The notes under the pieces: generated by a model | The model's database searches: none | Told to the model about the DNA's origin: nothing | What the model saw: only the letters and a program-made list of their open reading frames with translations | Source of the DNA: a virus | Lineage: Duplodnaviria > Caudoviricetes | Reading direction: 5' to 3' (one strand) | DNA length: 57,013 nucleotides | Virus record (IMG/VR): IMGVR_UViG_3300033148_007689 | Coordinates: 1 to 57,013 of that record | Part shown: one piece after another, positions 1 through 57,013 of the stretch | Layout: each line of letters starts with the position of its first letter | Numbering within the stretch: the first letter of the stretch is position 1 | Translations under genes and position numbers: made by a program

Positions 1-98
1 ACGAGTGCCCTGCATCCTATAAATAGGATGAAGATATAGTCCGAGCTATATAGTAATATATAGAAATAGAATTTAAATGATTCTGTGATAACAAACTG
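1..98 (+). ncRNA. 3' part of a group I intron (truncated by window start)
   Basis: Colinear with and highly similar to 403-500; S element AAGATATAGTCC, P9-type hairpins, terminal G at 98. Confidence 0.85.
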
Positions 99-143
99 TT
101 TGAAAGAACCACAATAGGCAGCCCGTTTACAGGTGCAGCATAA
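99..143 (+). CDS. 3' exon (FERTTIGSPFTGAA*) of an upstream intron-split virion gene
   Basis: Open frame starts right after the intron terminal G and ends at TAA 141-143; position before the tail tube gene suggests a tail completion/terminator gene (inference). Confidence 0.6.
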   Translation, partial: FERTTIGSPFTGAA

Positions 144-156
144 ATATAACATATAA

Positions 157-187
157 ATTGAGGTGTATATTAAAAATACACCTCAAT
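157..187 (+). terminator. Intergenic 12-bp hairpin
   Basis: ATTGAGGTGTAT / ATACACCTCAAT perfect inverted repeat; no clear U-tract. Confidence 0.4.
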
Positions 188-220
188 ATTAAAACAAATA
201 AAAAGGAAGGTGAAAAATAA

Positions 221-1076
221 ATGTCGACAATAAGCGATCAATAGGGTCGCCTTATCTTGAAAGAGATATTGAAAAACGGGGTGAATTGCTGGGATCTCCC
301 CCACAAGGGGACAATCAGCAGCCAAGCTTGGAAAGTAATTTCCTTGAAGGTTCAGAGACTAACGTCCGACTCCTACCGCATAGCGGGGAGAGTAATGACG
401 ACACGAGTGCCCTGCATCCTATAAATAGGATGATGATATAGTCCAAGCTTATAGGTAACTATAAGAAACAAAGTTTAAATGACTTTGTGATAATAAACTG
501 TCAAATTATACTATAGGCGGAATCGACCTATATTTCTCTGCTACTGTAGCTGATACTGATTTAGATAAAGGGACTACTACTGGTGCAGGAAGCGACTTCA
601 GAACTACTACAAAGAATTTGGGTAATATTGTTACAGCAGAACTTGCTCCTGATGTAACATTCCTAGAGCATTTTATTACTACAGCTGATGGAGATAGAAG
701 GAAAGATCATATAATTGCCTCTACAAAGAATTTAACTATACCATTCACGTTTGATGAAATGAATGAGGCTAATTTAAGACGGTTTTTCTTAGGACACAAT
801 ACCACTGCTTCTGTAGCCAACTCATTTACAGTTTTAGAAAATGCAAAACAAATTGGTAGTGCACAGGTATATTTTCATACAGATATAGGCAGGGATTTTG
901 TGTATATGATTCCTAAAGTTATGCTTCGTCCAGACGGAAATCTTGCAATGAATATTGAAGATTTTTGGAGTGGTCCTATGGCTCTTGATGTTCTATATTA
1001 TGACTGGACTCCAACTAACGAAGCAAGTCCTATATTAAGTGCTCACTATGGAGTGATGATGACAGCAGCATTCTAA
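221..1076 (+). CDS. Major tail tube protein, spliced (exons 221-238 + 501-1076, 197 aa)
   Basis: SD AAGGAAGGTG before ATG 221; splicing gives MSTISD-SNYTIGGIDLYF..NLGN, a typical tail-tube N-terminus, in frame with ORF 618-1076; lies before chaperones and TMP. Confidence 0.8.
239..500 (+). ncRNA. Group I intron (262 nt, no homing endonuclease ORF)
   Basis: P1 GCGAT/GTCGC with U.G at the 5' splice site; P AATTGCTGGGA, Q AATCAGCAGCC, R CAGAGACTA, S GATATAGTCC; terminal G at 500; removal restores the reading frame. Confidence 0.9.
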
Positions 1077-1085
1077 CAGATTCTA

Positions 1086-1118
1086 TGTGGTTGGAGCAAC
1101 AATACTGCTCCAACCGCA
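1086..1118 (+). terminator. Strong hairpin after tail tube gene (attenuator or mRNA stabiliser)
   Basis: TGTGGTTGGAGCA / TGCTCCAACCGCA 13-bp stem. Confidence 0.55.
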
Positions 1119-1130
1119 CAATAAACAGAG

Positions 1131-1367
1131 GTGAATATGATTATGAAAAGTGTAATTTGTGATGTATGTGGAGGGGATGCAGGAATATCAGAAGACGTAA
1201 GCACCTGGCAATGTAGTTATTGCGGAGCCATCCACGTAGTAGAAAAACCCTTGAAGAAGAAACCTAAGTTGGAGGACGAAAATGTCGGAAGACAAAATAT
1301 CTCAAGAAGTACCCCAGGTCGAAAACCAGAAGAAACCCCAGACTGGGGATACAAAAAAGAAGAGTGA
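1131..1367 (+). CDS. Small Zn-ribbon protein
   Basis: CDVC..CSYC motifs; 3' end overlaps the chaperone gene by 86 nt. Confidence 0.4.
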   Translation: MNMIMKSVICDVCGGDAGISEDVSTWQCSYCGAIHVVEKPLKKKPKLEDENVGRQNISRSTPGRKPEETPDWGYKKEE

Positions 1368-1719
1368 GGAGCAAATACTGTTCCCAGAAGCTAAGGTTGG
1401 TGATATAACAATCAAGCCTTGGTCTTTTGGAAAGTTGTTTGATCTATCTGTCTTACTGGAGCGTGTGCTTGATAAGGTAGAGGAGAAGAAAATAGACTTC
1501 AACTTTGAGAGTAATATAATCCCCTATTCTACCATAGCAAGATTGTTTACTATTGCTAGCCCAGAAGTTCTTAAGATAATCTCTATTACACTAAATAAGA
1601 GTGAAGAAGAGGTTAAAGAGTTGGGTATGGTAGAGGGTATAAGAATAGCAATGGTAATCTATCAACAGAACTCCGAGATCATAAAAAACGGGCTCAGTCC
1701 TCTTCTGAACCTAGCATAG
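1282..1719 (+). CDS. Tail assembly chaperone (gpG-like)
   Basis: Between tail tube and TMP; slippery heptamer near the 3' end. Confidence 0.75.
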   Translation: MSEDKISQEVPQVENQKKPQTGDTKKKSEEQILFPEAKVGDITIKPWSFGKLFDLSVLLERVLDKVEEKKIDFNFESNIIPYSTIARLFTIASPEVLKIISITLNKSEEEVKELGMVEGIRIAMVIYQQNSEIIKNGLSPLLNLA

Positions 1720-2120
1720 ATGAGAAGAGGACGAAGAAGCAGAAGAAGTTAACCCTCAGTGAGATATTCCAGACCTTAGTTGACCACAATCACTCTATTG
1801 ATGATATAATCCACACTTATACTGTAGACCAAGTCTATCTGTTTTACGAGCAATGCAAAAAGAGGGAGATGGACTCAGATAAAATGAATGCGATCATCCT
1901 AGCAAACGCATTGGTCTATACTTCTCCAAGTAGTGACAAAAATGCTATGAGATCAAAACAGCAGACATGGAATAACTTTCTAAAAATATTAGACTGGGAC
2001 AGCAAAACAAAAACTGAAAAGAAAAACAAGATGACAAATCCAGTTGTTTCTTTGCAGAGGTTGGGTATACCTGTAATGGGGGAGCTGCCTAAAAAAGAGA
2101 AAGATGTTAATAAGGAGTAA
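1683..2120 (+). CDS. -1 frameshift extension of tail chaperone (gpT-like; includes ORF 1869-2120)
   Basis: A-AAA-AAC at 1683-1689; the -1 frame is open from there to 2120. Confidence 0.8.
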   Translation, partial: KKRAQSSSEPSIDEKRTKKQKKLTLSEIFQTLVDHNHSIDDIIHTYTVDQVYLFYEQCKKREMDSDKMNAIILANALVYTSPSSDKNAMRSKQQTWNNFLKILDWDSKTKTEKKNKMTNPVVSLQRLGIPVMGELPKKEKDVNKE

Positions 2121-2376
2121 AGTCGTGGCAGAAGATACTTTTAAAGATGGACTAGAAATAAAATTATCTATAATAGATAAAAATGGAAAAGGTTTTTATT
2201 GTGGTAGACGATTTGCTTTTCAATCGGATGAACTTCCAATGTCTAACGAAATGAGAGAAAAACTCATAAAAGAAATGATAATACAAGCTGCTCAAGGAAT
2301 AATTCAAAGTAAAGATAAAATAATGGATAGTGTGAGAAAAGAAGGATTAACATTTTATAAGGAGATGAACAAGTAA
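2104..2376 (+). CDS. Hypothetical protein, paralog of 33019-33372
   Basis: Shares FQSDExPMS..AAQGI..KIMDSVRxEGLT. Confidence 0.7.
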   Translation: MLIRSKVVAEDTFKDGLEIKLSIIDKNGKGFYCGRRFAFQSDELPMSNEMREKLIKEMIIQAAQGIIQSKDKIMDSVRKEGLTFYKEMNK

Positions 2377-2378
2377 AT

Positions 2379-5300
2379 ATGGCTGTTTCAATTGGTGGAA
2401 TTCAGATCGGAGTTGGCGTAGATGTCTCTCACTTGCTAGATGGATTTAATGCTGCAAAAGCCAACATAGAAACCTTCAGAAAAGATATAGCTAAAATCAG
2501 AGTTGAAGGATTAGTAAAGGGAGATCCCTTTTCTGCTACTAGAAAACATCTCAGCAAAACGAGAGAGGCAATAAACGATGTGTTTAAATCCTGGGCTACA
2601 GCTATGAAAGATACCACCAAAGACATCAATAAGTTTGCTGCATTATCCAAAAAGTCAACAGAAAAGATAATGAAAGATTGGGCCAAATTAGGTGGTAAGA
2701 GAAAAATAGAGTTAGCATCTGAACTTACGACCTTTGCAAATCTAAAAGAAAAATTTGGGTTTGGAGAAGTAGCAGGTAGAGCACCAAAAGGTGGACGAGC
2801 TATGTGGCAATGGTTCTCTTCTGCAGATATAAGTGAACTAAACAAATATATACAAAAATGGAAGAGAGCTACTCCAGAAGTTGCAAAAGCTTTACAAGAC
2901 TTTAGTAACAGGTTTACTAGTGGTATAAAGACATCAAAAAAGAATGCAGAAGCAGAGTTTAAGAAATTATACAATACGTTAAAGGGTGCAAGACAAAGGG
3001 TAGTAAACGAATATAAAGGGTTCGGTGAAGATCTTAGAAAGGCCCAGCTAAGACAAACTAGAATTGAATGGGCAGCCAAGGGTGCAGAAGCTAGAAGCCC
3101 TGAAGCTCTTATGAAAAGAAGAAGAGAAGCACTACTTAAACTAACTGTAGCATATAGAAGATATTATCTAGAGCGTGAAAAAGGATATAATGTAGAAGCT
3201 ATGAATGAAGCTATAGGTAAAAACCTTTTAGCTAGACAACGGTGGGGAGCAAAGCTAACTAAGGAGCAGACTAAAGAACTAAAGAGATATAATAAAGAAC
3301 TAGCAAAACAAAAAGCAGGAGAATATCTATTTTCAAAACAGTGGATGCTAAATCGTGCTAGATGGTTTGTACAGTTACGTTTGTTCTGGAGTATATATAG
3401 AAATACAATAGAGGCAATAAAAGACTTAGTAGATTATCAGTATCAACTAGCTAGAGCCATGAGAACTGCACAATCAGAAACGATGACAACAACTAGGGTT
3501 ACTGAGGCATATGCCGATGCAATGAAATCAGCAGTCGTAATACACGGAGTAGGTTGGAAAGATGTTGGAGAAGCTTTATATCAATTAGGATCTGCTGGAT
3601 TAACTGCAGAAGAAAGTTTAGCTGCTTTAGATTCAACTATGTCATTAATAGTTGGTACAGAAGGCGATGTTAGAGATGTTACAAAAGCAGTAGCTGGAAT
3701 CTATAATAATTTTGCGGATACTATTACTCACGTCAATACTATACAAGAGAAATTTCAGTATATTAATAATGTTATAGCTGCAACATGGAAGTCCCACCAA
3801 GTTGAAATTGAGGAATTAACTATGGGTTACAAAAGAGCTTCTATGATGGCAGATAAAGTAGGAGTAAACTTTCTTGAATTAACTTCTATGCTTGGAGTAC
3901 TGAATGATCATATGATAAAAGGGGGGCGTGCAGGTAGGTCATTAGTTAGTGTATGGTCAAGGATGTCTAGAGGAATACATGAGTTCTCAAGAGAATTTAA
4001 TATAGCAATTGATCCAAATAAACCTCTAGATTTTATGGATATAATGACTAGATTAAGTGCTAAATTAAGCAAAGGCAAAACTTCTGTATTTGAAGTTGCT
4101 GCTGCTTTTGAAAGGCTAGGACTACGTGGTGCTCCTACATTCATAACTCTTATAAAAAATTGGGATGAAGTTAGTGAAGCTATGGCAGATATTAGTAGAG
4201 ATTCTGATGCTCTTGCAAAAAATGAAGAAACATTACTTGATACAATAAGTGGAAGATGGAAACAGTTTCTAGGAGGGTTAAGAGTATACGTAACTGAAGC
4301 AGAAGGTATTATAAGTTACCTCAAAGACGTTCTAAAAGAAGGAGCAGATTGGTTTGAGTCAAAACATATGCAGAGAGTTGAGCAGAGACTAATAGGGTTA
4401 GCTAAGACTAGACCTTTGGGTGCAGTTAATATTGCAACTGGTAAACCTAATCAGTTTTTGAGAGACGAGATAAGACTTTTATCAGTAAGAGAAAAAATAG
4501 CCTTAAAGGAAGATGCTATATTATACTCAAGAGAAGGAGGCTGGGGCTGGACTAAGAAAGAAATAGAATACTGGAAAGCAATATTAGAGATACTTGATGA
4601 TATAGAAATTGCAACTAAAAAGAAAAAAAAGGAGGAAGCAACTACTTTAAAAATAACCGAAACTTTGGCAGAAAAAAAAGTCAGAATGGCAGATACTAAT
4701 TTAGCTATTGAAGAAAGGATACTTATAGCAGAGGAATTACTTGCTAAAGCAACTCAAAAAGTTGAAGACAGAGAAGCCGACCTAAATAGAGAGAGAGCAA
4801 AAGCTATACCAATTTATGCAAATATTGTTGGTAATGCCAAATTGTTAGAAGAAGCAATGAAAGAGCGAATTGCTCTTGAAAGAACACTGGCTAGATTACG
4901 TAAAGAGTGGTCAGGCCCAGCAACAAAACAAACTATTGAAAGTCTCCAAATGCAGAAAGAAGATCTTGATTATGAGAACAAGCAACTTCAAGCAGAAAGT
5001 GATAGATATGCTTTAAAAGGAGTCACCAGTGATGAAGAAGAAAAGATGCTCGCTATAAGTAAGAGACAATATGAGATAGCAGTTAAACAATTAGAATTAG
5101 AACTAAGAATAAGTAGGATTAAAGGAGAAGGAGTATTAGAAACTGGGAAAAAAGCCCTTAGAGGGGTAGAGGAAGCAAGGGCAGCAAAGTTACTTAGGGA
5201 TGAGAAGATACATAATCAAGCTATTGCAGAATTAAAGAGACAACAAACTATTGAGACCAATAAACTACTTATAGCTAAAGATAAAGAGATTTCTTTGGCT

Positions 5301-6314
5301 AAAATAGGAAATGCTGAAGCAATTGAAATTTTAAAGTTAGAAAAAGATAGACTAGACATAAGACTAAAAGATCTTGACATTGTAGAAGAGCTTGTAAAAA
5401 AAGATGCTGATGCTGTTGATAGAATACATAATAAAAGAAGACGAATAGAAATAGAAATCACAGAAAACCTTGAAAAACAAAGACGAGCTATGCATCCCCT
5501 TTATGATGCATACAAAAAAATAGAAGCTTCAGTTAAATCAGTTAACGAATTCATCTCTGATATAACTGTCCAGACAGCACGAGGCATAGCTGGAGGTCTA
5601 ACAGATATAGTATATGATCTAACTGGTGGCTTTCAAGAACAACAGCAAGAAGCTGAAAATCTTAAAGGTAGGCTCGCAGAATTAAATAAAGAGTATAATA
5701 ATCTTTTTGAAGAAGATGAGGGAAGAGCAAAAGAGATCACAGAGGAAATGGCTAGATTAAGAAAAGAAATTGATGATCTAGAAGACCCAATCCATAATCT
5801 TAAAGAGGCATTCAAGGACTTTTTTAAAGATTTAATTGATCAAATCCGTAAAGCAATTATACAGTGGATAGCTCTAAGAGCTGTACAAGCAGGTATGAGC
5901 TGGGCTGGATTTAATATAGGTGGTAATGCAGGTGGAGTTTCCCCAGGAGATTTGGGGTATGCAAACTGGGGAGGTTGGACTCTTCCAAAGAAAACTGGAG
6001 GAATACTCCCCGAGATAAAAGCTTTCAAGCAATTCTCTAGTGGGGGTATAACTTCTAGACCAACATTGTTAGCATTAGCTGGGGATAACAAATCTGGCAG
6101 AGAACTAATAATCCCTGAAGAGAATATTAAGTCTGATGAAGTATCAGGCTATGTTAGAGAAGGTGGAGGAGATATTTATATAGGTAATTTTATAACGGAA
6201 GGGGATTTATTAGCTGCCACTGCAGGAGCTAATGGAAAAAGAGTAGTTATAAATCATGTTTTGGAGGATATTGATAATCAAGGCCCTGTGTGGCAAAGGA
6301 TAGGGGGCAGATGA
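2379..6314 (+). CDS. Tail tape measure protein (1311 aa)
   Basis: Long helical, Ala/Lys/Glu-rich; TP901-type core (LGSAGL..GGRAGRSL); FSSGG C-terminal motif; synteny. Confidence 0.9.
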   Translation: MAVSIGGIQIGVGVDVSHLLDGFNAAKANIETFRKDIAKIRVEGLVKGDPFSATRKHLSKTREAINDVFKSWATAMKDTTKDINKFAALSKKSTEKIMKDWAKLGGKRKIELASELTTFANLKEKFGFGEVAGRAPKGGRAMWQWFSSADISELNKYIQKWKRATPEVAKALQDFSNRFTSGIKTSKKNAEAEFKKLYNTLKGARQRVVNEYKGFGEDLRKAQLRQTRIEWAAKGAEARSPEALMKRRREALLKLTVAYRRYYLEREKGYNVEAMNEAIGKNLLARQRWGAKLTKEQTKELKRYNKELAKQKAGEYLFSKQWMLNRARWFVQLRLFWSIYRNTIEAIKDLVDYQYQLARAMRTAQSETMTTTRVTEAYADAMKSAVVIHGVGWKDVGEALYQLGSAGLTAEESLAALDSTMSLIVGTEGDVRDVTKAVAGIYNNFADTITHVNTIQEKFQYINNVIAATWKSHQVEIEELTMGYKRASMMADKVGVNFLELTSMLGVLNDHMIKGGRAGRSLVSVWSRMSRGIHEFSREFNIAIDPNKPLDFMDIMTRLSAKLSKGKTSVFEVAAAFERLGLRGAPTFITLIKNWDEVSEAMADISRDSDALAKNEETLLDTISGRWKQFLGGLRVYVTEAEGIISYLKDVLKEGADWFESKHMQRVEQRLIGLAKTRPLGAVNIATGKPNQFLRDEIRLLSVREKIALKEDAILYSREGGWGWTKKEIEYWKAILEILDDIEIATKKKKKEEATTLKITETLAEKKVRMADTNLAIEERILIAEELLAKATQKVEDREADLNRERAKAIPIYANIVGNAKLLEEAMKERIALERTLARLRKEWSGPATKQTIESLQMQKEDLDYENKQLQAESDRYALKGVTSDEEEKMLAISKRQYEIAVKQLELELRISRIKGEGVLETGKKALRGVEEARAAKLLRDEKIHNQAIAELKRQQTIETNKLLIAKDKEISLAKIGNAEAIEILKLEKDRLDIRLKDLDIVEELVKKDADAVDRIHNKRRRIEIEITENLEKQRRAMHPLYDAYKKIEASVKSVNEFISDITVQTARGIAGGLTDIVYDLTGGFQEQQQEAENLKGRLAELNKEYNNLFEEDEGRAKEITEEMARLRKEIDDLEDPIHNLKEAFKDFFKDLIDQIRKAIIQWIALRAVQAGMSWAGFNIGGNAGGVSPGDLGYANWGGWTLPKKTGGILPEIKAFKQFSSGGITSRPTLLALAGDNKSGRELIIPEENIKSDEVSGYVREGGGDIYIGNFITEGDLLAATAGANGKRVVINHVLEDIDNQGPVWQRIGGR

Positions 6315-6985
6315 TGCGTGTATTTCCTATGGGATTAATCAACGGGACAGATTCAACGGCAACTTTAGATACCACAGGTCTCTCATACTCATTTTTTGAA
6401 CCAAACCAAGGATGTAAAAGTGCCCCTATTTATCCAACACTTAAGACCACATATGAGAACCAAATAATATCAACTAGAAGAAAAGCTCTGCCCTACCTTA
6501 CAATTAATTACAAATATAAGGACATTTGGGATAGAGAGAAGCAAGAAATCGACCACTTTATTAACAAAGTTGGAGGGGAATTAAATTCCTTCTATGTTGC
6601 TGATATATCTTCTATGGAAACTCCCTCAGATGTTGTGGATAATGGTAGCACATGGACAATAAGTATTGGAAGAACAAGAATTTATAGCTCTGTAGCTAAT
6701 CAGCGTTCTAATTATGGGATGCTTTGGGATGGTAGTAAATTCAAAATTGGGAGTATATCCAGTGTATCTGCTGGGGTTTCAATAACAATCACTGAGACTT
6801 ATGGAGATTTAACAGCCGCTGATGCAAAAACCAGTGGAGTACTTTATCCTCTATACCGATGTTATTTTAACTCAGTTCCAGATTTTACACCAACAGTTTT
6901 TATAGACGGTAATGTAGCCACATCTACAGATGCAGGGTATATGTGGTCAGGGGAAGCAAATTTTATATCAAAATATAAGATTTAA
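6290..6985 (+). CDS. Distal/minor tail protein (start possibly 6311)
   Basis: Directly after TMP; beta-rich. Confidence 0.6.
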   Translation: MAKDRGQMMRVFPMGLINGTDSTATLDTTGLSYSFFEPNQGCKSAPIYPTLKTTYENQIISTRRKALPYLTINYKYKDIWDREKQEIDHFINKVGGELNSFYVADISSMETPSDVVDNGSTWTISIGRTRIYSSVANQRSNYGMLWDGSKFKIGSISSVSAGVSITITETYGDLTAADAKTSGVLYPLYRCYFNSVPDFTPTVFIDGNVATSTDAGYMWSGEANFISKYKI

Positions 6986-6996
6986 GGAAGTTAGCA

Positions 6997-7698
6997 ATGG
7001 CATATGATGTAACAGCCACATTCCAGGCGGAACAAGTAAAGCTTGAAAATACCTTCGTAATTAATATGTACGTCATTAATGCTAGTCAGAGTGGTCATGA
7101 TTTTTTATATTATTGGAATGGCAACCAAGATATATATGGTTTCCAACTCAACTCTAATGGCAGTGTTACTGCAACAGAACAAGTATATATTGGACTCCCC
7201 ATTAGCCAAGATTCTCTAAAAACCAATATCTCTGGGGAGATCCCCCAACTGTCAATTTCTATACCTAATACTGATAGAACAGTTGAAGCTGTTATCCAAA
7301 ATAATGATTATCTGCGAGGTAGAGAAATACATGTTTTAACCTGCTTTGCTAAGCATCTTCCTTCTGGAGCTACAGCTAAGCATATAGGGAGTTCACCAGA
7401 TCACAATGCTGTTTTAAAAGAAAAGATGTACATTGACTCTACCACGAGCAATGAACAAGCTGTTACTTTTATATGTAAACCTAAATTTAATATAAAGAAT
7501 ATTATAGTTCCGGGTAGAAAATTTAGTAGAGAATGTGCGTGGAATTATTTGGGAACGGAATGTGATCCTGACGGTAATATTAATGCTGAAGCATTCCCCA
7601 CATGTGATGGTACACTGAAACAATGCAGGGAAAGAGGAAATACCTACAGATTTGGGGGGTGGCCTTCTATCCCCCAAAAAGCAATTATAGTCGCATGA
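6997..7698 (+). CDS. Minor tail protein, lambda gpL-like
   Basis: C-terminal C-x-W-x-Y..C..C..C..RFGGWP Fe-S-type motif. Confidence 0.8.
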   Translation: MAYDVTATFQAEQVKLENTFVINMYVINASQSGHDFLYYWNGNQDIYGFQLNSNGSVTATEQVYIGLPISQDSLKTNISGEIPQLSISIPNTDRTVEAVIQNNDYLRGREIHVLTCFAKHLPSGATAKHIGSSPDHNAVLKEKMYIDSTTSNEQAVTFICKPKFNIKNIIVPGRKFSRECAWNYLGTECDPDGNINAEAFPTCDGTLKQCRERGNTYRFGGWPSIPQKAIIVA

Positions 7699-7761
7699 TA
7701 ATTAAAAAAGGTATAGAATTGTGAAATGGACAAAAGAAGAAGCTAATGCGGGGGGAACATA

Positions 7762-8181
7762 ATGGCCCAATTTGACCGCTATATAGGTATACCCTACCAA
7801 AATCTTGGCAGATCCTTCTCTGGAGTCGACTGTTTCGGTCTTTTTTTTTTAGTGTATAAAAATGAACTTGGAATTACACTTCCTGATTTCACTGAACTCC
7901 AATACCCCCAAGATTGGTACAAAAATAGTGGAAACTATATCTTAGATAATATATGGGGAGATTGGGTAGAAGTAAATCCTCCTTATCAAATATTTGATGC
8001 TCTATTATTTTATAACTCCTCACGAAGAGTAGTTGTCAACCATATAGGGGTATACATAAATGATGATAAATTTCTCCATATAATGGAAGGTACTACTTCA
8101 CAGATAAGTCGGTTAACAGGTTATTGGGAAAGCAAACTATATAAAGGACTAAGATTAAAGGATGCCCAAAGTAACATTTAA
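7762..8181 (+). CDS. NlpC/P60 tail-associated peptidase (gpK-like)
   Basis: YIGIPY, GVDCFGL, HIGVY, FLH motifs. Confidence 0.9.
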   Translation: MAQFDRYIGIPYQNLGRSFSGVDCFGLFFLVYKNELGITLPDFTELQYPQDWYKNSGNYILDNIWGDWVEVNPPYQIFDALLFYNSSRRVVVNHIGVYINDDKFLHIMEGTTSQISRLTGYWESKLYKGLRLKDAQSNI

Positions 8182-11100
8182 AAATTTACTTGATGATAAA
8201 TCTAAATTCAGAGAAATCAGTAAGAGAAATCTCCTCTCTGCAGTCTATGAATATGCCAGAACTAGCTCAGACTCTGAGATTTACCATACCATTCTTAATC
8301 AAAAGATCACTATATCAGTAAATAATAAAGTCATCCACCCAGACAACTGGCATATGTTTGAGTTAAAGAAAAAAGATAAAGTCATTATAACCCCTACTTT
8401 AGAAGGAGGAACTAGCGGGGGTTGGCTCCAGATAGGGATAGGGGCAGCTTTAATGACTCTTGCTGTAGCAAATCCTGCTTGGTTGCCTTTTGCTGCCAAA
8501 TACGTATTTGCAACAGGTGCAGCATTGGCTCTTGGTGGTGTATCTCAATTATTATTTACACCAGATCTCCCATCTATGCCTTCAATAAGCGGAGATAAAC
8601 AGACCCAGACATATAATTGGTCCGGTGTAAAGACCGTAGCAAAAGCTGACTCCCCTATACCTATAGTATATGGAACACATCCGGTAGGAGGAAACATAGT
8701 ATCTATATTCACCGAGAGTTATGGAGAAGATAGCTATTTATGTATGCTATTAGCTCTTTGTGAAGGAGAAATTGATGGTATATGCCAAGAGGCTGACCAT
8801 ACACAAGTATGTTCGACATCTAATCAAAGTCTAAGAGACACTACCTATAAAGACCCAGCAATAAAGATAGATGACCAACCACTTAGAGTATATAATGATG
8901 TAGAATGGTGGTATAGGAAAGGTACTAACACTAGAACAGCAGAGAGTAATTATGATCCATATGACCCAACTGTTCAAAATAAAATACCACACTTTGATGG
9001 AGCAAGAATTCAATTTGATGATGGCAGAGAGTTAACCGTTGATGGAATTAAATATACAACTACCAAAGAAGTTGATATGGTTACTGTTAATGTTAGAGCT
9101 CCAGCATTATTTGACTCCTCTGGAGGAAATATTGTCTCAGCAACTGCTAGCTATAAAATAGAATTTTGGAATGATTCAGAAACAGAAGAAAATGCTCATG
9201 CCTATGCTATTAAAAAATGGTCTCCGTCTGTTAGTGGTACTAGAGATGGAGGTACAATGGCAGATGCCAGTAGCTATTGTATTTGTACCACATATAGAGA
9301 GGATGAATATAAATATGGAGATATTCAAGACCCAACATATACTGTTAAAATATTGAATAATAACTTTAGAAATTTTACAGAGGGAGAACGAAGAGTAGAA
9401 TATACAATAAATATAGAAATATATGATAGTTCAAGTAATTTAATAGAATCAAAATCTATAACCCAGTCTATGAGCAGAACAGCATATTATAAGAGCTCTA
9501 CAGAAGAGGAGGGGGGCTGTGGCCATTATGTATACGGAGAAACAACACACAGTTATACACAATTTCTAGTTAATGATTACTTGGTTAAACTTACACATAA
9601 TGTAGCTGCTAATGATATATTTACAATATCCTCAGTTCAATCTGGTGATACTGAAAGTTTACATCTTACAGGTAAAACAAAAACTGGAAAAGGAAATTCT
9701 ATAACAATTAACTTCTTAGACGAAGGCACTACTGGTGCAAATGGAAAAGATGTATATACAATTAAACTTTCTAGAACTGATGACGGTAAATCGTCCTCTA
9801 TGTTGAAAGAAAATAACTTGATTCTGAAATCAGTTGTAGAAGTAGTTCAGGGGGAGTTTATTTATCCTAATACTGCCCTATTAGGATTAAGAATAAAAGC
9901 TACTGGACAATTATCTGGTAGCCCGCCTAATGTAGTTACATTAGTAAGAGGAACCAAAATCCCTGTACCAGATTTAAGTGGTACTGATGAAGCTTTTGAT
10001 GATCATTTTTGGAGTGTTGATAATAATAGATGGGAATATGATGGGGAAGCAAGAACATGGGATGGTTCATCCTGGACTACAGAATATTCAAACAACGCCA
10101 TGTTGTGTGTTAGGGATTTAATGCTTAATACAAGATATGGTCTTGGAAGGTATATTAATAGTACCGATTTATATTCTACAGGAATTACCACCGCTATTAA
10201 AGAATGTCATAAAGAGTATGATCCAACAGAACCAGATCATTTAGATTGGTGGGATGAAGGTGGAGACACATTTGATAAAAATATTAGATCTCTTGGTACT
10301 TCATCTTCTGAAAATATAAGTATAGATAATAGCGCAAAGACAATAACTTTTAGTGGTGCATGGTTATATTCCTTCTATATTAAATTATCTGCTCCTTTAA
10401 TTATAGATAGAGAATATACATTTAGTATTACACTTAGTAGTCTATCCTCAAATTGCACTGTGGGTTTTAGAATAAGTCCTGACCAAATAACAAAACACTT
10501 CACCTATGTTGGAGCTTCCTCAAATAAAGGAGATGGGACTCATTCCTTTACTTGGACATGCACTCATAGTGAACTAAGCCTCTTAAAACTTACAGTAGAA
10601 AGATATGCAGGCTCATCAACTAATCTTTCAGGAGTAATTGAAGATATATCTATTACAGACACTAGTAACAAGCTACATTATCACACATGGAACGGTGTAT
10701 TAGAAAGTGGACAGTCTGCGCCCACAGCTCTAATAGAAATATGTGATTCATTCAGATGTTGGCCTGTATGGTACAATGGGCAATTTAACTTCGTTATTGA
10801 TACAGATGATACCCCAATCCATACTTTAACAACTAGTAATATGACAAGTTTCTCACAATCTTTTTCTCCTATTTCAGAGATACCTTATAAGTTAATAGGT
10901 CAGTATACCGATGAAGATACTAATTATGATATGAGATCACTTATAGCAAGATCAACTTCTACTACCCTCACTAAATTAAACGAAAGAACAGTAGGTTTAA
11001 AAGGTATAACCAATAGAAGGAAAGCTGAGAGAGAATTAGTATGGAAATTAAATAAAGTAACAAATTGCACACATATGATAAACTTCAAATGTGGTTTAGA

Positions 11101-12622
11101 TATGATACATGCCACAGCTGGAGATATAGTATATGTACAACATGATCTACCATCTTGGGGTCAAGGGGGTAGATTATTAGATTATGATTCTACTAATGCT
11201 AGTATTACTATAGATGCTGCTTATACATTTACTGCAACCCCAGATTCTGCTGCTTCCTACTTGATAAGATACCAGACAGACACAGACAGTTTTGTTGTTG
11301 CTACAGTAGAAGCTAGTGGATTAAGTCTAAACGATTCAAAACAAACTATATCCGTTAAATCTTGGCCTGCAACAGATCCTTGTGATGATGCTGTATATGC
11401 TATTGGAAAATCTCCATCTTATATAAAGAAATTCAGATTAATATCAGCAGCTAGATTTAAAGAAAATGAAGTTGAAGCAGCAGCTTTAGAGCATCTCTCC
11501 AGTCTCTATTCTAGTGAACCCACAATAACAGTGGTAGAAGATGACTATTCACAATTGCCAAATCCACTAGAAATACCAGGAGAACCAATTAATGTATCTG
11601 TAGGGTGTACAAGTATCGCTGAGGGAATAGGATTTATACTTAAAGCAGACCCACCACAGGGAGACAGTAATGTTATTGAAATAATTGTTCAAATGTCAGA
11701 TGCAAACGATTTACAGTATGAAACCATAGCAGCAATACCAGTTGAAAGAGGAGGAACAAAGTACATAGACAATAATTTAGAACTAGATCATACTTATTAT
11801 TTTAGATTCTTTTGTAGAACAAAATTCAAAAGTAGTAGGCCAGTTAACGCTGTTTATGAACTAAAAAAAGATAATTATTTACTGAGTCCACCGACAGGTA
11901 TCCATATAAAAGGGGCTAACCCAAACGATCATACGTTCGATGGAAGAGACGTTACAATAATGTGGGATCCTGTAGGCTCTTCGTACTCAACTTCATTTTC
12001 TGTTTCTGGATACAAAGTAGAGGTGTATCATACCAGCGTATCATCCGCAAATCTATTGAGAACTGAATATGTAAGCTCAGAAGAGTATACTTATAGCTTA
12101 GATAATAATCTAGAAGATTGTGCTCAGGCCACTCCATACAGCTCTCTCATATTCATATTGTATACAAGAAATGTAGCTATGATTGAGTCTGTAGGGTCTA
12201 CTTATTTTCCAGTTAGTAACAGTATCCCTGCTAATATAAATGGCCTCTCCGCAAAATCTATTGTATCTGGAGTAAGTTTTAGTTGGACAAAAAGTACTGA
12301 AACTGACCTTAAATGTTATTATTATCGAACAAGGGTAGGATCAGACTCGTGGTCAAGTTGGGCAGATATAGAAGATAATACTCTTACAAGAACTCTTACA
12401 GCTTCAGAGATTACCAGTCACGGAACTTTGGTTACTATTACAATAGAGGTCAAAGCAAAAGATGTCTACAACCAACTCTCAGCTACTGCAGCCACTACTA
12501 GTGCAACCTCCAACCAAGTGGCCGATAATATATTTGCTTTAATAGCCTCAAAATCAGCAGGTTCTGGAACTTTATCTGAACTCTACGATGGAACTAGAGA
12601 TAGTGGAGGTGTTACAATTTGA
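8162..12622 (+). CDS. Tail tip / central fibre (gpI+gpJ-like fusion, FnIII repeats)
   Basis: Ubiquitin-like N-terminus, PIPIVYG, LCEGEI, YPNTALLG, NTRYGLG motifs. Confidence 0.85.
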   Translation: MPKVTFKNLLDDKSKFREISKRNLLSAVYEYARTSSDSEIYHTILNQKITISVNNKVIHPDNWHMFELKKKDKVIITPTLEGGTSGGWLQIGIGAALMTLAVANPAWLPFAAKYVFATGAALALGGVSQLLFTPDLPSMPSISGDKQTQTYNWSGVKTVAKADSPIPIVYGTHPVGGNIVSIFTESYGEDSYLCMLLALCEGEIDGICQEADHTQVCSTSNQSLRDTTYKDPAIKIDDQPLRVYNDVEWWYRKGTNTRTAESNYDPYDPTVQNKIPHFDGARIQFDDGRELTVDGIKYTTTKEVDMVTVNVRAPALFDSSGGNIVSATASYKIEFWNDSETEENAHAYAIKKWSPSVSGTRDGGTMADASSYCICTTYREDEYKYGDIQDPTYTVKILNNNFRNFTEGERRVEYTINIEIYDSSSNLIESKSITQSMSRTAYYKSSTEEEGGCGHYVYGETTHSYTQFLVNDYLVKLTHNVAANDIFTISSVQSGDTESLHLTGKTKTGKGNSITINFLDEGTTGANGKDVYTIKLSRTDDGKSSSMLKENNLILKSVVEVVQGEFIYPNTALLGLRIKATGQLSGSPPNVVTLVRGTKIPVPDLSGTDEAFDDHFWSVDNNRWEYDGEARTWDGSSWTTEYSNNAMLCVRDLMLNTRYGLGRYINSTDLYSTGITTAIKECHKEYDPTEPDHLDWWDEGGDTFDKNIRSLGTSSSENISIDNSAKTITFSGAWLYSFYIKLSAPLIIDREYTFSITLSSLSSNCTVGFRISPDQITKHFTYVGASSNKGDGTHSFTWTCTHSELSLLKLTVERYAGSSTNLSGVIEDISITDTSNKLHYHTWNGVLESGQSAPTALIEICDSFRCWPVWYNGQFNFVIDTDDTPIHTLTTSNMTSFSQSFSPISEIPYKLIGQYTDEDTNYDMRSLIARSTSTTLTKLNERTVGLKGITNRRKAERELVWKLNKVTNCTHMINFKCGLDMIHATAGDIVYVQHDLPSWGQGGRLLDYDSTNASITIDAAYTFTATPDSAASYLIRYQTDTDSFVVATVEASGLSLNDSKQTISVKSWPATDPCDDAVYAIGKSPSYIKKFRLISAARFKENEVEAAALEHLSSLYSSEPTITVVEDDYSQLPNPLEIPGEPINVSVGCTSIAEGIGFILKADPPQGDSNVIEIIVQMSDANDLQYETIAAIPVERGGTKYIDNNLELDHTYYFRFFCRTKFKSSRPVNAVYELKKDNYLLSPPTGIHIKGANPNDHTFDGRDVTIMWDPVGSSYSTSFSVSGYKVEVYHTSVSSANLLRTEYVSSEEYTYSLDNNLEDCAQATPYSSLIFILYTRNVAMIESVGSTYFPVSNSIPANINGLSAKSIVSGVSFSWTKSTETDLKCYYYRTRVGSDSWSSWADIEDNTLTRTLTASEITSHGTLVTITIEVKAKDVYNQLSATAATTSATSNQVADNIFALIASKSAGSGTLSELYDGTRDSGGVTI

Positions 12623-12730
12623 GTAAGGAGTTAACTCTAGAATATGTAAAAGCAGGGACCAAACAGAAAGCTAAAAGACATGGATGTCTAAGTAAACTTT
12701 ATTATCAATTTAAGAAGGAAGTGAGTTAAA

Positions 12731-15700
12731 ATCGCATTTCAATACATCGAATATCAATATCCAACAGAACATGACTTTGAGAAGATGCTCTTGTGGGTAG
12801 ATTCCACATGTCGTTTGTATTTTGCTCTAAAGGGTAAAGATAGTGATAGTTGGACATATTTCTCAGGAGAGTCAGATCATACTCTTGCTACTAACTCTGT
12901 ACTAGTAAATAGAGGTTCTTCAGAAGCAAATGCTCAAACAAATTATTGGTTAGCGACCCCTGACTCTGATAATAAAATCATTGCTATTTTGCCTACTATC
13001 TTTTTGGCTAAGTACGTCCGAGCTTATATTGATGATGAGAATAATAATCCTACACAAATTTATGAATTTAGACCAAGCACGAGACTTCTCGCCGATGAGC
13101 TTGTAAGTGGACAACTTCATATTACAGATCAATTTGCAAGCCCTCCTCTTATCAAAGTTACTAAATCTAGTGTTGACCGAATAAAAATTGGCAACTTTAC
13201 AGGAGATACCTATGGCCTAGTAGGCTATGATGCAAGCTCAAATATGATTTTTGAGCTATCTGATGCTCAGACTAAAATTGCTGGATGGACTTTAGCAGAA
13301 CATAATCTCTCTTCAGGTAGTATGACTCTTGATTCCTCTACCCCAGCCATTACTATGGGCGATGCCACAGATTACCTTACAGGCGCAGGTATCTTTGAGG
13401 GCTATAGCGGAGGCGCATGGAAATTTCATTTCGGTGATCCGAGTGCCGACTACATAGGTTATGATGGCGCAGGGAATTTGCATATTACAGGTGAATTCAG
13501 TGGCTCAGCTTCTATAGATGGCACATCTGCTAATACCTTCACAGTGAACAGCGATCTCGATGATGTTAATGTTCAACTCATTCTTGGCAGAACTACAGGC
13601 GGGAATGCAGCAATCCAATGGAATGGCAGCGAGTTGACCTCTAATATTGCCACCGATAGCAATGGAAGTTTACAGCAAATCGTTACAAAGGAATATGTCG
13701 ATTATTCTGTTACCAGTCTTGGAGCTTCTTATTACATGCTGGATACAAGTTCGGGGGTTGCTGACTACAAACTATGCTCCTTAATCCCATCCGAAGATGC
13801 CGAGACTTATCTGGAGGCTGCTGACCTAAGTGATAATGATTATATTGGCGGATGGATTTCGGATGCAGGAGACATGCCAAGTATACTCTTGACCGGAAAT
13901 TTCAACTTTTATATTACTGCAGAAAAAACTACGGGTACGAAAACCTTGAAACTGTACTGGAAGATGTATGAGCGAAAAGCAGATACATCTGAAGTATTGA
14001 TTGCAACGTCTTCAGTTACAAACGAAGTTACGGACAAGGATACATTTGTCCTTCCGTTTCTTCTTACCTCTGATTATATCCCAGAGTCTGGTTCACGAAT
14101 TGTCGGAAAGATATATGCTTCAGTTACTGGTGGTGGGAATGCACCTACTGTACGTATTTACTACCGAGGCAATACCTCCGCAAGGTGGGATATTCCTGCA
14201 AACAGTGAAGTTTTTCGGAATATCTTTGTACCTTACGCAAACGCAGTTCAGGATGTCGACCTCAACTCCAAGAACTTGACAGGAATAGGTAAAATATCCG
14301 CTACGGGGACTCTTTCTGGCGGAGGAAGGGCTTATTCTTTTGATCCTAATTGGTCAACTGTTACAAGCAATGTTACCAGATACGAGAAAGGAATTTCTCT
14401 TAATGAGTATGATTTACCTATTTCTTCAGGAGTAAAAGATTCTGGTTATCGGGTAGGCATAGACTCTCAGATATTCGTTGATGGTGCCGATTTTCAAGGA
14501 ACTTTAAGTGACCAATATGCTGGGTGGTTTAGGGCAGGAACATATTCTACTGATCCTACAGGTACTATAGAGGATGCCAGAGCCATTTATGCAGAAGTGC
14601 TTTATGGAGCTAACAGCACTATTGATAATGCCTATGGTATTTATATAGTAAACGCAAGTGGGCCTACAAATAATTGGGGAGTTTATCAGGCTTCAAGTTG
14701 TGCAGATAACTATTTTGCAGGTAAGGTTGGCGTTAATACAAACAGTCCCCGCAAACAGATAGACTCTCTCTCTACCTCTCAGGCTCAACTTAGGCTAAGC
14801 TACTCTGATGATTCAGTTTATGCAGATTTTAGAGTGAATTCTAATGGCAACCTCACAGTTTCACCTACAGGAGATTTTGTATTCGATCCAACAGGAAATG
14901 ACATCTATCCAAACACAAACTATGATCTCAATCTCGGTCTTATCAATAAGAAATTTCTCACCCTTCATGCTGCCGAGCTTTGGGTAGAGACCCTTGTAGC
15001 ACAGGAGACATTAGCCACCATAGGTGGACGTATTGTCGTAGCACCTACTACAACATTGACCTCTGATATTGGCACTGGAGATACTACCATCTATGTCAAA
15101 CACAACAACCTCGCCAATGGTGATCGCATATACATGGAGGCGAATGGCAAGGTTGAGTTTATGGCTGTAACGAGTAGTGCAGGAGGATCGGGGCCATATA
15201 GCTATAGTGTAACAAGAAACCTTGATGGTACTGGGGCAAATACGTGGTATGCAGGAGATGCCATTCTCAATACTGGCACTACAGGCGATGGGTTTATTGA
15301 CATTTATTCTCTGCGAGGCATAAAAGAATCCTCAGATTATGGCCCAACTATTGTAGGCAATATTAGAAACTCTTCTACCTATAATGACTGGACAGAGGCA
15401 TGGGCAATTGGAAACCTTAATGGACTGTATGGCTATGGAATTGATACCTATGGTGCAGCATTTGGAAAATATTCTGCTGCCGATTATATTACTATCGACC
15501 CCACTAATGGTATACGGTTCTTTGATAGTTCAGATGTAATACAGGCACAGCTAAAAAGCTCAGAATGGACGATCGGGCAAGTTGCAGCATCCAAGAGTAA
15601 TATTCGTATCTCCAGTGGCGTATTGCAATTACGAAACAATACAACTGTAAAGACACAGCTAAATACTGATGGCTCAGGCTGGTTAGCTGGTGATGGGAAA

Positions 15701-18646
15701 TTTAACTGGGATACATCTGGTAATATTACGATGACAGGCTCAATTACTTTAACGAATCAAATTAGTTCTTCTGATATTTCAGATGTAGAAGCAAATGCAG
15801 ATGCAACACGATTTGTTAATAGCGCTGATTCAAATGGCACAGGCTGGCGGAGAGTAGCTCATATTGACGGCAATGCAGGTAGAGGTTCACAGATTGTTTC
15901 TATTTATACCACAGGCGGTGATTTTGTACCCCAATGTACAACTGTGCAATGGTTTCATGACTGGGGTTCAGGGACTTCAATTACAGTTTTACATCATACT
16001 TCTTCTGCTTATTGGAATCAAGTTCGTATAACAGACGATGGAACAAATTCTTATCTTGAGTTTAATTTTACCACAGATGTTACAAGTCTGAAGATAGAGT
16101 TACAGCGGATAGGTTATTTTAGAGGAGATATTTACAGTGGTACATTATCTGCTGGTGGCGATACAGTACGAGAAACACAAACCCTTGCAGGAAATCCTGA
16201 CAAGACTTCTGCTCAATTCTCCAATTCTCTCACCACAATAGACGCCTCTACAGATAAAGTAGAATTAGGGCTGAATAGCTCAGGCGCATTGATTACAAAA
16301 GTAATACCAGCGTCTAACGTAGCTCCTTCTGGTGCTGGGTTATATATGGGCGCAGATTATCTTGGTTATTACGACTCCTCAGCATGGAAGACCTACATGG
16401 ATAATTCTGGCAATTTCTATCTTGGCGGAACTTCTGGGCCTCTGCAATGGAATGCGGGGACATCGACCTTGACACTTGGTGTTGACGCATTTGCCAATCT
16501 ACCTTCAGACGAAGACCTCGTAGGCTATTGGGCATTTGACGATGGTAGTGGAAGTGTTGCGGTTGATGGTTCAGGAAGTAGTCGGAGTCTTACTCTTTAC
16601 AATGCTCCTACGTGGGTGTCAGGAATAGTGGGAACAGCCTTAGATTTTGAAGCAGGCTCCTCCCAATACGGCACTACGGAAGCTTTTGCTATATCAGGAG
16701 ATACAAGCTTATTCATGTGGATTACCCCTGAATCATTCTCCACACTTTGTAACTCGATATCTATATATCGCTATGGCGGAGGATCCGATAGAGCAGGATG
16801 GGGTTTTTCCGTAGAAGATGCCAACCTTAGAATTGGATACGCCAGTAATGCAACCACACATGGAACTCTTTTTCTAAGTTACGACTTTGTGGCTGGAACA
16901 AAGTATTTTGTCGGAGTTTGTTATGATGATAGTGAAAACCTATTTACTGCCTATGTGAATGGAGAGGTTATAGGAACTGCCTCTCCGACCGACGTCAGGT
17001 GGTCTGGAAATATAGGTGTTGCTGTTGGTAGATATCATTATGACCGAGATGCCTATTATAGTGATGGTGTATTTGACGAAGTCCGCATCTACAACCGTGC
17101 CCTCACCCCCTCCGAAGTCAAAGCTCTGTTCCTCTATCCCGCAGGGAACAAAGCCACAAAGATAAGTGGCAGCCAGATAACCACAGGTAAAATTCAATCC
17201 ACAAATTGGGTAGATGGCACAAGTGGAAGTATGCTTGATCTTAACAATGAGCTTTTTGCTATTAAAGATGATACTTTTGGCAACTCAGGCATACAAATTA
17301 TGTGGGATAGCGGGGCGAAGTTTTATGCGGGGGATGGGAGTAATAAATATTTCAAGTTTGATGGCACAAATATCTCTTGGAAAGGTGTAAATACTGAGCT
17401 TACTGCTGCTGGAGCTTTCACAGCGTCTAATGCTACTATTACAGGTACAATAAATGCCTCTGGGGGTACATTCACAGGTAACGTAACAGCAGGCACTGCT
17501 AAGTTTGGTGTTGATGTCACTTCAGGCAATGATGGCATCTGGCTTGATGCCAACAATTATTGGTATACAACTGGTGTAAAAGCTGTAACAGGTACAATAG
17601 GAGGCTGGACACTTTCTTCAACTACCTTAGCAAATGGAACTAATATAATTCTTGACGCATCGAACAAGAAAATATCAATCAAGAATGCTACTTTTGGGAA
17701 TGAAGGAATACAATTAGAGTATAATGCAGGCACTCCTCGATTTTATGTCGGTGATGGCTCTAATGAATACCTAAAATATATTCAAGGCACTGGATTATCT
17801 CTAAGCACAGCGCAAGCAAATGCGATTACGATTAAGAATGGAGGGTCTATAAAACTGGAGGTTGGTGGAGATGTCAATTTTGGGCTGAGCGATACAAATC
17901 CTTCTCTGTTGAACTGGGGTGATATATATCATATGGGAGCAGCCTCAACTATATCAAGGGGGTTGTGTATATGGCCTGAGACTGCCAATCAAGGGAGACT
18001 TCGGATAGGCTATAATCCTGTCACAGAGACAACCAGTGAATTTGAGTATATCTATCTCGATAGCAATCATAGTATTATTCTTAATGCTTATTATGATGAG
18101 TATTATTATACACACTTATATAATATAGCAGATTCTACTTCTGGATATATTTCATTAGTTGCAAGAGCTGGAGGCAATATTTCTGAAGCAAGACTAAGTG
18201 GTGGAGATGAGGCTTTCAGGCCACAAACTACAGATCAACTTGATTTAGGTACGACATCAAACAGATGGAAAAATGCCTACTTTTCTGGATACGTAACCAC
18301 TTCTGGTGTTCCCTCAGGAAGTCCTGTAGCCAATGCCCTCTATAAAGATAATATTATTAAAGCTTGGATAAATTTCAACGGTACTGGAACAATCGCAATA
18401 AATGACAGTTTTAACGTAAGCTCAATTACTGATAATGGAACTGGTAATTACACAATTACATGGACTACTGATTTTGCTAATAGTGTTTATGCTGTGAGTG
18501 GTGCAGCGCATCACTCAGGCGGATCTAATTTAAGTGTCGGAATTATTTCTGTGGCAGTTGGAACAACCACTATAGGTGTATGGGATACGACTAATGTTGC
18601 ACGAGATGGAGATATTGTAACATTGATGGCAATAGGAGATCAATAA
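12731..18646 (+). CDS. Large tail fibre / receptor-binding protein with LamG domain (possible ATC start at 12731; first ATG 12785)
   Basis: LVGYWAFDDGSG..FDEVRIYNRALT LamG; IGGW repeats; C-terminal KAWINFNG..SFNVSSITDNGTG fibre module. Confidence 0.8.
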   Translation: MAFQYIEYQYPTEHDFEKMLLWVDSTCRLYFALKGKDSDSWTYFSGESDHTLATNSVLVNRGSSEANAQTNYWLATPDSDNKIIAILPTIFLAKYVRAYIDDENNNPTQIYEFRPSTRLLADELVSGQLHITDQFASPPLIKVTKSSVDRIKIGNFTGDTYGLVGYDASSNMIFELSDAQTKIAGWTLAEHNLSSGSMTLDSSTPAITMGDATDYLTGAGIFEGYSGGAWKFHFGDPSADYIGYDGAGNLHITGEFSGSASIDGTSANTFTVNSDLDDVNVQLILGRTTGGNAAIQWNGSELTSNIATDSNGSLQQIVTKEYVDYSVTSLGASYYMLDTSSGVADYKLCSLIPSEDAETYLEAADLSDNDYIGGWISDAGDMPSILLTGNFNFYITAEKTTGTKTLKLYWKMYERKADTSEVLIATSSVTNEVTDKDTFVLPFLLTSDYIPESGSRIVGKIYASVTGGGNAPTVRIYYRGNTSARWDIPANSEVFRNIFVPYANAVQDVDLNSKNLTGIGKISATGTLSGGGRAYSFDPNWSTVTSNVTRYEKGISLNEYDLPISSGVKDSGYRVGIDSQIFVDGADFQGTLSDQYAGWFRAGTYSTDPTGTIEDARAIYAEVLYGANSTIDNAYGIYIVNASGPTNNWGVYQASSCADNYFAGKVGVNTNSPRKQIDSLSTSQAQLRLSYSDDSVYADFRVNSNGNLTVSPTGDFVFDPTGNDIYPNTNYDLNLGLINKKFLTLHAAELWVETLVAQETLATIGGRIVVAPTTTLTSDIGTGDTTIYVKHNNLANGDRIYMEANGKVEFMAVTSSAGGSGPYSYSVTRNLDGTGANTWYAGDAILNTGTTGDGFIDIYSLRGIKESSDYGPTIVGNIRNSSTYNDWTEAWAIGNLNGLYGYGIDTYGAAFGKYSAADYITIDPTNGIRFFDSSDVIQAQLKSSEWTIGQVAASKSNIRISSGVLQLRNNTTVKTQLNTDGSGWLAGDGKFNWDTSGNITMTGSITLTNQISSSDISDVEANADATRFVNSADSNGTGWRRVAHIDGNAGRGSQIVSIYTTGGDFVPQCTTVQWFHDWGSGTSITVLHHTSSAYWNQVRITDDGTNSYLEFNFTTDVTSLKIELQRIGYFRGDIYSGTLSAGGDTVRETQTLAGNPDKTSAQFSNSLTTIDASTDKVELGLNSSGALITKVIPASNVAPSGAGLYMGADYLGYYDSSAWKTYMDNSGNFYLGGTSGPLQWNAGTSTLTLGVDAFANLPSDEDLVGYWAFDDGSGSVAVDGSGSSRSLTLYNAPTWVSGIVGTALDFEAGSSQYGTTEAFAISGDTSLFMWITPESFSTLCNSISIYRYGGGSDRAGWGFSVEDANLRIGYASNATTHGTLFLSYDFVAGTKYFVGVCYDDSENLFTAYVNGEVIGTASPTDVRWSGNIGVAVGRYHYDRDAYYSDGVFDEVRIYNRALTPSEVKALFLYPAGNKATKISGSQITTGKIQSTNWVDGTSGSMLDLNNELFAIKDDTFGNSGIQIMWDSGAKFYAGDGSNKYFKFDGTNISWKGVNTELTAAGAFTASNATITGTINASGGTFTGNVTAGTAKFGVDVTSGNDGIWLDANNYWYTTGVKAVTGTIGGWTLSSTTLANGTNIILDASNKKISIKNATFGNEGIQLEYNAGTPRFYVGDGSNEYLKYIQGTGLSLSTAQANAITIKNGGSIKLEVGGDVNFGLSDTNPSLLNWGDIYHMGAASTISRGLCIWPETANQGRLRIGYNPVTETTSEFEYIYLDSNHSIILNAYYDEYYYTHLYNIADSTSGYISLVARAGGNISEARLSGGDEAFRPQTTDQLDLGTTSNRWKNAYFSGYVTTSGVPSGSPVANALYKDNIIKAWINFNGTGTIAINDSFNVSSITDNGTGNYTITWTTDFANSVYAVSGAAHHSGGSNLSVGIISVAVGTTTIGVWDTTNVARDGDIVTLMAIGDQ

Positions 18647-18648
18647 AA

Positions 18649-18924
18649 ATGAAGGTACGAATAATTTATAAATCAGATGGCTCTGTAGGAGTAATTTATC
18701 CAGCTCTAAAGTCTAAACGAGGAGATGAAACTGAAGAGCAATGGCTTAAAAGAGTGTTTGACAAAGCTACACCTGAAGATGTAGAATATGAAGATGTTGA
18801 GGACTCAGAAATACCTCAAGACAGAGAGTTTCGGGACGCATGGATAGGTAAAAAAGGTAAAGGTATAAGTATTGATAAAGTTAAAAAGCAGGAGATAATC
18901 AATGCCAAAAATAAAATACATTAA
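18649..18924 (+). CDS. Probable tail fibre assembly/accessory protein
   Basis: IPQDREFRDAW motif; directly follows the fibre gene. Confidence 0.6.
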   Translation: MKVRIIYKSDGSVGVIYPALKSKRGDETEEQWLKRVFDKATPEDVEYEDVEDSEIPQDREFRDAWIGKKGKGISIDKVKKQEIINAKNKIH

Positions 18925-18958
18925 AAAATCCATCTATTCTGTTTTTAGAAGGATACAT

Positions 18959-19312
18959 ATGAAGAAACTTTTACTTGTAATCTCTATTCTTTTACTTTCT
19001 GCTTGTGCTACAAATACAAATTGTCTAATATCTGCTTTAACACAGGCAGAAAAAGTACAGGATAAAAGTACCATTATCTTTGTAGAAGGTTGGGTTGTAC
19101 GTCCTGATGCACGTCATGTTCAATTATGGGTATTCAATAAAGAAAAAGGAATCTTTGAAATTAGATCAGGCAAGATGTCGCAGTTCTATGGTGTGAAATT
19201 CTATTCCTATAGACAGTATATAGACAGAGTGAATAATAACCATTGGCTTGATAAGAAGAAAGATAAATGTCAAAGAAAATCCACTAATAAATCAAAAGGA
19301 GGGAGCAAATGA
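18959..19312 (+). CDS. Lipoprotein
   Basis: MKKLLLVISILLLSA-C lipobox; SD AGAAGGA before ATG 18959. Confidence 0.65.
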   Translation: MKKLLLVISILLLSACATNTNCLISALTQAEKVQDKSTIIFVEGWVVRPDARHVQLWVFNKEKGIFEIRSGKMSQFYGVKFYSYRQYIDRVNNNHWLDKKKDKCQRKSTNKSKGGSK

Positions 19313-19887
19313 CAAAAAAAGGTAAAGACACAACTAAAACCAATGAGAACCAAATTAAGATAACGTATAATGAACTACGTAACTTAATGTTATTTTCAGT
19401 TCGCCCAGGTGAACCTTCTGCTTGGTCAAAGCTCATCAATCCTATACAGCCTGAGAGGATGTCGGGGAAGGCAAAGATTAAGCTGATGAGATTATCTACG
19501 AGACTCAATCCAATTCTGGAGGTTGCAGAGAAACTACGAAAAGAACTGATAGAGAAATATTGCTTAAAGGATGAGAAAGGGGAATATAAGGTAAGACCTT
19601 TGGATAAGTTCATACCAAAATATACAAAGCGGGATAGTAAGGGAAAGCCTATATTAGACAAAGAAGGCAACCCTGTAATTGAAATACCTGATAATCCACC
19701 TGAGAATGAAATGACATACGATCTGGGTGAGAATGAAGAGAAATTTAATAAGGAGTTGAATGAGGCTTTTAGTGTTGATGCGGAAGTACCAGGCGAAAGA
19801 ATTACTATTGATGCGAACGATATACCGAATAATATATCACCAATTGAACTAAGTGGATTGGAAAAGGTGATAAAATTTGAGGAGTAG
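19309..19887 (+). CDS. Hypothetical protein
   Basis: 192-aa ORF with SD AGGAGGGAG. Confidence 0.7.
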   Translation: MTKKGKDTTKTNENQIKITYNELRNLMLFSVRPGEPSAWSKLINPIQPERMSGKAKIKLMRLSTRLNPILEVAEKLRKELIEKYCLKDEKGEYKVRPLDKFIPKYTKRDSKGKPILDKEGNPVIEIPDNPPENEMTYDLGENEEKFNKELNEAFSVDAEVPGERITIDANDIPNNISPIELSGLEKVIKFEE

Positions 19888-20135
19888 AATCAAGAGCCTA
19901 ATAGCAGTTGATAGGAAAATAATAATAGTAGGGAGCTTAGCAGCAGTTGATAAAAAATAACCAAAACTTATCAAAAATAACCAGAAATGGTAAGGGCTCC
20001 GAGGCTGAGGACGGTAGTAAGTGGACTGTTGCCATCAAGTGGCGTCCTATGTTAGTTCTCACAAAATACCTTGTCATTGGCTCAGTGGCAAGCTCTATGA
20101 GAACAACGTTGCCGAGAGCAAAAATTACTATTTAA
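19888..20135 (+). ncRNA. Probable omega-RNA of IsrB
   Basis: ~250-nt structured non-coding leader (AGGACG/CGTCCT, GTTCTCA/TGAGAAC stems) immediately upstream of isrB; boundaries approximate. Confidence 0.65.
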
Positions 20136-20146
20136 GGAGTGCTTAA

Positions 20147-21100
20147 ATGCAAACTAAACAGGTCAAAGTCTTTGTAGTTGATACAGAAGGGAAACCCTGT
20201 CTGCCTACACGGTCAGCAAGGGCAAGACGGTTATTGCGAGATGGCAAGGCTAAGGTGGTTCAGGTTATGCCGTTCACGATTCAGTTAAAACGGATTGTTG
20301 CTAATCCGGTTGGCTCTTTTAAAGTTGGAATTGATGATGGTGCAAAGTATGTTGGTGTTGCAGTAATCAATGATAAAACAAATGAAGCAGTGTTCAAAGG
20401 GCAAATTGAGTTAAGGCAAGATGTTAAACGTTTGATGGAACAAAGGAGGAATTATAGACGTTCTCGAAGGTCAAGGAAATTAAGATATAGACAACCAAGG
20501 TTTAATAATCGAATTAGTTACAAACTACCACATTCTATTCGGTGCAGAAAAGATTCTATTTTGAGATTTTTAAGGGATATGATGAAAAGAGCTAATATTG
20601 TTGGTATAGTAGTTGAAGAAGTTAAGTTCAACCATTCCAAATATAGATGGGGTAAACAGTTTTCTTTAGTTGAACAGGGCAAAAATTATTTAAAGGAACA
20701 AATATTAATTTTAGGATTACTGTATCGTTCTGTTCTTGGTTACGAAACTAAAGCAAAAAGGTTAAATTTAGGATTGTCAAAAACACATAGTAATGATGCC
20801 GTTGCTATAGTTTGTGATAAAAACCCTGTCATTAAAAGTCTTGAATGGATTGTAAAACCAAGAAGAACTAAAGTCTGGGAAGATAACCCTACAAAAACCT
20901 GTATAGAAAAGAATGGATTTAGACATTTTGACATTGTCAAAAGTTATAACAGAAATAAGGGTAAAATAATTGGCTCTATAAGAAGTCTTAAAGCCAGAGC
21001 AATAACACTCAGGACTTCTTTTGATGACAACTTTGCTGTATCATATAATAAAACCAAGTTACTTCAACGACCGAAGGGTTTGGTTTATTTACAGGGATGA
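20147..21100 (+). CDS. isrB: IsrB OMEGA nickase (IscB family lacking HNH)
   Basis: PLMP-like GKPCLPT, RuvC-I GIDDGAK, Arg-rich bridge RRNYRRSRR, RuvC-II VVEEV, RuvC-III HSNDA; 317 aa, no HNH. Confidence 0.85.
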   Translation: MQTKQVKVFVVDTEGKPCLPTRSARARRLLRDGKAKVVQVMPFTIQLKRIVANPVGSFKVGIDDGAKYVGVAVINDKTNEAVFKGQIELRQDVKRLMEQRRNYRRSRRSRKLRYRQPRFNNRISYKLPHSIRCRKDSILRFLRDMMKRANIVGIVVEEVKFNHSKYRWGKQFSLVEQGKNYLKEQILILGLLYRSVLGYETKAKRLNLGLSKTHSNDAVAIVCDKNPVIKSLEWIVKPRRTKVWEDNPTKTCIEKNGFRHFDIVKSYNRNKGKIIGSIRSLKARAITLRTSFDDNFAVSYNKTKLLQRPKGLVYLQG

Positions 21101-21160
21101 AGAAAGGCGTCCTTCAAAAACTACCTACCTATTTTTGGTGGTTTTTGTAAACCAGATAAA

Positions 21161-21355
21161 ATGATTAAGCATCAATTTGAAAAGTGTCCAGACTGCGAAG
21201 GCAGAGGTTATATCCCCATTCAAATGCCATCGGGCAGGGAGATGGGGGTATTCACCTGCCCATACTGTAAAGACTCACCAAAGCCTGGCTATATCGTGAA
21301 GAGGGTCGAGGATACTACAAGAAATCAAGACTTGACAGAAGGAAATGAATTATGA
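21161..21355 (+). CDS. Small Zn-finger protein
   Basis: CPDCEGRG..CPYC. Confidence 0.6.
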   Translation: MIKHQFEKCPDCEGRGYIPIQMPSGREMGVFTCPYCKDSPKPGYIVKRVEDTTRNQDLTEGNEL

Positions 21356-21399
21356 ACTTTATTATCAATTTGAAAAAGAAACAAAGGAGATGAAAACCA

Positions 21400-22209
21400 T
21401 TGTCCGTCTATAATACTGGAAACGTAAAGCTAAGAGCTGGAAGCAGTATAGTTGTTGGTTCTGGGACATCCTTTAATACCCATGTTTCATCAGGGTATCT
21501 CTTTAAGCTAACTTCTGAAGCAGTGTGTTATTCCATCGCAGCAGTAAACAGTGCTACTAGATTAACCCTGAGCTCCAGATATACAAATACCTCATATCAA
21601 ACTGCACGAGCAGAAAATATTGCTTCGATAACAACTGCAACACGGGTTTATTCTGGTACGCTAGACCATACGCCTGTCATACAAAGTGAACTTACAATAA
21701 ATGCTAGTATAGAAAAATTCACCGATGACGGGGCCGGTGTGTTGACAGGTAGCTGTGGGGGAAGCGGAACGGTTTCTTATGACGATGGAGAAATCAATAT
21801 CACTCTAGGTACATCTGCCCTCGCCACAACAAATATGAGCGCTAGCTACTATTCGGGGGATACTATGAATAGTATGCCCTTTCAAATCGTTACAGACTAC
21901 ACTCCACATTATCGCTTTCCAGAAATCAGTGCAAATGACGTTAGTTTCCCACATCTGTACACAAAGGCCGTCCGCCTCATCGACTCCAAAATGTACTCTG
22001 CAAGCGTTGATACGATAAAAGTCGTCAGCCATCTAAAAATGGGCAGCCATCAATACCTCCTGTTTGGAGATGCAAACAACCAAGCATCTGTCGAAGCAGC
22101 AGCTACTGCTGTTGACGCTTCGTGCAAAGGATCAATGTATATGAGCACTGCTGGTACTCTCTGGTTTATGACATCAGATAATACAGCAGCGTCTGTAACG
22201 CTAACATGA
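21400..22209 (+). CDS. Virion structural / fibre-like protein (TTG start)
   Basis: YNTGNV..VVGSGTSF fibre-type N-terminus; Ser/Thr-rich. Confidence 0.6.
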   Translation: MSVYNTGNVKLRAGSSIVVGSGTSFNTHVSSGYLFKLTSEAVCYSIAAVNSATRLTLSSRYTNTSYQTARAENIASITTATRVYSGTLDHTPVIQSELTINASIEKFTDDGAGVLTGSCGGSGTVSYDDGEINITLGTSALATTNMSASYYSGDTMNSMPFQIVTDYTPHYRFPEISANDVSFPHLYTKAVRLIDSKMYSASVDTIKVVSHLKMGSHQYLLFGDANNQASVEAAATAVDASCKGSMYMSTAGTLWFMTSDNTAASVTLT

Positions 22210-22218
22210 TAAAGGAGC

Positions 22219-22644
22219 GTGTATATGAAAATGGATTATACCACTAAATTTTTCAAGCTCTATGAGTTAGTTCCAAAAGCTACATATGAGTTATTAAAAA
22301 ATAGACCCTGGGTAATATGGCAACTCTTTGATGAGCGGATACTGTATTCTGCCGACCGTATACGAAAACGATATGGAAAAATGCTTGCTAATACTTGGTA
22401 CTGGGGTGGGGGACACCAATATAGAGGTTGGCGTCCACCTGATTGTGGGGTTGGAGCAGTATATTCACAACATAGATTCGGTCGGGCTATAGATCTTGAA
22501 CCTATAGAGGTTACAGCTGAAGAAATTCGTCAGGATATTAAAAAGGGAGAAAATTTTCGATACATAACCTGTATTGAAGAAAATGTTCCCTGGCTTCATA
22601 TAGATGTTCGCAACTATAAAGGATTATTAATAGTTAGCCCGTAG
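22219..22644 (+). CDS. Endolysin, peptidase M15-type
   Basis: YRGWR..SQHRFGRAIDL..WLHIDVR zinc peptidase motifs. Confidence 0.85.
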   Translation: MYMKMDYTTKFFKLYELVPKATYELLKNRPWVIWQLFDERILYSADRIRKRYGKMLANTWYWGGGHQYRGWRPPDCGVGAVYSQHRFGRAIDLEPIEVTAEEIRQDIKKGENFRYITCIEENVPWLHIDVRNYKGLLIVSP

Positions 22645-22658
22645 AAAGGAGAAGTGAA

Positions 22659-23225
22659 ATGAAATTAGGCAGTATTTTAGCAAAGGTAGGTACATCAGTT
22701 CTTAGGAACGTAGTACCAGGAAGTGGATTTATTATTGATGCAGTTAATGAGTTTCTACCAAAAGATAAAAAACTCCCTACAGAAGCTACAGGAACTCAGA
22801 TTACACAAGCAGTGAACACTCTTCCACCTGATCAACAAGTCCAGCTATTATCAAAAGAGTATGATGTTGAAATAGCAGAGATTAACTCTTGGACTCAAGT
22901 ACAAGGATCTCTAGCTGAGGTGGATAAGGTAGGAGCATCAACAAGGCCACAAATCGCTATGATGATGGCAAAAGTTACTTCTTTTGTCATAATTGCATTT
23001 TCTACTATATGGATGGTAGCTGTGCTTAACAACCAAGTAGCTATGATTAAGACATTAGCAGATTCTTGGCCTTTAATGTTAACTGTTATTGCAACACCTA
23101 CAGCTCTGCTCAGAGCATATTTTGGAATGAGAAGCAAAGAAAAAAAGAACCGTTACAGTGCTGCAGTAGGACAACCTATACAGTCAAACTTATTGACAAA
23201 TATCATCAGTATGATAAGAAAGTGA
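22659..23225 (+). CDS. Probable holin
   Basis: Hydrophobic segments after a TRP motif, YFGMRSKEK tail; adjacent to endolysin. Confidence 0.7.
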   Translation: MKLGSILAKVGTSVLRNVVPGSGFIIDAVNEFLPKDKKLPTEATGTQITQAVNTLPPDQQVQLLSKEYDVEIAEINSWTQVQGSLAEVDKVGASTRPQIAMMMAKVTSFVIIAFSTIWMVAVLNNQVAMIKTLADSWPLMLTVIATPTALLRAYFGMRSKEKKNRYSAAVGQPIQSNLLTNIISMIRK

Positions 23226-23495
23226 TTCTTTCCAGGATAGCGTCTTAGAGAATGACCCCTCCATGTTAGACACGGACTGATGTGAAGGGGTATCTCTGGA
23301 GCCATAAGACTTACTTGTCCTATGAAGTATCCTTCTTCTTTTCATAGACTCCCTTTACTAGATTTATTATTTCATCTACCTCCTCTTTCTTCAGAGCTGT
23401 AGCAGTTTTTACTTCATCAATAAACCCATTAACCTCTTTATAAAAAGATTCTTTTTCTTTATCATCCAAATACTCCTTTTCCATTTATTTCCTCC

Positions 23496-24452
23496 CTACC
23501 TTGCTACCGTTGTCACTAAGGCTTTACGTTTTTCTTTACTTAAAGTTGAAATTCTTTCTCTCCCAATGGATCCACACTCATTACACCTAAATGCTCTAAA
23601 CTTACTAACACTTGTGTAGTAGTATCCTCTCCAATCAAGATTAGTACTACCACATGTAGGACAGACTGGTTTATCAGATTCAACATATAACCCAGTATTT
23701 ATACTACTCTTAATCCAAGGTCTTAATTTTACATACAGTTCCTCTAATGCTACTACATCCTGCCTGTTATACTCCTCCATATACTTTAGAGCTTCTCTAT
23801 CTCCTTTAATGCATTTCTTCCACAGGTCGTAGGATGTATCTAGCTTATTAGACAAACCAAACATATTACAAACATATGAAAGAGTATAAGACGAAAATGC
23901 AAAATACCTTTTTACAACCTGTAAGGTATCTACAACTTGATAAGGCATTGGTGGCATTAAACCATGTTTTATAAAACGAGCATTAGCTTTCCTAACATCA
24001 AAGCGAGAGCAATTATGCGCTATAGCGACATCGGCCTCATCCAATAAACTCCATATTCCTTTCATTATTCTCTTATCATCTTTGGCAATTGCCTCCTTTG
24101 GAGAGAGAATGTCTGACATAATCTCCGAGTCGAAGAGCCACTTCGCCGACCACCCAAGACAAAACCAATCTTCTATAATGTTAGATGGGGGGATAGCTTG
24201 TCGATACAAACCCCAGACGTATACTTCCATCATAGCTGTCTCAATATCAAATAGTAAAATCTTTGGTGCTTGAGGGGCTTCCTGCCCCAAGGCAAGCCTT
24301 TTGGCCTTAAGCCAAGAACCAAACCTCCTTCGTAAAGTCCTACCTGCTGGTTTATCTTTATCTTTTAATGTATCATACTTTGCAGCTGAGATATTCTCAC
24401 CATGAACTAGAAGCATCTGTTTGAACCTTCTTAGTAAAGTATCATCGTCCAT
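23496..24452 (-). CDS. RNase H-like (DEDD) exonuclease with C-terminal Zn ribbon
   Basis: LFDIET, AHNCSRFD, YNRQDV, CPTC..CNEC. Confidence 0.85.
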   Translation of the reverse strand: MDDDTLLRRFKQMLLVHGENISAAKYDTLKDKDKPAGRTLRRRFGSWLKAKRLALGQEAPQAPKILLFDIETAMMEVYVWGLYRQAIPPSNIIEDWFCLGWSAKWLFDSEIMSDILSPKEAIAKDDKRIMKGIWSLLDEADVAIAHNCSRFDVRKANARFIKHGLMPPMPYQVVDTLQVVKRYFAFSSYTLSYVCNMFGLSNKLDTSYDLWKKCIKGDREALKYMEEYNRQDVVALEELYVKLRPWIKSSINTGLYVESDKPVCPTCGSTNLDWRGYYYTSVSKFRAFRCNECGSIGRERISTLSKEKRKALVTTVAR

Positions 24453-24555
24453 TTTTCTGGTTTATCAAACTTATAAAAAGTTTGAATGGGCCTCCTTTAA
24501 ACCCATTAAACGTTTATGTTGATTTCCTGCTTCACAGACAACAGTTTCACTTCAG

Positions 24556-25653
24556 CTAGGCTGAGGCCAGAGCTCTCGTCTCCACAGGCTTAGCTTTGGG
24601 CAAACCCTGCCCTAGTATGTTAATTGCGGCATTCAAATCTCTATCGAGAGTTAAACCACAATCACATTTATAAACTCTCTGATGTAAAGGCATGTCCTGT
24701 ATCTTCCCACACTTAGAACACATTTTTGAACTAGGGAAGAATCTATCAATGACCCTTACTTCCTCACATTTACTGGCTAAGAATTGTTTTATTTTGTAAA
24801 AGTTAGCTCTTGAAACAGCTTTACTTAAATGTCTGTTTTTCTGCATTCCCTTTACATTCAAATCCTCAAGTACAACAGTATGATAGTTGTTAGCTATGTA
24901 GTGTGTCATTTTATGTATGTAGTCATCTATCACACATTTAATCTTATAGTGAAGTTTAGCTATCCTCAATCTTGCTTTGGCTCTGTTCTTACTACCCTTC
25001 TTCTTACGGGATAAACTCTTTTGAGCACGTCTGAGCTGTTTATCATATTTGTAGTATGTTTTCGGATTCTCGAAAACAGTCCCGTCAGAGAGTGTGGCTA
25101 GTGTCTTTATCCCCAAATCAATCCCGACAGCGCCTGAAACTTGGTTCTCGCTTTCAGTCTTGTCAGTTTCAACTGATATAGAAACAAACCACTTACCTGC
25201 TCTCTGCTTAATTGTAGCTGACATTAACTTGCCTGTAAACCTCAGCTCCTCAGTCATTCGTACCCATCCGAGTCTCGGTATTCTTATCTTCTTACCATCA
25301 ACAACAAATTTGCTGTTATCCACTGTAAAAGATTCGTGAATACCTTTTTTATGAAACTTGGGATACTTACTTCTCTTTCTAAAGAAGTTTATAAATGCCC
25401 TGTTGAGGTTTTCAAAAGCTGCATCAACCACACATTTTGTCACTTCCATAACAAAAGGAAACTCGGCTCTTTTAATAGTTGTAAACTCCTTCTTAAGCTC
25501 CCTGCTGTTTGGTTTATTTCCCTTCTCATATTCTTCTTTCCATCTAGCAAGCCCCCAGTTATAGACAAACCGTTGAACGCCACAGGCTTTCTGTAAATAT
25601 GTAGCCCGTTTATTGTTTGGCCTTAGCTGCATAACATGTGAGCGTATTTTCAT
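24556..25653 (-). mobile_element. tnpB: TnpB RNA-guided nuclease, apparently intact, no transposase nearby
   Basis: GIDLG, VLEDL, SSKMCSKCG..CDCG..DRDLNAAINI. Confidence 0.92.
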
Positions 25654-25946
25654 TATTTGCTTTCCTTTATTTCTTTTAATTCTTCCTCAATAACCTTCCT
25701 TTTGCCCCTCCTCAACTTATCCTTGTCGTATCTTCTCTTTTTTCCAAAAGGGAAACCAGGAGGAGGAACGCTCCTGCGTATTTCTTTGTAAGGGTCTAGT
25801 TTTTCTTTTCCCATAGTGTTTACCAAAAAATGAGTATCAATATTAACAAAGTCAGTGGAATCGTTACTGGAAAAAACATAAGGTACAGAGCAAAAAGAGA
25901 CACTACAGTTGAACCTAGAATTGCTAACGCCCCAAGCATAATGTTT

Positions 25947-26156
25947 TTAATACAGTCCATCATCTTCTGTCACCTCAATTTTTAGATCTCCTTTACCAAA
26001 CTTATTGTATATCTTCACTCTTCTTCTTTTGAAACCTTTTACTCCAATCAACATGCTAATTAGTCTTTCACCACCCACAGGATCCCCGCTAGTATGCGCA
26101 CCATACCAAGTTTTCAACCACTTCTCTTTCTTAGATGCTGGTATTGTTATAATCAT
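25947..26156 (-). CDS. Hypothetical protein
   Basis: ORF coupled to the nrdJ stop (TAATG). Confidence 0.55.
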   Translation of the reverse strand: MIITIPASKKEKWLKTWYGAHTSGDPVGGERLISMLIGVKGFKRRRVKIYNKFGKGDLKIEVTEDDGLY

Positions 26157-29100
26157 TATATGTCACATACCCCTGATCTGCAAGACACATCTTTTTCAGA
26201 TAAAGAATCAGAGACTCCTTTTTCATCCTTAATGTATTTCTCTATCTCTTTTCTAGACATCCTATAATATACTTGCTTCTCTCTGCTCTCATCTCTATAG
26301 ACTGTTACCCCTTTAAGATCGTAAATGTACTCTAATAATATTTTACTTAAATCTTCTGCTGTTGAAGATTTAGGCAACAAGATAGTCTTTGATACACTCC
26401 CATCCAAATATTTAGCTATAGTGGATTGCATTTCTAAATGTTCTTCTGGTTTTAAATCATAACTATCTACAAACCATTCACTATCATAATGTTCTTTACA
26501 CAGTGGGTGTATATAAATTCTATCACTAACACGATCTGATCTTAAGTACCCTTTAAAGGGTAAGGGCTCTATACCACCAACAACATCAGCCAATAATGAA
26601 GTTGTATTATGAGTGATAAAACCATTAGCTATATAAGTATGTGAATCTTCATATATTTCGAGATCATTTACATGCATATTATCATACACATTCGTTTCTG
26701 ATACTACATCAAAACATAAATCATTTTTAACAAACCAATTCATACTATCTATCCTCGAAATATAATTTGCTTTAGTAGTACAGATTACATTATTATTAGA
26801 TGAAAACCTATCCTTTGTATATGAAAGATGCTGACTATTAAAATGCATTAATTCATCTGGAGTTAGTATGATCAATTCCCTATCTCCATTTTTTGGTAAA
26901 GACACGTCAATATTATACAATAATTTCAACAATTTTACCGAGTTATATCTGTTTACAGAAATTCTATAGGCTTTACCTCTGGCAAACACTTCTCTACCTT
27001 CAATAATAGAATTGTTTTCCTTTGTTTCTTTTAAATGAGATACAAATCCAAGACCCAACAATATAGTTTGTATTTGATTGGCCATTGTTTCTGAAATAGT
27101 AGTAAATCCTATACGGTTATCTTCCTTTCTTATATGACCATTGCCTCTGTGGTAACCGCTTATAAAAGAAATTATATTGTTTAATGAACCGCTTAATATT
27201 ATATCAGGAATAAAAGCATTTATAGCTCCATATTTTATACATCCATGTTTTTGAAACCAATCATATAATTGTTTATTGCCAATCTCTAATCTCACAGATT
27301 TACTATCTAATCTATCACGTTTATATACTTTGATTTTAAACACATCCCCAAAAGACTTATATATCAAATTTGATATATATTCTGCTTCATTATTATTAGA
27401 AGTCTCAAAATATAATCTATGACTTCTTCCATTTACAGTCCACCAACCATCTGCCATATAATATCCTAATAATTCAGCTTTATGATCAGATAACCATGTT
27501 TGTCTCTTGTCGTACAGAAACCCTTTCTTCAACACAACTAAATCTCCTTTTTCTATATCACCCAAAGATTTCCAACTATACCCGTTCCCATCAGTTAATA
27601 CCCTCACTTTATGATCAAACGTTCCTTGAAGCTTATAACCATGTTTAGTTTTTATACTTTTAGTTTTAGCGATCCCCTGATCATAATATGCTTTTATATG
27701 TACATCCTTAAAATCTGATTTAGTAGAATTTCTTCCTCTACCAACTCTTAAATTAATCTTTTTATAATCTTCAATTCTTTTAGTACCAATCTCTGATGAT
27801 ATAAGAGTACCATCTACCAAACAACCCGTCGGAGCTGCTGTAGTCAACGTTACGTTACGAATTGAGTTTTCTTTTATGAGCATCCTTATTTTAGCAGGTA
27901 ATTTTCTAACAAAAGAGGCACTAGCATAATCTATTCTATTATATTTTGGGAATGCCCCTTTTTCTTTTGCTAGTTCCACAGAGGCTATGTAAGCTTCATC
28001 TCTGATAAATCTATATAATTTTTCTACTTCCGCAATGGCTCGTTCTGAACCATATCTTATCTCTTTCATAAAAAGATAGTCTGCAAGACCCATTGTACCG
28101 AGCCCGATCCTGCGAGCATTTTTAACAACTATTTCTTGTTGTGGGATTGGGTAGTAAGCTAGATCAATTACGTTGTCCATAAATCTTACAGCTATTTTAA
28201 TAGTCCTAGATAGTTTTTTCCAGTCAGTGTTTTTATTTATAATAAAATGTGGTAACACAAGAGCGCCCAGATTACAACATCCAAACTCTTCGAGCGGCAG
28301 TTCACCGCACTGTAAGTTGTTGATATAATTGAACTTTTTCTTTCCGTTCTCTGTCTTGCTCTCACTAACCATAACATAAAAATTATGAAATTCGTCCACT
28401 GTCCCATTGTATACATCTTCATATCCATCTTCTTCTATAGATACTATATTATAATTCATCATTCGATGCTTATATCCTTTTTCCATTGCGTACTTAACTT
28501 GACCAAGAAAAGCAGCCTTAGAAGTACCTGCACATCTAGTAGAACAATATGACTGTTCTCTCCTATGCCACTTGACAGAGAAAATTCTTCCACAATTCTC
28601 ACATTGCTTATTTACCCAAATACTACCGTTCTCAAAAAAAACATCAAGATCAGTTGTATCTTTAAGAACAAGAAACTTCCTATATGCTTTTAACTCGTAC
28701 CCTTTCATATATACTCCCGCTTCTTTAGCGGCAGCTTTAAGCATTGAACTAGCACTTTTATATTTTCCAAAAGCACAATTAGACCAAGGTATACTATTTG
28801 TTTTGCAGTACTTCTGCCACTCATCCTTGGTTACTTTCCTTCCTATATTTCTCATTAAATCAATGGCTATTTGGAATATTTCTTCTGGTGTAAGTCCCGT
28901 CCACCTACCGTTATTTTTACCCGACCAATTTTGTTTAATAAGCCAGTTTTTCTCAGGAAACCTATTCACTGGGTTATTCCTACCAAGCATATCTTGTGCA
29001 TGTAATTTATCATGATCTTTTTTTAACATAGGTTCAAGATTTACCCATTCATTATTAAGACCATTAAAATCATTATGATGCACTATTTCACCAGGTTTCA

Positions 29101-30304
29101 ACTTACGACCCAAATTAAACTCTGCAATAATTCTGTGTTCTGCTTTATTTGTAGATTTACCAACATTCCACCACACATAATCTTGTGATCTACTATTCGC
29201 CCTAAGAAATACATCTTTAAATGATGCATGAAATTTAACTGCGTGATGAAGCCTATCATTTTCTTTTAATTCGTCAGCCCGCTTATAAGTACCATCAAGC
29301 ATAAGGATCCCATGATTTTCAGTACATCTAATTATAGACCCATCATTAAGGGTTATCTTCAAAATTCTTTCTTTATACCCAGTGATTCTAGGGTTTCTCA
29401 TTAAACGTACAGTAACATTATTATTACTATCACTACAAAATACTGGCACATCTTTACCTTCATCAGCCAATTGTTTTATAGGAACATTGCCCCTACCGTC
29501 TGCTACAGCCACTAAAGTATTTCCCGTCACGCAAGGATTGACCCCCCGAATTGGACTGAAATAATATGAATTATTCTTTCTCAAATTGTCCCAATTTATC
29601 AAACCTGGCTCACTATGCTCCAACATATTATTAAGAATCATATCCCACAATTCTCTTGCTCTTACTGTTTCATATACTTTACCAGCAAATTTAAGATCCC
29701 ACTCATTGTCCTCTTCTACCGCTTTTAAAAAACCTGAATCTACAATTACTGAAATATTAAATTGTGTTAATTTATTGTGCTTTATTTTAGCATTAATAAA
29801 TTCTCTGATTTCAGGATGAGAGATATGGCACAAGGCAATCCCCGCACTTCTTCTCGCCCCACCAGTTTCTATTCTTTTCCCAGCATGATTAAATATTTCC
29901 ATAAAGGAAACTAGTCCTGAACTATTACCGCCTTTTGTAATAAGAGGAGCACCTTTAGGTCTCAAAGCAGAAAAATCTATCCCATTCCCACCACCATATG
30001 AAGAAATAATTAAATAATTCTTGAGTGTTTCTCCTATAGATTCAATACTATCTTCCAGAGGTAGAAAATTACAATTACTTGTAGATGGTCTCAGTTTACC
30101 AAGATTCCTTAGAATTCTTCCTGCAGGTATAAAATCCAAAGGTTCTATAATAGAGTAAAACTCCCCATAATACTTCTCTGCTTTGTCTCCTTCATTCTTA
30201 GCATTCTCTCTACATATTCTTTCTGCTAGGTGATCCCATTTAGTTTCATTGTCCCAGAAATATCTGCTCTCAGCTATCTTCTGGGCATTAGCGCTTAATT
30301 CCAT
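26156..30304 (-). CDS. nrdJ: Class II (B12-dependent) ribonucleotide reductase with two inteins
   Basis: PAGRIL, SNC, NPCGE (split by intein), CNLG, RRIGLG, APTGT (split by intein), SVSKT, KGVTVYR; likely start MELS at 30304. Confidence 0.92.
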   Translation of the reverse strand: MELSANAQKIAESRYFWDNETKWDHLAERICRENAKNEGDKAEKYYGEFYSIIEPLDFIPAGRILRNLGKLRPSTSNCNFLPLEDSIESIGETLKNYLIISSYGGGNGIDFSALRPKGAPLITKGGNSSGLVSFMEIFNHAGKRIETGGARRSAGIALCHISHPEIREFINAKIKHNKLTQFNISVIVDSGFLKAVEEDNEWDLKFAGKVYETVRARELWDMILNNMLEHSEPGLINWDNLRKNNSYYFSPIRGVNPCVTGNTLVAVADGRGNVPIKQLADEGKDVPVFCSDSNNNVTVRLMRNPRITGYKERILKITLNDGSIIRCTENHGILMLDGTYKRADELKENDRLHHAVKFHASFKDVFLRANSRSQDYVWWNVGKSTNKAEHRIIAEFNLGRKLKPGEIVHHNDFNGLNNEWVNLEPMLKKDHDKLHAQDMLGRNNPVNRFPEKNWLIKQNWSGKNNGRWTGLTPEEIFQIAIDLMRNIGRKVTKDEWQKYCKTNSIPWSNCAFGKYKSASSMLKAAAKEAGVYMKGYELKAYRKFLVLKDTTDLDVFFENGSIWVNKQCENCGRIFSVKWHRREQSYCSTRCAGTSKAAFLGQVKYAMEKGYKHRMMNYNIVSIEEDGYEDVYNGTVDEFHNFYVMVSESKTENGKKKFNYINNLQCGELPLEEFGCCNLGALVLPHFIINKNTDWKKLSRTIKIAVRFMDNVIDLAYYPIPQQEIVVKNARRIGLGTMGLADYLFMKEIRYGSERAIAEVEKLYRFIRDEAYIASVELAKEKGAFPKYNRIDYASASFVRKLPAKIRMLIKENSIRNVTLTTAAPTGCLVDGTLISSEIGTKRIEDYKKINLRVGRGRNSTKSDFKDVHIKAYYDQGIAKTKSIKTKHGYKLQGTFDHKVRVLTDGNGYSWKSLGDIEKGDLVVLKKGFLYDKRQTWLSDHKAELLGYYMADGWWTVNGRSHRLYFETSNNNEAEYISNLIYKSFGDVFKIKVYKRDRLDSKSVRLEIGNKQLYDWFQKHGCIKYGAINAFIPDIILSGSLNNIISFISGYHRGNGHIRKEDNRIGFTTISETMANQIQTILLGLGFVSHLKETKENNSIIEGREVFARGKAYRISVNRYNSVKLLKLLYNIDVSLPKNGDRELIILTPDELMHFNSQHLSYTKDRFSSNNNVICTTKANYISRIDSMNWFVKNDLCFDVVSETNVYDNMHVNDLEIYEDSHTYIANGFITHNTTSLLADVVGGIEPLPFKGYLRSDRVSDRIYIHPLCKEHYDSEWFVDSYDLKPEEHLEMQSTIAKYLDGSVSKTILLPKSSTAEDLSKILLEYIYDLKGVTVYRDESREKQVYYRMSRKEIEKYIKDEKGVSDSLSEKDVSCRSGVCDI
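26606..27823 (-). mobile_element. Intein 2 in NrdJ (406 aa, LAGLIDADG-type)
   Basis: APTG|CLVDGT...LLGYYMADG..FISGYHRGNG...NGFITHN|TTS. Confidence 0.9.
28310..29533 (-). mobile_element. Intein 1 in NrdJ (408 aa, HNH endonuclease, C-terminal Gln)
   Basis: NP|CVTGNT...VYNGTVDEFHNF...NNLQ|CGE; HRIIAE..VHHNDFNGLNN HNH. Confidence 0.9.
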
Positions 30305-30325
30305 CCTTCTCCTCCTCCTTCTCAT

Positions 30326-30892
30326 TCATCTTTCATCACTCTTCTTCTTACTTTTTGAAATGAAATTTGGGTTATCAGGTTTATTCACCATAATTTCCTT
30401 TATTTGATCAAGCGAGTATGGATAGTAATTATTCGTGTCAACTCCTACATCCATAGATTTTCCTATTGATGGTAGTCTGCTGTGGCTGTGGCCGTAAACG
30501 TGCCAACTGTTCCAGTGGGAGCGTCTCCATGTTCGCATTGCGTAATGGCAAGCGACTATGAGTATACCTTCATCCTTGAAGGTCTTTTCATATATATAGC
30601 CAACAAATTGAAAGTTACCTTCTGATTTAGGGGATTTCCCCAACCATCTGTCGTGGCTTCCACGTATAAAAATGTGAGTCCCCTTAAGTTGCTTGAACAC
30701 TCTTTCCATAGTCCAACCTCTTGACCCCATACTGAAATCCCCAACATGAACAACAATGTCAGACTCCCCCACCACTTCATTATGATTTTTGATTAAGGTC
30801 TCATTCATCTCTCTGACGTTAGAAAAAGGTCTATTGCAAAATTTTATAATATTAGCATGATTATAATGCTCATCTGCTGTATAAAAAAACAT
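30326..30892 (-). CDS. Calcineurin-like metallophosphoesterase
   Basis: ADEH, GDF, GSHD, YGHSH, DVGVD. Confidence 0.85.
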   Translation of the reverse strand: MFFYTADEHYNHANIIKFCNRPFSNVREMNETLIKNHNEVVGESDIVVHVGDFSMGSRGWTMERVFKQLKGTHIFIRGSHDRWLGKSPKSEGNFQFVGYIYEKTFKDEGILIVACHYAMRTWRRSHWNSWHVYGHSHSRLPSIGKSMDVGVDTNNYYPYSLDQIKEIMVNKPDNPNFISKSKKKSDER

Positions 30893-31157
30893 TATTCTAT
30901 TTCCTCCAATAGCACCTCGCAGGACAAGCTTTGTGGCTTCTACACTGAATTTTTATCTATTTCCTTATCCATCGAAGTGTTAGATTGTGAATCAACATAA
31001 GCTCTACAAACATCATAGACAAAAGCTCTAATTCTTGTTAGATTTAAAATGTCATATGCTAAACTTCCCTCTAACTCATAAAATTCAAGTTCCCTATCAT
31101 ATATTTTTTTAAAATTATCTAACACATTTATCCCCTTTTTGGTGCTGAGAAGATAAG

Positions 31158-31233
31158 GTCAGTAGCATCGGGAGCCCATCCCATCCGATATTTTTCACTC
31201 TGGGCAAGAGTACGAGATCACGTCTCTACTGAC
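31158..31233 (-). ncRNA. Candidate structured RNA (4-way junction)
   Basis: Closing stem GTCAGTAG/CTACTGAC enclosing three hairpins; intergenic; strand inferred from flanking genes. Confidence 0.5.
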
Positions 31234-31247
31234 TACTCGTTTTTTAC

Positions 31248-31820
31248 TTACCCTCTCAGCATATCAAAATAATCTTTTATCTCGTCCCAATCCTTTACTC
31301 TCATAATATTATCAACATTAGAAAGGTCCAACTGATTCCAGCTACGATCTAACAAAAGGATTTTAATATCCTGTCTTGCTAAGTCAATTGCAATTTTGAG
31401 CCTATCTTCAACAAATACCTTAATATTCTTTCTGATAATAGGCTGTATTTTATAGATCCCTCGCACAAAATGAGCCTCCCAAGGAAGCTCTGGTAAATGC
31501 AAGCGTAGCCACTTTATAGTATTCTCCTTATCCTGACGTGCACTAACAAATATAATAGGGTCATTAGTTATCTTATGATAATAGTTTAGAAATTCAATGG
31601 CATTGGAGTATGGCAATAGTCTATCCACAGATGCAATTGTTAAGCTGACACACCTATCAACCTGTTCCTTTGATAGGGAAGTGCACTCTTCAATAGAGTA
31701 CTTGATGATGTCATTTACCTCAAGTTTGTAACCATATTCCTTTTCAATATTGTCCAAAAGAATTGGTATCATATTCACTATACAACCATCAAGATCGAAT
31801 CCCCATTTTATCATAATCAC
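31248..31820 (-). CDS. HAD-family 5'(3')-deoxyribonucleotidase-like protein
   Basis: FDLDG, VSAR, FVEDR, WNQ motifs. Confidence 0.8.
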   Translation of the reverse strand: MIMIKWGFDLDGCIVNMIPILLDNIEKEYGYKLEVNDIIKYSIEECTSLSKEQVDRCVSLTIASVDRLLPYSNAIEFLNYYHKITNDPIIFVSARQDKENTIKWLRLHLPELPWEAHFVRGIYKIQPIIRKNIKVFVEDRLKIAIDLARQDIKILLLDRSWNQLDLSNVDNIMRVKDWDEIKDYFDMLRG

Positions 31821-31833
31821 CTTTTTTAAAATG

Positions 31834-32193
31834 TCAAGTTTTCTTTATGTCCTCATTGTGGGTTCTGCTTAGATGAAAACCTGCTTTGATCCAAATCAGA
31901 TACATATACGCTGTTATTTTGAGCAGATCTTTCTCCTGACCAAAATTCTTGAAGCGACCTAAGTACTTCAAACATGTCCCAAGCACCCAGTCAACTCCAG
32001 TCTTTCCAGGAACGAACTCGCATATGAGATCAGTCATCTCCTTATCTTCTAATAGCTGATATTTATCCCCACCATGCTCAAGTTGGTTCCTGATCAGTTT
32101 TACGAATTTATCAAAGTTCTCTTTCTTTTCTTTCAGAGAAGAATTGTATATTTTTCTAGTAGCCGTTTTATTTCTTTTCATTAAATTCCCCAC
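31834..32193 (-). CDS. Hypothetical phage protein
   Basis: KYLGRFKN..KDLLK motif typical of small phage nucleotide-region proteins. Confidence 0.55.
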   Translation of the reverse strand: MGNLMKRNKTATRKIYNSSLKEKKENFDKFVKLIRNQLEHGGDKYQLLEDKEMTDLICEFVPGKTGVDWVLGTCLKYLGRFKNFGQEKDLLKITAYMYLIWIKAGFHLSRTHNEDIKKT

Positions 32194-32548
32194 TCATCAC
32201 TTTATCCAAGAATATAGACAAATTCTCTATCTCTTCTTCATTAGGAGATTTCTTAGCATATATTATATTATGTATAGTACCTACTACAAACTCATCCATA
32301 ATATCAGATACCAACATATGTAGAGCATCTTCTTTAAAGATCTCATCCTCCTTACCTCTCCTACTTTGAGACAGAAAATGTTTTAAGAGGTTTATCTGCG
32401 AGGGGGATAAATGCAATGCAATTGGAATTACACCTATACCCTCTTTCCTCTCTGCTTCATTTCTATATTCCTCCTCAAACCTTGATAATACCGCTTCAAA
32501 GAGAGATTCTTGTAATTTTCGTATTTTCCACCTTTTAAATATATTCAT
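32168..32548 (-). CDS. Hypothetical protein
   Basis: ORF in operon context. Confidence 0.55.
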   Translation of the reverse strand: MNIFKRWKIRKLQESLFEAVLSRFEEEYRNEAERKEGIGVIPIALHLSPSQINLLKHFLSQSRRGKEDEIFKEDALHMLVSDIMDEFVVGTIHNIIYAKKSPNEEEIENLSIFLDKVMSGEFNEKK

Positions 32549-32639
32549 AGGTTGACCCCTTTTTTATGATCCTAACCATAGCCTAATAGGAAGTGCAGTA
32601 GCATGGGTGCTAGTGCACTCTAGCCTTAATTCCCATAAC

Positions 32640-33011
32640 TTACCGTTCGGCTATGGTTAAGCTTTTATTATAAATCTTAAAGAATACCTTAGCATCCATT
32701 ATTACAACAGGCTGCTCATTATTCCTCTTGCAGAATAACAACCAATCGGTTCCCTCCAGCTGATTAGCCTTCGCTTGCTTTATCCATTCATGGATAGAAT
32801 ACTTCTCAGCATTTTTACACTCCACACTATAAGGAAAGAGCTCTTTGGCTTTGCCATAGAGTTTTAGGTCTACACCTCCTTGCCCCATTTCTCTTCCTTG
32901 GATTAGTTCATCTTTCCCCCAGGGGATGTCTAATATATTAGACACCTGCTGGGCAATCCAATTCTGCAGTCTTCTGCCCTTAGCTTTTCTCGATTTTATC
33001 GAAATTGTCAT
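32640..33011 (-). CDS. Holliday junction resolvase (PD-(D/E)xK)
   Basis: SRKAKGRRLQ..GVDL..SVECKN. Confidence 0.8.
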   Translation of the reverse strand: MTISIKSRKAKGRRLQNWIAQQVSNILDIPWGKDELIQGREMGQGGVDLKLYGKAKELFPYSVECKNAEKYSIHEWIKQAKANQLEGTDWLLFCKRNNEQPVVIMDAKVFFKIYNKSLTIAER

Positions 33012-33018
33012 TATAATC

Positions 33019-33372
33019 TTATCTCCATGTTAGTCCTTCTCTTCTTACACTATCCATTATTTTATTTCTAGCATGAAATATTCCTTGAGCAGCTCGTACT
33101 ATCAGTTTCTTCAGAAATTTCTCTCTTTCTTTATCAGACATTGGGAACTCGTCTGATTGAAAATCAATTTGCCTAGCATAATTAATAACTTTCCTATTTT
33201 TATCTGCTATCAATAATTGTACACCCATACCATCTTTAAGAGAAATAAAATGTTTAACAGAAATAGCTTCTTTGCAGGACGCCCCTGCTGTCTCTTTCCC
33301 TTTGGCAATTCTTGGAAAAAATAAACTTAAGAATAGAAAAGGAACTGATTTTATAAATTCTCTTCTTCTCAT
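33019..33372 (-). CDS. Tat-signal-bearing paralog of 2104-2376
   Basis: MRRREFIK plus hydrophobic stretch; shared C-terminal domain. Confidence 0.65.
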   Translation of the reverse strand: MRRREFIKSVPFLFLSLFFPRIAKGKETAGASCKEAISVKHFISLKDGMGVQLLIADKNRKVINYARQIDFQSDEFPMSDKEREKFLKKLIVRAAQGIFHARNKIMDSVRREGLTWR

Positions 33373-33373
33373 A

Positions 33374-33832
33374 TTACTCCTCCTTATACCTTAGTACTCC
33401 ACCTTCAGGAACTAAACACAATTTTCCCCAGAAATTCTGCCATTTTCCTACACTAAACCACATAGGTTCTCTGCCCAGGTTTTGAGGTAAACCTAATGTA
33501 AAAGCCCCCATATCCTTAAACTCAGCAATGAATGCCTTTTTATCAAACCTATTTAAAGGGCACTTAAAGTCCAAACATGTGTGTGCCCTTTCACAATATT
33601 GGTGTGTAGGCTCAACCTCTATGGTAGTGATCATTGTTGTCTTATCCCAATCTAAAGGAGTAATAGCAAACACCCCCTTGGGGAAATGGCAAACCCCAAA
33701 GAAGCATCGGCTCCACTTCTTATCGTGTCTAAAGATAATTCTCCCATCTATCCAAGTTACCCCTACTGAGATCGCTCCTGGGGGAACTATTAACTTTTGT
33801 TCTACAATATGCTCCCTTTCTTGTTTGTCCAC
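33374..33832 (-). CDS. Hypothetical protein (likely GTG start)
   Basis: GTG GAC AAA just after a TAAACCAG leader motif. Confidence 0.55.
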   Translation of the reverse strand: MDKQEREHIVEQKLIVPPGAISVGVTWIDGRIIFRHDKKWSRCFFGVCHFPKGVFAITPLDWDKTTMITTIEVEPTHQYCERAHTCLDFKCPLNRFDKKAFIAEFKDMGAFTLGLPQNLGREPMWFSVGKWQNFWGKLCLVPEGGVLRYKEE

Positions 33833-33896
33833 CTTATTCTGGTTTACAAAACCTACCAAAAATAATAGGTTTTGAAGGCAGCCTTTCTTCTACCTG

Positions 33897-34551
33897 TTAG
33901 TATGTTCCATCAGCAATTTTTTTAAGTGAATCTCTAATGTCTTGTCCGTCAACATCGTGACCAACATTTACCCATCCATTTTCAAATTTCTGAGATGAGC
34001 GAGCAAAGAGTTCTATTCTCGGCAAATCACCACACAATTTGACTATTTTGTCCCTAACAATAGTAGGTTTCTTTGAATGCTCTGTTCTAGGATGAATTAA
34101 CACACTTGAAATTGTATTATCTATTACAATAGGTTTCCCTTTCACTCCAATTAAACACACTTCACAATTGGATTTAGTATAATAACCTATCCCAAAAAAT
34201 GGTCGACCATTGATTTTATTTGTTTTAATCCAACTGAATCCAAGTGTTTTATATTGAAATCCCCACGCTTTTATTACATCTAATGCTTCCTGTAAATTTG
34301 GAAATGTAGCCCATAAAAATAGCATACAATTTCTATCAGCAATTGTGCCAACAGGGATACTCTTTATATCTTCTATATCCATAACATCATAATGAACCAC
34401 CGCTCCCCCACAGAATCGTGTATGTTTATTTCTTCTGTCGTTATATCTCCACGGTGAGTTATGGGTCTGCGTAAATGATTTGATATTTCTTATTACGCAG
34501 ACCTTTGGCATCACCCCCTTCAGAACCTGAGGTAATCCTTAATTGTTCCAT
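33897..34551 (-). pseudogene. MT-A70-family methyltransferase broken by a 7-nt insertion in DPPW
   Basis: ATG 34551 ..KKYQIIYADP-[TAACTCA]-PWRY..LFLWAT..HSKKP..IELFAR. Confidence 0.75.
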
Positions 34552-36335
34552 TACCCAGCTCCTACAATAGTTGAAATCCCATCACTTTTCTCAACATTAA
34601 TGATATTACTAAACCTGTCTTGAATTTGTGAATGAGACATAACAAAAATAGAACCCACATCCTGAGACTTCAATCGTAGAAGATCTACCACTGAATCACA
34701 GCCTGCTCCATCTAACGACCCCTCAAGCACTTCATCTAAAAATAGAAAGTTGAAATCACTCATCAACTCATGGAATGCAAACATATCAGCAACCCTGACT
34801 CGTTGTTTTTCACCGCCAGAGAAGCTGTGGTAATCACGTGATCTACCACTTGAATCAATCACTTTATAAGATATTTTTTCTCTACTCTCTTTAGATTTCA
34901 GTTGAGATTGTGCTGATAATTTTACTGATGTATTACTTACCTGTGATAAATAACTGTTAATTAAATCCTCTAAATCTCCGAGCATACCCTCTATTTTAAG
35001 ATTGGGTATGCCTTGCTTACCAAAACCTTTTATCCAAAATTCATAATATTTATATTCATCAGATAATTTAGCATTCTCATTTTTCTTATCTTTAATCCAA
35101 CCTGCAGTTTGATCAATCTTATCGTTTATTCCTTGTCTAATTTCTTCATATGGATTCTGTTCTGCACTAATCTCTTTTATTCTCTCATCTATAGAAATTA
35201 TCTCTTTTTCAATATTTACGTTCTCATATCTTATTCTCTCTATTTCTTTTTCATGCTCTTGTATCTGTCTTACTATTTTGTTATCTTCTTCTATTTCCTT
35301 TTCATACTTTTCAATCTTTGTCTCTATGTCTTTTAGTTTAAGTGTAAGTTTTGTATTCTTCTTATTAAGTTTATTTAATTTTGGAGTATATATTTCTTTA
35401 ACTTTATTAGATTCTTCGGTCAGTCGTGAGCACTCATCTTTAAATATAGGACATATATTGTTTTCAGATTCATTTAATTGTTGTGTTATAAGTTTTATTT
35501 CTTGTTGTATTTCTATTCTGTTTTTAGTTAGTTCTTTTCTATTTTGTTCTATAGTATTATATTCTTCTATATTCGGTATAATTCTATTTGAATGCAAATC
35601 AGCTATTTCTGATTCTAAATCTGAAGTATCTTTTGGTTTCAAATTATCTTTTTTCAGTAACAGTTCTGCTATTTTCGTCCTTTTTTCTACATCAAAATTA
35701 CTAATTTTGTTATCATAACTTTTCAGTTCTTCTTTTAATTCCTCTATACTTTTCTCATAATAATTTATTTTTATGTTATTATCATTTATATTATGCTCTA
35801 TTTCATTACATTTTTCTTTTGCTCTGTCTTGAAATACGTCATATTTACCTAGATCTAAAAACTTGTATAATATATCTTTTCTCTGGGAGTCCTTAGCTTC
35901 AGCAAAAGAGGAGGAGTACTGAGAAAAAATGGTAGACATAAACAAATTACTAGTATCTAATAACTTGTCTATCTCTTTTTGGGTATCCCTCCTGTCAGTA
36001 TGAGTAAAACTATCACTCCCATTTAATTTTAGTATAGTATCATTTTTGTGCTTTTTGCTATTTCTATATTTTGTTATTTCAATAATATCATTATCTTTCT
36101 CTAACTTACAATACATTTTACACTCAGTGTTTCCCTCTCTAGGAAACTCTTCCAGAGGAATAGAATCTGAAATAGTGTCTGTCAGAAGATATTCAACAGC
36201 TTGTCTAATAGAAGACTTCCCACTTCCATTTGATCCCTGAATCAAAGTGAGACCTCTGCTATCTAAGTTGGTTAAATTTAATTCTTTCCAACTCCTAAAA
36301 TTTTGGAGTTCTAGTGTTTTTAACCTAATAGTCAT
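34551..36335 (-). CDS. Rad50/SbcC (T4 gp46-like) ATPase
   Basis: GSNGSGKS Walker A, CPxxxxxC hook, FSGGE signature, FLDE. Confidence 0.9.
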   Translation of the reverse strand: MTIRLKTLELQNFRSWKELNLTNLDSRGLTLIQGSNGSGKSSIRQAVEYLLTDTISDSIPLEEFPREGNTECKMYCKLEKDNDIIEITKYRNSKKHKNDTILKLNGSDSFTHTDRRDTQKEIDKLLDTSNLFMSTIFSQYSSSFAEAKDSQRKDILYKFLDLGKYDVFQDRAKEKCNEIEHNINDNNIKINYYEKSIEELKEELKSYDNKISNFDVEKRTKIAELLLKKDNLKPKDTSDLESEIADLHSNRIIPNIEEYNTIEQNRKELTKNRIEIQQEIKLITQQLNESENNICPIFKDECSRLTEESNKVKEIYTPKLNKLNKKNTKLTLKLKDIETKIEKYEKEIEEDNKIVRQIQEHEKEIERIRYENVNIEKEIISIDERIKEISAEQNPYEEIRQGINDKIDQTAGWIKDKKNENAKLSDEYKYYEFWIKGFGKQGIPNLKIEGMLGDLEDLINSYLSQVSNTSVKLSAQSQLKSKESREKISYKVIDSSGRSRDYHSFSGGEKQRVRVADMFAFHELMSDFNFLFLDEVLEGSLDGAGCDSVVDLLRLKSQDVGSIFVMSHSQIQDRFSNIINVEKSDGISTIVGAG

Positions 36336-37064
36336 TTTTTCTCCTTCAACCTAATTACTAGTGTGGATAAACAAATTTAATTCCACATTCAGAGCAGAAC
36401 GCTTCTACAACCTTTTCACTATCTGAAGGTACATACCCCCACTCAAAAACGGATTCTACTTCCCCAGACTCTGTAATTTCTAAAATTCTGACCTTTTTCT
36501 GTCCCCTGCAGACAGGACACTCACTATCATAAATATTAAACATTTTAACCCCATCTCCATATTTTAGTCAATCATCTATTTTATCAAATATCTGAACAGG
36601 CGTGTCGTCTTGCTGACTTAATATCTCATTCAAAAGTCGAAGTCGAGTGTTATGGCTCAAAGATAAATAACCTTTTATATCCATTTTTAATGAATCTTGC
36701 AAAATGTAAACCAGCCAATGTGCTTGTTTATCTGTTAGAATCATTTAACCCCCTCCTTTTTAATTTTATATGGAATGCCTTGTTTCTTCAGCAAGTTTTC
36801 ATATGCCTTTGCTAACTTAAAGATATCTTCACCTTTTGTAAGTGTAATTGTGATCATCTTATCTTTCCACATGAAAAATACACTAAACGGCACATCTTGA
36901 TCGTTTATAGAAATAGATTCAGCCTCTTCGTTACTCATCAACCAATTTCTCACTATTGCACTCCTTTTTTCAATTCAGGCTTACCTTAAGGGTCAAATAT
37001 ATCACTGCAGGCATCCTCCAGACAGGCATTAAAATTATGAAACTAACATAGTTCATCTTCCACC

Positions 37065-37355
37065 TCAAACTTCTTGTTTGATTTTACTGATGCTCTCATG
37101 TACATCGTTCCTTTCCCCCACAACATCTCGAAGTGCCAGATAAACTAGATCCCAGATTGACATGTCCAGACGAGGGAAACCTTTTACTACACCTTTTTCC
37201 CACACCCTCATTCTCTCATTTGGTGTAGTATTAATCGCTTTATAATTACCTACAGCCTGTGTACCCGTTCCATCATTTATAATCTTGGCTTTACCTATAG
37301 TTTTCTTCAGGCTCTCAATGCCAAATGGTACAATCTCAAGCGTTACTCTAATCAC
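37065..37355 (-). CDS. Hypothetical phage protein
   Basis: IINDGTG..GNY motif. Confidence 0.6.
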   Translation of the reverse strand: MIRVTLEIVPFGIESLKKTIGKAKIINDGTGTQAVGNYKAINTTPNERMRVWEKGVVKGFPRLDMSIWDLVYLALRDVVGERNDVHESISKIKQEV

Positions 37356-37593
37356 TTATCTTCCTCACATGGCAAATGATAACCTGTTCACCAACTATTG
37401 CATCAAAGAGTTCATGACTTATTGCAGTTACTTCAAACTCTGCTACAGCCTCTTTCTCTTCAGAGAGAGGCTGGTACAATTTGAATTTATCTCCCTCTTT
37501 ATAAATATAAGATGGATTTGGTATTGGGGGAATCACAAAATCTCCTCCCCCCTCGATCTCAAATTCAATTCTGTGATCTGCTTTTATTTCCAT
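37348..37593 (-). CDS. Hypothetical protein
   Basis: ATG directly after a TAAACCAG leader motif. Confidence 0.6.
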   Translation of the reverse strand: MEIKADHRIEFEIEGGGDFVIPPIPNPSYIYKEGDKFKLYQPLSEEKEAVAEFEVTAISHELFDAIVGEQVIICHVRKISD

Positions 37594-37674
37594 AATTTAA
37601 TCCTGGTTTACAAAACCTACCAAAGATAGTAGATTCTGAAGGATGCCTTTCTCATCCCGAAGTAGTTAAAAAAT

Positions 37675-37975
37675 GTGAATGCTCCCCCGGCTATAAGCTG
37701 TGGGCTTCTAAGGGTAAGGACTGACGTCCTTTTCCTAAGCTCTGCATTCCCAGAACTAAAATATTTTTGGCAGCATTAACATCACGATTTAAATGGAGAT
37801 TACAAATAGGGCAATGGTATACCCTTTCAGACAATTCAAGTTTATGCCTATTTCCACATTGAGAACATATCTGGCTGGTATAGGCAGGGTTGACCTTAAC
37901 CGTCCGACCCCCGGCCCATGCTGCCTTGAAGTCGAGAAGGTTAAGAAATTGTCTCCATGCTGCATCTCCAATTAA
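37675..37975 (-). pseudogene. tnpB: IS605-family tnpB 3' remnant with right end
   Basis: DAAWRQFLNLLDFKAA / frameshift / KVNPAYTSQICSQCG..CPIC..NRDVNAAKNIL; end hairpin CCCACAGCTTATAGCCGGGG followed by TCAC. Confidence 0.85.
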
Positions 37976-38385
37976 TCGGCATCAATTTCGTGGTCGGCTT
38001 CAGTGCCCTTGTTAGGGAACGGCTCTAATTCATCTAATAACTGCCACGCTTTTTGTTGATCTCTTTGGGATCTATCGAATGTATAACGTATTACTCTTTT
38101 AAAGATTTTGATTTTCATTTTAATACCCTAACAGTAACATATATCAATAAAGATAAAACGCCTAATACTATTGAATACAAGCCAAGAAATGCTTTCATAT
38201 ACGTTTAGCTTCCTCCTCTGCAAAATGACGACGTTTCTCTTCAGCATCTCTCAAGGAAAGGAAAGCTGATAGACATGCCTGACTCCATGTAATCCGCTTT
38301 CGCTTTGGGGTTTCAATTTCTGAAATACAAAGAGGTCTCTTGCTATTCTGCTTAATTATTTTTTTAATTAGCCATTCCTTAAAGT

Positions 38386-40272
38386 TCATATCAATAACCT
38401 TATTATTGTATCCTTTTCTAATTTCTGTGGTGAAAGGTCTATGTCACAGTTCTCAACATCCTCTACCATTGTTGCACCAGCTTTTTCTAAAATATCATTC
38501 AAACTAATTGTGTTAGTGTAAAAATCAAACAGATATTTTCTACTACGGTCAACAAACTCAGAGCCGGTTGATGTTATTGACTTACCTAAATAAGTTTCTG
38601 CAAAGTAAAATTTAGACTCGTTCTCTGTTGTTGCTATTAATCCTAGTACCTTTTGTTTTTGGTTGATAGTTGAATTAGCAATAGCTTTTACGTTATTTGG
38701 GTCAACCATATAATTCTTCTTAAACCTATTCGCTTGCTCTTTTGCTACTAATATTTTGAAGGGCACTTCTATACTAGCATCAAAGTTATAATAATTGACA
38801 AACATTATTAATGATGCCTCATTCTGTCGTTTAACATAAAATAATTCTGTAGCCCTATTTTTACCACTAGCATCTGTCATGTCTCCAGAGAATAGTATAG
38901 TTCCTGCCCCATCCCTATAATTACCATCCCAACCAAACTTAGTACCTGCATTTATTATGGATAGATCAAGGTCTATCCTCTTATGGTTTATATTGTTCCA
39001 ATGGATGCCAAAAATCATATCATTGGGAACAGATACATAAGAACCAGATGGGAAGTTGCCAGTGAACATCTTTTCGGTTGCTGGAAGAGTATAATGTATA
39101 TAGTCAGGGATATAAATTCTCTTACCAGTTACCTTCTCACTAATATCTTCAATGATAGACTCAAGAACAATATTCAATGCTTCTTTGGCCTTTTCTCGCT
39201 CAAAAAAAGAAAAATCTGTAGCATAGCTTTTTCCATTGCGAATACGGAAAAGAATTGAATCATGCTCTTTTGTTCTGAATTTCAATGCATAAGCCAATCT
39301 TATTTTCCTGAAAATATTTACCCGATCTAACTCCTGTCTTAATATGTCTATATCTATTTCATTACCGTGTTTTATCAGAGAAGTTATGTCATTAAGATAA
39401 TCTGGTTTCATCGGTTTATGATATTTAACAGACAGCTTCCTCAATTTATTTATAATCTTGTTCAACTGTGGGTTTGTCTTGAAGGCAAGAAATAATGGTT
39501 TGAACCGCAGGAAAATTTCAGCCAGTTTTTTCAATCCATATTCTCTATCATAATCCTTAAAAAGCTTAATGATTTTGAGATTTTTGTTACCTTTTATTTC
39601 CTTTATCAGTTCAGCAGACTTTATCAGTAAGGTCTGTTCTGTTGATTGATATACAATATATCTAAGAAATTCAATAGGGTTCTGAGGAACTATATTTAGG
39701 TAGCTATATAAAGCAATCCTAACCTCTTTGTTCTCGATATTCTCTATTTCCTCTACATCTAGCTCCAACCAAAGAGCTATATCAACTACATCATTTATTG
39801 TGTTTTGTTTTAAAGCAATACCTGAAGCTAAGAGGCTTATCAATTTCTCTTTAATCTCACTCTTGGTGTAACCCTTGATAACAACAAGACTAATATTGTC
39901 AATATCGGGTATATCTAATTCCTCTCTAGGAATATAAACAGAGTCTGGGCTATAAACTCCAAAAAGCTCAAAACCATACGTAGTGATATAATGAATCACC
40001 TGCTCTAAAAATAACTGCTCAATATCTGCCTCTTTTATCTTCTTCCAAGATTTGTGGAAAGAGTTATTCATCTGTTCAGGAGTAAGACCAATTTCCTGTT
40101 CAATTATCTCAGTTAACTCAACCAATTCTTTTGTGGAATAATTAGCAACCACATCAGGAGAGAAGATGAAACCTTTCTGTATTGTTTTCTTAAGTAAAGT
40201 TTCACTTACCTTTTCTTTTCTTTTATCTCTTATTGGTAGAGCTTTAAACAGTCGTAGTGTTGAGTAAGTCAT
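38386..40272 (-). CDS. 628-aa protein, helical N-terminus plus TerD-like C-terminus, function unknown
   Basis: IHW..IDLDLS..FSGDMTDA..ATELFY resembles TerD motifs (by eye). Confidence 0.6.
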   Translation of the reverse strand: MTYSTLRLFKALPIRDKRKEKVSETLLKKTIQKGFIFSPDVVANYSTKELVELTEIIEQEIGLTPEQMNNSFHKSWKKIKEADIEQLFLEQVIHYITTYGFELFGVYSPDSVYIPREELDIPDIDNISLVVIKGYTKSEIKEKLISLLASGIALKQNTINDVVDIALWLELDVEEIENIENKEVRIALYSYLNIVPQNPIEFLRYIVYQSTEQTLLIKSAELIKEIKGNKNLKIIKLFKDYDREYGLKKLAEIFLRFKPLFLAFKTNPQLNKIINKLRKLSVKYHKPMKPDYLNDITSLIKHGNEIDIDILRQELDRVNIFRKIRLAYALKFRTKEHDSILFRIRNGKSYATDFSFFEREKAKEALNIVLESIIEDISEKVTGKRIYIPDYIHYTLPATEKMFTGNFPSGSYVSVPNDMIFGIHWNNINHKRIDLDLSIINAGTKFGWDGNYRDGAGTILFSGDMTDASGKNRATELFYVKRQNEASLIMFVNYYNFDASIEVPFKILVAKEQANRFKKNYMVDPNNVKAIANSTINQKQKVLGLIATTENESKFYFAETYLGKSITSTGSEFVDRSRKYLFDFYTNTISLNDILEKAGATMVEDVENCDIDLSPQKLEKDTIIRLLI

Positions 40273-40304
40273 CTTCCTCCCCCTTTCTTAGTTTATTGCT
40301 TAAT

Positions 40305-40481
40305 TTATTCAACGTCCGATAGAGCGTTCCAGAATTTAACTCTCATATCTCTTTCCTCTTCTGGCTCTTCATCTGGATTACCACGAAGAGGATTCTGTAC
40401 TACGCTCTTCAACCACCTCGCCTCTTTTTCAGTAAGCTCAAGAATAATCTTTTGTACTATTTCAGTTTGCCTTCTCATCAT
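40305..40481 (-). CDS. 58-aa hypothetical protein (not in ORF track)
   Basis: SD AAAGGAGG, MMRRQTEIV..SDVE*. Confidence 0.65.
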   Translation of the reverse strand: MMRRQTEIVQKIILELTEKEARWLKSVVQNPLRGNPDEEPEEERDMRVKFWNALSDVE

Positions 40482-40502
40482 CTTATCCTCCTTTCAATTG
40501 GT

Positions 40503-40682
40503 AGGGCGAGGGGTAATAATCCCCAATGATTTTTTATAGGAACCCCATTTGCCTTAAATTAAGGAGCGAGCAATAGTTAATTTAGCAGTTAACTTGTTAG
40601 GAATTGCCTATGCTCCTTTTATTCAAAAGGCGGGCAGTAGTTGTATCCAAATTATACTTTATAGGAACTGCTCTCTGCCTTT
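40503..40682 (-). ncRNA. Tandem array of three ~55-nt hairpin RNAs with variable loops
   Basis: Each unit: outer stem, bulge, 5-bp covarying stem, TCCTA, 19-20 variable nt, AYT. Confidence 0.75.
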
Positions 40683-40690
40683 AAAACTAG

Positions 40691-40718
40691 AACATAATCA
40701 TTAATTCTCATTTGTCAA
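40691..40718 (-). promoter_or_regulatory. Phage early sigma70-type promoter
   Basis: TTGACA-AATGAGAATTAATGAT-TATGTT; same spacer family as 51230, 51853, 52322. Confidence 0.8.
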
Positions 40719-40732
40719 GTGGTAAAATCAAT

Positions 40733-41716
40733 TTATTTTGCCAACTCCTCCCCCACTTTAAGAAGTCTACTATAATCCAATTTCGGTTTTGAGATCTTTA
40801 TATATTCTTTTAATTCATCCCCCTTCCTTAAATTTTTCTTCAGTCGGACTTCTCGTTCCTTCACTTTTATTTCACCTACACTTACATTAAACTTTTTAAA
40901 AACAGGATCACTTAATAGCCTTGAGTCTACATCAATTCTATAAAAGTTCCGGCTATCCCCCATAATAGTCTTCTTAATCTTATCGTTCAGCCCACTGAAC
41001 GTAAAGAATCTTGGGCAAGCTGTAGGGACAGAAATAACCTCACCATCCTTATAATGAATGAATCTTTTTACATCATCTATCTCCCCAAAATCCTGAGCCA
41101 TCGGAGAACCAATATTCACTATATTCCCAAGGGTTTGAGGTTTATGGATATGACTATTAAACACGATATCCCAACTTCCAAATATCTGGCTCTTTAACTT
41201 TGCCCCACTTGTATAATCAGACGGACCAAGCTTAAGTCCAGCAATATCTTCATGTGTAAATAATATAGTTTTATTAAATCCTTTTGGGATAGATAGATTT
41301 CCTTCTACCATCCCATAGGGGATAATACGTATTAGAGTACTATCATATTTGAGATCCTCTGGTTCACAAACTACTCTCACATTGTCAGAAAAAGGCAACA
41401 ATGAAGATTTTCTTCTATCTAAGCTATAAAAATCATGATTGCCAGTATTCATTATAATATCAAAACTTTTGGAGTATTCTCTGTATAAACTCCAAACTAT
41501 ATTTAAAGTATCAAAGTCAATTCTGTTTTTTATCTCAAAGAGATCACCATTAAATATCACAAGATTTATATTATTATCCTTAGCATAACTAAAGATTTGA
41601 TGGGTCACTTGTATTTGCTCCCAGAGCCAGCTATTCATACCATCTGGTCTCGTATAGGACTTAGATGGATTAGTATAGTATTGAATATCCCCATATGTAA
41701 CAAAATTAAGGCTCAT
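40733..41716 (-). CDS. Mre11/SbcD (gp47-like) nuclease
   Basis: GDIQ, GDLF, GNHD, SHIH, GSP..DFGE. Confidence 0.85.
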   Translation of the reverse strand: MSLNFVTYGDIQYYTNPSKSYTRPDGMNSWLWEQIQVTHQIFSYAKDNNINLVIFNGDLFEIKNRIDFDTLNIVWSLYREYSKSFDIIMNTGNHDFYSLDRRKSSLLPFSDNVRVVCEPEDLKYDSTLIRIIPYGMVEGNLSIPKGFNKTILFTHEDIAGLKLGPSDYTSGAKLKSQIFGSWDIVFNSHIHKPQTLGNIVNIGSPMAQDFGEIDDVKRFIHYKDGEVISVPTACPRFFTFSGLNDKIKKTIMGDSRNFYRIDVDSRLLSDPVFKKFNVSVGEIKVKEREVRLKKNLRKGDELKEYIKISKPKLDYSRLLKVGEELAK

Positions 41717-41719
41717 TTT

Positions 41720-42895
41720 TTATCTCCCGTTTAACCTAATTAATCTCTTAGAAGCTATCCTACAATATTCTATTTCTTTCTCTATTAAGAGACATTTTCG
41801 TTTCTGTTTCTTGCAAGCTAATCCTGTCGTACCACTACCACTAAACGGATCCAAGACTATCCCACCCGTAGGAGTCTTGGTCAGCTTAACAAGATATTCC
41901 ATAAGAGATAAAGGTTTGACTGCAGGATGTTTATTATATTTCCCACGTTCAGATTTTGAGGCCTTAGCGCAGTAGTAAAAGCGAGAGGCTCCTGTTCGAC
42001 TATCTCTATAGGCAGGATTAGTACCTTGAGATACTAAACCAAACATCCCCTTAATTTCCCTATTAGTTACATTATCTCCTGTTTTACACTTCCCACTCTG
42101 CTCATCCAGCATCTCTGCTGCTTCTTCATCAAGGATAAGGTTTGCAGGAAAACGACCTTGAGGCGGAGTTATTTTATTATCACCATATATCTTAGCCTCT
42201 GTATATTGATTAGACTTATAAACCCTTTTAGCTGAACCAGAAGGTTGGGCTTCACCGTTAAGGGGTATCCTCCCTCCATTAATATTTAATCCTCCTACGC
42301 CCCACTTTAAGGCATTATTGGCAAAAGTACCATCAAGAGGCTTCATAGCTACTACGATAGGTTCCCATGCTGGTTTCATGGCAGTACCATAGCCATTCCA
42401 GGCTTGGGCTTCAGGAGTAGTTACATTTTTTATAGTAAAGTTTTTACCAACCTTCCCAGATTTATATAAATCCTCTTTAACATTAGGTCTCGACACCGGA
42501 CTAACAATTTTAGTATCCTCTAACTCTATACCTTGTAGTTTTTGTATACTTTTTGCTATATCTAACGACTTAGGAAATCCACTCCCATAAAGCCACATCA
42601 GACAATCCCTTATTTCCCATCCTGCATCCTCTATAGCACAGGTCAAACGATGAAAGGTACGAGTTCCACCAAAGGCAAGGAGAAAAGCTCCTGGTTTAGC
42701 TACTTGTAAACACTCAACCCATGTTTCTTTACTTGGCAATGTCTTATCCCAGTCTTTACCCATGAACTTTAATGCATAGGGAGGGTCTGTTATTATACTG
42801 TCAATGGAATTAGGCTCCATTTGTCGCATAATATTTAGGTTATTACCGTTATATAATGTACAGTAATCATCTTGGTAAAAAACGTCTAACTCCAT
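41720..42895 (-). CDS. DNA amino-methyltransferase (beta class, DPPY)
   Basis: ITDPPY, HPAVKP, LDPFSGSGTT. Confidence 0.9.
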   Translation of the reverse strand: MELDVFYQDDYCTLYNGNNLNIMRQMEPNSIDSIITDPPYALKFMGKDWDKTLPSKETWVECLQVAKPGAFLLAFGGTRTFHRLTCAIEDAGWEIRDCLMWLYGSGFPKSLDIAKSIQKLQGIELEDTKIVSPVSRPNVKEDLYKSGKVGKNFTIKNVTTPEAQAWNGYGTAMKPAWEPIVVAMKPLDGTFANNALKWGVGGLNINGGRIPLNGEAQPSGSAKRVYKSNQYTEAKIYGDNKITPPQGRFPANLILDEEAAEMLDEQSGKCKTGDNVTNREIKGMFGLVSQGTNPAYRDSRTGASRFYYCAKASKSERGKYNKHPAVKPLSLMEYLVKLTKTPTGGIVLDPFSGSGTTGLACKKQKRKCLLIEKEIEYCRIASKRLIRLNGR

Positions 42896-43751
42896 TTTTA
42901 TTCTTTTATCTTAGAGATACATGATAATTAAAAAACACCCCTGATAGGAAACTTAAGCACCAAGCTTGTCCCAAACTTATCTCTTTTAAATCAAACAGAT
43001 AAGGCATCACGTAGTCCCAACACCATTTAACTGGACAGGCTACGAGTATTGAGAGGAGCCCTAGTATTAGGACACCTCCTATAAATATAGTTATAGCTTC
43101 TACAACTTTATCCATATTGCCTCCTTATTAAAACACTTTTGTTAGAAATACCAGAAAGCTCCAACACCCTCTCTATGTGCCTCTTTGTCCATGTCATCGG
43201 AAATTCTTCATAGTTACTTCGTATGCGATCAGAAGAAACACCCCTTAAAAGAGCTTTTAAAGCACGTCCTGCAGCCTTATTTTTACCAACACGACCATCA
43301 AACCTATCAAGGATGCTACAGATAGCCCATCCTTGACCAACAACCCCAGCTTCAGTTGTGATCTTACAAGTTACAAACTTAGGATATTCGACAGAGAAGT
43401 CTACTGATACTGGCTTTAGTTCTAATATTGACCCTATTAGTTTTTTATTTAAACCTTTCATCCACTTATTCTTTTTTTTATCCCTTTTCATTTGTCCCCT
43501 CCTTTGCTAAGTTGCCCATCTTTTTGAGTCAGTTATATAGGCTTGTTAGTTTTATCTTGGTCTTCCAAATACCATTCTGCAAATTTCTTGAAGCTTCTAT
43601 GATCTATTTTTATTCGCACATAGGGTTCAATCTCCAAGATAACACCTGATGAATCAATTATTATTTTTTTATTATTGAAAGCAATACCTTGAGCATCCAA
43701 TTCTTCAACATCAGTCACGCTTCTACAATTACACGGTTTCATAATTTACCT

Positions 43752-44531
43752 CTAAGAAAACAACCTTTGCTGAGCCAGACGTTTTTTGGCTATTTCACAG
43801 TAGGGTTCTGATAATTCTATACCTATCCATCTTCTGCCTAATTTCTCACAGGCAGCTGCTGTCGTACCCGAACCTAGAAACGGATCAAGAATTAAATCAT
43901 CTTGCCAAGTATAAAGTTTTGTCAATCTGTAAGGTAATTCCTCTGGGAAAGGAGCAGGATGGATTCTGCTGCGTTCTGGGGCAAAATACCAGCAATTTGT
44001 GGTAAATTTCATAAATTCTTCTATAGAAATATCATTTTGTCCTTTCTTATCTATTCTCTTATGATTTTTCTTATCCATTATAATAATAAATTCTGAGGCA
44101 TCTCTTAAATAGGGACAACTTGGGCTTCGCCAACTCCCCCAAGCAGTAGACCTCCCAGGGGGTTGAAAGTTAGGGGCTTTTACCCAACTAATCCATTCTC
44201 TGTCTATAAAACCAATTTCTCTCATTATCAAAACATAATCTAAGGTTAAATATGCCATTCTCGATTTAGAACTTTGAAGAATAGAGCTTAGTAAATTTAT
44301 GCTCATACGTCCCCCATTTATCAAAACTCTATAGCACTCAATTAAAACTTCTTTCATAAAAGAAAGATATTCTTTATAATTCCTTCTATCATTAGTTCCA
44401 TAATTCATTCCAACATTATAAGGGGGAGAAGTAATGATACAATCTATACTTTCATCAGGAATATCCTTCATTACTTCCAGACAATCTCCACAGAAAAGCT
44501 TTCCCAACCTGGTCTCAAAGTAAGGCTTCAT
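43752..44531 (-). CDS. DNA N4-cytosine-type methyltransferase (SPPY)
   Basis: [22 protein letters not shown]. Confidence 0.9.
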
Positions 44532-44551
44532 ATCATTTCCTCATATTTTCA

Positions 44552-45574
44552 TCACTCTTTTCCTTCATAAAATTCTGGATACCTATCAAACCTTAACTCA
44601 GAATGCTTCTCCAAAAAGGATTCAATCTCAAACTCATTTACTTTTTCTTTGTCTTTATAAATTAAAGTATGAGACTTCATAGTTTTAAACTCCTGCTTGT
44701 TCTTAGGTACTAGATAATTTCTATCTGCTAACAATCTTGCATACCCACCATAATAGGGAACTCCACTCTCATAGAAAAAAGGAACATAGCAATTTCGGTA
44801 GCATGGACCAAGTCTTGTTTTTATGACCTCAATACCCAACCAACTACCTATAACTTCGTTGCCTTTTTTCTCATCTATTATCTTTCTTTTATCCTCTAAT
44901 GCAAATCTAACCGTGTTAAAATACTTAAGTCCTTCCCCACCACTAGCTCGTTTAGGATCTCCGAAACTTACACCTACAGCATAATAAAAGTGGTTAACTA
45001 TTAGGACCATTACCTTATCATCTATATATCCCAACAACTTTCTCAGACCATCTTTAGTGCTCTTTTGTTTTCTTCCAGAATCTGACTTCTCTAAGTCTAC
45101 ATCTTTATCAAAAGCTGATATTGAATCTATTATTACTACTATATGTCTATCTTCATCCTGAGCACGTATTACCTCTATGGAATCTAGGATAAAAGAAAAA
45201 GCATCTGAAACTAATAAGACATCTTTAGGAAGAGCTCTGATAACCTTATCTGTATCTATACCTAATTCCCTAGCTCGCTTATCCATAAAAGCTTTTTCTC
45301 TATCTACTACTATACCAATAGCTCCATACTTTTTTTGAGCATTGGCCAAAATGATCTGGCAAAAAAGGCTCTTGCCAGATTGAGAAAAACCAATGAACTC
45401 AACACTTGAACCAAAAGGAACTCCTCCGTCTGCAATTAAATCAAATGCTAAATTCCCTGTAGAGACCATTTCTAGTTTTTCCTCTTCGTTGGAAGAAGAA
45501 ACAATTGATACTCCAGAATATTTCTTCTTTAGAAGTTCTGTTACTTTAGATAAATTAATCTCTTTATTAGTCAT
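44552..45574 (-). CDS. RecA/UvsX-like recombinase
   Basis: STGN..GGVP..GFSQSGKS, IIDSI, SGGEGLKY. Confidence 0.88.
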   Translation of the reverse strand: MTNKEINLSKVTELLKKKYSGVSIVSSSNEEEKLEMVSTGNLAFDLIADGGVPFGSSVEFIGFSQSGKSLFCQIILANAQKKYGAIGIVVDREKAFMDKRARELGIDTDKVIRALPKDVLLVSDAFSFILDSIEVIRAQDEDRHIVVIIDSISAFDKDVDLEKSDSGRKQKSTKDGLRKLLGYIDDKVMVLIVNHFYYAVGVSFGDPKRASGGEGLKYFNTVRFALEDKRKIIDEKKGNEVIGSWLGIEVIKTRLGPCYRNCYVPFFYESGVPYYGGYARLLADRNYLVPKNKQEFKTMKSHTLIYKDKEKVNEFEIESFLEKHSELRFDRYPEFYEGKE

Positions 45575-45643
45575 ATTGTCCCCCCGAAAGCCAACCTTTA
45601 TATTCTCATGTTCTTACTGCTTTCCCTACATTCTCTTCTACCA

Positions 45644-46054
45644 TTATTTGTTATCTGGCTCATTTGGACTATTAGATCGCCATTTTCCAATCAAAATATC
45701 CTGAGCCTTAGCGATTTGATCTTCATTGAAAAATTGCAATAACAACTTTCTTATTTCGCTATATTTCATTTTCTCTGTTTTTTTACAATTCCACATTGAA
45801 AAACTAAGCAACTCAACACACAATCTCAAAGGATATTCTATTTCTGATAGCGTCCTTGATTGATTGTATAATAGTTCTGTTTCTTCTCTACTGAGTACAC
45901 GGTCGAATGTTTGAACATCTTGGAAAGCCTGATTTACATCTACATAGGTTAACTTACCATCAATGTAAAGCTTGTTATTGACAATTTGAACACCATGGAA
46001 TTTACCATCTTCAAAAAAACACTGTGCAATTTCGTTAAAGTTTTTTAGCCACAT
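45644..46054 (-). CDS. Hypothetical protein sharing a C-terminal domain with 55419-55802
   Basis: EIxYPxRLC..FSxW..KKTE..EIxKxLLxFF. Confidence 0.65.
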   Translation of the reverse strand: MWLKNFNEIAQCFFEDGKFHGVQIVNNKLYIDGKLTYVDVNQAFQDVQTFDRVLSREETELLYNQSRTLSEIEYPLRLCVELLSFSMWNCKKTEKMKYSEIRKLLLQFFNEDQIAKAQDILIGKWRSNSPNEPDNK

Positions 46055-46074
46055 ATTATTTCTCCTTCTTTAAA

Positions 46075-46136
46075 GTATAACATATTGGCTGATCTGCAGT
46101 GGCCTTTTGCCATCAGAGTCAAGTAGCTGATCAGAG
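46075..46136 (-). other. attC-like site (degenerate R'')
   Basis: ..CTGATGGCAAAAGGCCACTGCAGATCAGCCAATAT-GTTATAC; overlaps the stop of 46131-46322. Confidence 0.5.
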
Positions 46137-46322
46137 CTCTTTCAATATTTTTGCAAACTCGTTTTTAGCTACTTTTTCGTATTTCTTAGCCCACTCTTTA
46201 CCGTTCTCTCCCCAGAAATCTCGAAAGCCAATGATAAATTCAAACATCTTGCCTCTTGCAAATGCTTCTCTCACCATTTCTTTTACTACCAGTTCAGTAA
46301 TATCTGTAGTGTTATTAGCCAT
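46131..46322 (-). CDS. Cassette-like hypothetical ORF
   Basis: Bounded by attC-like sites. Confidence 0.55.
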   Translation of the reverse strand: MANNTTDITELVVKEMVREAFARGKMFEFIIGFRDFWGENGKEWAKKYEKVAKNEFAKILKEL

Positions 46323-46370
46323 ATTTATTCAAACCCCTAGTGAACAGCCTTTTACACTTTGCCGTAAGAC

Positions 46371-46427
46371 ATTTAACGTTAAGTTCAGCGGGAGGCTTTT
46401 GTGCTCTGCTAAAACGACTTGTTATAT
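46371..46427 (-). other. attC-like recombination site (57 bp)
   Basis: ATATAAC-AAGTCGTTTTAGCAGA..CCGCTGAACTTAAC-GTTAAAT; upstream gene stop lies in R''. Confidence 0.75.
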
Positions 46428-46682
46428 CTTTCTCCATCCCTTGTCAGTTACCTGATATTTTGTGCCATCCGACATTTCCACAATATCACCATTATCGTGG
46501 AGATTTAGCGCAACGAGTTGTTTTGTTTTCTTTGCTATGGCCGACATCTTTTTCTGGGGGGTCATCGACAGATTTTCCAAAAGAACATTTTTTCTGTCCA
46601 TGACTACTATTTTTTCACCAAATGCCTTTTTTATTGCTTCAACCGTCTCTTCATTCATTGGCTTTTCAAATTGCATACTCAT
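46422..46682 (-). CDS. Cassette-like hypothetical ORF (MSMQFEK...)
   Basis: SD AGGAG just after R' GTTATAC; TAA within the next R''. Confidence 0.65.
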   Translation of the reverse strand: MSMQFEKPMNEETVEAIKKAFGEKIVVMDRKNVLLENLSMTPQKKMSAIAKKTKQLVALNLHDNGDIVEMSDGTKYQVTDKGWRKI

Positions 46683-46703
46683 ATCTTTTCTCCTTTGTCT
46701 AGA

Positions 46704-46837
46704 GTATAACATTTAGGGCAACTTGCGAGAAATAAATGACTCCCACCCTAATTAAGACGCCCCCCAATTACTTATTTTGATACCTTCATTTCTATTGCCA
46801 TCATTTATTTCTCATCAAGCTTACCCATTTGCTATGC
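46704..46837 (-). other. Long attC-like site
   Basis: GCATAGC..GAGAAATAAATGA/TCATTTATTTCTC stem..GTTATAC. Confidence 0.6.
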
Positions 46838-47462
46838 GTGTCCAGGTCGCTCATATCTAATTGTTATCAATTATTAAGATGCGCTCCTCCGGCTGGTACA
46901 CACCAATATGCCCTCGATGCACACATAACGATTATGGCTAACCTGCTGTGAGAAGGGGACAGAACCCCCCCTACTCGGCTCACGAACCTTCATATATGCT
47001 CTAGGTAATCCTGAACCCCACAGGTTCCCACAGTCAATTCTATCAGGTGTGCCAATAAATATGGCTCATACGTCCTCGACACTGGAGGATTGCCACTATA
47101 GCCTGCCATGCCTCCATGCGACCGTATCCTTTCCTCTGAACTGGGATAACTACAGTTTTCCACCCAGACCTCCATCATTTATCGGCACACTTAACAGTCA
47201 TAGTTTTATCTATCTCAATTTCTCTGTTTTAATTGATTTACTCCGAAATCTCTGTTGATAATTATAGTTAGGTGCTCCCTTGTTTTTATCACCCACTCCA
47301 TCGGTTGACATGTTTTTTCTTTTTGTATTAGCTGCCCTGCACCACTGACATAGGAATATGGGATATTTCTTTCCTTTCCAGCTGTATTCACCAACCACTT
47401 TTACTTCTCGTTTCTTATTGCAGTTAAAACAATATCGTATCATAGAGAACCCCTTCCTAACC

Positions 47463-48044
47463 TTAAGCAAAAGTTTTATTCTCTGCAAGCAATTTTAAGC
47501 TTTCTCGTATATCCCTCCCATCAATGTCATATCCTATTGCATCCCAGCCCTCTCGCATTTGCCTTGCAAATATATCAACTTTATTTTCAGCTAAGGATTC
47601 TACCATCTCATAAAATTTATCTGGTTTTTGGGAATGCTTAATATTTGGTGCTGAAAAGGCCAAAGGGATTAGTGGTCGCCTCGGCCATAAATCAGGTTTT
47701 CTCTTATACCCAACCAATATAAATTCAACATTCCACCTGAAACCAAATAATGGCATCCCAGCAGATTTACCATATGTTTTTTCCCATACACCTGTAGCAA
47801 GGTAACTAAAGCCCCACGCTTCTGCTATCTCTTTTGCATCAAAAAGAAACTTTTGTGTAGTCCATAGGAATAGCCAACAATTATTATCAGCAATATTATT
47901 TATGGGTAAAGACTTAATCTCTTGTATGCTCATAGTCTCATAATCCATTGTTACCTGTTTTGACCTTGCCTTACGTGTAAGTTTCTTTACCTGCCAGGGT
48001 GGATCAACAACAATTAGCCCATATTTTTTTAGTGGTTCACTCAT
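47463..48044 (-). CDS. MT-A70-family DNA methyltransferase
   Basis: IVVDPPW, LFLWTT, HSQKP, DIFAR. Confidence 0.88.
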   Translation of the reverse strand: MSEPLKKYGLIVVDPPWQVKKLTRKARSKQVTMDYETMSIQEIKSLPINNIADNNCWLFLWTTQKFLFDAKEIAEAWGFSYLATGVWEKTYGKSAGMPLFGFRWNVEFILVGYKRKPDLWPRRPLIPLAFSAPNIKHSQKPDKFYEMVESLAENKVDIFARQMREGWDAIGYDIDGRDIRESLKLLAENKTFA

Positions 48045-48755
48045 TTCTTTCCTCTTGCTTTAATTTATTCATCACCTCAATTACCTGGCGATCCACTTCC
48101 ATAGACACAGCGTAGATATCTGCTACAAGCCCAACCTTGCTTTTCCTCTGTTTAGCTTCTTCTAAAATTAGAGTTACTATTTCAGTAATTCTATTCTGAT
48201 TTACAGTCAAGTCTATCATCTCCACATACACTCCCGCATAAGGTCTTGCCACCACTGGATAGTACCTTTCATGCCGTACCAAAGAAAAGCAATAGGCGTA
48301 CCCATGATGGCGACTATGAGGAGAAGAATGTTAAAGATAGTGTTACTAACTTTCTGGTTCATAATTGCTCATTCCCTATCTATTATAGTTTACTTCACGC
48401 AGTGTTCTTAAATATCGAAACCGAATCCTACATAATGGTGTCCATCTATACCCAAATAGGTATAATCTTTCCCAAATAAACCACATTCCTGCCGAAGAAC
48501 TCCACTTCCCTAATCTTGGTAAAATCATTTACACCAATCCCCGCTTAATAGTATAAATTAGCTGAGAGTGATAGTCGCCATGCCTAATTGTAATTCTGAG
48601 ACATTTCCATGCAGTATCATATTTGGCTGGTAGTGTATAGCATTTAGCATGTCTTTCTCGTACACACCAAATAGCCAACCAATATTTTGTCGGCCAAAAG
48701 CGGATGTATAGAGGTAAGAATCGTTTACAGAATTTGTCAAACATTAAGCCTCCTT

Positions 48756-48912
48756 TCAAATATCCAACCTTTGCTGAGCTAAACGTTTTTTTGCTATTTG
48801 GCAATAGGGTTCTGATAATTCTATGCCAATCGCTTTACACCCTAATTTCTTTGCTACAAGAAGAGTCGTACCTGCGCCCATGAATGGATCTAAAACTGTA
48901 CCAGACTCCCAT
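48756..48912 (-). pseudogene. C-terminal fragment of a DNA methyltransferase
   Basis: [36 protein letters not shown], no in-frame start; nearly identical to the tail of 43752-44531. Confidence 0.75.
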
Positions 48913-49128
48913 TTATTTCCTGCTCGTCCATCTCTTATTTACCCCCTATGTAAATCTCTCCTTTAAATTTCTGTTAATATCGCTTATTACTGTTACTACA
49001 CTTGTCCAATCCCTTTTTTCTTCATCGTAATAAATCTTAATCTTCCAAGAATATTCGTTTTTTGCATTTCTATTTATTTCTATACTACTTTGCTTTTCTG
49101 TCTTAATTTCTTCTGCCATAACGTTCTC

Positions 49129-50049
49129 CTAATTAAACATCAGATATGATCTATATAATCCAACTATCAAACTACTCTTCTCTGGGTAACCAGTATTAGA
49201 TAAATAGTCGTATGCCCTAGATAATCTTTCTCCCTCTTCCTTGTTCTTCAAGTAATCTGATATTAATCTAGATGATATTAAATTTAACATACCCACTCTC
49301 AGAGATTCTGGGCTATTGTTTTTCAAGGCTCTGCTTAACACATCTTTAATACGGGTCCAATCCCCTCCTCCAATAATTAATTTCATGATGTCCAATGCAT
49401 CACCATTCTCTTCAAGAGAGGTCATATCTAACAGATATTTAGCCTCTACCTCATCCTCTACACTTTTTATTTTATCTAACCCTATCAGAAGTCTTCGGGG
49501 AATCCCCTCACTCTTAGAGATTAGTAATGCTTTCTTCCATTTCTGAAGAAGAATATTCTCTCTTTTACAAATTCCATCAAGTAGTTTACTACTTTCCAAA
49601 GAGGAGAGAGGTTGTACTTTAAACCTCATAAACCTTTCAACCAGTGTCCCAATTAGTTTGGCTGTAGTAGTAGTACATGCTATAACCAACACATTATCAG
49701 GTAAATTCTCTAATGGTTTTAATAATACCTGTTGTGTCTTCGGGGATAACTCATGAATTTCATCTAGTATTAAAATCTTCTCATTACCAAACAAAGATGA
49801 TTTATACAGCTTGTCTAATCTGTCCCGCATATCCTCCACTTTTGAATAGTACACACAATTTAGATCCGTGATATTTTCAGGTGAAGCACCAAATTTGTCT
49901 GCTAAGATATAGGCTAGAGTTGTTTTCCCCAAACCAGCATCTCCTTCAAACATGATTGGCTTATTCAATTCCATATTCTGAAGAGAGTTCTTGAGATAAG
50001 AATTACCTACAAATTCAGCAAATGTTTTTGGTCGATATTTAAGATGCAT
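49129..50049 (-). CDS. DnaX/clamp-loader-like AAA+ ATPase
   Basis: LKYRPKTF..GDAGLGKTT..ILDEIH..LLKPLE. Confidence 0.88.
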   Translation of the reverse strand: MHLKYRPKTFAEFVGNSYLKNSLQNMELNKPIMFEGDAGLGKTTLAYILADKFGASPENITDLNCVYYSKVEDMRDRLDKLYKSSLFGNEKILILDEIHELSPKTQQVLLKPLENLPDNVLVIACTTTTAKLIGTLVERFMRFKVQPLSSLESSKLLDGICKRENILLQKWKKALLISKSEGIPRRLLIGLDKIKSVEDEVEAKYLLDMTSLEENGDALDIMKLIIGGGDWTRIKDVLSRALKNNSPESLRVGMLNLISSRLISDYLKNKEEGERLSRAYDYLSNTGYPEKSSLIVGLYRSYLMFN

Positions 50050-50265
50050 AAAATATCCTTGTTAAAAAGAATAGGAGTGTGTCAATTAACCTAGCGGGGT
50101 CTTCCACAGCCACACACAGCGGTATTGGTATCACCCCTATTCAGAACTTTTTCTTTTAGTTTCTCTACATACCCAAGTCTCTTATCCATTCTTTCTTTTA
50201 CTTTCTTGAGAAACTCCTCATCAGTTTCTTCCTCTTCATCCTCCATTTCTGTTTCCCCTCAATAA

Positions 50266-51171
50266 TTAGGCTCCACTCTTCTCTGCCGCTTTCTTTGCTA
50301 CTATACGTGCACATGCCTTGAAATCCTTACAATTCTTACACTCTTCATCATTTTCATCAAAACATGCTTCATTACCAAAACAAGCTTCGTGCTCTTCATC
50401 AGCAGAAGGAGCTGTATCTGCGGTCTGCTCCACTTTCTCTACTTTCTCTTCCTCCTTCGCTGTATCCCACAGGGTTTGAGTATCTTCCTCTTTATATTCT
50501 AATATAGCAGTCTCACCGTTCACCTCTGCTTCTGTAACTCCCCAATGATACCACATCGGTTTCATAATCTTTTTGTTTCCTTTACCATCATCCCATGCAG
50601 GTAGTATTCTAAAGGTCAAAGTCTCATCCATTTTTAGAGTAGCTACGTTGAGGATGTCTTCTGTTTTAAGAAGCTCCAACATATTAGAAAGATTATACCT
50701 ACTATTAAGAGTTTCATCAGGAACATCATAGTCTGCTGGATTAAGAGCAGGATTAGTAGGATACTCATTAAATCCTCCGTTCCCTCTTTTCTTGGTAATC
50801 TTTATCTCCCGACCCTTTCCCTTCTTAGGGTGAGTAATGTTGCCCCACTCCTGTAGGTTTATTCCATCAAGAATAGCATTAGCAGCTTTGATACCAAGTT
50901 CAATTATAACTACTTTTGATGGGTTGCTGGGAAGTACCGCATTAACATATATTGTTGGCTTTGCGCTAAGGCGTTTTGCCATATCAATTTTGTCTTGCTC
51001 CCCACTATCAAATAGAGACTGAACCTTTTCACATACAAAGCATCTTCCCCCAATGTCTTTGTTGACCTTAGGGCAGAGAGTCCTTTGTCGCCTTCCCCTA
51101 ATCTCCGATTGAATCTCGGACTGGGCACTTATATCTAATTCCCAAGGGTCTTTATTCATTTGTTTTGCCAT
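50266..51171 (-). CDS. Probable ssDNA-binding protein (gp32-like)
   Basis: CP..CFVC, GREIKITK, FRILP motifs; acidic tail; replication-module context. Confidence 0.55.
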   Translation of the reverse strand: MAKQMNKDPWELDISAQSEIQSEIRGRRQRTLCPKVNKDIGGRCFVCEKVQSLFDSGEQDKIDMAKRLSAKPTIYVNAVLPSNPSKVVIIELGIKAANAILDGINLQEWGNITHPKKGKGREIKITKKRGNGGFNEYPTNPALNPADYDVPDETLNSRYNLSNMLELLKTEDILNVATLKMDETLTFRILPAWDDGKGNKKIMKPMWYHWGVTEAEVNGETAILEYKEEDTQTLWDTAKEEEKVEKVEQTADTAPSADEEHEACFGNEACFDENDEECKNCKDFKACARIVAKKAAEKSGA

Positions 51172-51229
51172 TTCGTTTCTCCTTTCTGTTTTTGGTTTTC
51201 AGTTTTCAATCTGTTTTTGGTTACGTTTA

Positions 51230-51257
51230 GTTATAATCATTAATTTTTGTTTGTCAA
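51230..51257 (-). promoter_or_regulatory. Early promoter
   Basis: TTGACA-AACAAAAATTAATGAT-TATAAC. Confidence 0.75.
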
Positions 51258-51320
51258 GTCTTTTTTTGATTTTAATTCGATTTGTTTTCAATTTCTTTAT
51301 CATAATAAACAGTATATTTT

Positions 51321-51842
51321 TCATTCCTGCAAAATTTTAGAAGCTCTGCCAAGCTTCGTTTCAAAATCTTCCTCTCCAAATTTTATAGCTTCACCTCCCT
51401 TCCCCTGATAGATTCGAGGCTCTGGTAACATTATATCAGAGCTTAGTTGAACTAGCTCCCGCAGTCTAAATCCTCTCCCTCTCCATGCCTCTACAAAACC
51501 TTCTAAAATAGCTGCTGTTTCTTTAGCTTCGGCGAGTCTCTTCTTGACTTTCTGGTATCTCTTATCCAGAGGTACTTTACTTTTCCGTAAAGAATCCAAA
51601 GCATAAGCAGAAAGAGGCTTCTTATTTCTTTCTGCTTCCTTATCAAATTCATCTAAAATTTCTGCTACTACAATCTCCAAATTTAGAGTTAGTCTATCTA
51701 CCTCTCGCACACTTTCAGCAAGCCATCTAAAATATTTCGCTGTCTTTTTTGGATGTGAAAGGAGCTCCCGTTCTAGGGAGAACAGGCTTGCATTGTTTAT
51801 TTTTAACTCTTCTTCAAATTCATCAAGATTTATTGTTTCCAT
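51321..51842 (-). CDS. UvsY-like recombination mediator (tentative)
   Basis: Coiled-coil with VEAWRGRGFRL; next to the SSB-like gene. Confidence 0.5.
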   Translation of the reverse strand: METINLDEFEEELKINNASLFSLERELLSHPKKTAKYFRWLAESVREVDRLTLNLEIVVAEILDEFDKEAERNKKPLSAYALDSLRKSKVPLDKRYQKVKKRLAEAKETAAILEGFVEAWRGRGFRLRELVQLSSDIMLPEPRIYQGKGGEAIKFGEEDFETKLGRASKILQE

Positions 51843-51852
51843 AACATCTCCT

Positions 51853-51880
51853 AGTATAACCATTAATTCTCATTTGTCAA
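51853..51880 (-). promoter_or_regulatory. Early promoter
   Basis: TTGACA-AATGAGAATTAATGGT-TATACT. Confidence 0.75.
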
Positions 51881-51935
51881 GAGGTAAAACCAAAAATATT
51901 CAATTTAATGTTTCACATCCAGTGTGGCTTCCCTT

Positions 51936-52112
51936 TCACTTCGGTAATAAGTCAAAAAAAGGCAAGTGGTTTGTCTCCACCACTCTTAAATCAAACATAT
52001 CCAACAGCTTTACAGCTGCTGGAGCCTTTTTAGCATCTGTAAAAAGATGGTAAAACAGCGGCAGCTCGAACTTTTCTCGTTCCAACCAAACTTTATATAT
52101 ATCTTTTTCCAT
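51936..52112 (-). CDS. 58-aa hypothetical protein following the TIGR-like array
   Basis: SD GAGGA, MEKDIYKVWLE..LLPK*. Confidence 0.5.
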   Translation of the reverse strand: MEKDIYKVWLEREKFELPLFYHLFTDAKKAPAAVKLLDMFDLRVVETNHLPFFDLLPK

Positions 52113-52134
52113 TTTTGCTTTCCTCTGTTTTCAA

Positions 52135-52314
52135 ACGCTTCCTGTCAATGGGTTTCTTATTTAAGATGGCTCGCTTACGTGCTGTGGGTTTCTTGAGACG
52201 ACTGGCTCGCTTTAAGCTTGTGGGTTCCTTCCTGATAATGGCTCACTTGTATTTTTGGGTTTCTTTACGAACTTGGCTCACTTGTCCCGCATGGGTTTCT
52301 TCGCATCTTTGGCC
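52135..52314 (-). repeat. TIGR-like dual-spacer array, five 36-nt units
   Basis: AGCCA-N9-AGAAACCCA-N9-AG(C/T)G period; in-frame TGA stops argue against coding. Confidence 0.8.
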
Positions 52315-52321
52315 TATTTCT

Positions 52322-52349
52322 ATTATAATCATTAATTTTCATTTGTCAA
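52322..52349 (-). promoter_or_regulatory. Early promoter driving the array
   Basis: TTGACA-AATGAAAATTAATGAT-TATAAT. Confidence 0.85.
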
Positions 52350-53028
52350 GGGGCATTTGTGTTTTTTTAAGATCTTTTCCTAAATAGAGTCCATCAGTAG
52401 TAGTATTATCAGGTCTATTATATCTTTCATCGGTGATAGTGTTTTCGGCAGGAGATGTCTCTACATATGGGTCTTTTTCACCCTCTTTAAACAGTGTCTC
52501 ACCCCACAGTCCCTTAAGTTTTATTGTCCACATTTAAGTCTCCTTTCCTTTTCATTGGAGCTATTTTTCTTTCAACCATTTTTAGTTTTGATCTCTATCT
52601 TCTGAATTGTTTCTATTAGATTGCTTAGTAAATTTCTAATGTCTAACAAAGTCTCAAGTTTTGCATACTCTAAATACCAAGCCCCCTCAGGTTTATTGCT
52701 AAGGCTTTGGCATTCTCCCAGCATTTTCAATATCTCATTCTTTGTTCTCATTCTTTAATACCTCCTTTGCCTACTCTCTCTGTCATATGCTCCCAACAGT
52801 CTTCTTTATCAGCTGCTATAAACATAGATTCAGAAGGGCTTGTGTAAATAATTTCCCCTTCTTCATCTTCCCAAATCGTGCAACCATATTCATCTTCCCC
52901 AATAGGGACTTTTTTTACTTGGCCTTTATACACGGTTTAAATTACCTCCTTGTGATTTTGTACCAGCTTTATCAACTGTATCGCATAGCCGAGTCACAAC
53001 CCCTAATAGTTACCTTTCCCATAGTGTT

Positions 53029-54064
53029 TCATGGAACCGGCTGTAAGGCATGAGGACTATAAACTCCCATGTGTGATAAATTAATAGCTGCGTTTAGATC
53101 CGCATCTATTTTATTACCACAAGCACATTCATAAACCTTCCCTTTACGGTTTGATTTACAAATGACTCCGCAATTACAGCATTTCTGGCTTGTATAAGCT
53201 GGGTTGACTTTTGTGAACAAGACACCGGCTTCCTCAGTCATTTGGAGGAGTTTCTGTAAGACCCTTACATAACTCCAACGCTGTAATTTGTTTGTGAATT
53301 TCTTTCGTATTTTCCCTTTACTTTTATGTTTTACATTTTTTAAGTTCTCAACAACCAGTTCACGAATATTAGATAAATCTATTTTATTTAAACTTTGATT
53401 TATAAGATTATTTCTTTCAACCAAAGCCCGTTTAAAGGCTTTACTCCCCTGTTTTTTCCTACTAATCTTTTCATAGATTTGTTCCATGCCATCATCATAA
53501 GATTTATTTTCTGATGTTTTGATAAGCTCTCTGTAACCACAGTCAAGCCCAACAACCCTTCCTTTTTGTTTCAATTCGGGCGTTTTTTTCTCAAAAAGAA
53601 CTTCAATAAACCATTTATTATATTTCTTTATCAAACGTATTGACTTGTTTTGTTTCCAGTCTTTGAATTTATTGAAGTGTTTATGTGTTTTTACTGGAAG
53701 CTTGATCTGAATTCGCTTGCCAATAGAAGACAAACGGATCCATAAATCAAAATATTTCCCATTTTTAAAATCTGTAAACCTTGAGTCAAGAGTAAAAGAG
53801 AATTTTTTAAAAATTGGCCTAGTTTTCTTTCTTCTCTTACGTTGTGATTTAACTATTTCAAGTGCTTGCTTGGCATTGCTGCATTCTTGCTGATAACCAA
53901 GTATCAACTTTGCAGTTAACAAACTTAGAAGAGAAGTCTTTCTGCTCCCAAATTAGATCAATAAAAAGATTAACAACTCTTTGCATTTCAAATGCAATGG
54001 AATCTAATTGGATTAATTTACCTTCATTTGCTTCATTTATAGATAAAATTGATCTTCTAATCAT
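53029..54064 (-). pseudogene. tnpB: Frameshifted TnpB
   Basis: MIRRS..ARMQQC / frameshift near 53870 / AKQALEIVKS..GLDCG..VVENL..YTSQKC..DADLNAAINL. Confidence 0.8.
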
Positions 54065-54131
54065 TTTACAACTTCCTAATTTGCTTGGAGTATTCACTTA
54101 CTTTCACGGTTATATTTTAATAATCTTTTAA

Positions 54132-54160
54132 ATTACTATGAAATATATTCTATTTGTCAA
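54132..54160 (-). promoter_or_regulatory. Promoter upstream of tnpB
   Basis: TTGACAAAT plus AT-rich -10-like region. Confidence 0.5.
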
Positions 54161-55007
54161 GTAATTTTTGTTTATACATCTTTCTCTCCCCCCTTGTCTG
54201 TCAGACCACTCAGCGACTGCTCTCCATGTGCATGCAGTGACAGTATTATTTTCTGATGAGCCTCTCCCTCTTTAATAGCCGCTTCTCTGGTGCTGTGCCA
54301 CACCCCTCTCATGCCATTATAAAGGCTATAAAACCGATATTCGTGCACATGATAACCTTCCCTTCTTACGATACGATATATTTTCTCCATATTCTTTTTT
54401 CTCCTTATTTTCTGTTTAATATATAAAGAATCTCAACAACATGCTGCAACGTATCACACCCCCATCTGGGCATGTACCATTGCCCATCCACTATTTGCGC
54501 TCCTTCCCCAACAGCTTCTGGCTCAACGGGGTCATATCCAATGTCCAATATTGCTTTAACTACTTCGGACGGGTTTTTCATTATTTACGCCTCTCTGTAT
54601 CTTCTTTCCCCAGCACCTCTGGATATTCTATAACATTCATTCGGTGTAAGAGATGTTGATAGTTATTCTCTATCTCCTCTATTCGATGGAGTAGGGTCTG
54701 CTGTATACGACATGTAAACAGCAAGTTAAGTATAACAGTGAGTGCTAATATGATTATGGATAAGGCTAATGTTTTCATGCTTTCTCCTCTCTATATTTAA
54801 CCCAAGTCATCTCCACAATTCCTACAATGCATATTTGGTTCTATGCCACCAGGGTTGTACCACCACACCCCTGCAGGATGATTTCTCACTCTGCATATTG
54901 CAGTCCTAATTCTGCCAAGGTCTGAATTGCTATTCCTCGGAGCGAAAAGATATTTCCACCATTCTATAGAGAGCCATTTTGTAAAAGGCCACATCGTTTT
55001 TCTCTCC

Positions 55008-55418
55008 TTATGAATTTTCTTCTTCCCATTGTTTTATTGCTTTTTCAAATGAACTCTGCCAGTAAAGTGTCGTACAGCATTCTATAACCCAAAACTTCTG
55101 ATCTGTATCAGGGGGAGTCCACTCCAAAAGCTGGGGTTCTTTACCACATTTTTTACACTTGGTTAATTTCACCTTTTTTATCGAGAAAACACAGTATCCT
55201 TCTTGGATACCGAATAGAGGGCCGTGCTGGATATAGATAATTTCATAGGGGCCTAGTTCTTTTCCTGTTTCAATTCCATTGGCCATCTCTGTAAAAGAGA
55301 TTATATCATGCTTTTGATAATTTCTGTCATTTTTCCGACATTCAAAGGTCTTAATCCCTTCCTCTATCGCTTGATAATAGAGGGCTTCAATCTTGAGATG
55401 ATGATGTTGTCTTATCAT
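55008..55418 (-). CDS. DUF3850/ASCH-like protein with Zn finger
   Basis: HHLKI..GIKTFECRKNDRNY..GYCVFS; CKKC. Confidence 0.7.
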   Translation of the reverse strand: MIRQHHHLKIEALYYQAIEEGIKTFECRKNDRNYQKHDIISFTEMANGIETGKELGPYEIIYIQHGPLFGIQEGYCVFSIKKVKLTKCKKCGKEPQLLEWTPPDTDQKFWVIECCTTLYWQSSFEKAIKQWEEENS

Positions 55419-55802
55419 TTATCTTCTCCTGAAACCTCCAATTCCCAAAATTTTCAATGCTTCATCTATTTCCTCTTGAGTAAAGAAGTTCAACAGCATT
55501 TTCTTTATTTCATATGCTGTTTTATCCTCGGTTTTCTTACTTCCCCAGATGCTGAAATGCATTAAATCTATACACAGCCTAACAGGGTATTTAATTTCTT
55601 GTTCATTTTCTCTTTCACCTACCAGATAAGTAATTATCTCAACCCCGAGTTCATTCCGCTTTTTCATTGCTTCTAAGTGGTGAGGTGAACCATCTTCTTT
55701 CATTCCACTATAATAGCCTGCATCATAGGCGGCGTCTATTAGAGACTTTACCAAACCTTCCGCTTTTTCTTTATCCATTTTTATTAACTCCTTTCTACCC
55801 AT
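55419..55802 (-). CDS. Hypothetical protein, C-terminal paralog of 45644-46054
   Basis: Shared ~50-aa C-terminal domain. Confidence 0.65.
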   Translation of the reverse strand: MGRKELIKMDKEKAEGLVKSLIDAAYDAGYYSGMKEDGSPHHLEAMKKRNELGVEIITYLVGERENEQEIKYPVRLCIDLMHFSIWGSKKTEDKTAYEIKKMLLNFFTQEEIDEALKILGIGGFRRR

Positions 55803-57013
55803 TCAGGAATATAACCTTCTGCCATTCTTTTAGCACAGTCATAGTAATATGGCTCTGGTGGTTCTGTATCATCTTTTTGATTCCATTCTTGAGAAGTCGG
55901 GTCGTTCATCCAATCTGCTCCATATGCCTCTGCACAGACAGCCTGACCAACATCCCATGTCTTGCCACACCGATTGTCATATATCTCTGCTCCAATATTG
56001 TCAATAATGGCATCTAAAAACTTCATTATTTCATTCCATTGATTGTGCCTTAAAGTGTATCTCATTCGCTTAGCTCCATTCACCCCTTAAATAAGCACCT
56101 CGCATATATTCTGGCACTGGCACAAAGACCGATGTGGGCAAATAATTTTCAACCCAATCTCCACTCGGTAATAAAGCTTGGTTCAGTTGAAACCGTGTAT
56201 ATATCCATCCCCCAGGTACTCGTCTAACTTCTGTACCATCTTCAAGAGTAAGCATTTCGTGTAGTTTTAAATCGTATACTACTTTCATGAAATTTCCCCT
56301 CCTTTCAGTCATTATACTCAAACCCTCCTCAACAATGCCTTCTCCAGTCGAGTAATAAAGTCTAACTGATAAGAATATTCCTCAATTAGATATGCTGCTC
56401 CTATTAGGTCGGCATATGTCCATTGAGGCAGGTGTCGAGGGTTCTCTTCAGTCAATTCCTCAATTCTTTTCTTAAATGAGTTTATTTTTTGTTGCTTATG
56501 TCCTGACTCTGTAGATCGACCCTTGAGTAGTCTTACATCTACATTGACTCGACTCTGACAAGACGAATCTCTTGCTTGTTGCCGAAGGCGATTAAGTTCA
56601 TGTCTTAATGCCAAAAATTCTTCTGCGGTTACATCCATCGTAAAATGTTTATCAGTCATAATTTCTCCCATATTTTCAATTAGCTAAGCAGTTACAGAGG
56701 GGACACACATGCTATTGATAGCCGTTTTTAATGTGGTGTCCGTCATCCACTGTCCCTAATTCAGCATGCTCTCTGCAACCGTCTTAGGCATTTTTCCCTT
56801 TTTTCTATACCCTCAACTTCCACTTCCTTGCTAAATGCCTCCCCAAAACACCGTCTATCAAAACATGACCATCAAAATCGAATATCAGTTCAGATTTTTG
56901 TTCAAGTGAGTCCGCCAGCCTTTTTTTAATTTCTTTGGTGATTGTAATTAACTCTAACGTATCTGATTCTGTTTCTTTCTTTTGAGGACAAAACCAATAT
57001 TCAAGGTCTGGGA

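What the first reader, a model, noticed from the sequence alone, without database searches (positions are those of the whole stretch)
38195..40718. Promoter-driven array of three covarying hairpin RNAs with ~20-nt variable loops heading a TerD-like-protein operon: candidate new RNA-guided or RNP system
Seen (minus strand, starting ~8 nt after the -10 box): U1 AAAGGCAG-AGA-GCAGT-TCCTA-taaagtataatttggataca-ACT-ACTGC-CCGCCTTT; U2 AAGGAGCA-TAG-GCAAT-TCCTA-acaagttaactgctaaatta-ACT-ATTGC-TCGCTCCTT; U3 AAGGCAA-AT-GGGGT-TCCTA-taaaaaatcattggggatt-ATT-ACCCC-TCGCCCT. The stems change sequence but keep pairing (GCAGT/ACTGC, GCAAT/ATTGC, GGGGT/ACCCC). TCCTA and AYT are invariant, and the loop is constant in length (19-20 nt) but variable in sequence. 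A 58-aa ORF and a 628-aa helical + TerD-like protein follow. Inference: processed small RNAs (bulged stem loosely like Y-RNA/Ro60) load on the 628-aa protein, with the loops acting as guides or decoys. It fits neither CRISPR, TIGR nor omega-RNA architecture.
Basis: partly seen in the sequence, partly recalled or inferred. Interest (0 to 1): 0.92.

Follow-up and report, generated by a model that had tools for sequence, protein, structure and literature searches.

The report
Phage Y-RNA-like hairpins with partner protein
The three hairpins are real members of a large, undescribed family of small structured RNAs that always sit beside one unnamed phage protein, probably forming a tRNA-mimicking RNA-protein particle comparable to Ro60 with its Y RNAs.

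Summary
Three bulged hairpins lie on the minus strand at 40503-40682, behind a TTGACA-16-TATGTT site and ahead of a 58-aa ORF and a 628-aa ORF.

A covariance model built from 10 units found 215 matches in the window plus 78 of 81 viral loci that encode homologues of the 628-aa protein. Every match is on the gene's strand. The three loci without a match hold no upstream DNA. In a separate genome collection 24 of 25 loci also matched.

Stems covary strongly. The core GC-AUA-R-[5 bp]-UCCUA...U-[5 bp]-Y-C-GC is nearly invariant, while the apical part varies.

In other genomes the same core carries a circularly permuted tRNA-like domain (sub-threshold Rfam YrlA hits), or sits in the anticodon arm of an otherwise normal tRNA.

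The protein family is large (1452 clusters at 50% identity) and unnamed. It has a helical N-domain with no fold match and a TerD-fold C-domain. It is not a TROVE/Ro60 protein.

Loci often lie in phage tRNA arrays. In Chryseobacterium the order is RtcB, RNAs, protein, RlaP.

Best reading: a non-TROVE analogue of the Ro60/Y-RNA particle, acting on tRNA damage or in tRNA-centred conflict. The guide-RNA idea is not supported. No expression or binding data exist.

The parts
40691..40718 (-). Sigma-70-like promoter candidate, TTGACA-16 nt-TATGTT, about 8 nt upstream of unit 1
   Evidence: 10 of 12 consensus positions. The region as a whole has no excess of such sites over shuffles, so position is the only argument. 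A similar TTTACA-17-TATATT precedes the array in L004 (my reading of the sequence).
40626..40682 (-). RNA unit 1: P1 (AAAGGC/GCCTTT), 5' bulge, P2 (GCAGT/ACTGC), UCCUA junction, apical inner hairpin GTAT-AATTTGG-ATAC
   Evidence: Sequence. Model R1 58.4 bits, E 3.7e-11. Fold -12.9 kcal/mol, z -1.73.
40561..40618 (-). RNA unit 2: P1 (AAGGAGC/GCTCCTT), AUA bulge, P2 (G-GCAAT/ATTGC-T), UCCUA junction, apical hairpin GTTAA-CTGCTAAA-TTAAC
   Evidence: R1 52.9 bits, E 8.9e-10. Fold -16.6 kcal/mol, z -3.90, 0 of 200 shuffles as stable.
40503..40555 (-). RNA unit 3: P1 (GGC/GCC), AAA bulge, P2 (GGGGT/ACCCC), UCCUA junction, apical AATC-ATTGGG-GATT hairpin of the recurrent AUUGG class
   Evidence: R1 61.0 bits, E 8e-12. 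Loop class.
40305..40481 (-). 58-aa ORF between the array and the large gene. It is a real phage gene family of unknown function but not a conserved part of the module.
   Evidence: phrog_7471, E 1.3e-14. No such ORF lies between units and gene in L001, L002, L003 or L004.
38386..40272 (-). 628-aa partner protein: N-terminal alpha-helical domain (about residues 1-380) with no fold match, and a C-terminal TerD-fold beta-sandwich (about residues 385-570)
   Evidence: No Pfam, PHROG or PADLOC family. At least 2219 homologues and 1452 clusters at 50% identity. AlphaFold models. Foldseek results.
38195..38389 (-). 64-aa ORF whose ATG overlaps the stop of the 628-aa gene. Function unknown, and not seen as a conserved neighbour.
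   Evidence: No Pfam, PHROG or PADLOC hit. The neighbour clustering found no recurrent partner, but it used only ORFs of 70 aa or more.

Best explanation
The three hairpins are small non-coding RNAs of an undescribed family. I infer that each is transcribed with its neighbours and cut out of the transcript.

Each RNA has a constant core and a free apical part. The core is a terminal helix P1 whose last two pairs are GC/GC, then an asymmetric internal loop (5' AUA, 3' C), then a 6-bp helix P2, then a junction that opens with invariant UCCUA followed by an A-rich stretch and closes with U before the P2 3' strand. The apical part may be a small hairpin (sometimes shaped like an anticodon stem-loop), a long capped hairpin, a T-arm, or a whole circularly permuted tRNA-like body. 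In a third arrangement the core itself is circularly permuted and sits in the anticodon arm of an otherwise normal tRNA.

I infer that the constant core is the binding site of the adjacent protein of about 630 aa (helical domain plus TerD-fold domain). The pair would then form a particle that works like Ro60 with its Y RNAs YrlA and YrlB: the protein is the scaffold, and the variable tRNA-like parts tether or distract enzymes that act on tRNA.

The genomic company is phage tRNA arrays, and the RtcB RNA ligase and RlaP nucleotidyltransferase in Chryseobacterium. This points to tRNA damage, tRNA repair, or conflict with tRNA-cleaving host defences.

Shown here: the RNA structure, its strand specificity, its strict linkage to the gene, the tRNA chimeras, the protein's fold and the absence of TROVE. 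Inferred: transcription, processing, binding and biological role.
For: Linkage:
- R1 gave 215 matches at E <= 1 in 79 of 82 sources (the window plus 78 of 81 viral loci, 666 kb, both strands searched). All are on the strand of the protein gene, mostly within about 600 nt upstream.
- The 3 loci without a match (L005, L073, L075) begin inside the gene, so no upstream DNA is held.
- Several loci are the same or near-identical phages, so I count about 68 independent loci.
- An independent regex scan found 191 hits on the gene's strand against 8 on the other strand.
- In a second collection 24 of 25 loci have units, all on the gene's strand, and the single miss has no upstream DNA.
- Distant homologues (25-29% identity) in the cultured phages S-CRM01, S-CBWM1 and Phass-1 also have units.
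- In five whole bacterial genomes all 9 matches at E <= 1e-3 lie at the module.

Structure:
- 95.1% of cells pair, against 75.4% in shuffles.
- 10 of 12 pairs show changes on both sides (375 cells); 0 of 500 shuffles reach the score, and the slid controls collapse.
- Outside the fraying terminal pair there are 36 G-U pairs against 3 A-C, so the fold belongs to the sense strand.

tRNA connection:
- Long units fold as T-arm, closed acceptor and D-arm and hit Rfam YrlA at 49.5, 39.0 and 34.9 bits.
- 13 aligned chimeric tRNAs carry the permuted core: 96.4% of cells pair, and 19 of 29 pairs, including 4 of 6 in the permuted P2, change on both sides.

Context:
- tRNA genes lie in 20 of 81 viral loci, 115 of 116 of them on the gene's strand.
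- C. defluvii has the order RtcB, 3 units, protein, RlaP.
- RtcB lies beside the module in L105, L106, L012, L024 and L089.

Protein:
- The family is highly conserved and very large.
- The C-domain has the TerD fold.
- No protein neighbour recurs in more than 6 of 72 loci, so the RNA is the only constant partner.
Against: No RNA data exist. No RNA run holds the stretch, so transcription, processing and stability are untested. Binding is inferred from co-location only; no tool here models protein with RNA.

The protein is not related to Ro60 by any test made here. The Rsr-binding motif GNCGAAN0-1G is absent from the array. The comparison is therefore one of function, not of membership.

The window's own three units carry no tRNA-like domain. 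The window's record has neither RtcB nor any tRNA gene, although it is estimated to be only 51% complete.

RtcB is next to the module in only 6 of about 106 loci and occurs in 1 of 5 other phage records searched whole. The repair link may therefore be special to some lineages.

The Chryseobacterium genomes also keep a canonical TROVE protein elsewhere. The new protein does not replace Ro60 there, and its role could be different.

Alignment A3 was fitted to the model, which biases the pair counts towards the structure.
Confidence: 0.6

Rival explanations
1. Cis-acting leader. The hairpins would be operator sites in the 5' untranslated region through which the protein controls its own synthesis, as ribosomal-protein leaders do. 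They would not be free RNAs.
For: Most units lie directly upstream of the gene on the same strand, often ending within 10-30 nt of its start codon. In the window they follow a promoter-like site and precede the ORFs without a predicted terminator.
Against: Units also lie just downstream of the gene in L010, L023, L039, L043, L068/L074, L082 and L101. They lie 1.3 kb downstream in Phass-1, 2.5 kb upstream among tRNAs in S-CBWM1, and about 1.3 kb upstream in L030. In the window an unrelated 58-aa gene separates array and gene. Arrays of 2-6 units with different apical parts, tRNA-like domains and cores embedded in complete tRNAs are not what an operator needs.
Confidence: 0.1
2. Pure decoy or sponge. 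The RNAs would be sacrificial mimics of anticodon arms and tRNA bodies that soak up host tRNA-cleaving nucleases or tRNA-modifying enzymes. The protein would only stabilise or present them, with no repair or quality-control activity.
For: 15 of 114 short units hold an inner hairpin with a 7-nt loop of the form Y-U-NNN-R-N, against 3.8 +/- 1.9 in shuffled loops (maximum 9 in 200 shuffles). The loops CUGUUAA (7 units), CUUGAAA (6) and CUGUAAA (1) recur on different stems. From general knowledge, not from a call, these read like the anticodon loops of tRNA-Asn, tRNA-Ser(UGA) and tRNA-Tyr. The module lies in phage tRNA arrays.
Against: Only about an eighth of units look like anticodon arms. The commonest class, AUU(U)GG, has a 6-nt loop. 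Bacterial chromosomal copies next to RtcB and RlaP fit repair better than anti-defence. Nothing has been tested.
Confidence: 0.15
3. RNA-guided system. The variable loops would base-pair with nucleic-acid targets and direct the protein to them.
For: The RNAs have constant handles and variable middles, are arranged in arrays, and are strictly linked to one large protein.
Against: The loops of the three window units have no match in the 57-kb record beyond what shuffled loops give: longest exact matches are 11, 10 and 11 nt, and 55, 89 and 43 of 100 shuffles do as well. Loop length ranges from about 15 to 95 nt. Many loops are internally paired, and the same loop motifs recur in unrelated phages, which is unlike spacers. 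The protein has no recognisable nuclease or other effector domain. Only the phage's own record was searched; host and rival genomes were not.
Confidence: 0.04
4. Mobile or intron-like RNA element. The core would be an insertion that colonises tRNA anticodon loops and intergenic DNA, and the protein would be its maturase, excision or ligation factor.
For: In 14 loci the core sits exactly in the anticodon loop of a complete tRNA. RtcB, which is a tRNA-splicing ligase in archaea and eukaryotes, is sometimes adjacent.
Against: In the five chimeras I inspected by eye, the sequence left after removing the core does not give a consistent 7-nt anticodon loop (my reading). Most units are free-standing hairpins with their own terminal helix. 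Units are found only at the protein gene, not scattered through genomes.
Confidence: 0.05
5. DNA-level repeats, such as protein-binding palindromes, recombination sites or an origin, or else plain transcription terminators.
For: Each unit is an inverted repeat in AT-rich intergenic DNA.
Against: All 215 viral-set matches and all 40 genome-set matches lie on one strand relative to the gene. G-U pairs outnumber A-C 36 to 3. The conserved single-stranded motifs are asymmetric. No terminator-like site is predicted on the units' strand in the region scanned (37800-41000), which covers the array.
Confidence: 0.02

Closest known systems
Ro60 (Rsr) with bacterial Y RNAs YrlA and YrlB
   Same: Several small RNAs are encoded beside one scaffold protein of about 500-630 aa built from a helical part plus a metal-binding-type domain. 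Each RNA has a long terminal stem with a conserved bulged protein site. At least some RNAs carry a tRNA-like body with T-arm, closed acceptor stem and D-arm, while others are plain hairpins (PMC4201824, passages read). The module can sit beside RtcB, as in the Salmonella rsr-yrlBA-rtcBA operon (abstracts of PMC7790460 and PMC9879122 seen).
   Different: The protein has no TROVE or vWA domain. Pfam finds none in 35 of 35 members. hhalign against three TROVE proteins gives 0.9% probability. Foldseek on the N-domain gives a best E of 0.13 with no Ro60 among the 50 listed matches. The RNA's conserved site is GC-AUA...UCCUA, not GNCGAAN0-1G. YrlA hits stay below Rfam's threshold. A further topology exists, with the core inside a real tRNA. 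Chryseobacterium carries both systems.
SPFH/Band-7 scaffold with a 'novel tRNA-like molecule' in RNA-repair operons (Burroughs and Aravind 2016, NAR 44:8525)
   Same: As I recall its abstract, that survey proposes scaffold proteins with cognate non-coding RNAs in RtcB-centred repair systems. That is the same logic as proposed here.
   Different: This is recalled only. The paper is not held, so I could not check whether a TerD-fold protein or this RNA is mentioned there. The protein here is not a Band-7 protein by Pfam.
Type III toxin-antitoxin loci (ToxIN type)
   Same: A promoter is followed by a tandem array of small structured RNA units and then a protein gene.
   Different: As I recall, ToxI-type repeats are near-identical direct repeats of about 34-36 nt cut by a toxin of about 170 aa. 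Here the units differ in sequence and covary, the protein is 628 aa with an unrelated architecture, and no PADLOC model matches.
TerD family (tellurite-resistance proteins; PDB 2kxt, 3ibz, 2qz7)
   Same: The C-terminal 190 or so residues have the TerD beta-sandwich fold (Foldseek probability 1.00, TM 0.52-0.57 normalised to the target). The conserved DLDLS and SGDxTDA stretches resemble, as I recall, the TerD calcium-binding motifs.
   Different: Pfam TerD is not detected in any of 35 members. The domain is fused to a 380-residue helical domain of unknown fold. There are no other ter genes nearby, and the constant partner is an RNA.
MXAN_6230/SCO0854 family RING-domain proteins (NCBIfam NF041916)
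   Same: These are whole-length structural look-alikes in the ESM Atlas (TM 0.76 by query over 604 aligned residues). There is weak sequence similarity in the TerD-like part (E 0.016 for the window protein, down to 4.8e-8 for relatives).
   Different: Scores are far below the family cut-off (13-32 bits against 600). Those proteins are 840-990 aa with a RING domain that is absent here. Their function is unknown, with nothing relevant among the 3 papers found. Whether they have RNA partners was not tested.

Membership tests
Ro60/Rsr - Y RNA particle | Protein carries a TROVE domain (HEAT-repeat ring) | tested here: not met
   No Pfam TROVE hit at E <= 1 in 35 of 35 members. hhalign of A1 against three Chryseobacterium TROVE proteins gives 0.9% probability. 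Foldseek on the high-confidence N-domain model gives a best E of 0.13, with no Ro60 among the 50 matches listed.
Ro60/Rsr - Y RNA particle | C-terminal von Willebrand A domain | tested here: not met
   The C-domain matches TerD beta-sandwiches instead.
Ro60/Rsr - Y RNA particle | RNA with the Rsr-binding motif GNCGAAN0-1G near its 5' end (PMC4201824) | tested here: not met
   None of the 6 window matches to GNCGAANG lies in the array, and the count is at chance level. The family consensus is GGCAUAG...UCCUA. The N0 variant GNCGAAG was not searched separately.
Ro60/Rsr - Y RNA particle | At least one RNA per locus has a tRNA-like domain | tested here: inconclusive
   A tRNA-like domain is present in about a quarter of loci, in two topologies. 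It is absent from the window's three units.
Rfam YrlA (RF02553) | Score at or above the gathering threshold of 69 bits | tested here: not met
   The best scores are 49.5, 39.0 and 34.9 bits, in L056 (two places) and L029. There is no YrlA match at all in the window.
tRNA (Rfam RF00005) | Cloverleaf scoring above 29 bits | tested here: not met
   The window has no tRNA by ARAGORN and no Rfam tRNA match. The feature is met only by the chimeric relative in L001 (57 bits at 3796-3906), which ARAGORN does not call.
CRISPR array | Near-identical direct repeats separated by unique spacers, with cas genes | tested here: not met
   The units differ in sequence and covary. The only CRISPR-DR hit is a chance-level 21.7 bits against a threshold of 45, on the opposite strand. 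No PADLOC model matches.
TerD family (Pfam PF02342) | Sequence match to the TerD profile | tested here: not met
   0 of 35 members match. Only the fold is shared.
MXAN_6230/SCO0854 RING family (NF041916) | Score at or above 600 bits, with a RING domain | tested here: not met
   Scores are 13.3-31.7 bits, confined to the TerD-like part. No RING domain is found by Pfam.

The most novel reading that the evidence does not exclude
This would be a new class of RNA-protein particle. A scaffold protein unrelated to Ro60 recognises a small RNA 'handle' (GC-AUA bulge, P2 and the UCCUA junction). Evolution has grafted that handle in three topologies onto anticodon-arm mimics, onto permuted tRNA bodies and into complete tRNAs that may still be processed. 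On this reading, phages and some bacteria use such handle-tagged tRNA parts to capture, neutralise or repair the products of tRNA-targeting enzymes, which would make it a previously unseen arm of the tRNA-centred conflict between phage and host. The tagged full tRNAs might even carry the protein to tRNA-handling machines.
Probability: 0.35. Interest if true: 0.92.

Novelty: new variant of a known kind. Interest (0 to 1): 0.85.

Why it matters
If the pairing is real, one of the largest unnamed protein families of tailed phages gains its first functional clue. The family has at least 1452 clusters at 50% identity. It occurs in phage contigs from many environments, in contigs binned with bacterial and archaeal genomes, and in cultured Bacteroidota.

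A new family of structured RNAs would also join the short list of natural tRNA mimics. The family shows natural circular permutation of an RNA module around a tRNA, which is rare and useful for RNA structural biology.

It would show as well that the logic of Ro60 with Y RNAs, a scaffold protein plus modular tRNA-like RNAs beside repair enzymes, arose more than once.

The system can be tested now. Synechococcus phage S-CRM01, phage S-CBWM1 and several Chryseobacterium and Mesonia strains are in culture and carry the module. Existing annotations lay 'hypothetical protein' ORFs over the RNAs in S-CRM01 and Phass-1, and these can be corrected.

Tried and rejected
- **Rfam:** the whole window at gathering thresholds gave only a group I intron elsewhere. 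The array at E <= 10 gave only chance-level hits: CRISPR-DR51 at 21.7 bits on the other strand, U12 and bxd_5.
- **tRNA scan:** ARAGORN found no tRNA in the window.
- **Phage DNA search:** blastn of the region against 50,697 phage records found no match.
- **PDB by sequence:** only chance hits, E about 0.8.
- **Protein family libraries:** no Pfam, PHROG or PADLOC match; NCBIfam gave only far-sub-threshold hits to NF041916.
- **Fused forms:** a search among proteins of 1100-3140 aa found none, which the tool itself calls weak evidence. I did not search shorter forms.
- **Conserved protein neighbours:** the best cluster occurs in 6 of 72 viral loci. I dropped 12 duplicate or overlapping loci before that count, and only ORFs of 70 aa or more that start with ATG were used.
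- **Sequencing runs:** no RNA holder is listed. Four DNA runs hold small shares of the words. I laid no reads.
- **Guide test:** loops against the phage's own record gave nothing above shuffles.
- **P3 idea:** I considered that the UGG in the AUU(U)GG loops pairs with the invariant UCC, or alternatively with tRNA 3' CCA ends. A UGG occurs in only 36 of 124 classified units. I left both ideas untested.
- **Kink-turn:** I considered a kink-turn at the AUA bulge and rejected it by eye, since there are no tandem G-A pairs.
- **Burroughs and Aravind 2016:** the paper could not be read.
- **Supplements:** the supplementary tables of Chen et al. 2014, which list the YrlA loci found in 22 phages, are closed. 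I cannot exclude that a few tRNA-bearing members were caught there.
- **Literature:** searches found no description of this RNA or protein.


Full report
**What is in the window**

Read on the minus strand, the stop codon of an SbcD-like phosphoesterase gene (40733-41716; Pfam Metallophos, phrog_100) is followed by TTGACA-16 nt-TATGTT (40718-40691). About 8 nt later come three hairpin units: U1 40626-40682, U2 40561-40618 and U3 40503-40555. Next comes a strong ribosome-binding site and a 58-aa ORF (40305-40481, phrog_7471, unknown function). After that lie a 628-aa ORF (38386-40272) and a 64-aa ORF whose start overlaps its stop (38195-38389).

The window is a phage record of 57 kb, estimated 51% complete. 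It carries an SbcC-like gene at 34551-36335 and a DNA methylase at 41720-42895. It has no tRNA gene.

**Is it more than chance?**

The single sequence alone does not say so. The units fold with z-scores of -1.73, -3.90 and -0.49, and the whole array gives -1.25. A loose pattern for the unit is not enriched in the window, and promoter-like sites are no more frequent than in shuffles. Rfam has nothing for the region. The case rests on comparison with other genomes.

Homologues of the 628-aa protein are very numerous. At least 2219 proteins reach E <= 0.001 among the 7998 candidates scored. An exhaustive profile-free search found 1452 cluster representatives at 50% identity, 929 of them at E <= 1e-30.

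I fetched 5 and then 80 viral loci around such genes. Reading four of them by eye showed the same kind of hairpin directly upstream of the gene, with no 58-aa ORF in between.

I then built a covariance model, R1, from 10 units: 3 from the window and 7 from three other phages.

- R1 found 215 matches at E <= 1 in 666 kb searched on both strands.
- The matches lie in the window and in 78 of the 81 loci.
- Every match is on the strand of the protein gene.
- Nearly all lie within about 600 nt upstream of it. A few lie immediately downstream (L010, L023, L039, L043, L068/L074, L082) or further upstream (L030, L035, L072).
- The three loci without a match (L005, L073, L075) start inside the gene and hold no upstream DNA.

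Several loci are the same or near-identical phages (for example L018/L019, L046/L047, L016/L058, L061/L062, L060/L066, L068/L074, L048/L049). I count about 68 independent loci.

A crude regex scan that owes nothing to Infernal gave 191 hits on the gene's strand and 8 on the other.

A second, independent collection of prokaryote genomes gave 25 loci. R1 matched in 24 of them, always on the gene's strand. The one miss, L088, again has no upstream DNA.

Distant homologues (25-29% identity) in three cultured or named phages also have units: Synechococcus phage S-CRM01 (g174), S-CBWM1 (gp22) and Phass-1.

Searching five whole bacterial genomes (25.6 Mb) with R1 gave 9 matches at E <= 1e-3, and all 9 lie at the module. 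Only the 150 best first-look candidates per genome were scored there.

**The RNA**

On the 150 best matches (132 distinct rows) 95.1% of cells form standard pairs, against 75.4% after shuffling. 10 of 12 pairs change on both sides (375 cells). No shuffle of 500 reaches the covariation score, and sliding the partner by 1-3 columns drops pairing to 36-57%. That alignment was fitted to the model, so the counts are biased towards the structure, but the margin is large.

Outside the fraying terminal pair there are 36 G-U pairs against 3 A-C. The structure therefore belongs to the sense strand, that is, to an RNA.

The consensus reads as follows:

- a variable outer P1;
- the invariant pairs G-C and C-G;
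- a 5' internal loop A-U/A/C-A, with both A's (nearly) invariant;
- a 6-bp P2 ending in G-U;
- invariant UCCU, then A, then an A/U-rich stretch;
- the apical part;
- an invariant U before A-C, which begin the P2 3' strand;
- an unpaired C before the closing G-C.

The apical part is free in length, with units running from 43 to 120 nt. It is not random. Of 114 short units, 108 have an inner hairpin of at least 3 bp. The recurrent classes are a C-AUU(U)GGN-G type (19 units), CUGUUAA (7), CUUGAAA (6) and CUGUAAA (1). A loop of the form Y-U-NNN-R-N on a stem occurs in 15 of 114 units, against 3.8 +/- 1.9 in shuffled loops. From general knowledge, not from a call, the last three motifs read like the anticodon loops of tRNA-Asn, tRNA-Ser(UGA) and tRNA-Tyr.

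The window's U1 and U3 belong to the AUU(U)GG class. U2 has an 8-nt CUGCUAAA loop on a 5-bp stem.

**The tRNA connection**

Units of 114-120 nt fold with the apical part forming a T-arm, a closed acceptor-like stem and a D-arm (L018, L029, L056, L076). That is the circularly permuted tRNA body known from the bacterial Y RNA YrlA. Rfam's YrlA model hits three such units at 49.5, 39.0 and 34.9 bits (threshold 69; E from 4e-8 to 7e-4).

A scan for T-arms near the UCCUA motif found this type in L018/L019, L029, L056, L057, L076, L079, L081 and L093. Reduced versions occur in L035, L036, L051 and S-CRM01.

The same scan found a second type in 14 loci: L006/L007, L010, L011, L021, L030, L039, L044, L072, L098, L099, L104, L105 and L106. 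This is an ordinary tRNA with acceptor stem, D-arm, anticodon stem, variable loop and T-arm. Its anticodon loop is replaced by the core written in permuted order: the P2 3' strand, C, GC, a 5-nt cap, GC, the AUA-type bulge, the P2 5' strand, then UCCUA. Rfam calls the L001 example a tRNA at 57 bits, whereas ARAGORN does not call it.

On a plain MAFFT alignment of 13 of these (L007 dropped as identical to L006), 96.4% of cells pair. 19 of 29 pairs change on both sides, including 4 of 6 in the permuted P2 and all 5 in the anticodon stem. The two GC pairs never vary.

The same three-dimensional arrangement, a tRNA body joined through its anticodon stem to the core, is therefore written in two circular permutations. 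That is hard to explain unless the folded RNA is the functional object.

**The protein**

AlphaFold2 gave a whole-length model with mean pLDDT 80.4. A model of residues 1-400 from a 126-sequence alignment reached pLDDT 90.8 and pTM 0.84.

The C-terminal beta domain matches TerD structures: 2kxt, 3ibz, 2qng and 2qz7, with probability 1.00 and TM 0.52-0.57 normalised to the target.

The N-terminal helical domain has no match in the PDB. The best E is 0.13 at TM <= 0.22, and the listed hits are generic helical repeats, with no Ro60 among the 50 shown.

Whole-length look-alikes exist among predicted viral structures, from a Siphoviridae contig, Campylobacter virus IBB35 and Lactobacillus phage LpeD. 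In the ESM Atlas the look-alikes include the bacterial MXAN_6230/SCO0854 RING-domain family (TM 0.76), which also gives weak NCBIfam hits in the TerD-like part.

The protein is not a Ro60:

- Pfam TROVE is absent from 35 of 35 members.
- A profile-profile comparison with three TROVE proteins gives 0.9% probability.
- No TROVE gene occurs in the window's record or in five other phage records, four of them at least 90% complete.
- The three Chryseobacterium genomes have a canonical 505-aa TROVE protein elsewhere. The two systems therefore coexist.

**Company it keeps**

In viral loci no protein neighbour recurs in more than 6 of 72 loci. The RNA is the only constant partner.

tRNA genes lie within 3 kb in 20 of 81 viral loci, 115 of 116 of them on the gene's strand. 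The script printed '82' loci. I believe it counted ARAGORN's closing line as a record. In S-CRM01 and S-CBWM1 the gene sits in the middle of the phage tRNA array.

In Chryseobacterium defluvii the order is RtcB (Pfam E 7e-35), three units, the protein, then RlaP (Pfam E 5e-70). RtcB also adjoins the module in C. pennae, C. vrystaatense, viral L012 (E 2e-110), L024 (partial) and a MAG (L089, opposite strand). RlaP lies 2.8 kb downstream in C. pennae. RlaP adds nucleotides to damaged tRNA ends before ligation (preprint 10.64898/2025.12.29.696909, passages read).

Elsewhere, in Mesonia, Zunongwangia and a Bacteroidota MAG, the module stands alone among housekeeping genes. RtcB is absent from the window's record and present in 1 of 5 other phage records searched whole.

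**Reading**

The constant, sequence-conserved internal loop and junction look like a protein-recognition site. The only constant neighbour is this protein. The variable part displays pieces of tRNA.

The closest known logic is Ro60 with YrlA and YrlB: several RNAs beside the scaffold gene, one of them tRNA-like and others plain hairpins, next to RtcB in Salmonella (PMC4201824, passages; abstracts).

I therefore read the locus as a non-TROVE analogue of the Ro60/Y-RNA particle, engaged in tRNA damage, tRNA repair or tRNA-directed conflict. I put 0.85 on 'the RNA and the protein work together' and about 0.5 on the Y-RNA-like role, which gives 0.6 for the statement as written.

The rivals are listed separately with their weights: a cis-acting leader, a pure decoy, a guide RNA, an intron-like element, and DNA-level repeats. 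The guide reading fares worst.

**Novelty**

Ten literature searches and Rfam 15 gave no description of this RNA or protein. I could not read Burroughs and Aravind 2016. As I recall, that paper proposes scaffold proteins with cognate RNAs in repair operons. I also could not see the supplements of Chen et al. 2014. Either might mention a few members.

I class the finding as a new variant of a known kind, a Y-RNA-like particle built on a different protein and a different RNA handle. The bolder reading, a new class, is kept as the novel case.

**Limits**

There is no expression, processing or binding evidence. Host identity is unknown for the window. Contigs labelled as archaeal or bacterial MAGs may be binned phage DNA. 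Classification of the tRNA-bearing units rests on my reading of printed sequences. The negative fold searches do not prove that the N-domain is a new fold.

Noticed in passing
window 228-465 (+): Group I catalytic intron: Rfam RF00028 at 90.6 bits (threshold 50), E 6e-22, full model length. I did not look for the interrupted host gene.
   Followed up: no
window 34551-36335 (-) and 40733-41716 (-): The SbcC-like and SbcD-like genes, usually adjacent, are about 4.4 kb apart here. The RNA-protein module and a string of small ORFs lie between them, which suggests the module sits in an insertion-prone spot.
   Followed up: partly
L085 (Synechococcus phage S-CRM01, NC_015569.1) 3794-3940 and L087 (Phage Phass-1, OQ749652.1) 6022-6321: Annotated 'hypothetical protein' ORFs (g173c on the opposite strand in S-CRM01, WIC39680.1 in Phass-1) lie over R1 matches: S-CRM01 3818-3881 and Phass-1 6016-6480 with five units. 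These CDS calls are probably wrong.
   Followed up: partly
L012 820-2070, 2784-2975, 2995-4884, 5329-6081: A viral contig with a full-length RtcB, then three RNA units, the partner protein, and then QueC (7-deazaguanine/queuosine pathway) and a weak DUF5591 hit. This is a possible link between the module and tRNA or DNA deazaguanine modification.
   Followed up: no
L114-L118 (Chryseobacterium genomes G006-G008): The same three genomes that carry the module also encode a canonical 505-aa TROVE/Ro60 protein at another place. R1 finds no unit near it.
   Followed up: partly
L024 4907-7893: Directly downstream of the partner gene lies a DNA polymerase III alpha gene. It carries an Intein_splicing hit below Pfam's threshold (30.9 bits against a cut-off of 35.8).
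   Followed up: no
L107 5034-5729: In a Bacteroidota MAG an HTH-WYL regulator gene follows the module. WYL domains are ligand-sensing regulators often tied to defence or repair loci, as I recall.
   Followed up: no
L078, L089-L097 record titles: Close homologues (48-60% identity) lie on contigs binned as Promethearchaeota, Pacearchaeota, Woesearchaeota, Nanoarchaeota and Borrarchaeum. One is inside a 3.7-Mb scaffold (L097). If these are not binning artefacts, the module also occurs in archaeal viruses or archaeal genomes.
   Followed up: no

Follow-up and report, generated by a model that had tools for sequence, protein, structure and literature searches.

Among described systems, the closest to the locus analysed here are the CALINs of phage genomes. 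Qi et al. (2023) reported 17 CALINs in 10,705 phage genomes, virulent phages included, and described the recombination of five of six tested phage attC sites by IntI1 as well as five methyltransferase cassettes in phages (PMC9892861). IntI is also reported to be able to insert cassettes at genomic sites that are not att sites (bioRxiv 10.1101/2022.09.11.507474). Further points of comparison are the arrays of sedentary chromosomal integrons and the PeSLs of T4-type phages, the latter described as combining a sigma-70 promoter with an efficient terminator and as recombining by sequence likeness (PMC2839356).

Here we describe a cluster of attC-type sites in a window of 57,013 b, which is the whole of one IMG/VR virus record (estimated to be 51% complete). 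A sequence-only reading had proposed that this stretch holds an integron-like array of attC cassettes, and had remarked that attC clusters belong mainly to cellular replicons and plasmids. The remark is outdated, given the 17 published phage CALINs (PMC9892861), and the reading of the cluster is partly supported and was largely right: attC-type sites, or remnants of them, bound single small ORFs. We consider it probable that the cluster is a small CALIN-like group of integron-type gene cassettes without integrase, the cassettes of which are exchanged by host IntI. It is a further example of the published phage CALIN type, and contributes a recurrent phage attC type together with cassettes whose presence or absence can be seen. 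The small evidence base for exchange between integron cassettes and phages, which had consisted of those 17 CALINs, is enlarged by this case.

As in the phage CALINs described by Qi et al. (PMC9892861), the attC-type sites share one orientation, single small ORFs lie between them, and the record has no integrase. The carrier likewise is a phage without signs of lysogeny in 57 kb of record, and methyltransferase cassettes occur in related phage contigs (G001 and G007, see below). Unlike the published examples, the cluster has one site that passes a model while the others are decayed or divergent, and these calls come from models that we built ourselves.

Gene setting and components of the cluster

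The record belongs to an uncultivated tailed phage and encodes tape-measure and tail-fibre proteins as well as RNR, SbcCD, a clamp loader and UvsX/RecA. The cluster is positioned between Zn-ribbon/MT-A70 genes and a recA/uvsX-like gene, and thus between two replication genes. All genes of the region 45644–47462 are on the minus strand. An integrase had been said to be missing, and indeed the 57,013-b record (51% complete) yields no PF00589 match that would indicate a tyrosine recombinase. No complete integron, in which an IntI with its specific extra domain lies beside attI and an array, is present in the window. Neither megablast nor blastn matched anything among 50,697 phage records, and searches with the RecA-like protein and the clamp loader gave no syntenic relatives. 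A search with MT-A70 returned nine loci that share only the MT-A70 gene with the window, and a search with the 391-aa methylase returned 80 loci, with synteny in none. In Rfam, the interval 45500–47600 produced only three chance-level rows (E 7–9).

Direct reading of the minus strand confirmed the boxes and hairpins that had been described. The components, in the direction of the genes, are as follows.

47047–47206, minus strand: module A, 160 nt, ORF-poor and G+C-rich, closed by a 21-nt imperfect helix
46923–46946, minus strand: site 1, the 3' half of an attC-like site, read from the sequence; R' GTTATGT at 46929–46923
46710–46928, minus strand: segment C, 219 nt, ORF-free and cassette-like, absent in X1 record 5
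46704–46837, minus strand: site 2, a long hairpin element with attC-like geometry, recognised by inverted repeat, DNA fold and junction; R' GTTATAC at 46710–46704
46422–46682, minus strand: ORF86, the single gene of cassette 46709–46377
46371–46427, minus strand: site 3, attC-type, recognised by covariance models R1 and R2; R'' ATATAAC at 46427–46421, containing the ORF86 stop; R' GTTAAAT at 46377–46371
46131–46322, minus strand: ORF63, the single gene of cassette 46376–46081
46075–46136, minus strand: site 4, a decayed attC-type site, recognised by nhmmer and blastn; R' GTTATAC at 46081–46075
45644–46054, minus strand: ORF136, after the R' box of site 4

In the proposed organisation, each unit would begin at the TT of a G|TTAT box, contain one small ORF or none, and carry an attC at its end, so that the last base of its attC would be the G of the next box. 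Segment C starts with TT at 46928, ends with G at 46710 and closes in the site 2 hairpin, and contains no ORF of 60 aa or more. The ORF listing agrees with the earlier claim that single short ORFs (ORF86, ORF63 and ORF136) lie between the sites. Two stops had been placed in or at an R'' box, and both are found there: the TAA of ORF86 (46424–46422) inside ATATAAC of site 3, and the TGA of ORF63 (46133–46131) in the decayed 5' box of site 4. None of the three ORFs belongs to a Pfam or PHROG family. ORF86 has 11 relatives of 84–92 aa (51–91% identity), all unnamed environmental proteins, and none was found in metagenome contigs. ORF63 has no relative in viral contigs, and ORF136, which has no attC of its own downstream, has seven unnamed environmental relatives.

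Two descriptive claims hold in part. All four GTTRRRY-like boxes are present, but only GTTAAAT (46377–46371) fits GTTRRRY strictly. The stretch 46704–46837 is palindromic, with a 13-nt perfect inverted repeat (z −2.2), whereas the other three stretches fold like their shuffles and the one at 46923 is not a palindrome.

Relation of the sites to integron attC

A pattern derived from the phage element family identified 68 sites in 57 stretches of bacterial and archaeal contigs, often several at spacings of 0.5–1.5 kb. In three of five genomes examined, the contig that bears the sites also encodes an integron integrase scoring above the NCBIfam TIGR02249 cut-off:

G009:C5 (Puniceicoccaceae MAG): intI at 4918–5847, plus strand; four sites on the minus strand within 424–3319
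G010:C83 (Olavius Delta 3 symbiont): intI at 57823–58764, plus strand; four sites on the minus strand
G011:C38 (Desulfobacterales MAG): intI at 7579–8511, plus strand; two sites on the plus strand

The attC type of the window is alike, in sequence and predicted structure, to the chromosomal-integron attC of Desulfobacterales, Puniceicoccaceae and other bacteria. In these three sedentary chromosomal arrays the order is again ..TAAC, a 5-nt spacer, GCT-K-GAG, a variable stem, CTCAGC, a 6-nt spacer and GTTA..., the sites are spaced by single small ORFs, and ORF stops fall within or at the first box. GCT-K-GAG/CTC-AGC and spacers of 5 and 6 nt are common to the bacterial and the viral reference sites. 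The bacterial arrays differ from the phage record in that an IntI over the curated cut-off is present on the same contig, and in that their stems are G+C-rich and stable where that of site 3 is weak.

The alignment behind covariance model R1 comprises 46 attC sites, all from bacterial or archaeal contigs; 4 of them come from contigs checked for an integrase. In the alignment of these 46 sequences, the proposed R/L/stem structure is paired in 86.4% of cells, compared with 24–41% when the partners are slid, and the covariation score was reached by none of 500 shuffles. Applied to 415 kb of viral loci, R1 identified 30 sites at E<=2e-4, and the viral sites found by R1 were used to build a viral attC model, R2. 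For the attC sites of a genuine phage-borne integron, R1 gives scores of only 9–22 bits; the model is type-specific, and its hits and misses are not equivalent to those of IntegronFinder. A strand-folding count without the three outer pairs gave 9 G-T versus 12 A-C mismatches for bacterial sites and 14 versus 8 for viral sites.

Both models were run over the whole 57 kb on both strands with filters off. Site 3, described earlier as near-canonical, is the sole hit of R1 in the window below E 1 (27.1 bits, E 8e-5) and reaches 35.8 bits with R2 (E 3e-7). It aligns to both models over their full length, with the order R'', spacer AAGTC (5 nt), L'' GTT-T-TAG, an apical part that is weak, L' CTG-AAC and R'; GTT-T-TAG pairs with CTG-AAC, and the spacers measure 5 and 5–6 nt. 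The boxes ATATAAC and GTTAAAT are complementary at six of seven positions, and immediately upstream of the MT-A70 gene in G001 there is a 77% blastn match. Both box pairs, R and L, are well preserved in site 3, which its model scores identify as an attC-type site. As single-stranded DNA it folds weakly (−3.0 and −2.8 kcal/mol, z +0.4 and +0.07), and its bottom strand, the plus-strand row of this calculation (−3.0 kcal/mol, z +0.4), folds no better than shuffles. This poor predicted fold may mean that site 3 is no longer a good substrate.

Site 4, 235 nt from site 3 in a record without a PF00589 match (51% complete), is its weak counterpart. Against the phage element family it scores E 2e-15 by nhmmer, and by blastn it gives 75–82% matches to sites that score 43–60 bits with R1. 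In its L boxes, which follow the phage GAC/GTC type, two A-C mismatches occur, and its R'' is lost, with GATC in place of the expected TAAC. With R2 it is second-best in the window at 14.6 bits and E 0.35, not significant alone, and R1 gives no hit there at E<=10. Its bottom strand (plus-strand row) folds at −7.0 kcal/mol (z −0.7).

Site 2 consists of GCATAGC, a short spacer, GGGTAA-G-CTTG (which pairs with CAAG-TTGCCC), an upper stem, a spacer and the R' box GTTATAC. In the outer box GCATAGC, AAC is changed to AGC. The DNA fold includes one extrahelical G and spacers of 4 and 5 nt. The upper stem is perfect over 13–14 bp, and the element contains the 13-nt inverted repeat I3 (46727–46739 with 46801–46813). 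Site 2 alone of the four gives a better fold than its shuffles (z −2.2 for either strand, bottom strand −11.2 kcal/mol; z +0.4 to −0.7 for the other three). Site 1 reads CAGGTTAGCC, followed by the 6-nt spacer ATAATC and R' GTTATGT; no matching 5' half was found, and its fold has z −0.4. Neither model hits site 1 or site 2, which reach at most 4.4 bits in local search; the models are type-specific, and their silence on these two sites is not evidence against them. On junction evidence and geometry, sites 1 and 2, two of the four claimed sites, may be attC sites as well.

The integron-type identity that had been proposed for the whole array is supported by the model significance of site 3 and by site 4 as a decayed homologue; sites 1 and 2 match no model. 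In the attC covariance-model check that had been suggested, here performed with own-built models, one site of four is significant, site 4 stays at E 0.35 and sites 1 and 2 give no hit.

The same elements could be read as ordinary expression signals, with TGTTATACT as an extended −10 promoter before ORF86 and ORF136, the hairpins as terminators or RNA processing sites, and the likeness to attC arising by chance. All elements are co-oriented with the genes, TGTTATACT precedes a strong AAGGAG ribosome-binding site by 7–8 nt, at 46703–46711 as well as at 46074–46082, and attC sites themselves are thought to hold weak terminators, as noted by Qi et al. (PMC9892861). Against this reading, the motif TGTTATAMT is not enriched (5 found versus 2.15 expected, a count of 5 being reached by 5 of 100 shuffles), only two of its five copies are intergenic, no −35 element is present, and no terminator-like site occurs in 44000–49000 where 2.3 are expected. 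Moreover, chance cannot give E values of 8e-5 and 3e-7 with attC models, nor place the same element type beside IntI. A look-up of RNA runs containing the stretch listed none. We regard this explanation as very improbable, although a promoter role of the R' box as an added function is conceivable.

The PeSLs of T4-type phages show a resemblance in outward form: short conserved stem-loop motifs lie at the borders of small ORFans in a variable region of a virulent-type phage, and indels end at the motifs. PeSLs are characterised by a strong sigma-70 promoter together with a terminator, and a scan of 44000–49000 found neither a junction promoter nor a terminator-like site; the −10-like box TGnTATACT is present at two junctions only. 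The window differs from PeSLs in lacking these signals, including a −35 element, and in having a motif homologous to integron attC. A first reading of the elements as PeSL-like, with promoters and ordinary hairpins, was dropped once the element had turned up in bacterial integron arrays.

Presence and absence of segments in related contigs

Gain or loss of segments exactly at GTT had been predicted for related phages. In run X1, record 5 is a contig of 357 nt at depth 11, with 156 nt on its shorter side. In it, 46709 is followed at once by sequence like that at 46929–46964, and the 219 nt of segment C, bounded in the window by the GTTAT boxes of site 1 and site 2, are missing, which agrees with the prediction at the two boxes that match no model. 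The 35 joining letters match 46929–46964 at 29 of 36 columns as aligned by eye. X1 record 6 and X3 record 14 span the junction between segment C and ORF86, and forms with and without segment C both occur in run X1. A segment bounded by two GTTAT boxes has been lost or gained. The crossover is placed only within the 5-nt repeat GTTAT, with an A in X1 where G is expected, and a junction of the same appearance would arise if short direct repeats had undergone deletion.

Other contigs vary nearby. X1 record 3 lacks both ORF136 and site 4. In X2 record 10, ORF136 directly follows a half site like site 1, the join lying within 2–3 nt of G|TT, at a weak joint (26 nt on one side, depth 2.7). Two neighbouring indels, 46140–45576 (with 34 other letters instead) and 47207–48058, depart from the prediction. 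They do not end at GTT boxes, and ordinary gene-boundary mosaicism is also at work in this region.

According to the reading that we prefer, host IntI would fold the attC strand during infection of an integron-bearing host and would recombine it at G|TT, the partner being a second attC or a secondary GTT site, so that cassettes would pass into and out of the phage DNA. The attC sites would then decay in the phage. The cassettes themselves may be of host origin, one of the options of the sequence-only reading. We infer the acting enzyme, the direction of transfer and any present-day activity.

The junctions also bear on a different account, in which the boundary repeats derive from attC, IntI is no longer involved, and general recombination of phage or host pairs repeats of 50–60 nt or GTTAT ends in the manner of PeSLs. 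A UvsX/RecA-like recombinase gene lies right beside the array and SbcCD is encoded as well, the junctions are resolved to a 5-nt repeat only, and the two nearby indels lack a GTT box. The weak fold of site 3, the lost R'' of site 4, and a complete record (G002) with two sites and no tyrosine recombinase would also fit, and shuffling mediated by PeSLs has been documented (PMC2839356, PMC4122927). However, the four sites of the window are too dissimilar for homologous pairing, with sites 3 and 4 sharing short runs only, and the ends recombined in X1 share just GTTAT. In addition, the R and L boxes are conserved with compensatory changes across many contigs, which argues for selection on a folded site and not only on sequence likeness. 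We consider this account rather unlikely.

The attC type in other phage contigs

Judged by sequence, attC sites with GAC/GTC L boxes are a recurrent phage type that is found in other uncultivated phage contigs. In G001 and G007, whose arrays have nine and three sites, such sites lie on either side of an MT-A70 methyltransferase gene. G002, the complete record, has terminal repeats.

Recurrence of the element could instead reflect a coding module, namely a shared C-terminal peptide tail, with a commonest form ending ...LDSDGKKPPQVS, on many small phage proteins. Of 19 copies, 10 are read through in one frame by the upstream ORF and none in the frame that is free of stops, and several differences between copies fall at third codon positions. 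Yet in-frame and out-of-frame copies are equally conserved, the copies best conserved as DNA include the out-of-frame L103, L107:1851 and L110, and both window copies are out of frame. One-base deletions alter the peptide throughout, and the helix is preserved by compensating changes, as in GAC-T-CTG/CAG-GTC versus GACTTG/CAAGTC and GAG/CTC versus GAC/GTC. ORFs that run into attC are compatible with integron cassettes, and a coding origin of the element seems scarcely credible.

A further alternative retains the attC identity and replaces the enzyme: phages might own an attC platform served by a Xer-like recombinase without the IntI-specific domain, with the window cluster as a worn-down outpost in which attC acts as gene border, stop-codon supplier and perhaps, via TGTTATACT, promoter. 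Xer-like tyrosine recombinases are encoded near the G001 and G007 arrays. The two share 43% identity and, aligned with three IntI proteins, lack most of the IntI-specific insertion, and that of G001 scores 41.9 bits against the TIGR02249 cut-off of 265 bits. We find a phage-owned platform quite unlikely.

Exchange of cassettes by host IntI, the explanation we favour, would have consequences beyond this locus. The observations extend beyond site prediction: one phage lineage occurs in forms that have and that lack a cassette-like segment with ends in predicted boxes, and the attC type is common to phages and to integron arrays of sediment and symbiont bacteria. The MT-A70 DNA methyltransferase cassettes of related phage contigs could plausibly serve against restriction. 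Should integrases of the host work on the DNA of infecting phages, the pool of bacterial cassettes would supply the ORFan regions of some phages, and transfer in the opposite direction may occur too.

Module A, upstream of the sites, contains the inverted repeat I1 (47040–47060 with 47177–47197), has a G+C content of 46–49% compared with about 36%, and belongs to no Rfam family. The RNA fold of 46713–47215 has z −4.7. A search with a 20-mer from module A returned seven metagenome stretches, all from one unrelated coding gene, and these were rejected as chance matches. Module A is conserved in runs X1, X2 and X3 in differing surroundings, and in X3 record 15 the flanks are unlike those of the window on both sides.

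The cluster and its surroundings

The window comprises one entire IMG/VR virus record (linear, 57013 b) and belongs to a tailed phage with genes for tape-measure, central tail fibre and tail fibre proteins, a DNA polymerase exonuclease subunit, SbcCD, a clamp loader, a UvsX/RecA-like recombinase and three DNA methyltransferases. The proposed cassette cluster is located within its minus-strand replication module. The boxes below were read from the sequence.

Features of the cluster and its flanks
47463-48044, MT-A70 methylase gene flanking the cluster on one side
47210-47488, small Zn-ribbon ORF on the same side as the methylase
46929-46923, minus strand, site 1 box GTTATGT
46710-46704, minus strand, site 2 box GTTATAC
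46422-46682, minus strand, ORF86
46427-46371, minus strand, site 3, ATATAAC...GTTAAAT
46131-46322, minus strand, ORF63
46081-46075, minus strand, site 4 box GTTATAC
45644-46054, minus strand, ORF136
44552-45574, recA-like gene flanking the cluster on the other side

All four GTT boxes named in the sequence-only reading were found on the minus strand at its positions, ORF86, ORF63 and ORF136 each stand alone between sites, and the stop of ORF86 falls within ATATAAC, as had been proposed for ORF stops inside the R'' box. Its minus-strand palindromes fared unevenly. At 46704-46837 there is indeed a long hairpin, built on a perfect repeat of 13 nt and with a DNA fold z of -2.2, whereas the stretches of sites 1, 3 and 4 fold as DNA no better than shuffled sequence. 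At site 4, GATC stands in place of the expected TAAC, so the R'' box of this site has been lost.

Because TGTTATACT precedes AAGGAG by 7-8 nt at both ORF86 and ORF136, the boxes were initially read as promoters. An explanation based on extended -10 promoters, with the hairpins as ordinary intergenic signals, was rejected since the motif is not enriched, the boxes have no -35 element, and a scan around the cluster yielded no terminator-like site.

Related elements in phages and bacteria

A blastn search with this region against loci retrieved via the MT-A70 gene yielded a 64-nt, 77% match to site 3 directly upstream of the MT-A70 gene in viral contig G001, and a wider search likewise yielded matches to site 4 in this contig. 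A profile made from these matches detects eight copies plus the site-3-like one in G001, all on one strand at 24.1-34.8 kb, and 1 to 3 copies in each of six more viral contigs. All copies share one anatomy (box ending TAAC, 5 nt, GCT-K-GAC, stem, GTC-AGC, 6 nt, GTTA), in which the stem is short and G+C-rich and carries an A-rich loop. Of 19 copies, 10 are read through in one frame by the upstream ORF. In 6 to 7 copies, the first-box TAA is where this ORF stops. Conservation of an encoded peptide was ruled out, because one-base deletions that alter the entire peptide are accompanied by helix-preserving changes, a pattern indicating that the folded site is conserved instead.

A gapped pattern derived from the phage copies was searched in bacterial and archaeal genome contigs, where it matched 57 stretches with 68 sites, often several inside a few kb. 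The integron integrase family TIGR02249 was sought in five of the matched genomes, three of which carry a match above the curated cut-off on the site-bearing contig itself. The other two gave tyrosine recombinases that are only sub-threshold for this family.

Integron integrases on site-bearing contigs
G009:C5 (Puniceicoccaceae MAG), intI at 4918-5847, plus strand; four sites at 424-3319, minus strand; classical divergent layout
G010:C83 (Olavius Delta 3 symbiont), intI on contig; four sites upstream of intI
G011:C38 (Desulfobacterales MAG), intI on contig; two sites

When 46 bacterial and archaeal sites were aligned, excluding duplicates and one phage-like contig (L138), 86.4% of cells pair in the R/L/stem structure versus 24-41% with slid partners, and the covariation score was reached by none of 500 shuffles; many columns of this alignment are preset by the search pattern, and a confirmed integrase lies on the source contigs of only 4 among the 46 sites. 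The phage element is an attC type.

The covariance model from these 46 sites (R1) was run unfiltered over both strands of the entire window. Its sole hit below E 1 is site 3 (46371-46427, minus strand; 27.1 bits, E 8e-5, full length), and this test is not circular because site 3 lies outside the training-set selection pattern. On viral loci, R1 finds 30 sites at E no greater than 2e-4 in 415 kb, and these served as the training set for a viral model (R2) that assigns site 3 35.8 bits (E 3e-7). Ranked second by R2 is 46075-46136 (minus strand; site 4), with 14.6 bits, E 0.35 and eight non-standard pairs. In the proposed check by attC models, performed with our own R1 and R2, site 3 alone reaches significance, and sites 1 and 2 score at most 4.4 bits. 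As a control, the attC sites of a real integron in Shewanella phage M16-3 obtain only 9-22 bits from R1, with hits at the correct intergenic places. The models are therefore tied to one attC type, and their silence on a site is weak evidence.

Two other viral loci carry arrays denser than the window's cluster: five R1 sites in 2.8 kb (L198, 11542-14297), and four in 2.6 kb, three of them ~100 nt long (L117, 140-2726). Single-gene cassettes, in which an MT-A70 gene lies between attC-type sites on both sides, occur in viral contigs G001 (34640-33941, L096) and G007 (3526-4230, L127). The window MT-A70 gene shares 85% DNA identity over 490 nt with that of G001, but unlike those of G001 and G007 it has no attC-type flanks. 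A phage-type (GAC/GTC-like) attC variant is present at L138:824-882 (minus strand), on a contig of 2 kb from the bin of a Desulfobacteraceae MAG. Either this points to the host group, or the contig is phage DNA sorted into that bin.

Phage attC clusters have been described before. Qi et al. (2023), who screened 10,705 phage genomes, report 3 complete integrons, one In0 and 17 CALINs (attC clusters lacking an integron integrase), some in virulent phages, as well as five methyltransferase cassettes, and state that IntI1 recombined 5 of 6 phage attC sites tested (PMC9892861). IntI is described by Loot et al. as able to insert cassettes at non-att genomic sites (bioRxiv 10.1101/2022.09.11.507474), which would offer a route into phage DNA. 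The nearest phage-own analogue is the PeSL cassettes of T4-type phages (PMC2839356). Our search of the literature on attC in viral contigs gave nothing further than these three sources. Within that search, probable additions to the published record are a phage attC type that recurs, cassettes with methyltransferase genes in related contigs, and the observed presence or absence of a cassette-like segment.

Gain, loss and tyrosine recombinases

Parts of the stretch occur in three public metagenome runs from three studies (X1-X3, labelled hydrothermal vent, sediment and hydrothermal vent metagenome), whose contigs were compared with the window at a likeness of at least 80%. X1 record 5 (357 nt, depth 11, shorter side 156 nt) follows ORF86 to 46709, continues with 35 letters, and resumes at 46967. 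These joining letters resemble 46929-46964 (29 of 36 columns alike, by eye), so this contig lacks just 46710-46928, here called segment C. On the gene strand, the absent DNA extends from the TT of GTTATGT (site 1) to the G of GTTATAC (site 2), and the crossover can be placed only inside the repeat GTTAT, with X1 having A instead of G. The gain or loss anticipated at GTT is seen for a segment bounded by the boxes of sites 1 and 2, with its junction resolved to the 5 nt of GTTAT. Because X1 record 6 and X3 record 14 span the junction of segment C with ORF86, forms with and without the segment exist. Segment C comprises 219 nt without an ORF, ends in the long hairpin, and has the layout of an ORF-less cassette. 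Weaker evidence comes from X2 record 10, which has a depth of 2.7 and one side of only 26 nt. Here a site-1-like half site leads into ATG|TTATAC and ORF136, and segment C, ORF86 and ORF63 are missing in between.

Two other changes do not end at GTT boxes. X1 record 3 passes from ORF63 through 34 other letters directly to the recA start, with site 4 and ORF136 absent. Another X1 contig joins 47206 to 48059 via 6 other letters, so that both the Zn-ribbon ORF and the MT-A70 methylase are missing (47207-48058); this indel has no GTT box at its ends. These two indels count against a pure integron picture, and are compatible with the main rival explanation, that attC-derived repeats are nowadays shuffled by general recombination. 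We consider this rival unlikely. The finding is real, and probably represents a small, partly decayed group of integron-type cassettes in a phage.

The claim that the cluster has no integrase agrees with the lack of any PF00589 match in the window, whose record is an estimated 51% complete. Viral contigs G002 (complete, terminal repeats), G003-G006 and G008 likewise gave no PF00589 match, and G001 and G007 each gave one recombinase.

Xer-like tyrosine recombinases of related viral contigs
L111:1426-2397, minus strand, recombinase of G001, 7 kb from attC-type array
L112:1456-2403, minus strand, recombinase of G007, 1.5 kb from attC-type array

The two proteins share 43% identity. That of G001 scores best as XerA/XerD-like and obtains just 41.9 bits from TIGR02249 (cut-off 265), and both are without most of the IntI-specific insertion when aligned with three IntI proteins. 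By these tests, neither is IntI.

Other features of the genome

A group I intron (Rfam RF00028) is present at 228-465 (plus strand; 90.6 bits, E 6e-22). The ORF directly downstream (618-1076) matches a major tail protein family at its start, and the gene hosting the intron may be split by it. The window also encodes a ribonucleotide reductase large subunit (26156-30325, minus strand, 1389 aa) bearing an HNH insertion, with HNH endonuclease matches at approximately residues 387-650; this part looks like an intein or inserted homing endonuclease. Two minus-strand ORFs match PHROG 506 'transposase' (24556-25653, E 4e-116; 53029-53922, E 2e-29) and are presumably TnpB/IS605-like. A 41-aa ORF (48756-48881, minus strand), with tblastn matches in 64 of the loci searched, repeats the C terminus of the N6_N4 methylase (43752-44531) and is probably a remnant of an additional methylase gene.

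Upstream of the cluster is a G+C-rich, ORF-poor stretch (46930-47206) that includes the following module.

47047-47206, minus strand, module A, 160 nt, G+C-rich, with a 21-nt imperfect helix (47040-47060 with 47177-47197)

Module A folds well, and no Rfam family was found for it. It is present in X1, X2 and X3 in differing surroundings, with flanks in X3 that are unlike on both sides, and may represent either a gene for a small RNA or a further mobile module.

What the first reader, a model, noticed from the sequence alone, without database searches (positions are those of the whole stretch)
52135..52349. TIGR-like tandem dual-spacer guide array with its own promoter but no tas gene in the window
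Seen: five 36-nt units starting right after a consensus promoter, AGCCA-[A]-AGAAACCCA-[B]-AG(C/T)G. Spacer pairs: aagatgcga/tgcgggaca, agttcgtaa/aaaataca (8 nt), ttatcagga/caagcttaa, gtcgtctca/cagcacgta, tcttaaata/ttgacagga. Every spacer ends in A. Established: a 36-nt period with two ~9-nt spacers flanked by CCA motifs is the TIGR-Tas architecture. No Nop-domain ORF is recognisable here; only a 58-aa ORF follows. The array may act in trans with a distant Tas, be orphaned, or use another effector.
Basis: partly seen in the sequence, partly recalled or inferred. Interest (0 to 1): 0.85.

Follow-up and report, generated by a model that had tools for sequence, protein, structure and literature searches.

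The report
Stand-alone TIGR guide array in phage
A phage fragment carries a genuine five-unit TIGR guide-RNA array with its own promoter but no gene for the Tas protein that must use it, so the guides must work with a protein encoded elsewhere.

Summary
On the minus strand, a perfect sigma-70 promoter (52349..52322) is followed by GGCCA and five units of 36 nt (one of 35), ending in AGCG at 52136. The grammar is edge AG(C/T)GAGCCA, 9-nt spacer, loop AGAAACCCA, 9-nt spacer.

The repeats are those of Tas-linked TIGR arrays. The edge repeat is identical to that of the characterised Salicola phage CGphi29 TasH array. The same pattern occurs in at least 120 viral stretches, and 62 of the 78 records checked encode a Tas protein.

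Five searches find no Tas in the window. The window is a whole IMG/VR record that is only about 51% complete.

Arrays usually lie next to tas (median 137 nt). Complete phage genomes nevertheless hold satellite arrays 11 to about 27 kb from tas. One complete phage genome has three mini-arrays and no tas.

In a vent metagenome, related strains keep the flanks but carry other array content.

Best reading (0.5): a satellite array served in trans by a tas in the unsequenced half. Main rival (0.33): a tas-null phage with solo guides that borrow or divert a foreign Tas. No targets were found.

The parts
52322..52349 (-). Sigma-70-type promoter: -35 TTGACA (52349..52344), 16-nt spacer, -10 TATAAT (52327..52322). 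The expected start is about 7 nt downstream, at the half-edge GGCCA.
   Evidence: 12 of 12 consensus match. A 30-nt near-identical copy lies at 51880..51851; there are only these 2 in the window and 0 in 100 shuffles.
52310..52314 (-). 5' truncated edge repeat GGCCA, which starts the array.
   Evidence: Sequence. [quoted passage not shown]
52274..52309 (-). Unit 1: spacer A 52309..52301, loop AGAAACCCA 52300..52292, spacer B 52291..52283, edge AGTGAGCCA 52282..52274.
52239..52273 (-). Unit 2 (35 nt): spacer A 52273..52265, loop AGAAACCCA 52264..52256, spacer B 52255..52248 (8 nt), edge AGTGAGCCA 52247..52239.
52203..52238 (-). Unit 3: spacer A 52238..52230, loop AGGAACCCA 52229..52221, spacer B 52220..52212, edge AGCGAGCCA 52211..52203.
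52167..52202 (-). Unit 4: spacer A 52202..52194, loop AGAAACCCA 52193..52185, spacer B 52184..52176, edge AGCGAGCCA 52175..52167.
52136..52166 (-). Unit 5: spacer A 52166..52158, loop AGAAACCCA 52157..52149, spacer B 52148..52140, 3' truncated edge AGCG 52139..52136. This is the unit kept in a 2-unit variant of a related strain.
51936..52112 (-). 58-aa ORF with a ribosome-binding site, 23 nt after the array. With no terminator between them, it is probably on the same transcript. It belongs to no family and is not found next to other TIGR arrays.
   Evidence: No Pfam or PHROG match. Only two relatives in 5.8 billion proteins (93% and 87% identity, frame kept). No homologue in the loci held at that point (L001-L181).
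51955..51985 (-). Terminator-like hairpin (51985..51964) with a T-run, inside the 3' end of the 58-aa ORF. It is a possible end of the array transcript, about 150 nt after the last unit.
   Evidence: pattern scan only
51851..51880 (-). Second copy of the same extended promoter, in front of the UvsY-like gene (51863..51321). The array and ORF58 therefore sit as a cassette between two promoter copies.
   Evidence: UvsY-like by phrog_231, E 4.5e-9. A distant relative has this promoter directly before its uvsY-like gene (L211).

Best explanation
This is a genuine dual-repeat TIGR guide array of the class used by the Salicola phage CGphi29 TasH system.

It is transcribed from its own strong promoter, and transcription starts at the first half-edge. 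The transcript would be cut within the edge repeats into five RNAs of about 36 nt. Each RNA carries two short spacers that pair with opposite strands of one 16-18 bp DNA site and guide a dimeric Tas (Nop-domain) protein to it.

No tas gene lies within 52 kb on one side or 4.7 kb on the other. The array must therefore be served in trans. The most likely source is a tas gene on the minus strand in the unsequenced half of the same phage genome, which would make this a satellite array.

Shown: the array grammar, the identity of its repeats with Tas-linked arrays, the promoter match, the absence of tas from the window, the existence of satellite arrays in complete genomes, and the strain-to-strain change of array content.

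Inferred: transcription, processing, loading onto Tas, the location of tas, and the outcome at the target. The outcome would be binding or repression if the partner is TasA-like, as most partners of this repeat class are, or cutting if it is TasH-like.
For: Grammar.

Repeats:
- The edge AGCGAGCCA is identical to the SpTIGR edge, and the SpTIGR loop AGACAACCA matches the window's at 7 of 9 positions.
- In the 120 viral stretches, the commonest repeats among 1,199 units are AGCGAGCCA (538) and AGAAACCCA (251).
- The edge gap C/T...G keeps a C-G or U-G pair. This is the rule TIGRFinder uses to call edge repeats and it matches the structural account.

Link to Tas:
- 86 of 120 stretches have at least 3 chained half-units.
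- 59 of those 86 have a Tas hit in the stretch.
- The profile of 50 of these proteins matches TasH chains at 1.8e-66 and 9mty at 1.8e-44.
- 62 of 78 whole records have Tas.

Satellite arrays in complete genomes:
- G006: an array 10.9 kb from tas.
- G023: about 25-28 kb from tas.
- G021: 5.6 kb from tas.
- Arrays lie on the strand of tas in 11 of 11 records.

Record state: 51% complete. No capsid, portal or terminase gene was met among the ORFs annotated.

Intactness and turnover: box C is intact in 10 of 10 repeats, box D in 10 of 10, and the promoter is a perfect match. Related strains keep both flanks but carry other array content.
Against: - Arrays normally lie next to tas. Across 125 arrays the median distance is 137 nt, the 90th percentile 944 nt and the largest seen within stretches 4,477 nt. 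A gap of more than 4.7 kb is therefore unusual.
- Most arrays lack a promoter of their own. Only 9 of 169 chain starts have a -10-like box just upstream, against 2.2% at random places.
- In the one tas-less complete genome (G002), I read in the printed sequence a -10-like box just upstream of the start of each of its three arrays. The window's array resembles those.
- No close relative of this phage was found to show where tas lies.
- No target was found.
- Unit 2 has an 8-nt spacer B.
- There are no RNA data.
Confidence: 0.5

Rival explanations
1. Solo guide array in a tas-null phage. The phage has no tas at all. Its tigRNAs load onto the Tas protein of a co-resident element (another phage, a prophage or the host). 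They either turn that protein against a competitor or draw it away from this phage.
For: - G002 is a complete 41,579-bp genome with direct terminal repeats. It carries three mini-arrays with the same repeats. In the printed sequence I read a -10-like box, a 5' half-edge, a 3' half-edge and a hairpin with a T-run at each; I ran no promoter or terminator scan on them.
- G002 has no Tas by the profile search or by an unfiltered HMM search of all six frames (best E = 2).
- 2 of 19 records that are at least 90% complete lack Tas: G002, and G009, whose array lies 1.4 kb from the contig end.
- The repeats are shared across very distant hosts: 37 stretches in bacterial and archaeal MAGs. A foreign Tas of this clade could plausibly load these guides.
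- The window's array has its own promoter, as I read the G002 arrays to have.
- A precedent exists in another system. Solo vrRNAs in VIPR-null phages and satellites borrow Vipr in trans (bioRxiv 10.64898/2026.10.15.759431; abstract, introduction and passages read).
Against: - The record is about half a genome, so absence of tas is not shown.
- 17 of 19 near-complete records with such arrays do encode Tas.
- No target was found in tas genes or arrays of the loci held. The best was one site with 1 mismatch of 16, in two copies of one phage family, which is within chance.
- Cross-loading of tigRNAs onto a foreign Tas has not been tested here.
Confidence: 0.33
2. Relic. The array was left behind after loss or separation of tas and no longer does anything.
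For: There is no tas in 57 kb. One unit is 35 nt. No target was found. The array is short (5 units). One variant in a related strain has CTA in place of CCA in a loop.
Against: All 20 box motifs are intact. The promoter matches consensus 12 of 12. The C/T change in the edge keeps the pair. Array content changes between strains while the flanks stay 90-97% identical, which is not the pattern of slow decay in place.
Confidence: 0.1
3. The array serves another effector, such as the TnpB-like protein about 700 nt upstream.
For: A TnpB-like gene (53922..53029; Cas12f1-like_TNB 2.8e-17, phrog_506 2.2e-29) lies on the same strand upstream.
Against: - One contig of a related strain skips 52873 to 54174, so it lacks that element. 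Other contigs of the same run keep the array's flanks.
- The gene's frame is broken in the window.
- TnpB guides are single RNAs at the 3' end of the element, not box C/D dual-spacer units (recalled knowledge).
- The repeats match those of Tas-bound arrays.
Confidence: 0.03
4. It is not a guide array: a chance repeat, or the plus-strand 90-aa ORF (52115..52387) encodes a repeat protein.
For: An ORF runs through the array on the plus strand, and 36 nt is 12 codons.
Against: - Such ORFs run through arrays in 39 other loci as a by-product of the repeats.
- The variable parts are the 9-nt blocks, not codon third positions.
- The promoter lies on the other strand.
- 9 chained half-units here against 2 isolated ones elsewhere.
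Confidence: 0.02

Closest known systems
SpTIGR-TasH of Salicola phage CGphi29 (NC_020844), the characterised dual-repeat TIGR system with 8-nt effective spacers
   Same: The edge repeat AGCGAGCCA is identical. The loop AGACAACCA compares with AGAAACCCA here (7 of 9). Both have an 18-nt half-period, box D is AG rather than UG, and most spacers end in A. Both are phage-borne.
   Different: In CGphi29 the array lies directly downstream of tasH and ends in a clear terminator. Here there is no tas in the record, the array has its own promoter, only 5 units, and a small ORF follows it.
Dual-repeat TIGR-TasA loci of phages (Faure et al. 2025, PMC12045711; TIGRFinder set, bioRxiv 10.64898/2026.09.09.750476)
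   Same: The unit grammar, the truncated edges at both ends and a unit number within the usual 5-15. 48 of 50 Tas proteins linked to this repeat class have no HNH domain, so they are TasA-like.
   Different: Those catalogues were built around tas loci, so arrays far from tas or without tas are outside their design. 'Orphan' occurs 0 times in either paper.
Solo (orphan) vrRNAs of VIPR-null phages and satellites (bioRxiv 10.64898/2026.10.15.759431)
   Same: Guide RNAs carried by a mobile element that lacks the effector gene and must borrow the protein in trans. They are used in conflicts between mobile elements.
   Different: It is a different system. The paper gives a GGY(NN) grammar for the guides and a Vipr protein. 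The words TIGR and Nop occur 0 times in its text. For the window, absence of the effector from the whole genome is not shown.
Isolated or mini CRISPR arrays without cas genes
   Same: Arrays that depend on effector genes elsewhere. One example was seen only as a search listing and abstract (PMC13142298); the rest is recalled.
   Different: CRISPR repeats are 25-36 nt with single spacers of similar size (PMC12045711, section 4). Here two 9-nt repeats alternate with 9-nt spacers.

Membership tests
TIGR dual-repeat array | Two distinct alternating repeats of 8-12 nt, separated by spacers of about 9 nt, giving a 36-nt unit repeated in tandem (most often 5-15 times) | tested here: met
   5 units: 4 of 36 nt and 1 of 35 nt. 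Repeats are 9 nt and spacers 9 nt (one of 8). Definition from PMC12045711, section 4.
TIGR dual-repeat array | Box C (CCA) ends both repeats and box D starts both repeats, with the two repeats covarying | tested here: met
   CCA ends 10 of 10 repeats and the first half-edge. AG starts 10 of 10 repeats and the last half-edge. Box D is AG, not the UG of TasR arrays. AG is also what the SpTIGR array has, as do the units counted, which were collected with a pattern that requires AG.
TIGR dual-repeat array | The 4-nt gap of the edge repeat has complementary end bases (a short stem), while the loop gap does not | tested here: met
   Edge gaps are CGAG or TGAG (C-G or U-G). Loop gaps are AAAC in 4 units and GAAC in one. 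The rule is from the TIGRFinder methods and the TasR structure text.
TIGR dual-repeat array | Starts with a 5' truncated edge and ends with a 3' truncated edge followed by a rho-independent terminator | tested here: inconclusive
   GGCCA at the start and AGCG at the end are present. The only terminator-like hairpin lies about 150 nt downstream, inside the 58-aa ORF.
TIGR dual-repeat array | A tas gene (Nop-domain protein) next to the array | tested here: not met
   No match in the 57-kb record to PF01798, phrog_4285, PF02371 or the 50-protein Tas profile A1. An unfiltered HMM search of all frames gave a best E of 0.044, on the UvsY-like ORF. The profile works on positive controls. The record is only 51% complete.
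TIGR dual-repeat array | Processed into 36-nt RNAs bound by Tas | not testable with these tools
   No listed run that holds the stretch is on record as RNA.
SpTIGR (TasH-type) repeat class | The repeat pair of the CGphi29 array, with 8 variable nt per spacer plus a fixed purine | tested here: met
   The edge is identical and the loop matches at 7 of 9 positions. 10 of 10 spacers end in A here. In the family, position 9 is A in 42% and G in 39% of units. 16 variable nt are stated for SpTIGR.
Solo guide array of an effector-null phage | No effector gene anywhere in the complete genome of the element | not testable with these tools
   The window is the whole record and is 51% complete. No fuller relative was found. 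The criterion is met by another phage, G002.
TnpB/omega-RNA element | The guide RNA is encoded at the 3' end of the tnpB element and moves with it | tested here: not met
   The array lies about 700 nt beyond the gene. One contig of a related strain lacks the element, while other contigs of the same run keep the array's flanks. The defining feature itself is recalled, not read here.
CRISPR array | One repeat of 25-36 nt with spacers of similar size | tested here: not met
   Two alternating 9-nt repeats with 9-nt spacers. Definition as given in PMC12045711, section 4.

The most novel reading that the evidence does not exclude
This phage encodes no Tas at all. The five-unit cassette is a solo tigRNA array that relies on the near-universal repeat scaffold of this Tas clade. 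It loads its guides onto the Tas protein of a co-infecting phage, a prophage or the host, either to aim that protein at a rival or to divert it. This would be a TIGR counterpart of the solo vrRNAs of VIPR-null phages. The fast turnover of units between strains would then record an arms race. One complete tas-less phage genome with three such mini-arrays (G002) shows that the configuration exists.
Probability: 0.33. Interest if true: 0.8.

Novelty: new member of a known kind. Interest (0 to 1): 0.55.

Why it matters
Published TIGR catalogues were built outward from tas genes, so arrays far from tas or without tas are invisible to them.

This window, together with the whole-record checks made here, shows three things. 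The same repeat scaffold occurs as promoter-driven satellite arrays many kilobases from tas. At least one complete phage genome carries such arrays without tas. Array content turns over between close strains while the flanks stay fixed.

If solo arrays really borrow a foreign Tas, TIGR would join CRISPR and VIPR as a system whose guides are traded and turned against rivals between mobile elements. Strain comparisons like this one could also bear on the open question of how TIGR arrays gain and lose units.

Tried and rejected
- **Tas in the window.** PF01798, phrog_4285, PF02371, profile A1 and an unfiltered six-frame HMM search all found nothing. The weak HMM hit (E 0.044) is the UvsY-like protein (phrog_231); its PDB matches are noise.
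- **Rfam.** No family matched 51000-54500 at E up to 1.
- **Close relatives of the phage.** None were found through the UvsY-like protein or the clamp-loader protein in viral contigs, by DNA in named phages, by the promoter in viral contigs, or by a wobble-tolerant ORF58 pattern in metagenome contigs.
- **The looser promoter pattern.** It found 31 metagenome stretches. They are only distant relatives and have no arrays and no Tas.
- **Host inference.** Relatives of the intact TnpB have at most 47% identity and are spread over many phyla. The window has no tRNA genes.
- **Targets in the window.** None beyond shuffled controls, as 18-mers in both orders or as 16 specified bases with gaps of 0-2.
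- **Targets in viral contigs.** Exact 18-mers for units 1 and 4 gave 0 and 0. With two central N they gave 6 and 20 stretches, with no shared contig and varied central bases, which is chance level.
- **Targets among held loci.** Equal numbers turned up for the true and the wrong spacer order (13 against 13). A fuller scan gave 13 hits against 7.2 in shuffles, and its best hit was within chance. G002's own guides have no self-targets.
- **Expression.** No RNA holder was listed.
- **Neighbouring small ORFs.** They have no homologues in the loci held at that point (L001-L181).
- **Own-promoter test across arrays.** It is noisy, because many chain starts are breaks inside longer arrays.

Full report
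**What is there**

The feature lies on the minus strand. A perfect sigma-70 promoter has TTGACA at 52349..52344, a 16-nt spacer and TATAAT at 52327..52322. It matches consensus 12 of 12.

Seven bases after the promoter come GGCCA and five tandem units that end in AGCG at 52136. Each unit reads spacer A (9 nt), loop repeat AGAAACCCA (once AGGAACCCA), spacer B (9 nt, once 8), and edge repeat AGCGAGCCA or AGTGAGCCA.

Nine of these are chained in phase here.

A 58-aa ORF with a ribosome-binding site starts 23 nt after the array. A terminator-like hairpin lies about 150 nt downstream, inside the end of that ORF.

**Is it a TIGR array?**

The published definition has four parts (PMC12045711, section 4 and structure text):
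- two alternating 8-12-nt repeats with about 9-nt spacers;
- a 36-nt unit;
- both repeats ending in box C (CCA) and starting with box D;
- a truncated edge at each end.

TIGRFinder adds that the 4-nt gap of the edge repeat has complementary end bases. The array meets all of these. The C/T difference between its edge copies keeps a C-G or U-G pair.

Box D here is AG rather than the UG of TasR arrays. That is also true of the experimentally studied SpTIGR array of Salicola phage CGphi29. I read that array directly: its edge repeat AGCGAGCCA is identical to the window's, its loop is AGACAACCA, and most of its spacers end in A. The Science paper counts 16 variable nt for SpTIGR, so the fixed A probably belongs to the scaffold.

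**Link to Tas by co-occurrence**

- 86 of the 120 have at least three chained half-units.
- The largest protein cluster in these stretches has 62 proteins in 60 loci, with a median length of 288 aa.
- A profile of 50 of them (A1) matches solved TasH chains at 1.8e-66 and chain 9mty at 1.8e-44. I take 9mty to be the TasR of the Science paper; its entry title does not say so.
- 2 of the 50 have an HNH domain and 48 do not, so this repeat class mostly goes with TasA-like proteins.
- The same repeats occur in 37 stretches of bacterial and archaeal MAGs, and 24 of these have Tas in the stretch.

**No tas in the window**

PF01798, phrog_4285, PF02371, profile A1 and an unfiltered six-frame HMM search all fail. 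A1 finds Tas in all five positive-control records.

The neighbours on the same strand are:
- a UvsY-like gene (phrog_231), a gp32-like gene (PF08804) and a clamp-loader ATPase;
- further on, UvsX, SbcCD, methyltransferases and ribonucleotide reductase.

Tail genes fill the left half of the window. No capsid, portal or terminase gene was met among the ORFs annotated. The window is the entire IMG/VR record, which is linear and 51% complete by CheckV.

**How unusual is an array without a neighbouring tas?**

Within the stretches I measured 125 arrays in 59 loci. They lie a median of 137 nt from tas, with a 90th percentile of 944 nt and a maximum of 4,477 nt.

Whole-record searches covered 78 records. 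Four loci were left out because of a size limit.
- 62 of the 78 encode Tas.
- Of the 19 records that are at least 90% complete, 17 encode Tas.

Complete genomes do hold satellite arrays:

| Record | Distance of array from tas |
|---|---|
| G006 | 10.9 kb |
| G023 | about 25-28 kb |
| G021 | 5.6 kb |

Arrays share the strand of tas in 11 of 11 records. The satellite arrays look like the window's. In G021 I read the array ending in AGCG and followed by a ribosome-binding site and a start codon.

Two near-complete records lack Tas.
- G009 (93% complete): its array lies 1.4 kb from the contig end.
- G002: a 41,579-bp genome with direct terminal repeats. I fetched it whole. It has three mini-arrays. 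In the printed sequence I read at each a -10-like box, half-edges at both ends and a hairpin with a T-run. It has no Tas-like frame; the best E is 2.

**Strain variation**

Only DNA contigs of one hydrothermal-vent study hold part of this stretch. I laid them on 49000-57013.
- One 1,666-nt contig matches 51208-52092 and 52310-52773 at about 90-97% identity. The 217 nt between these blocks, which is the array body, are replaced by 192 other letters.
- Another contig joins 52175 to 52310 through 27 letters. Those letters form exactly one unit with other spacers, so the result is a two-unit array that keeps the window's last unit.
- The flanks are therefore fixed while the array content changes. 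The shared unit is the one farthest from the promoter.
- The 192 letters were not shown, so I infer rather than see that they are array units.
- One contig of the same run skips 52873 to 54174. The TnpB-like element is therefore an independent insertion and not part of this feature.

**Origin of the cassette**

The promoter has a 30-nt near-identical copy (27 of 30) in front of the UvsY-like gene. These are the only two copies in the window.

A looser form of the promoter occurs in 31 metagenome stretches, in front of many kinds of genes. In one of them it lies directly before a uvsY-like gene with 40% identity to the window's. None of the 31 has arrays or Tas.

The promoter, array and ORF58 therefore look like a lineage-specific cassette placed upstream of the older promoter-uvsY unit. 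ORF58 has only two relatives among 5.8 billion proteins and none near other arrays.

**Targets**

TasR leaves 8-nt 3' overhangs. I deduce from this that one strand of a target reads spacer A followed by the reverse complement of spacer B. Nothing above chance was found in the window, in G002, in the held loci or in viral contigs.

**Verdict**

The identification as a TIGR array is secure (about 0.9).

Where its Tas comes from is open. Near-complete genomes with such arrays usually encode Tas (17 of 19). At least three of them have arrays more than 5 kb from tas, and one or two have no Tas. Allowing that only half of this genome is seen, I put the three readings as follows:
- 0.5 for a tas gene in the unsequenced part of this phage;
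- 0.33 for a tas-null phage with solo guides;
- 0.1 for a relic.

I found no mention of orphan or stand-alone TIGR arrays. 'Orphan' occurs 0 times in the two primary TIGR papers that I searched, and a library search returned no TIGR paper with such terms. The nearest precedent is solo vrRNAs in VIPR-null phages.

Noticed in passing
window 53029-54097 (minus strand): A TnpB-like gene whose frame is broken near 53860-53920 (a 79-aa ORF plus a 297-aa ORF). One contig of a related strain skips 52873 to 54174 and so lacks the element. Contigs of that run also carry 5 extra letters at 53868-53873, where the frame breaks.
   Followed up: partly
window 24556-25653 (minus strand): A second, intact TnpB-like gene (365 aa, phrog_506, E 3.7e-116). 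Its nearest relatives in prokaryote genomes have at most 47% identity and are spread over many phyla.
   Followed up: partly
window 52320-52349 and 51851-51880; loci L182-L212: An extended promoter with a conserved 16-nt spacer occurs in 31 metagenome stretches. It lies in front of varied genes, what looks to me like a tRNA gene (L185, L195; not scanned) and a tandem repeat (L189). This is a promoter family of a broad phage group and may include a regulator site.
   Followed up: partly
G002 (loci L121-L123): about 16571-16640 (+), 37755-37890 (+), 31677-31770 (-): A complete 41.6-kb phage genome with terminal repeats carries three TIGR mini-arrays and no Tas homologue. At each array I read a -10-like box and a hairpin with a T-run in the printed sequence. 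Its guides have no self-targets.
   Followed up: yes
window 51852-51856 (seen in run X1): A related strain has 128 extra letters exactly at the -10 box of the second promoter copy. The tool did not show the letters, so a second small array cannot be excluded.
   Followed up: no
window 26156-30325 (minus strand): The ribonucleotide reductase large subunit (1,389 aa) is interrupted by a stretch that matches HNH endonuclease families (residues about 387-649). It looks like an intein or a homing-endonuclease insertion.
   Followed up: no
window 33897-34514, 41720-42895, 43752-44531, 47463-48044 (minus strand): Four DNA methyltransferase-like genes in two paralogous pairs (phrog_359 twice, phrog_67 twice).
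   Followed up: no
loci L213-L249: The same edge and loop repeats occur in MAGs from Saccharibacteria, Dehalococcoidia, Planctomycetota, Altiarchaeales, Bathyarchaeota and others. The scaffold is thus nearly universal for this Tas clade across both prokaryote domains.
   Followed up: partly
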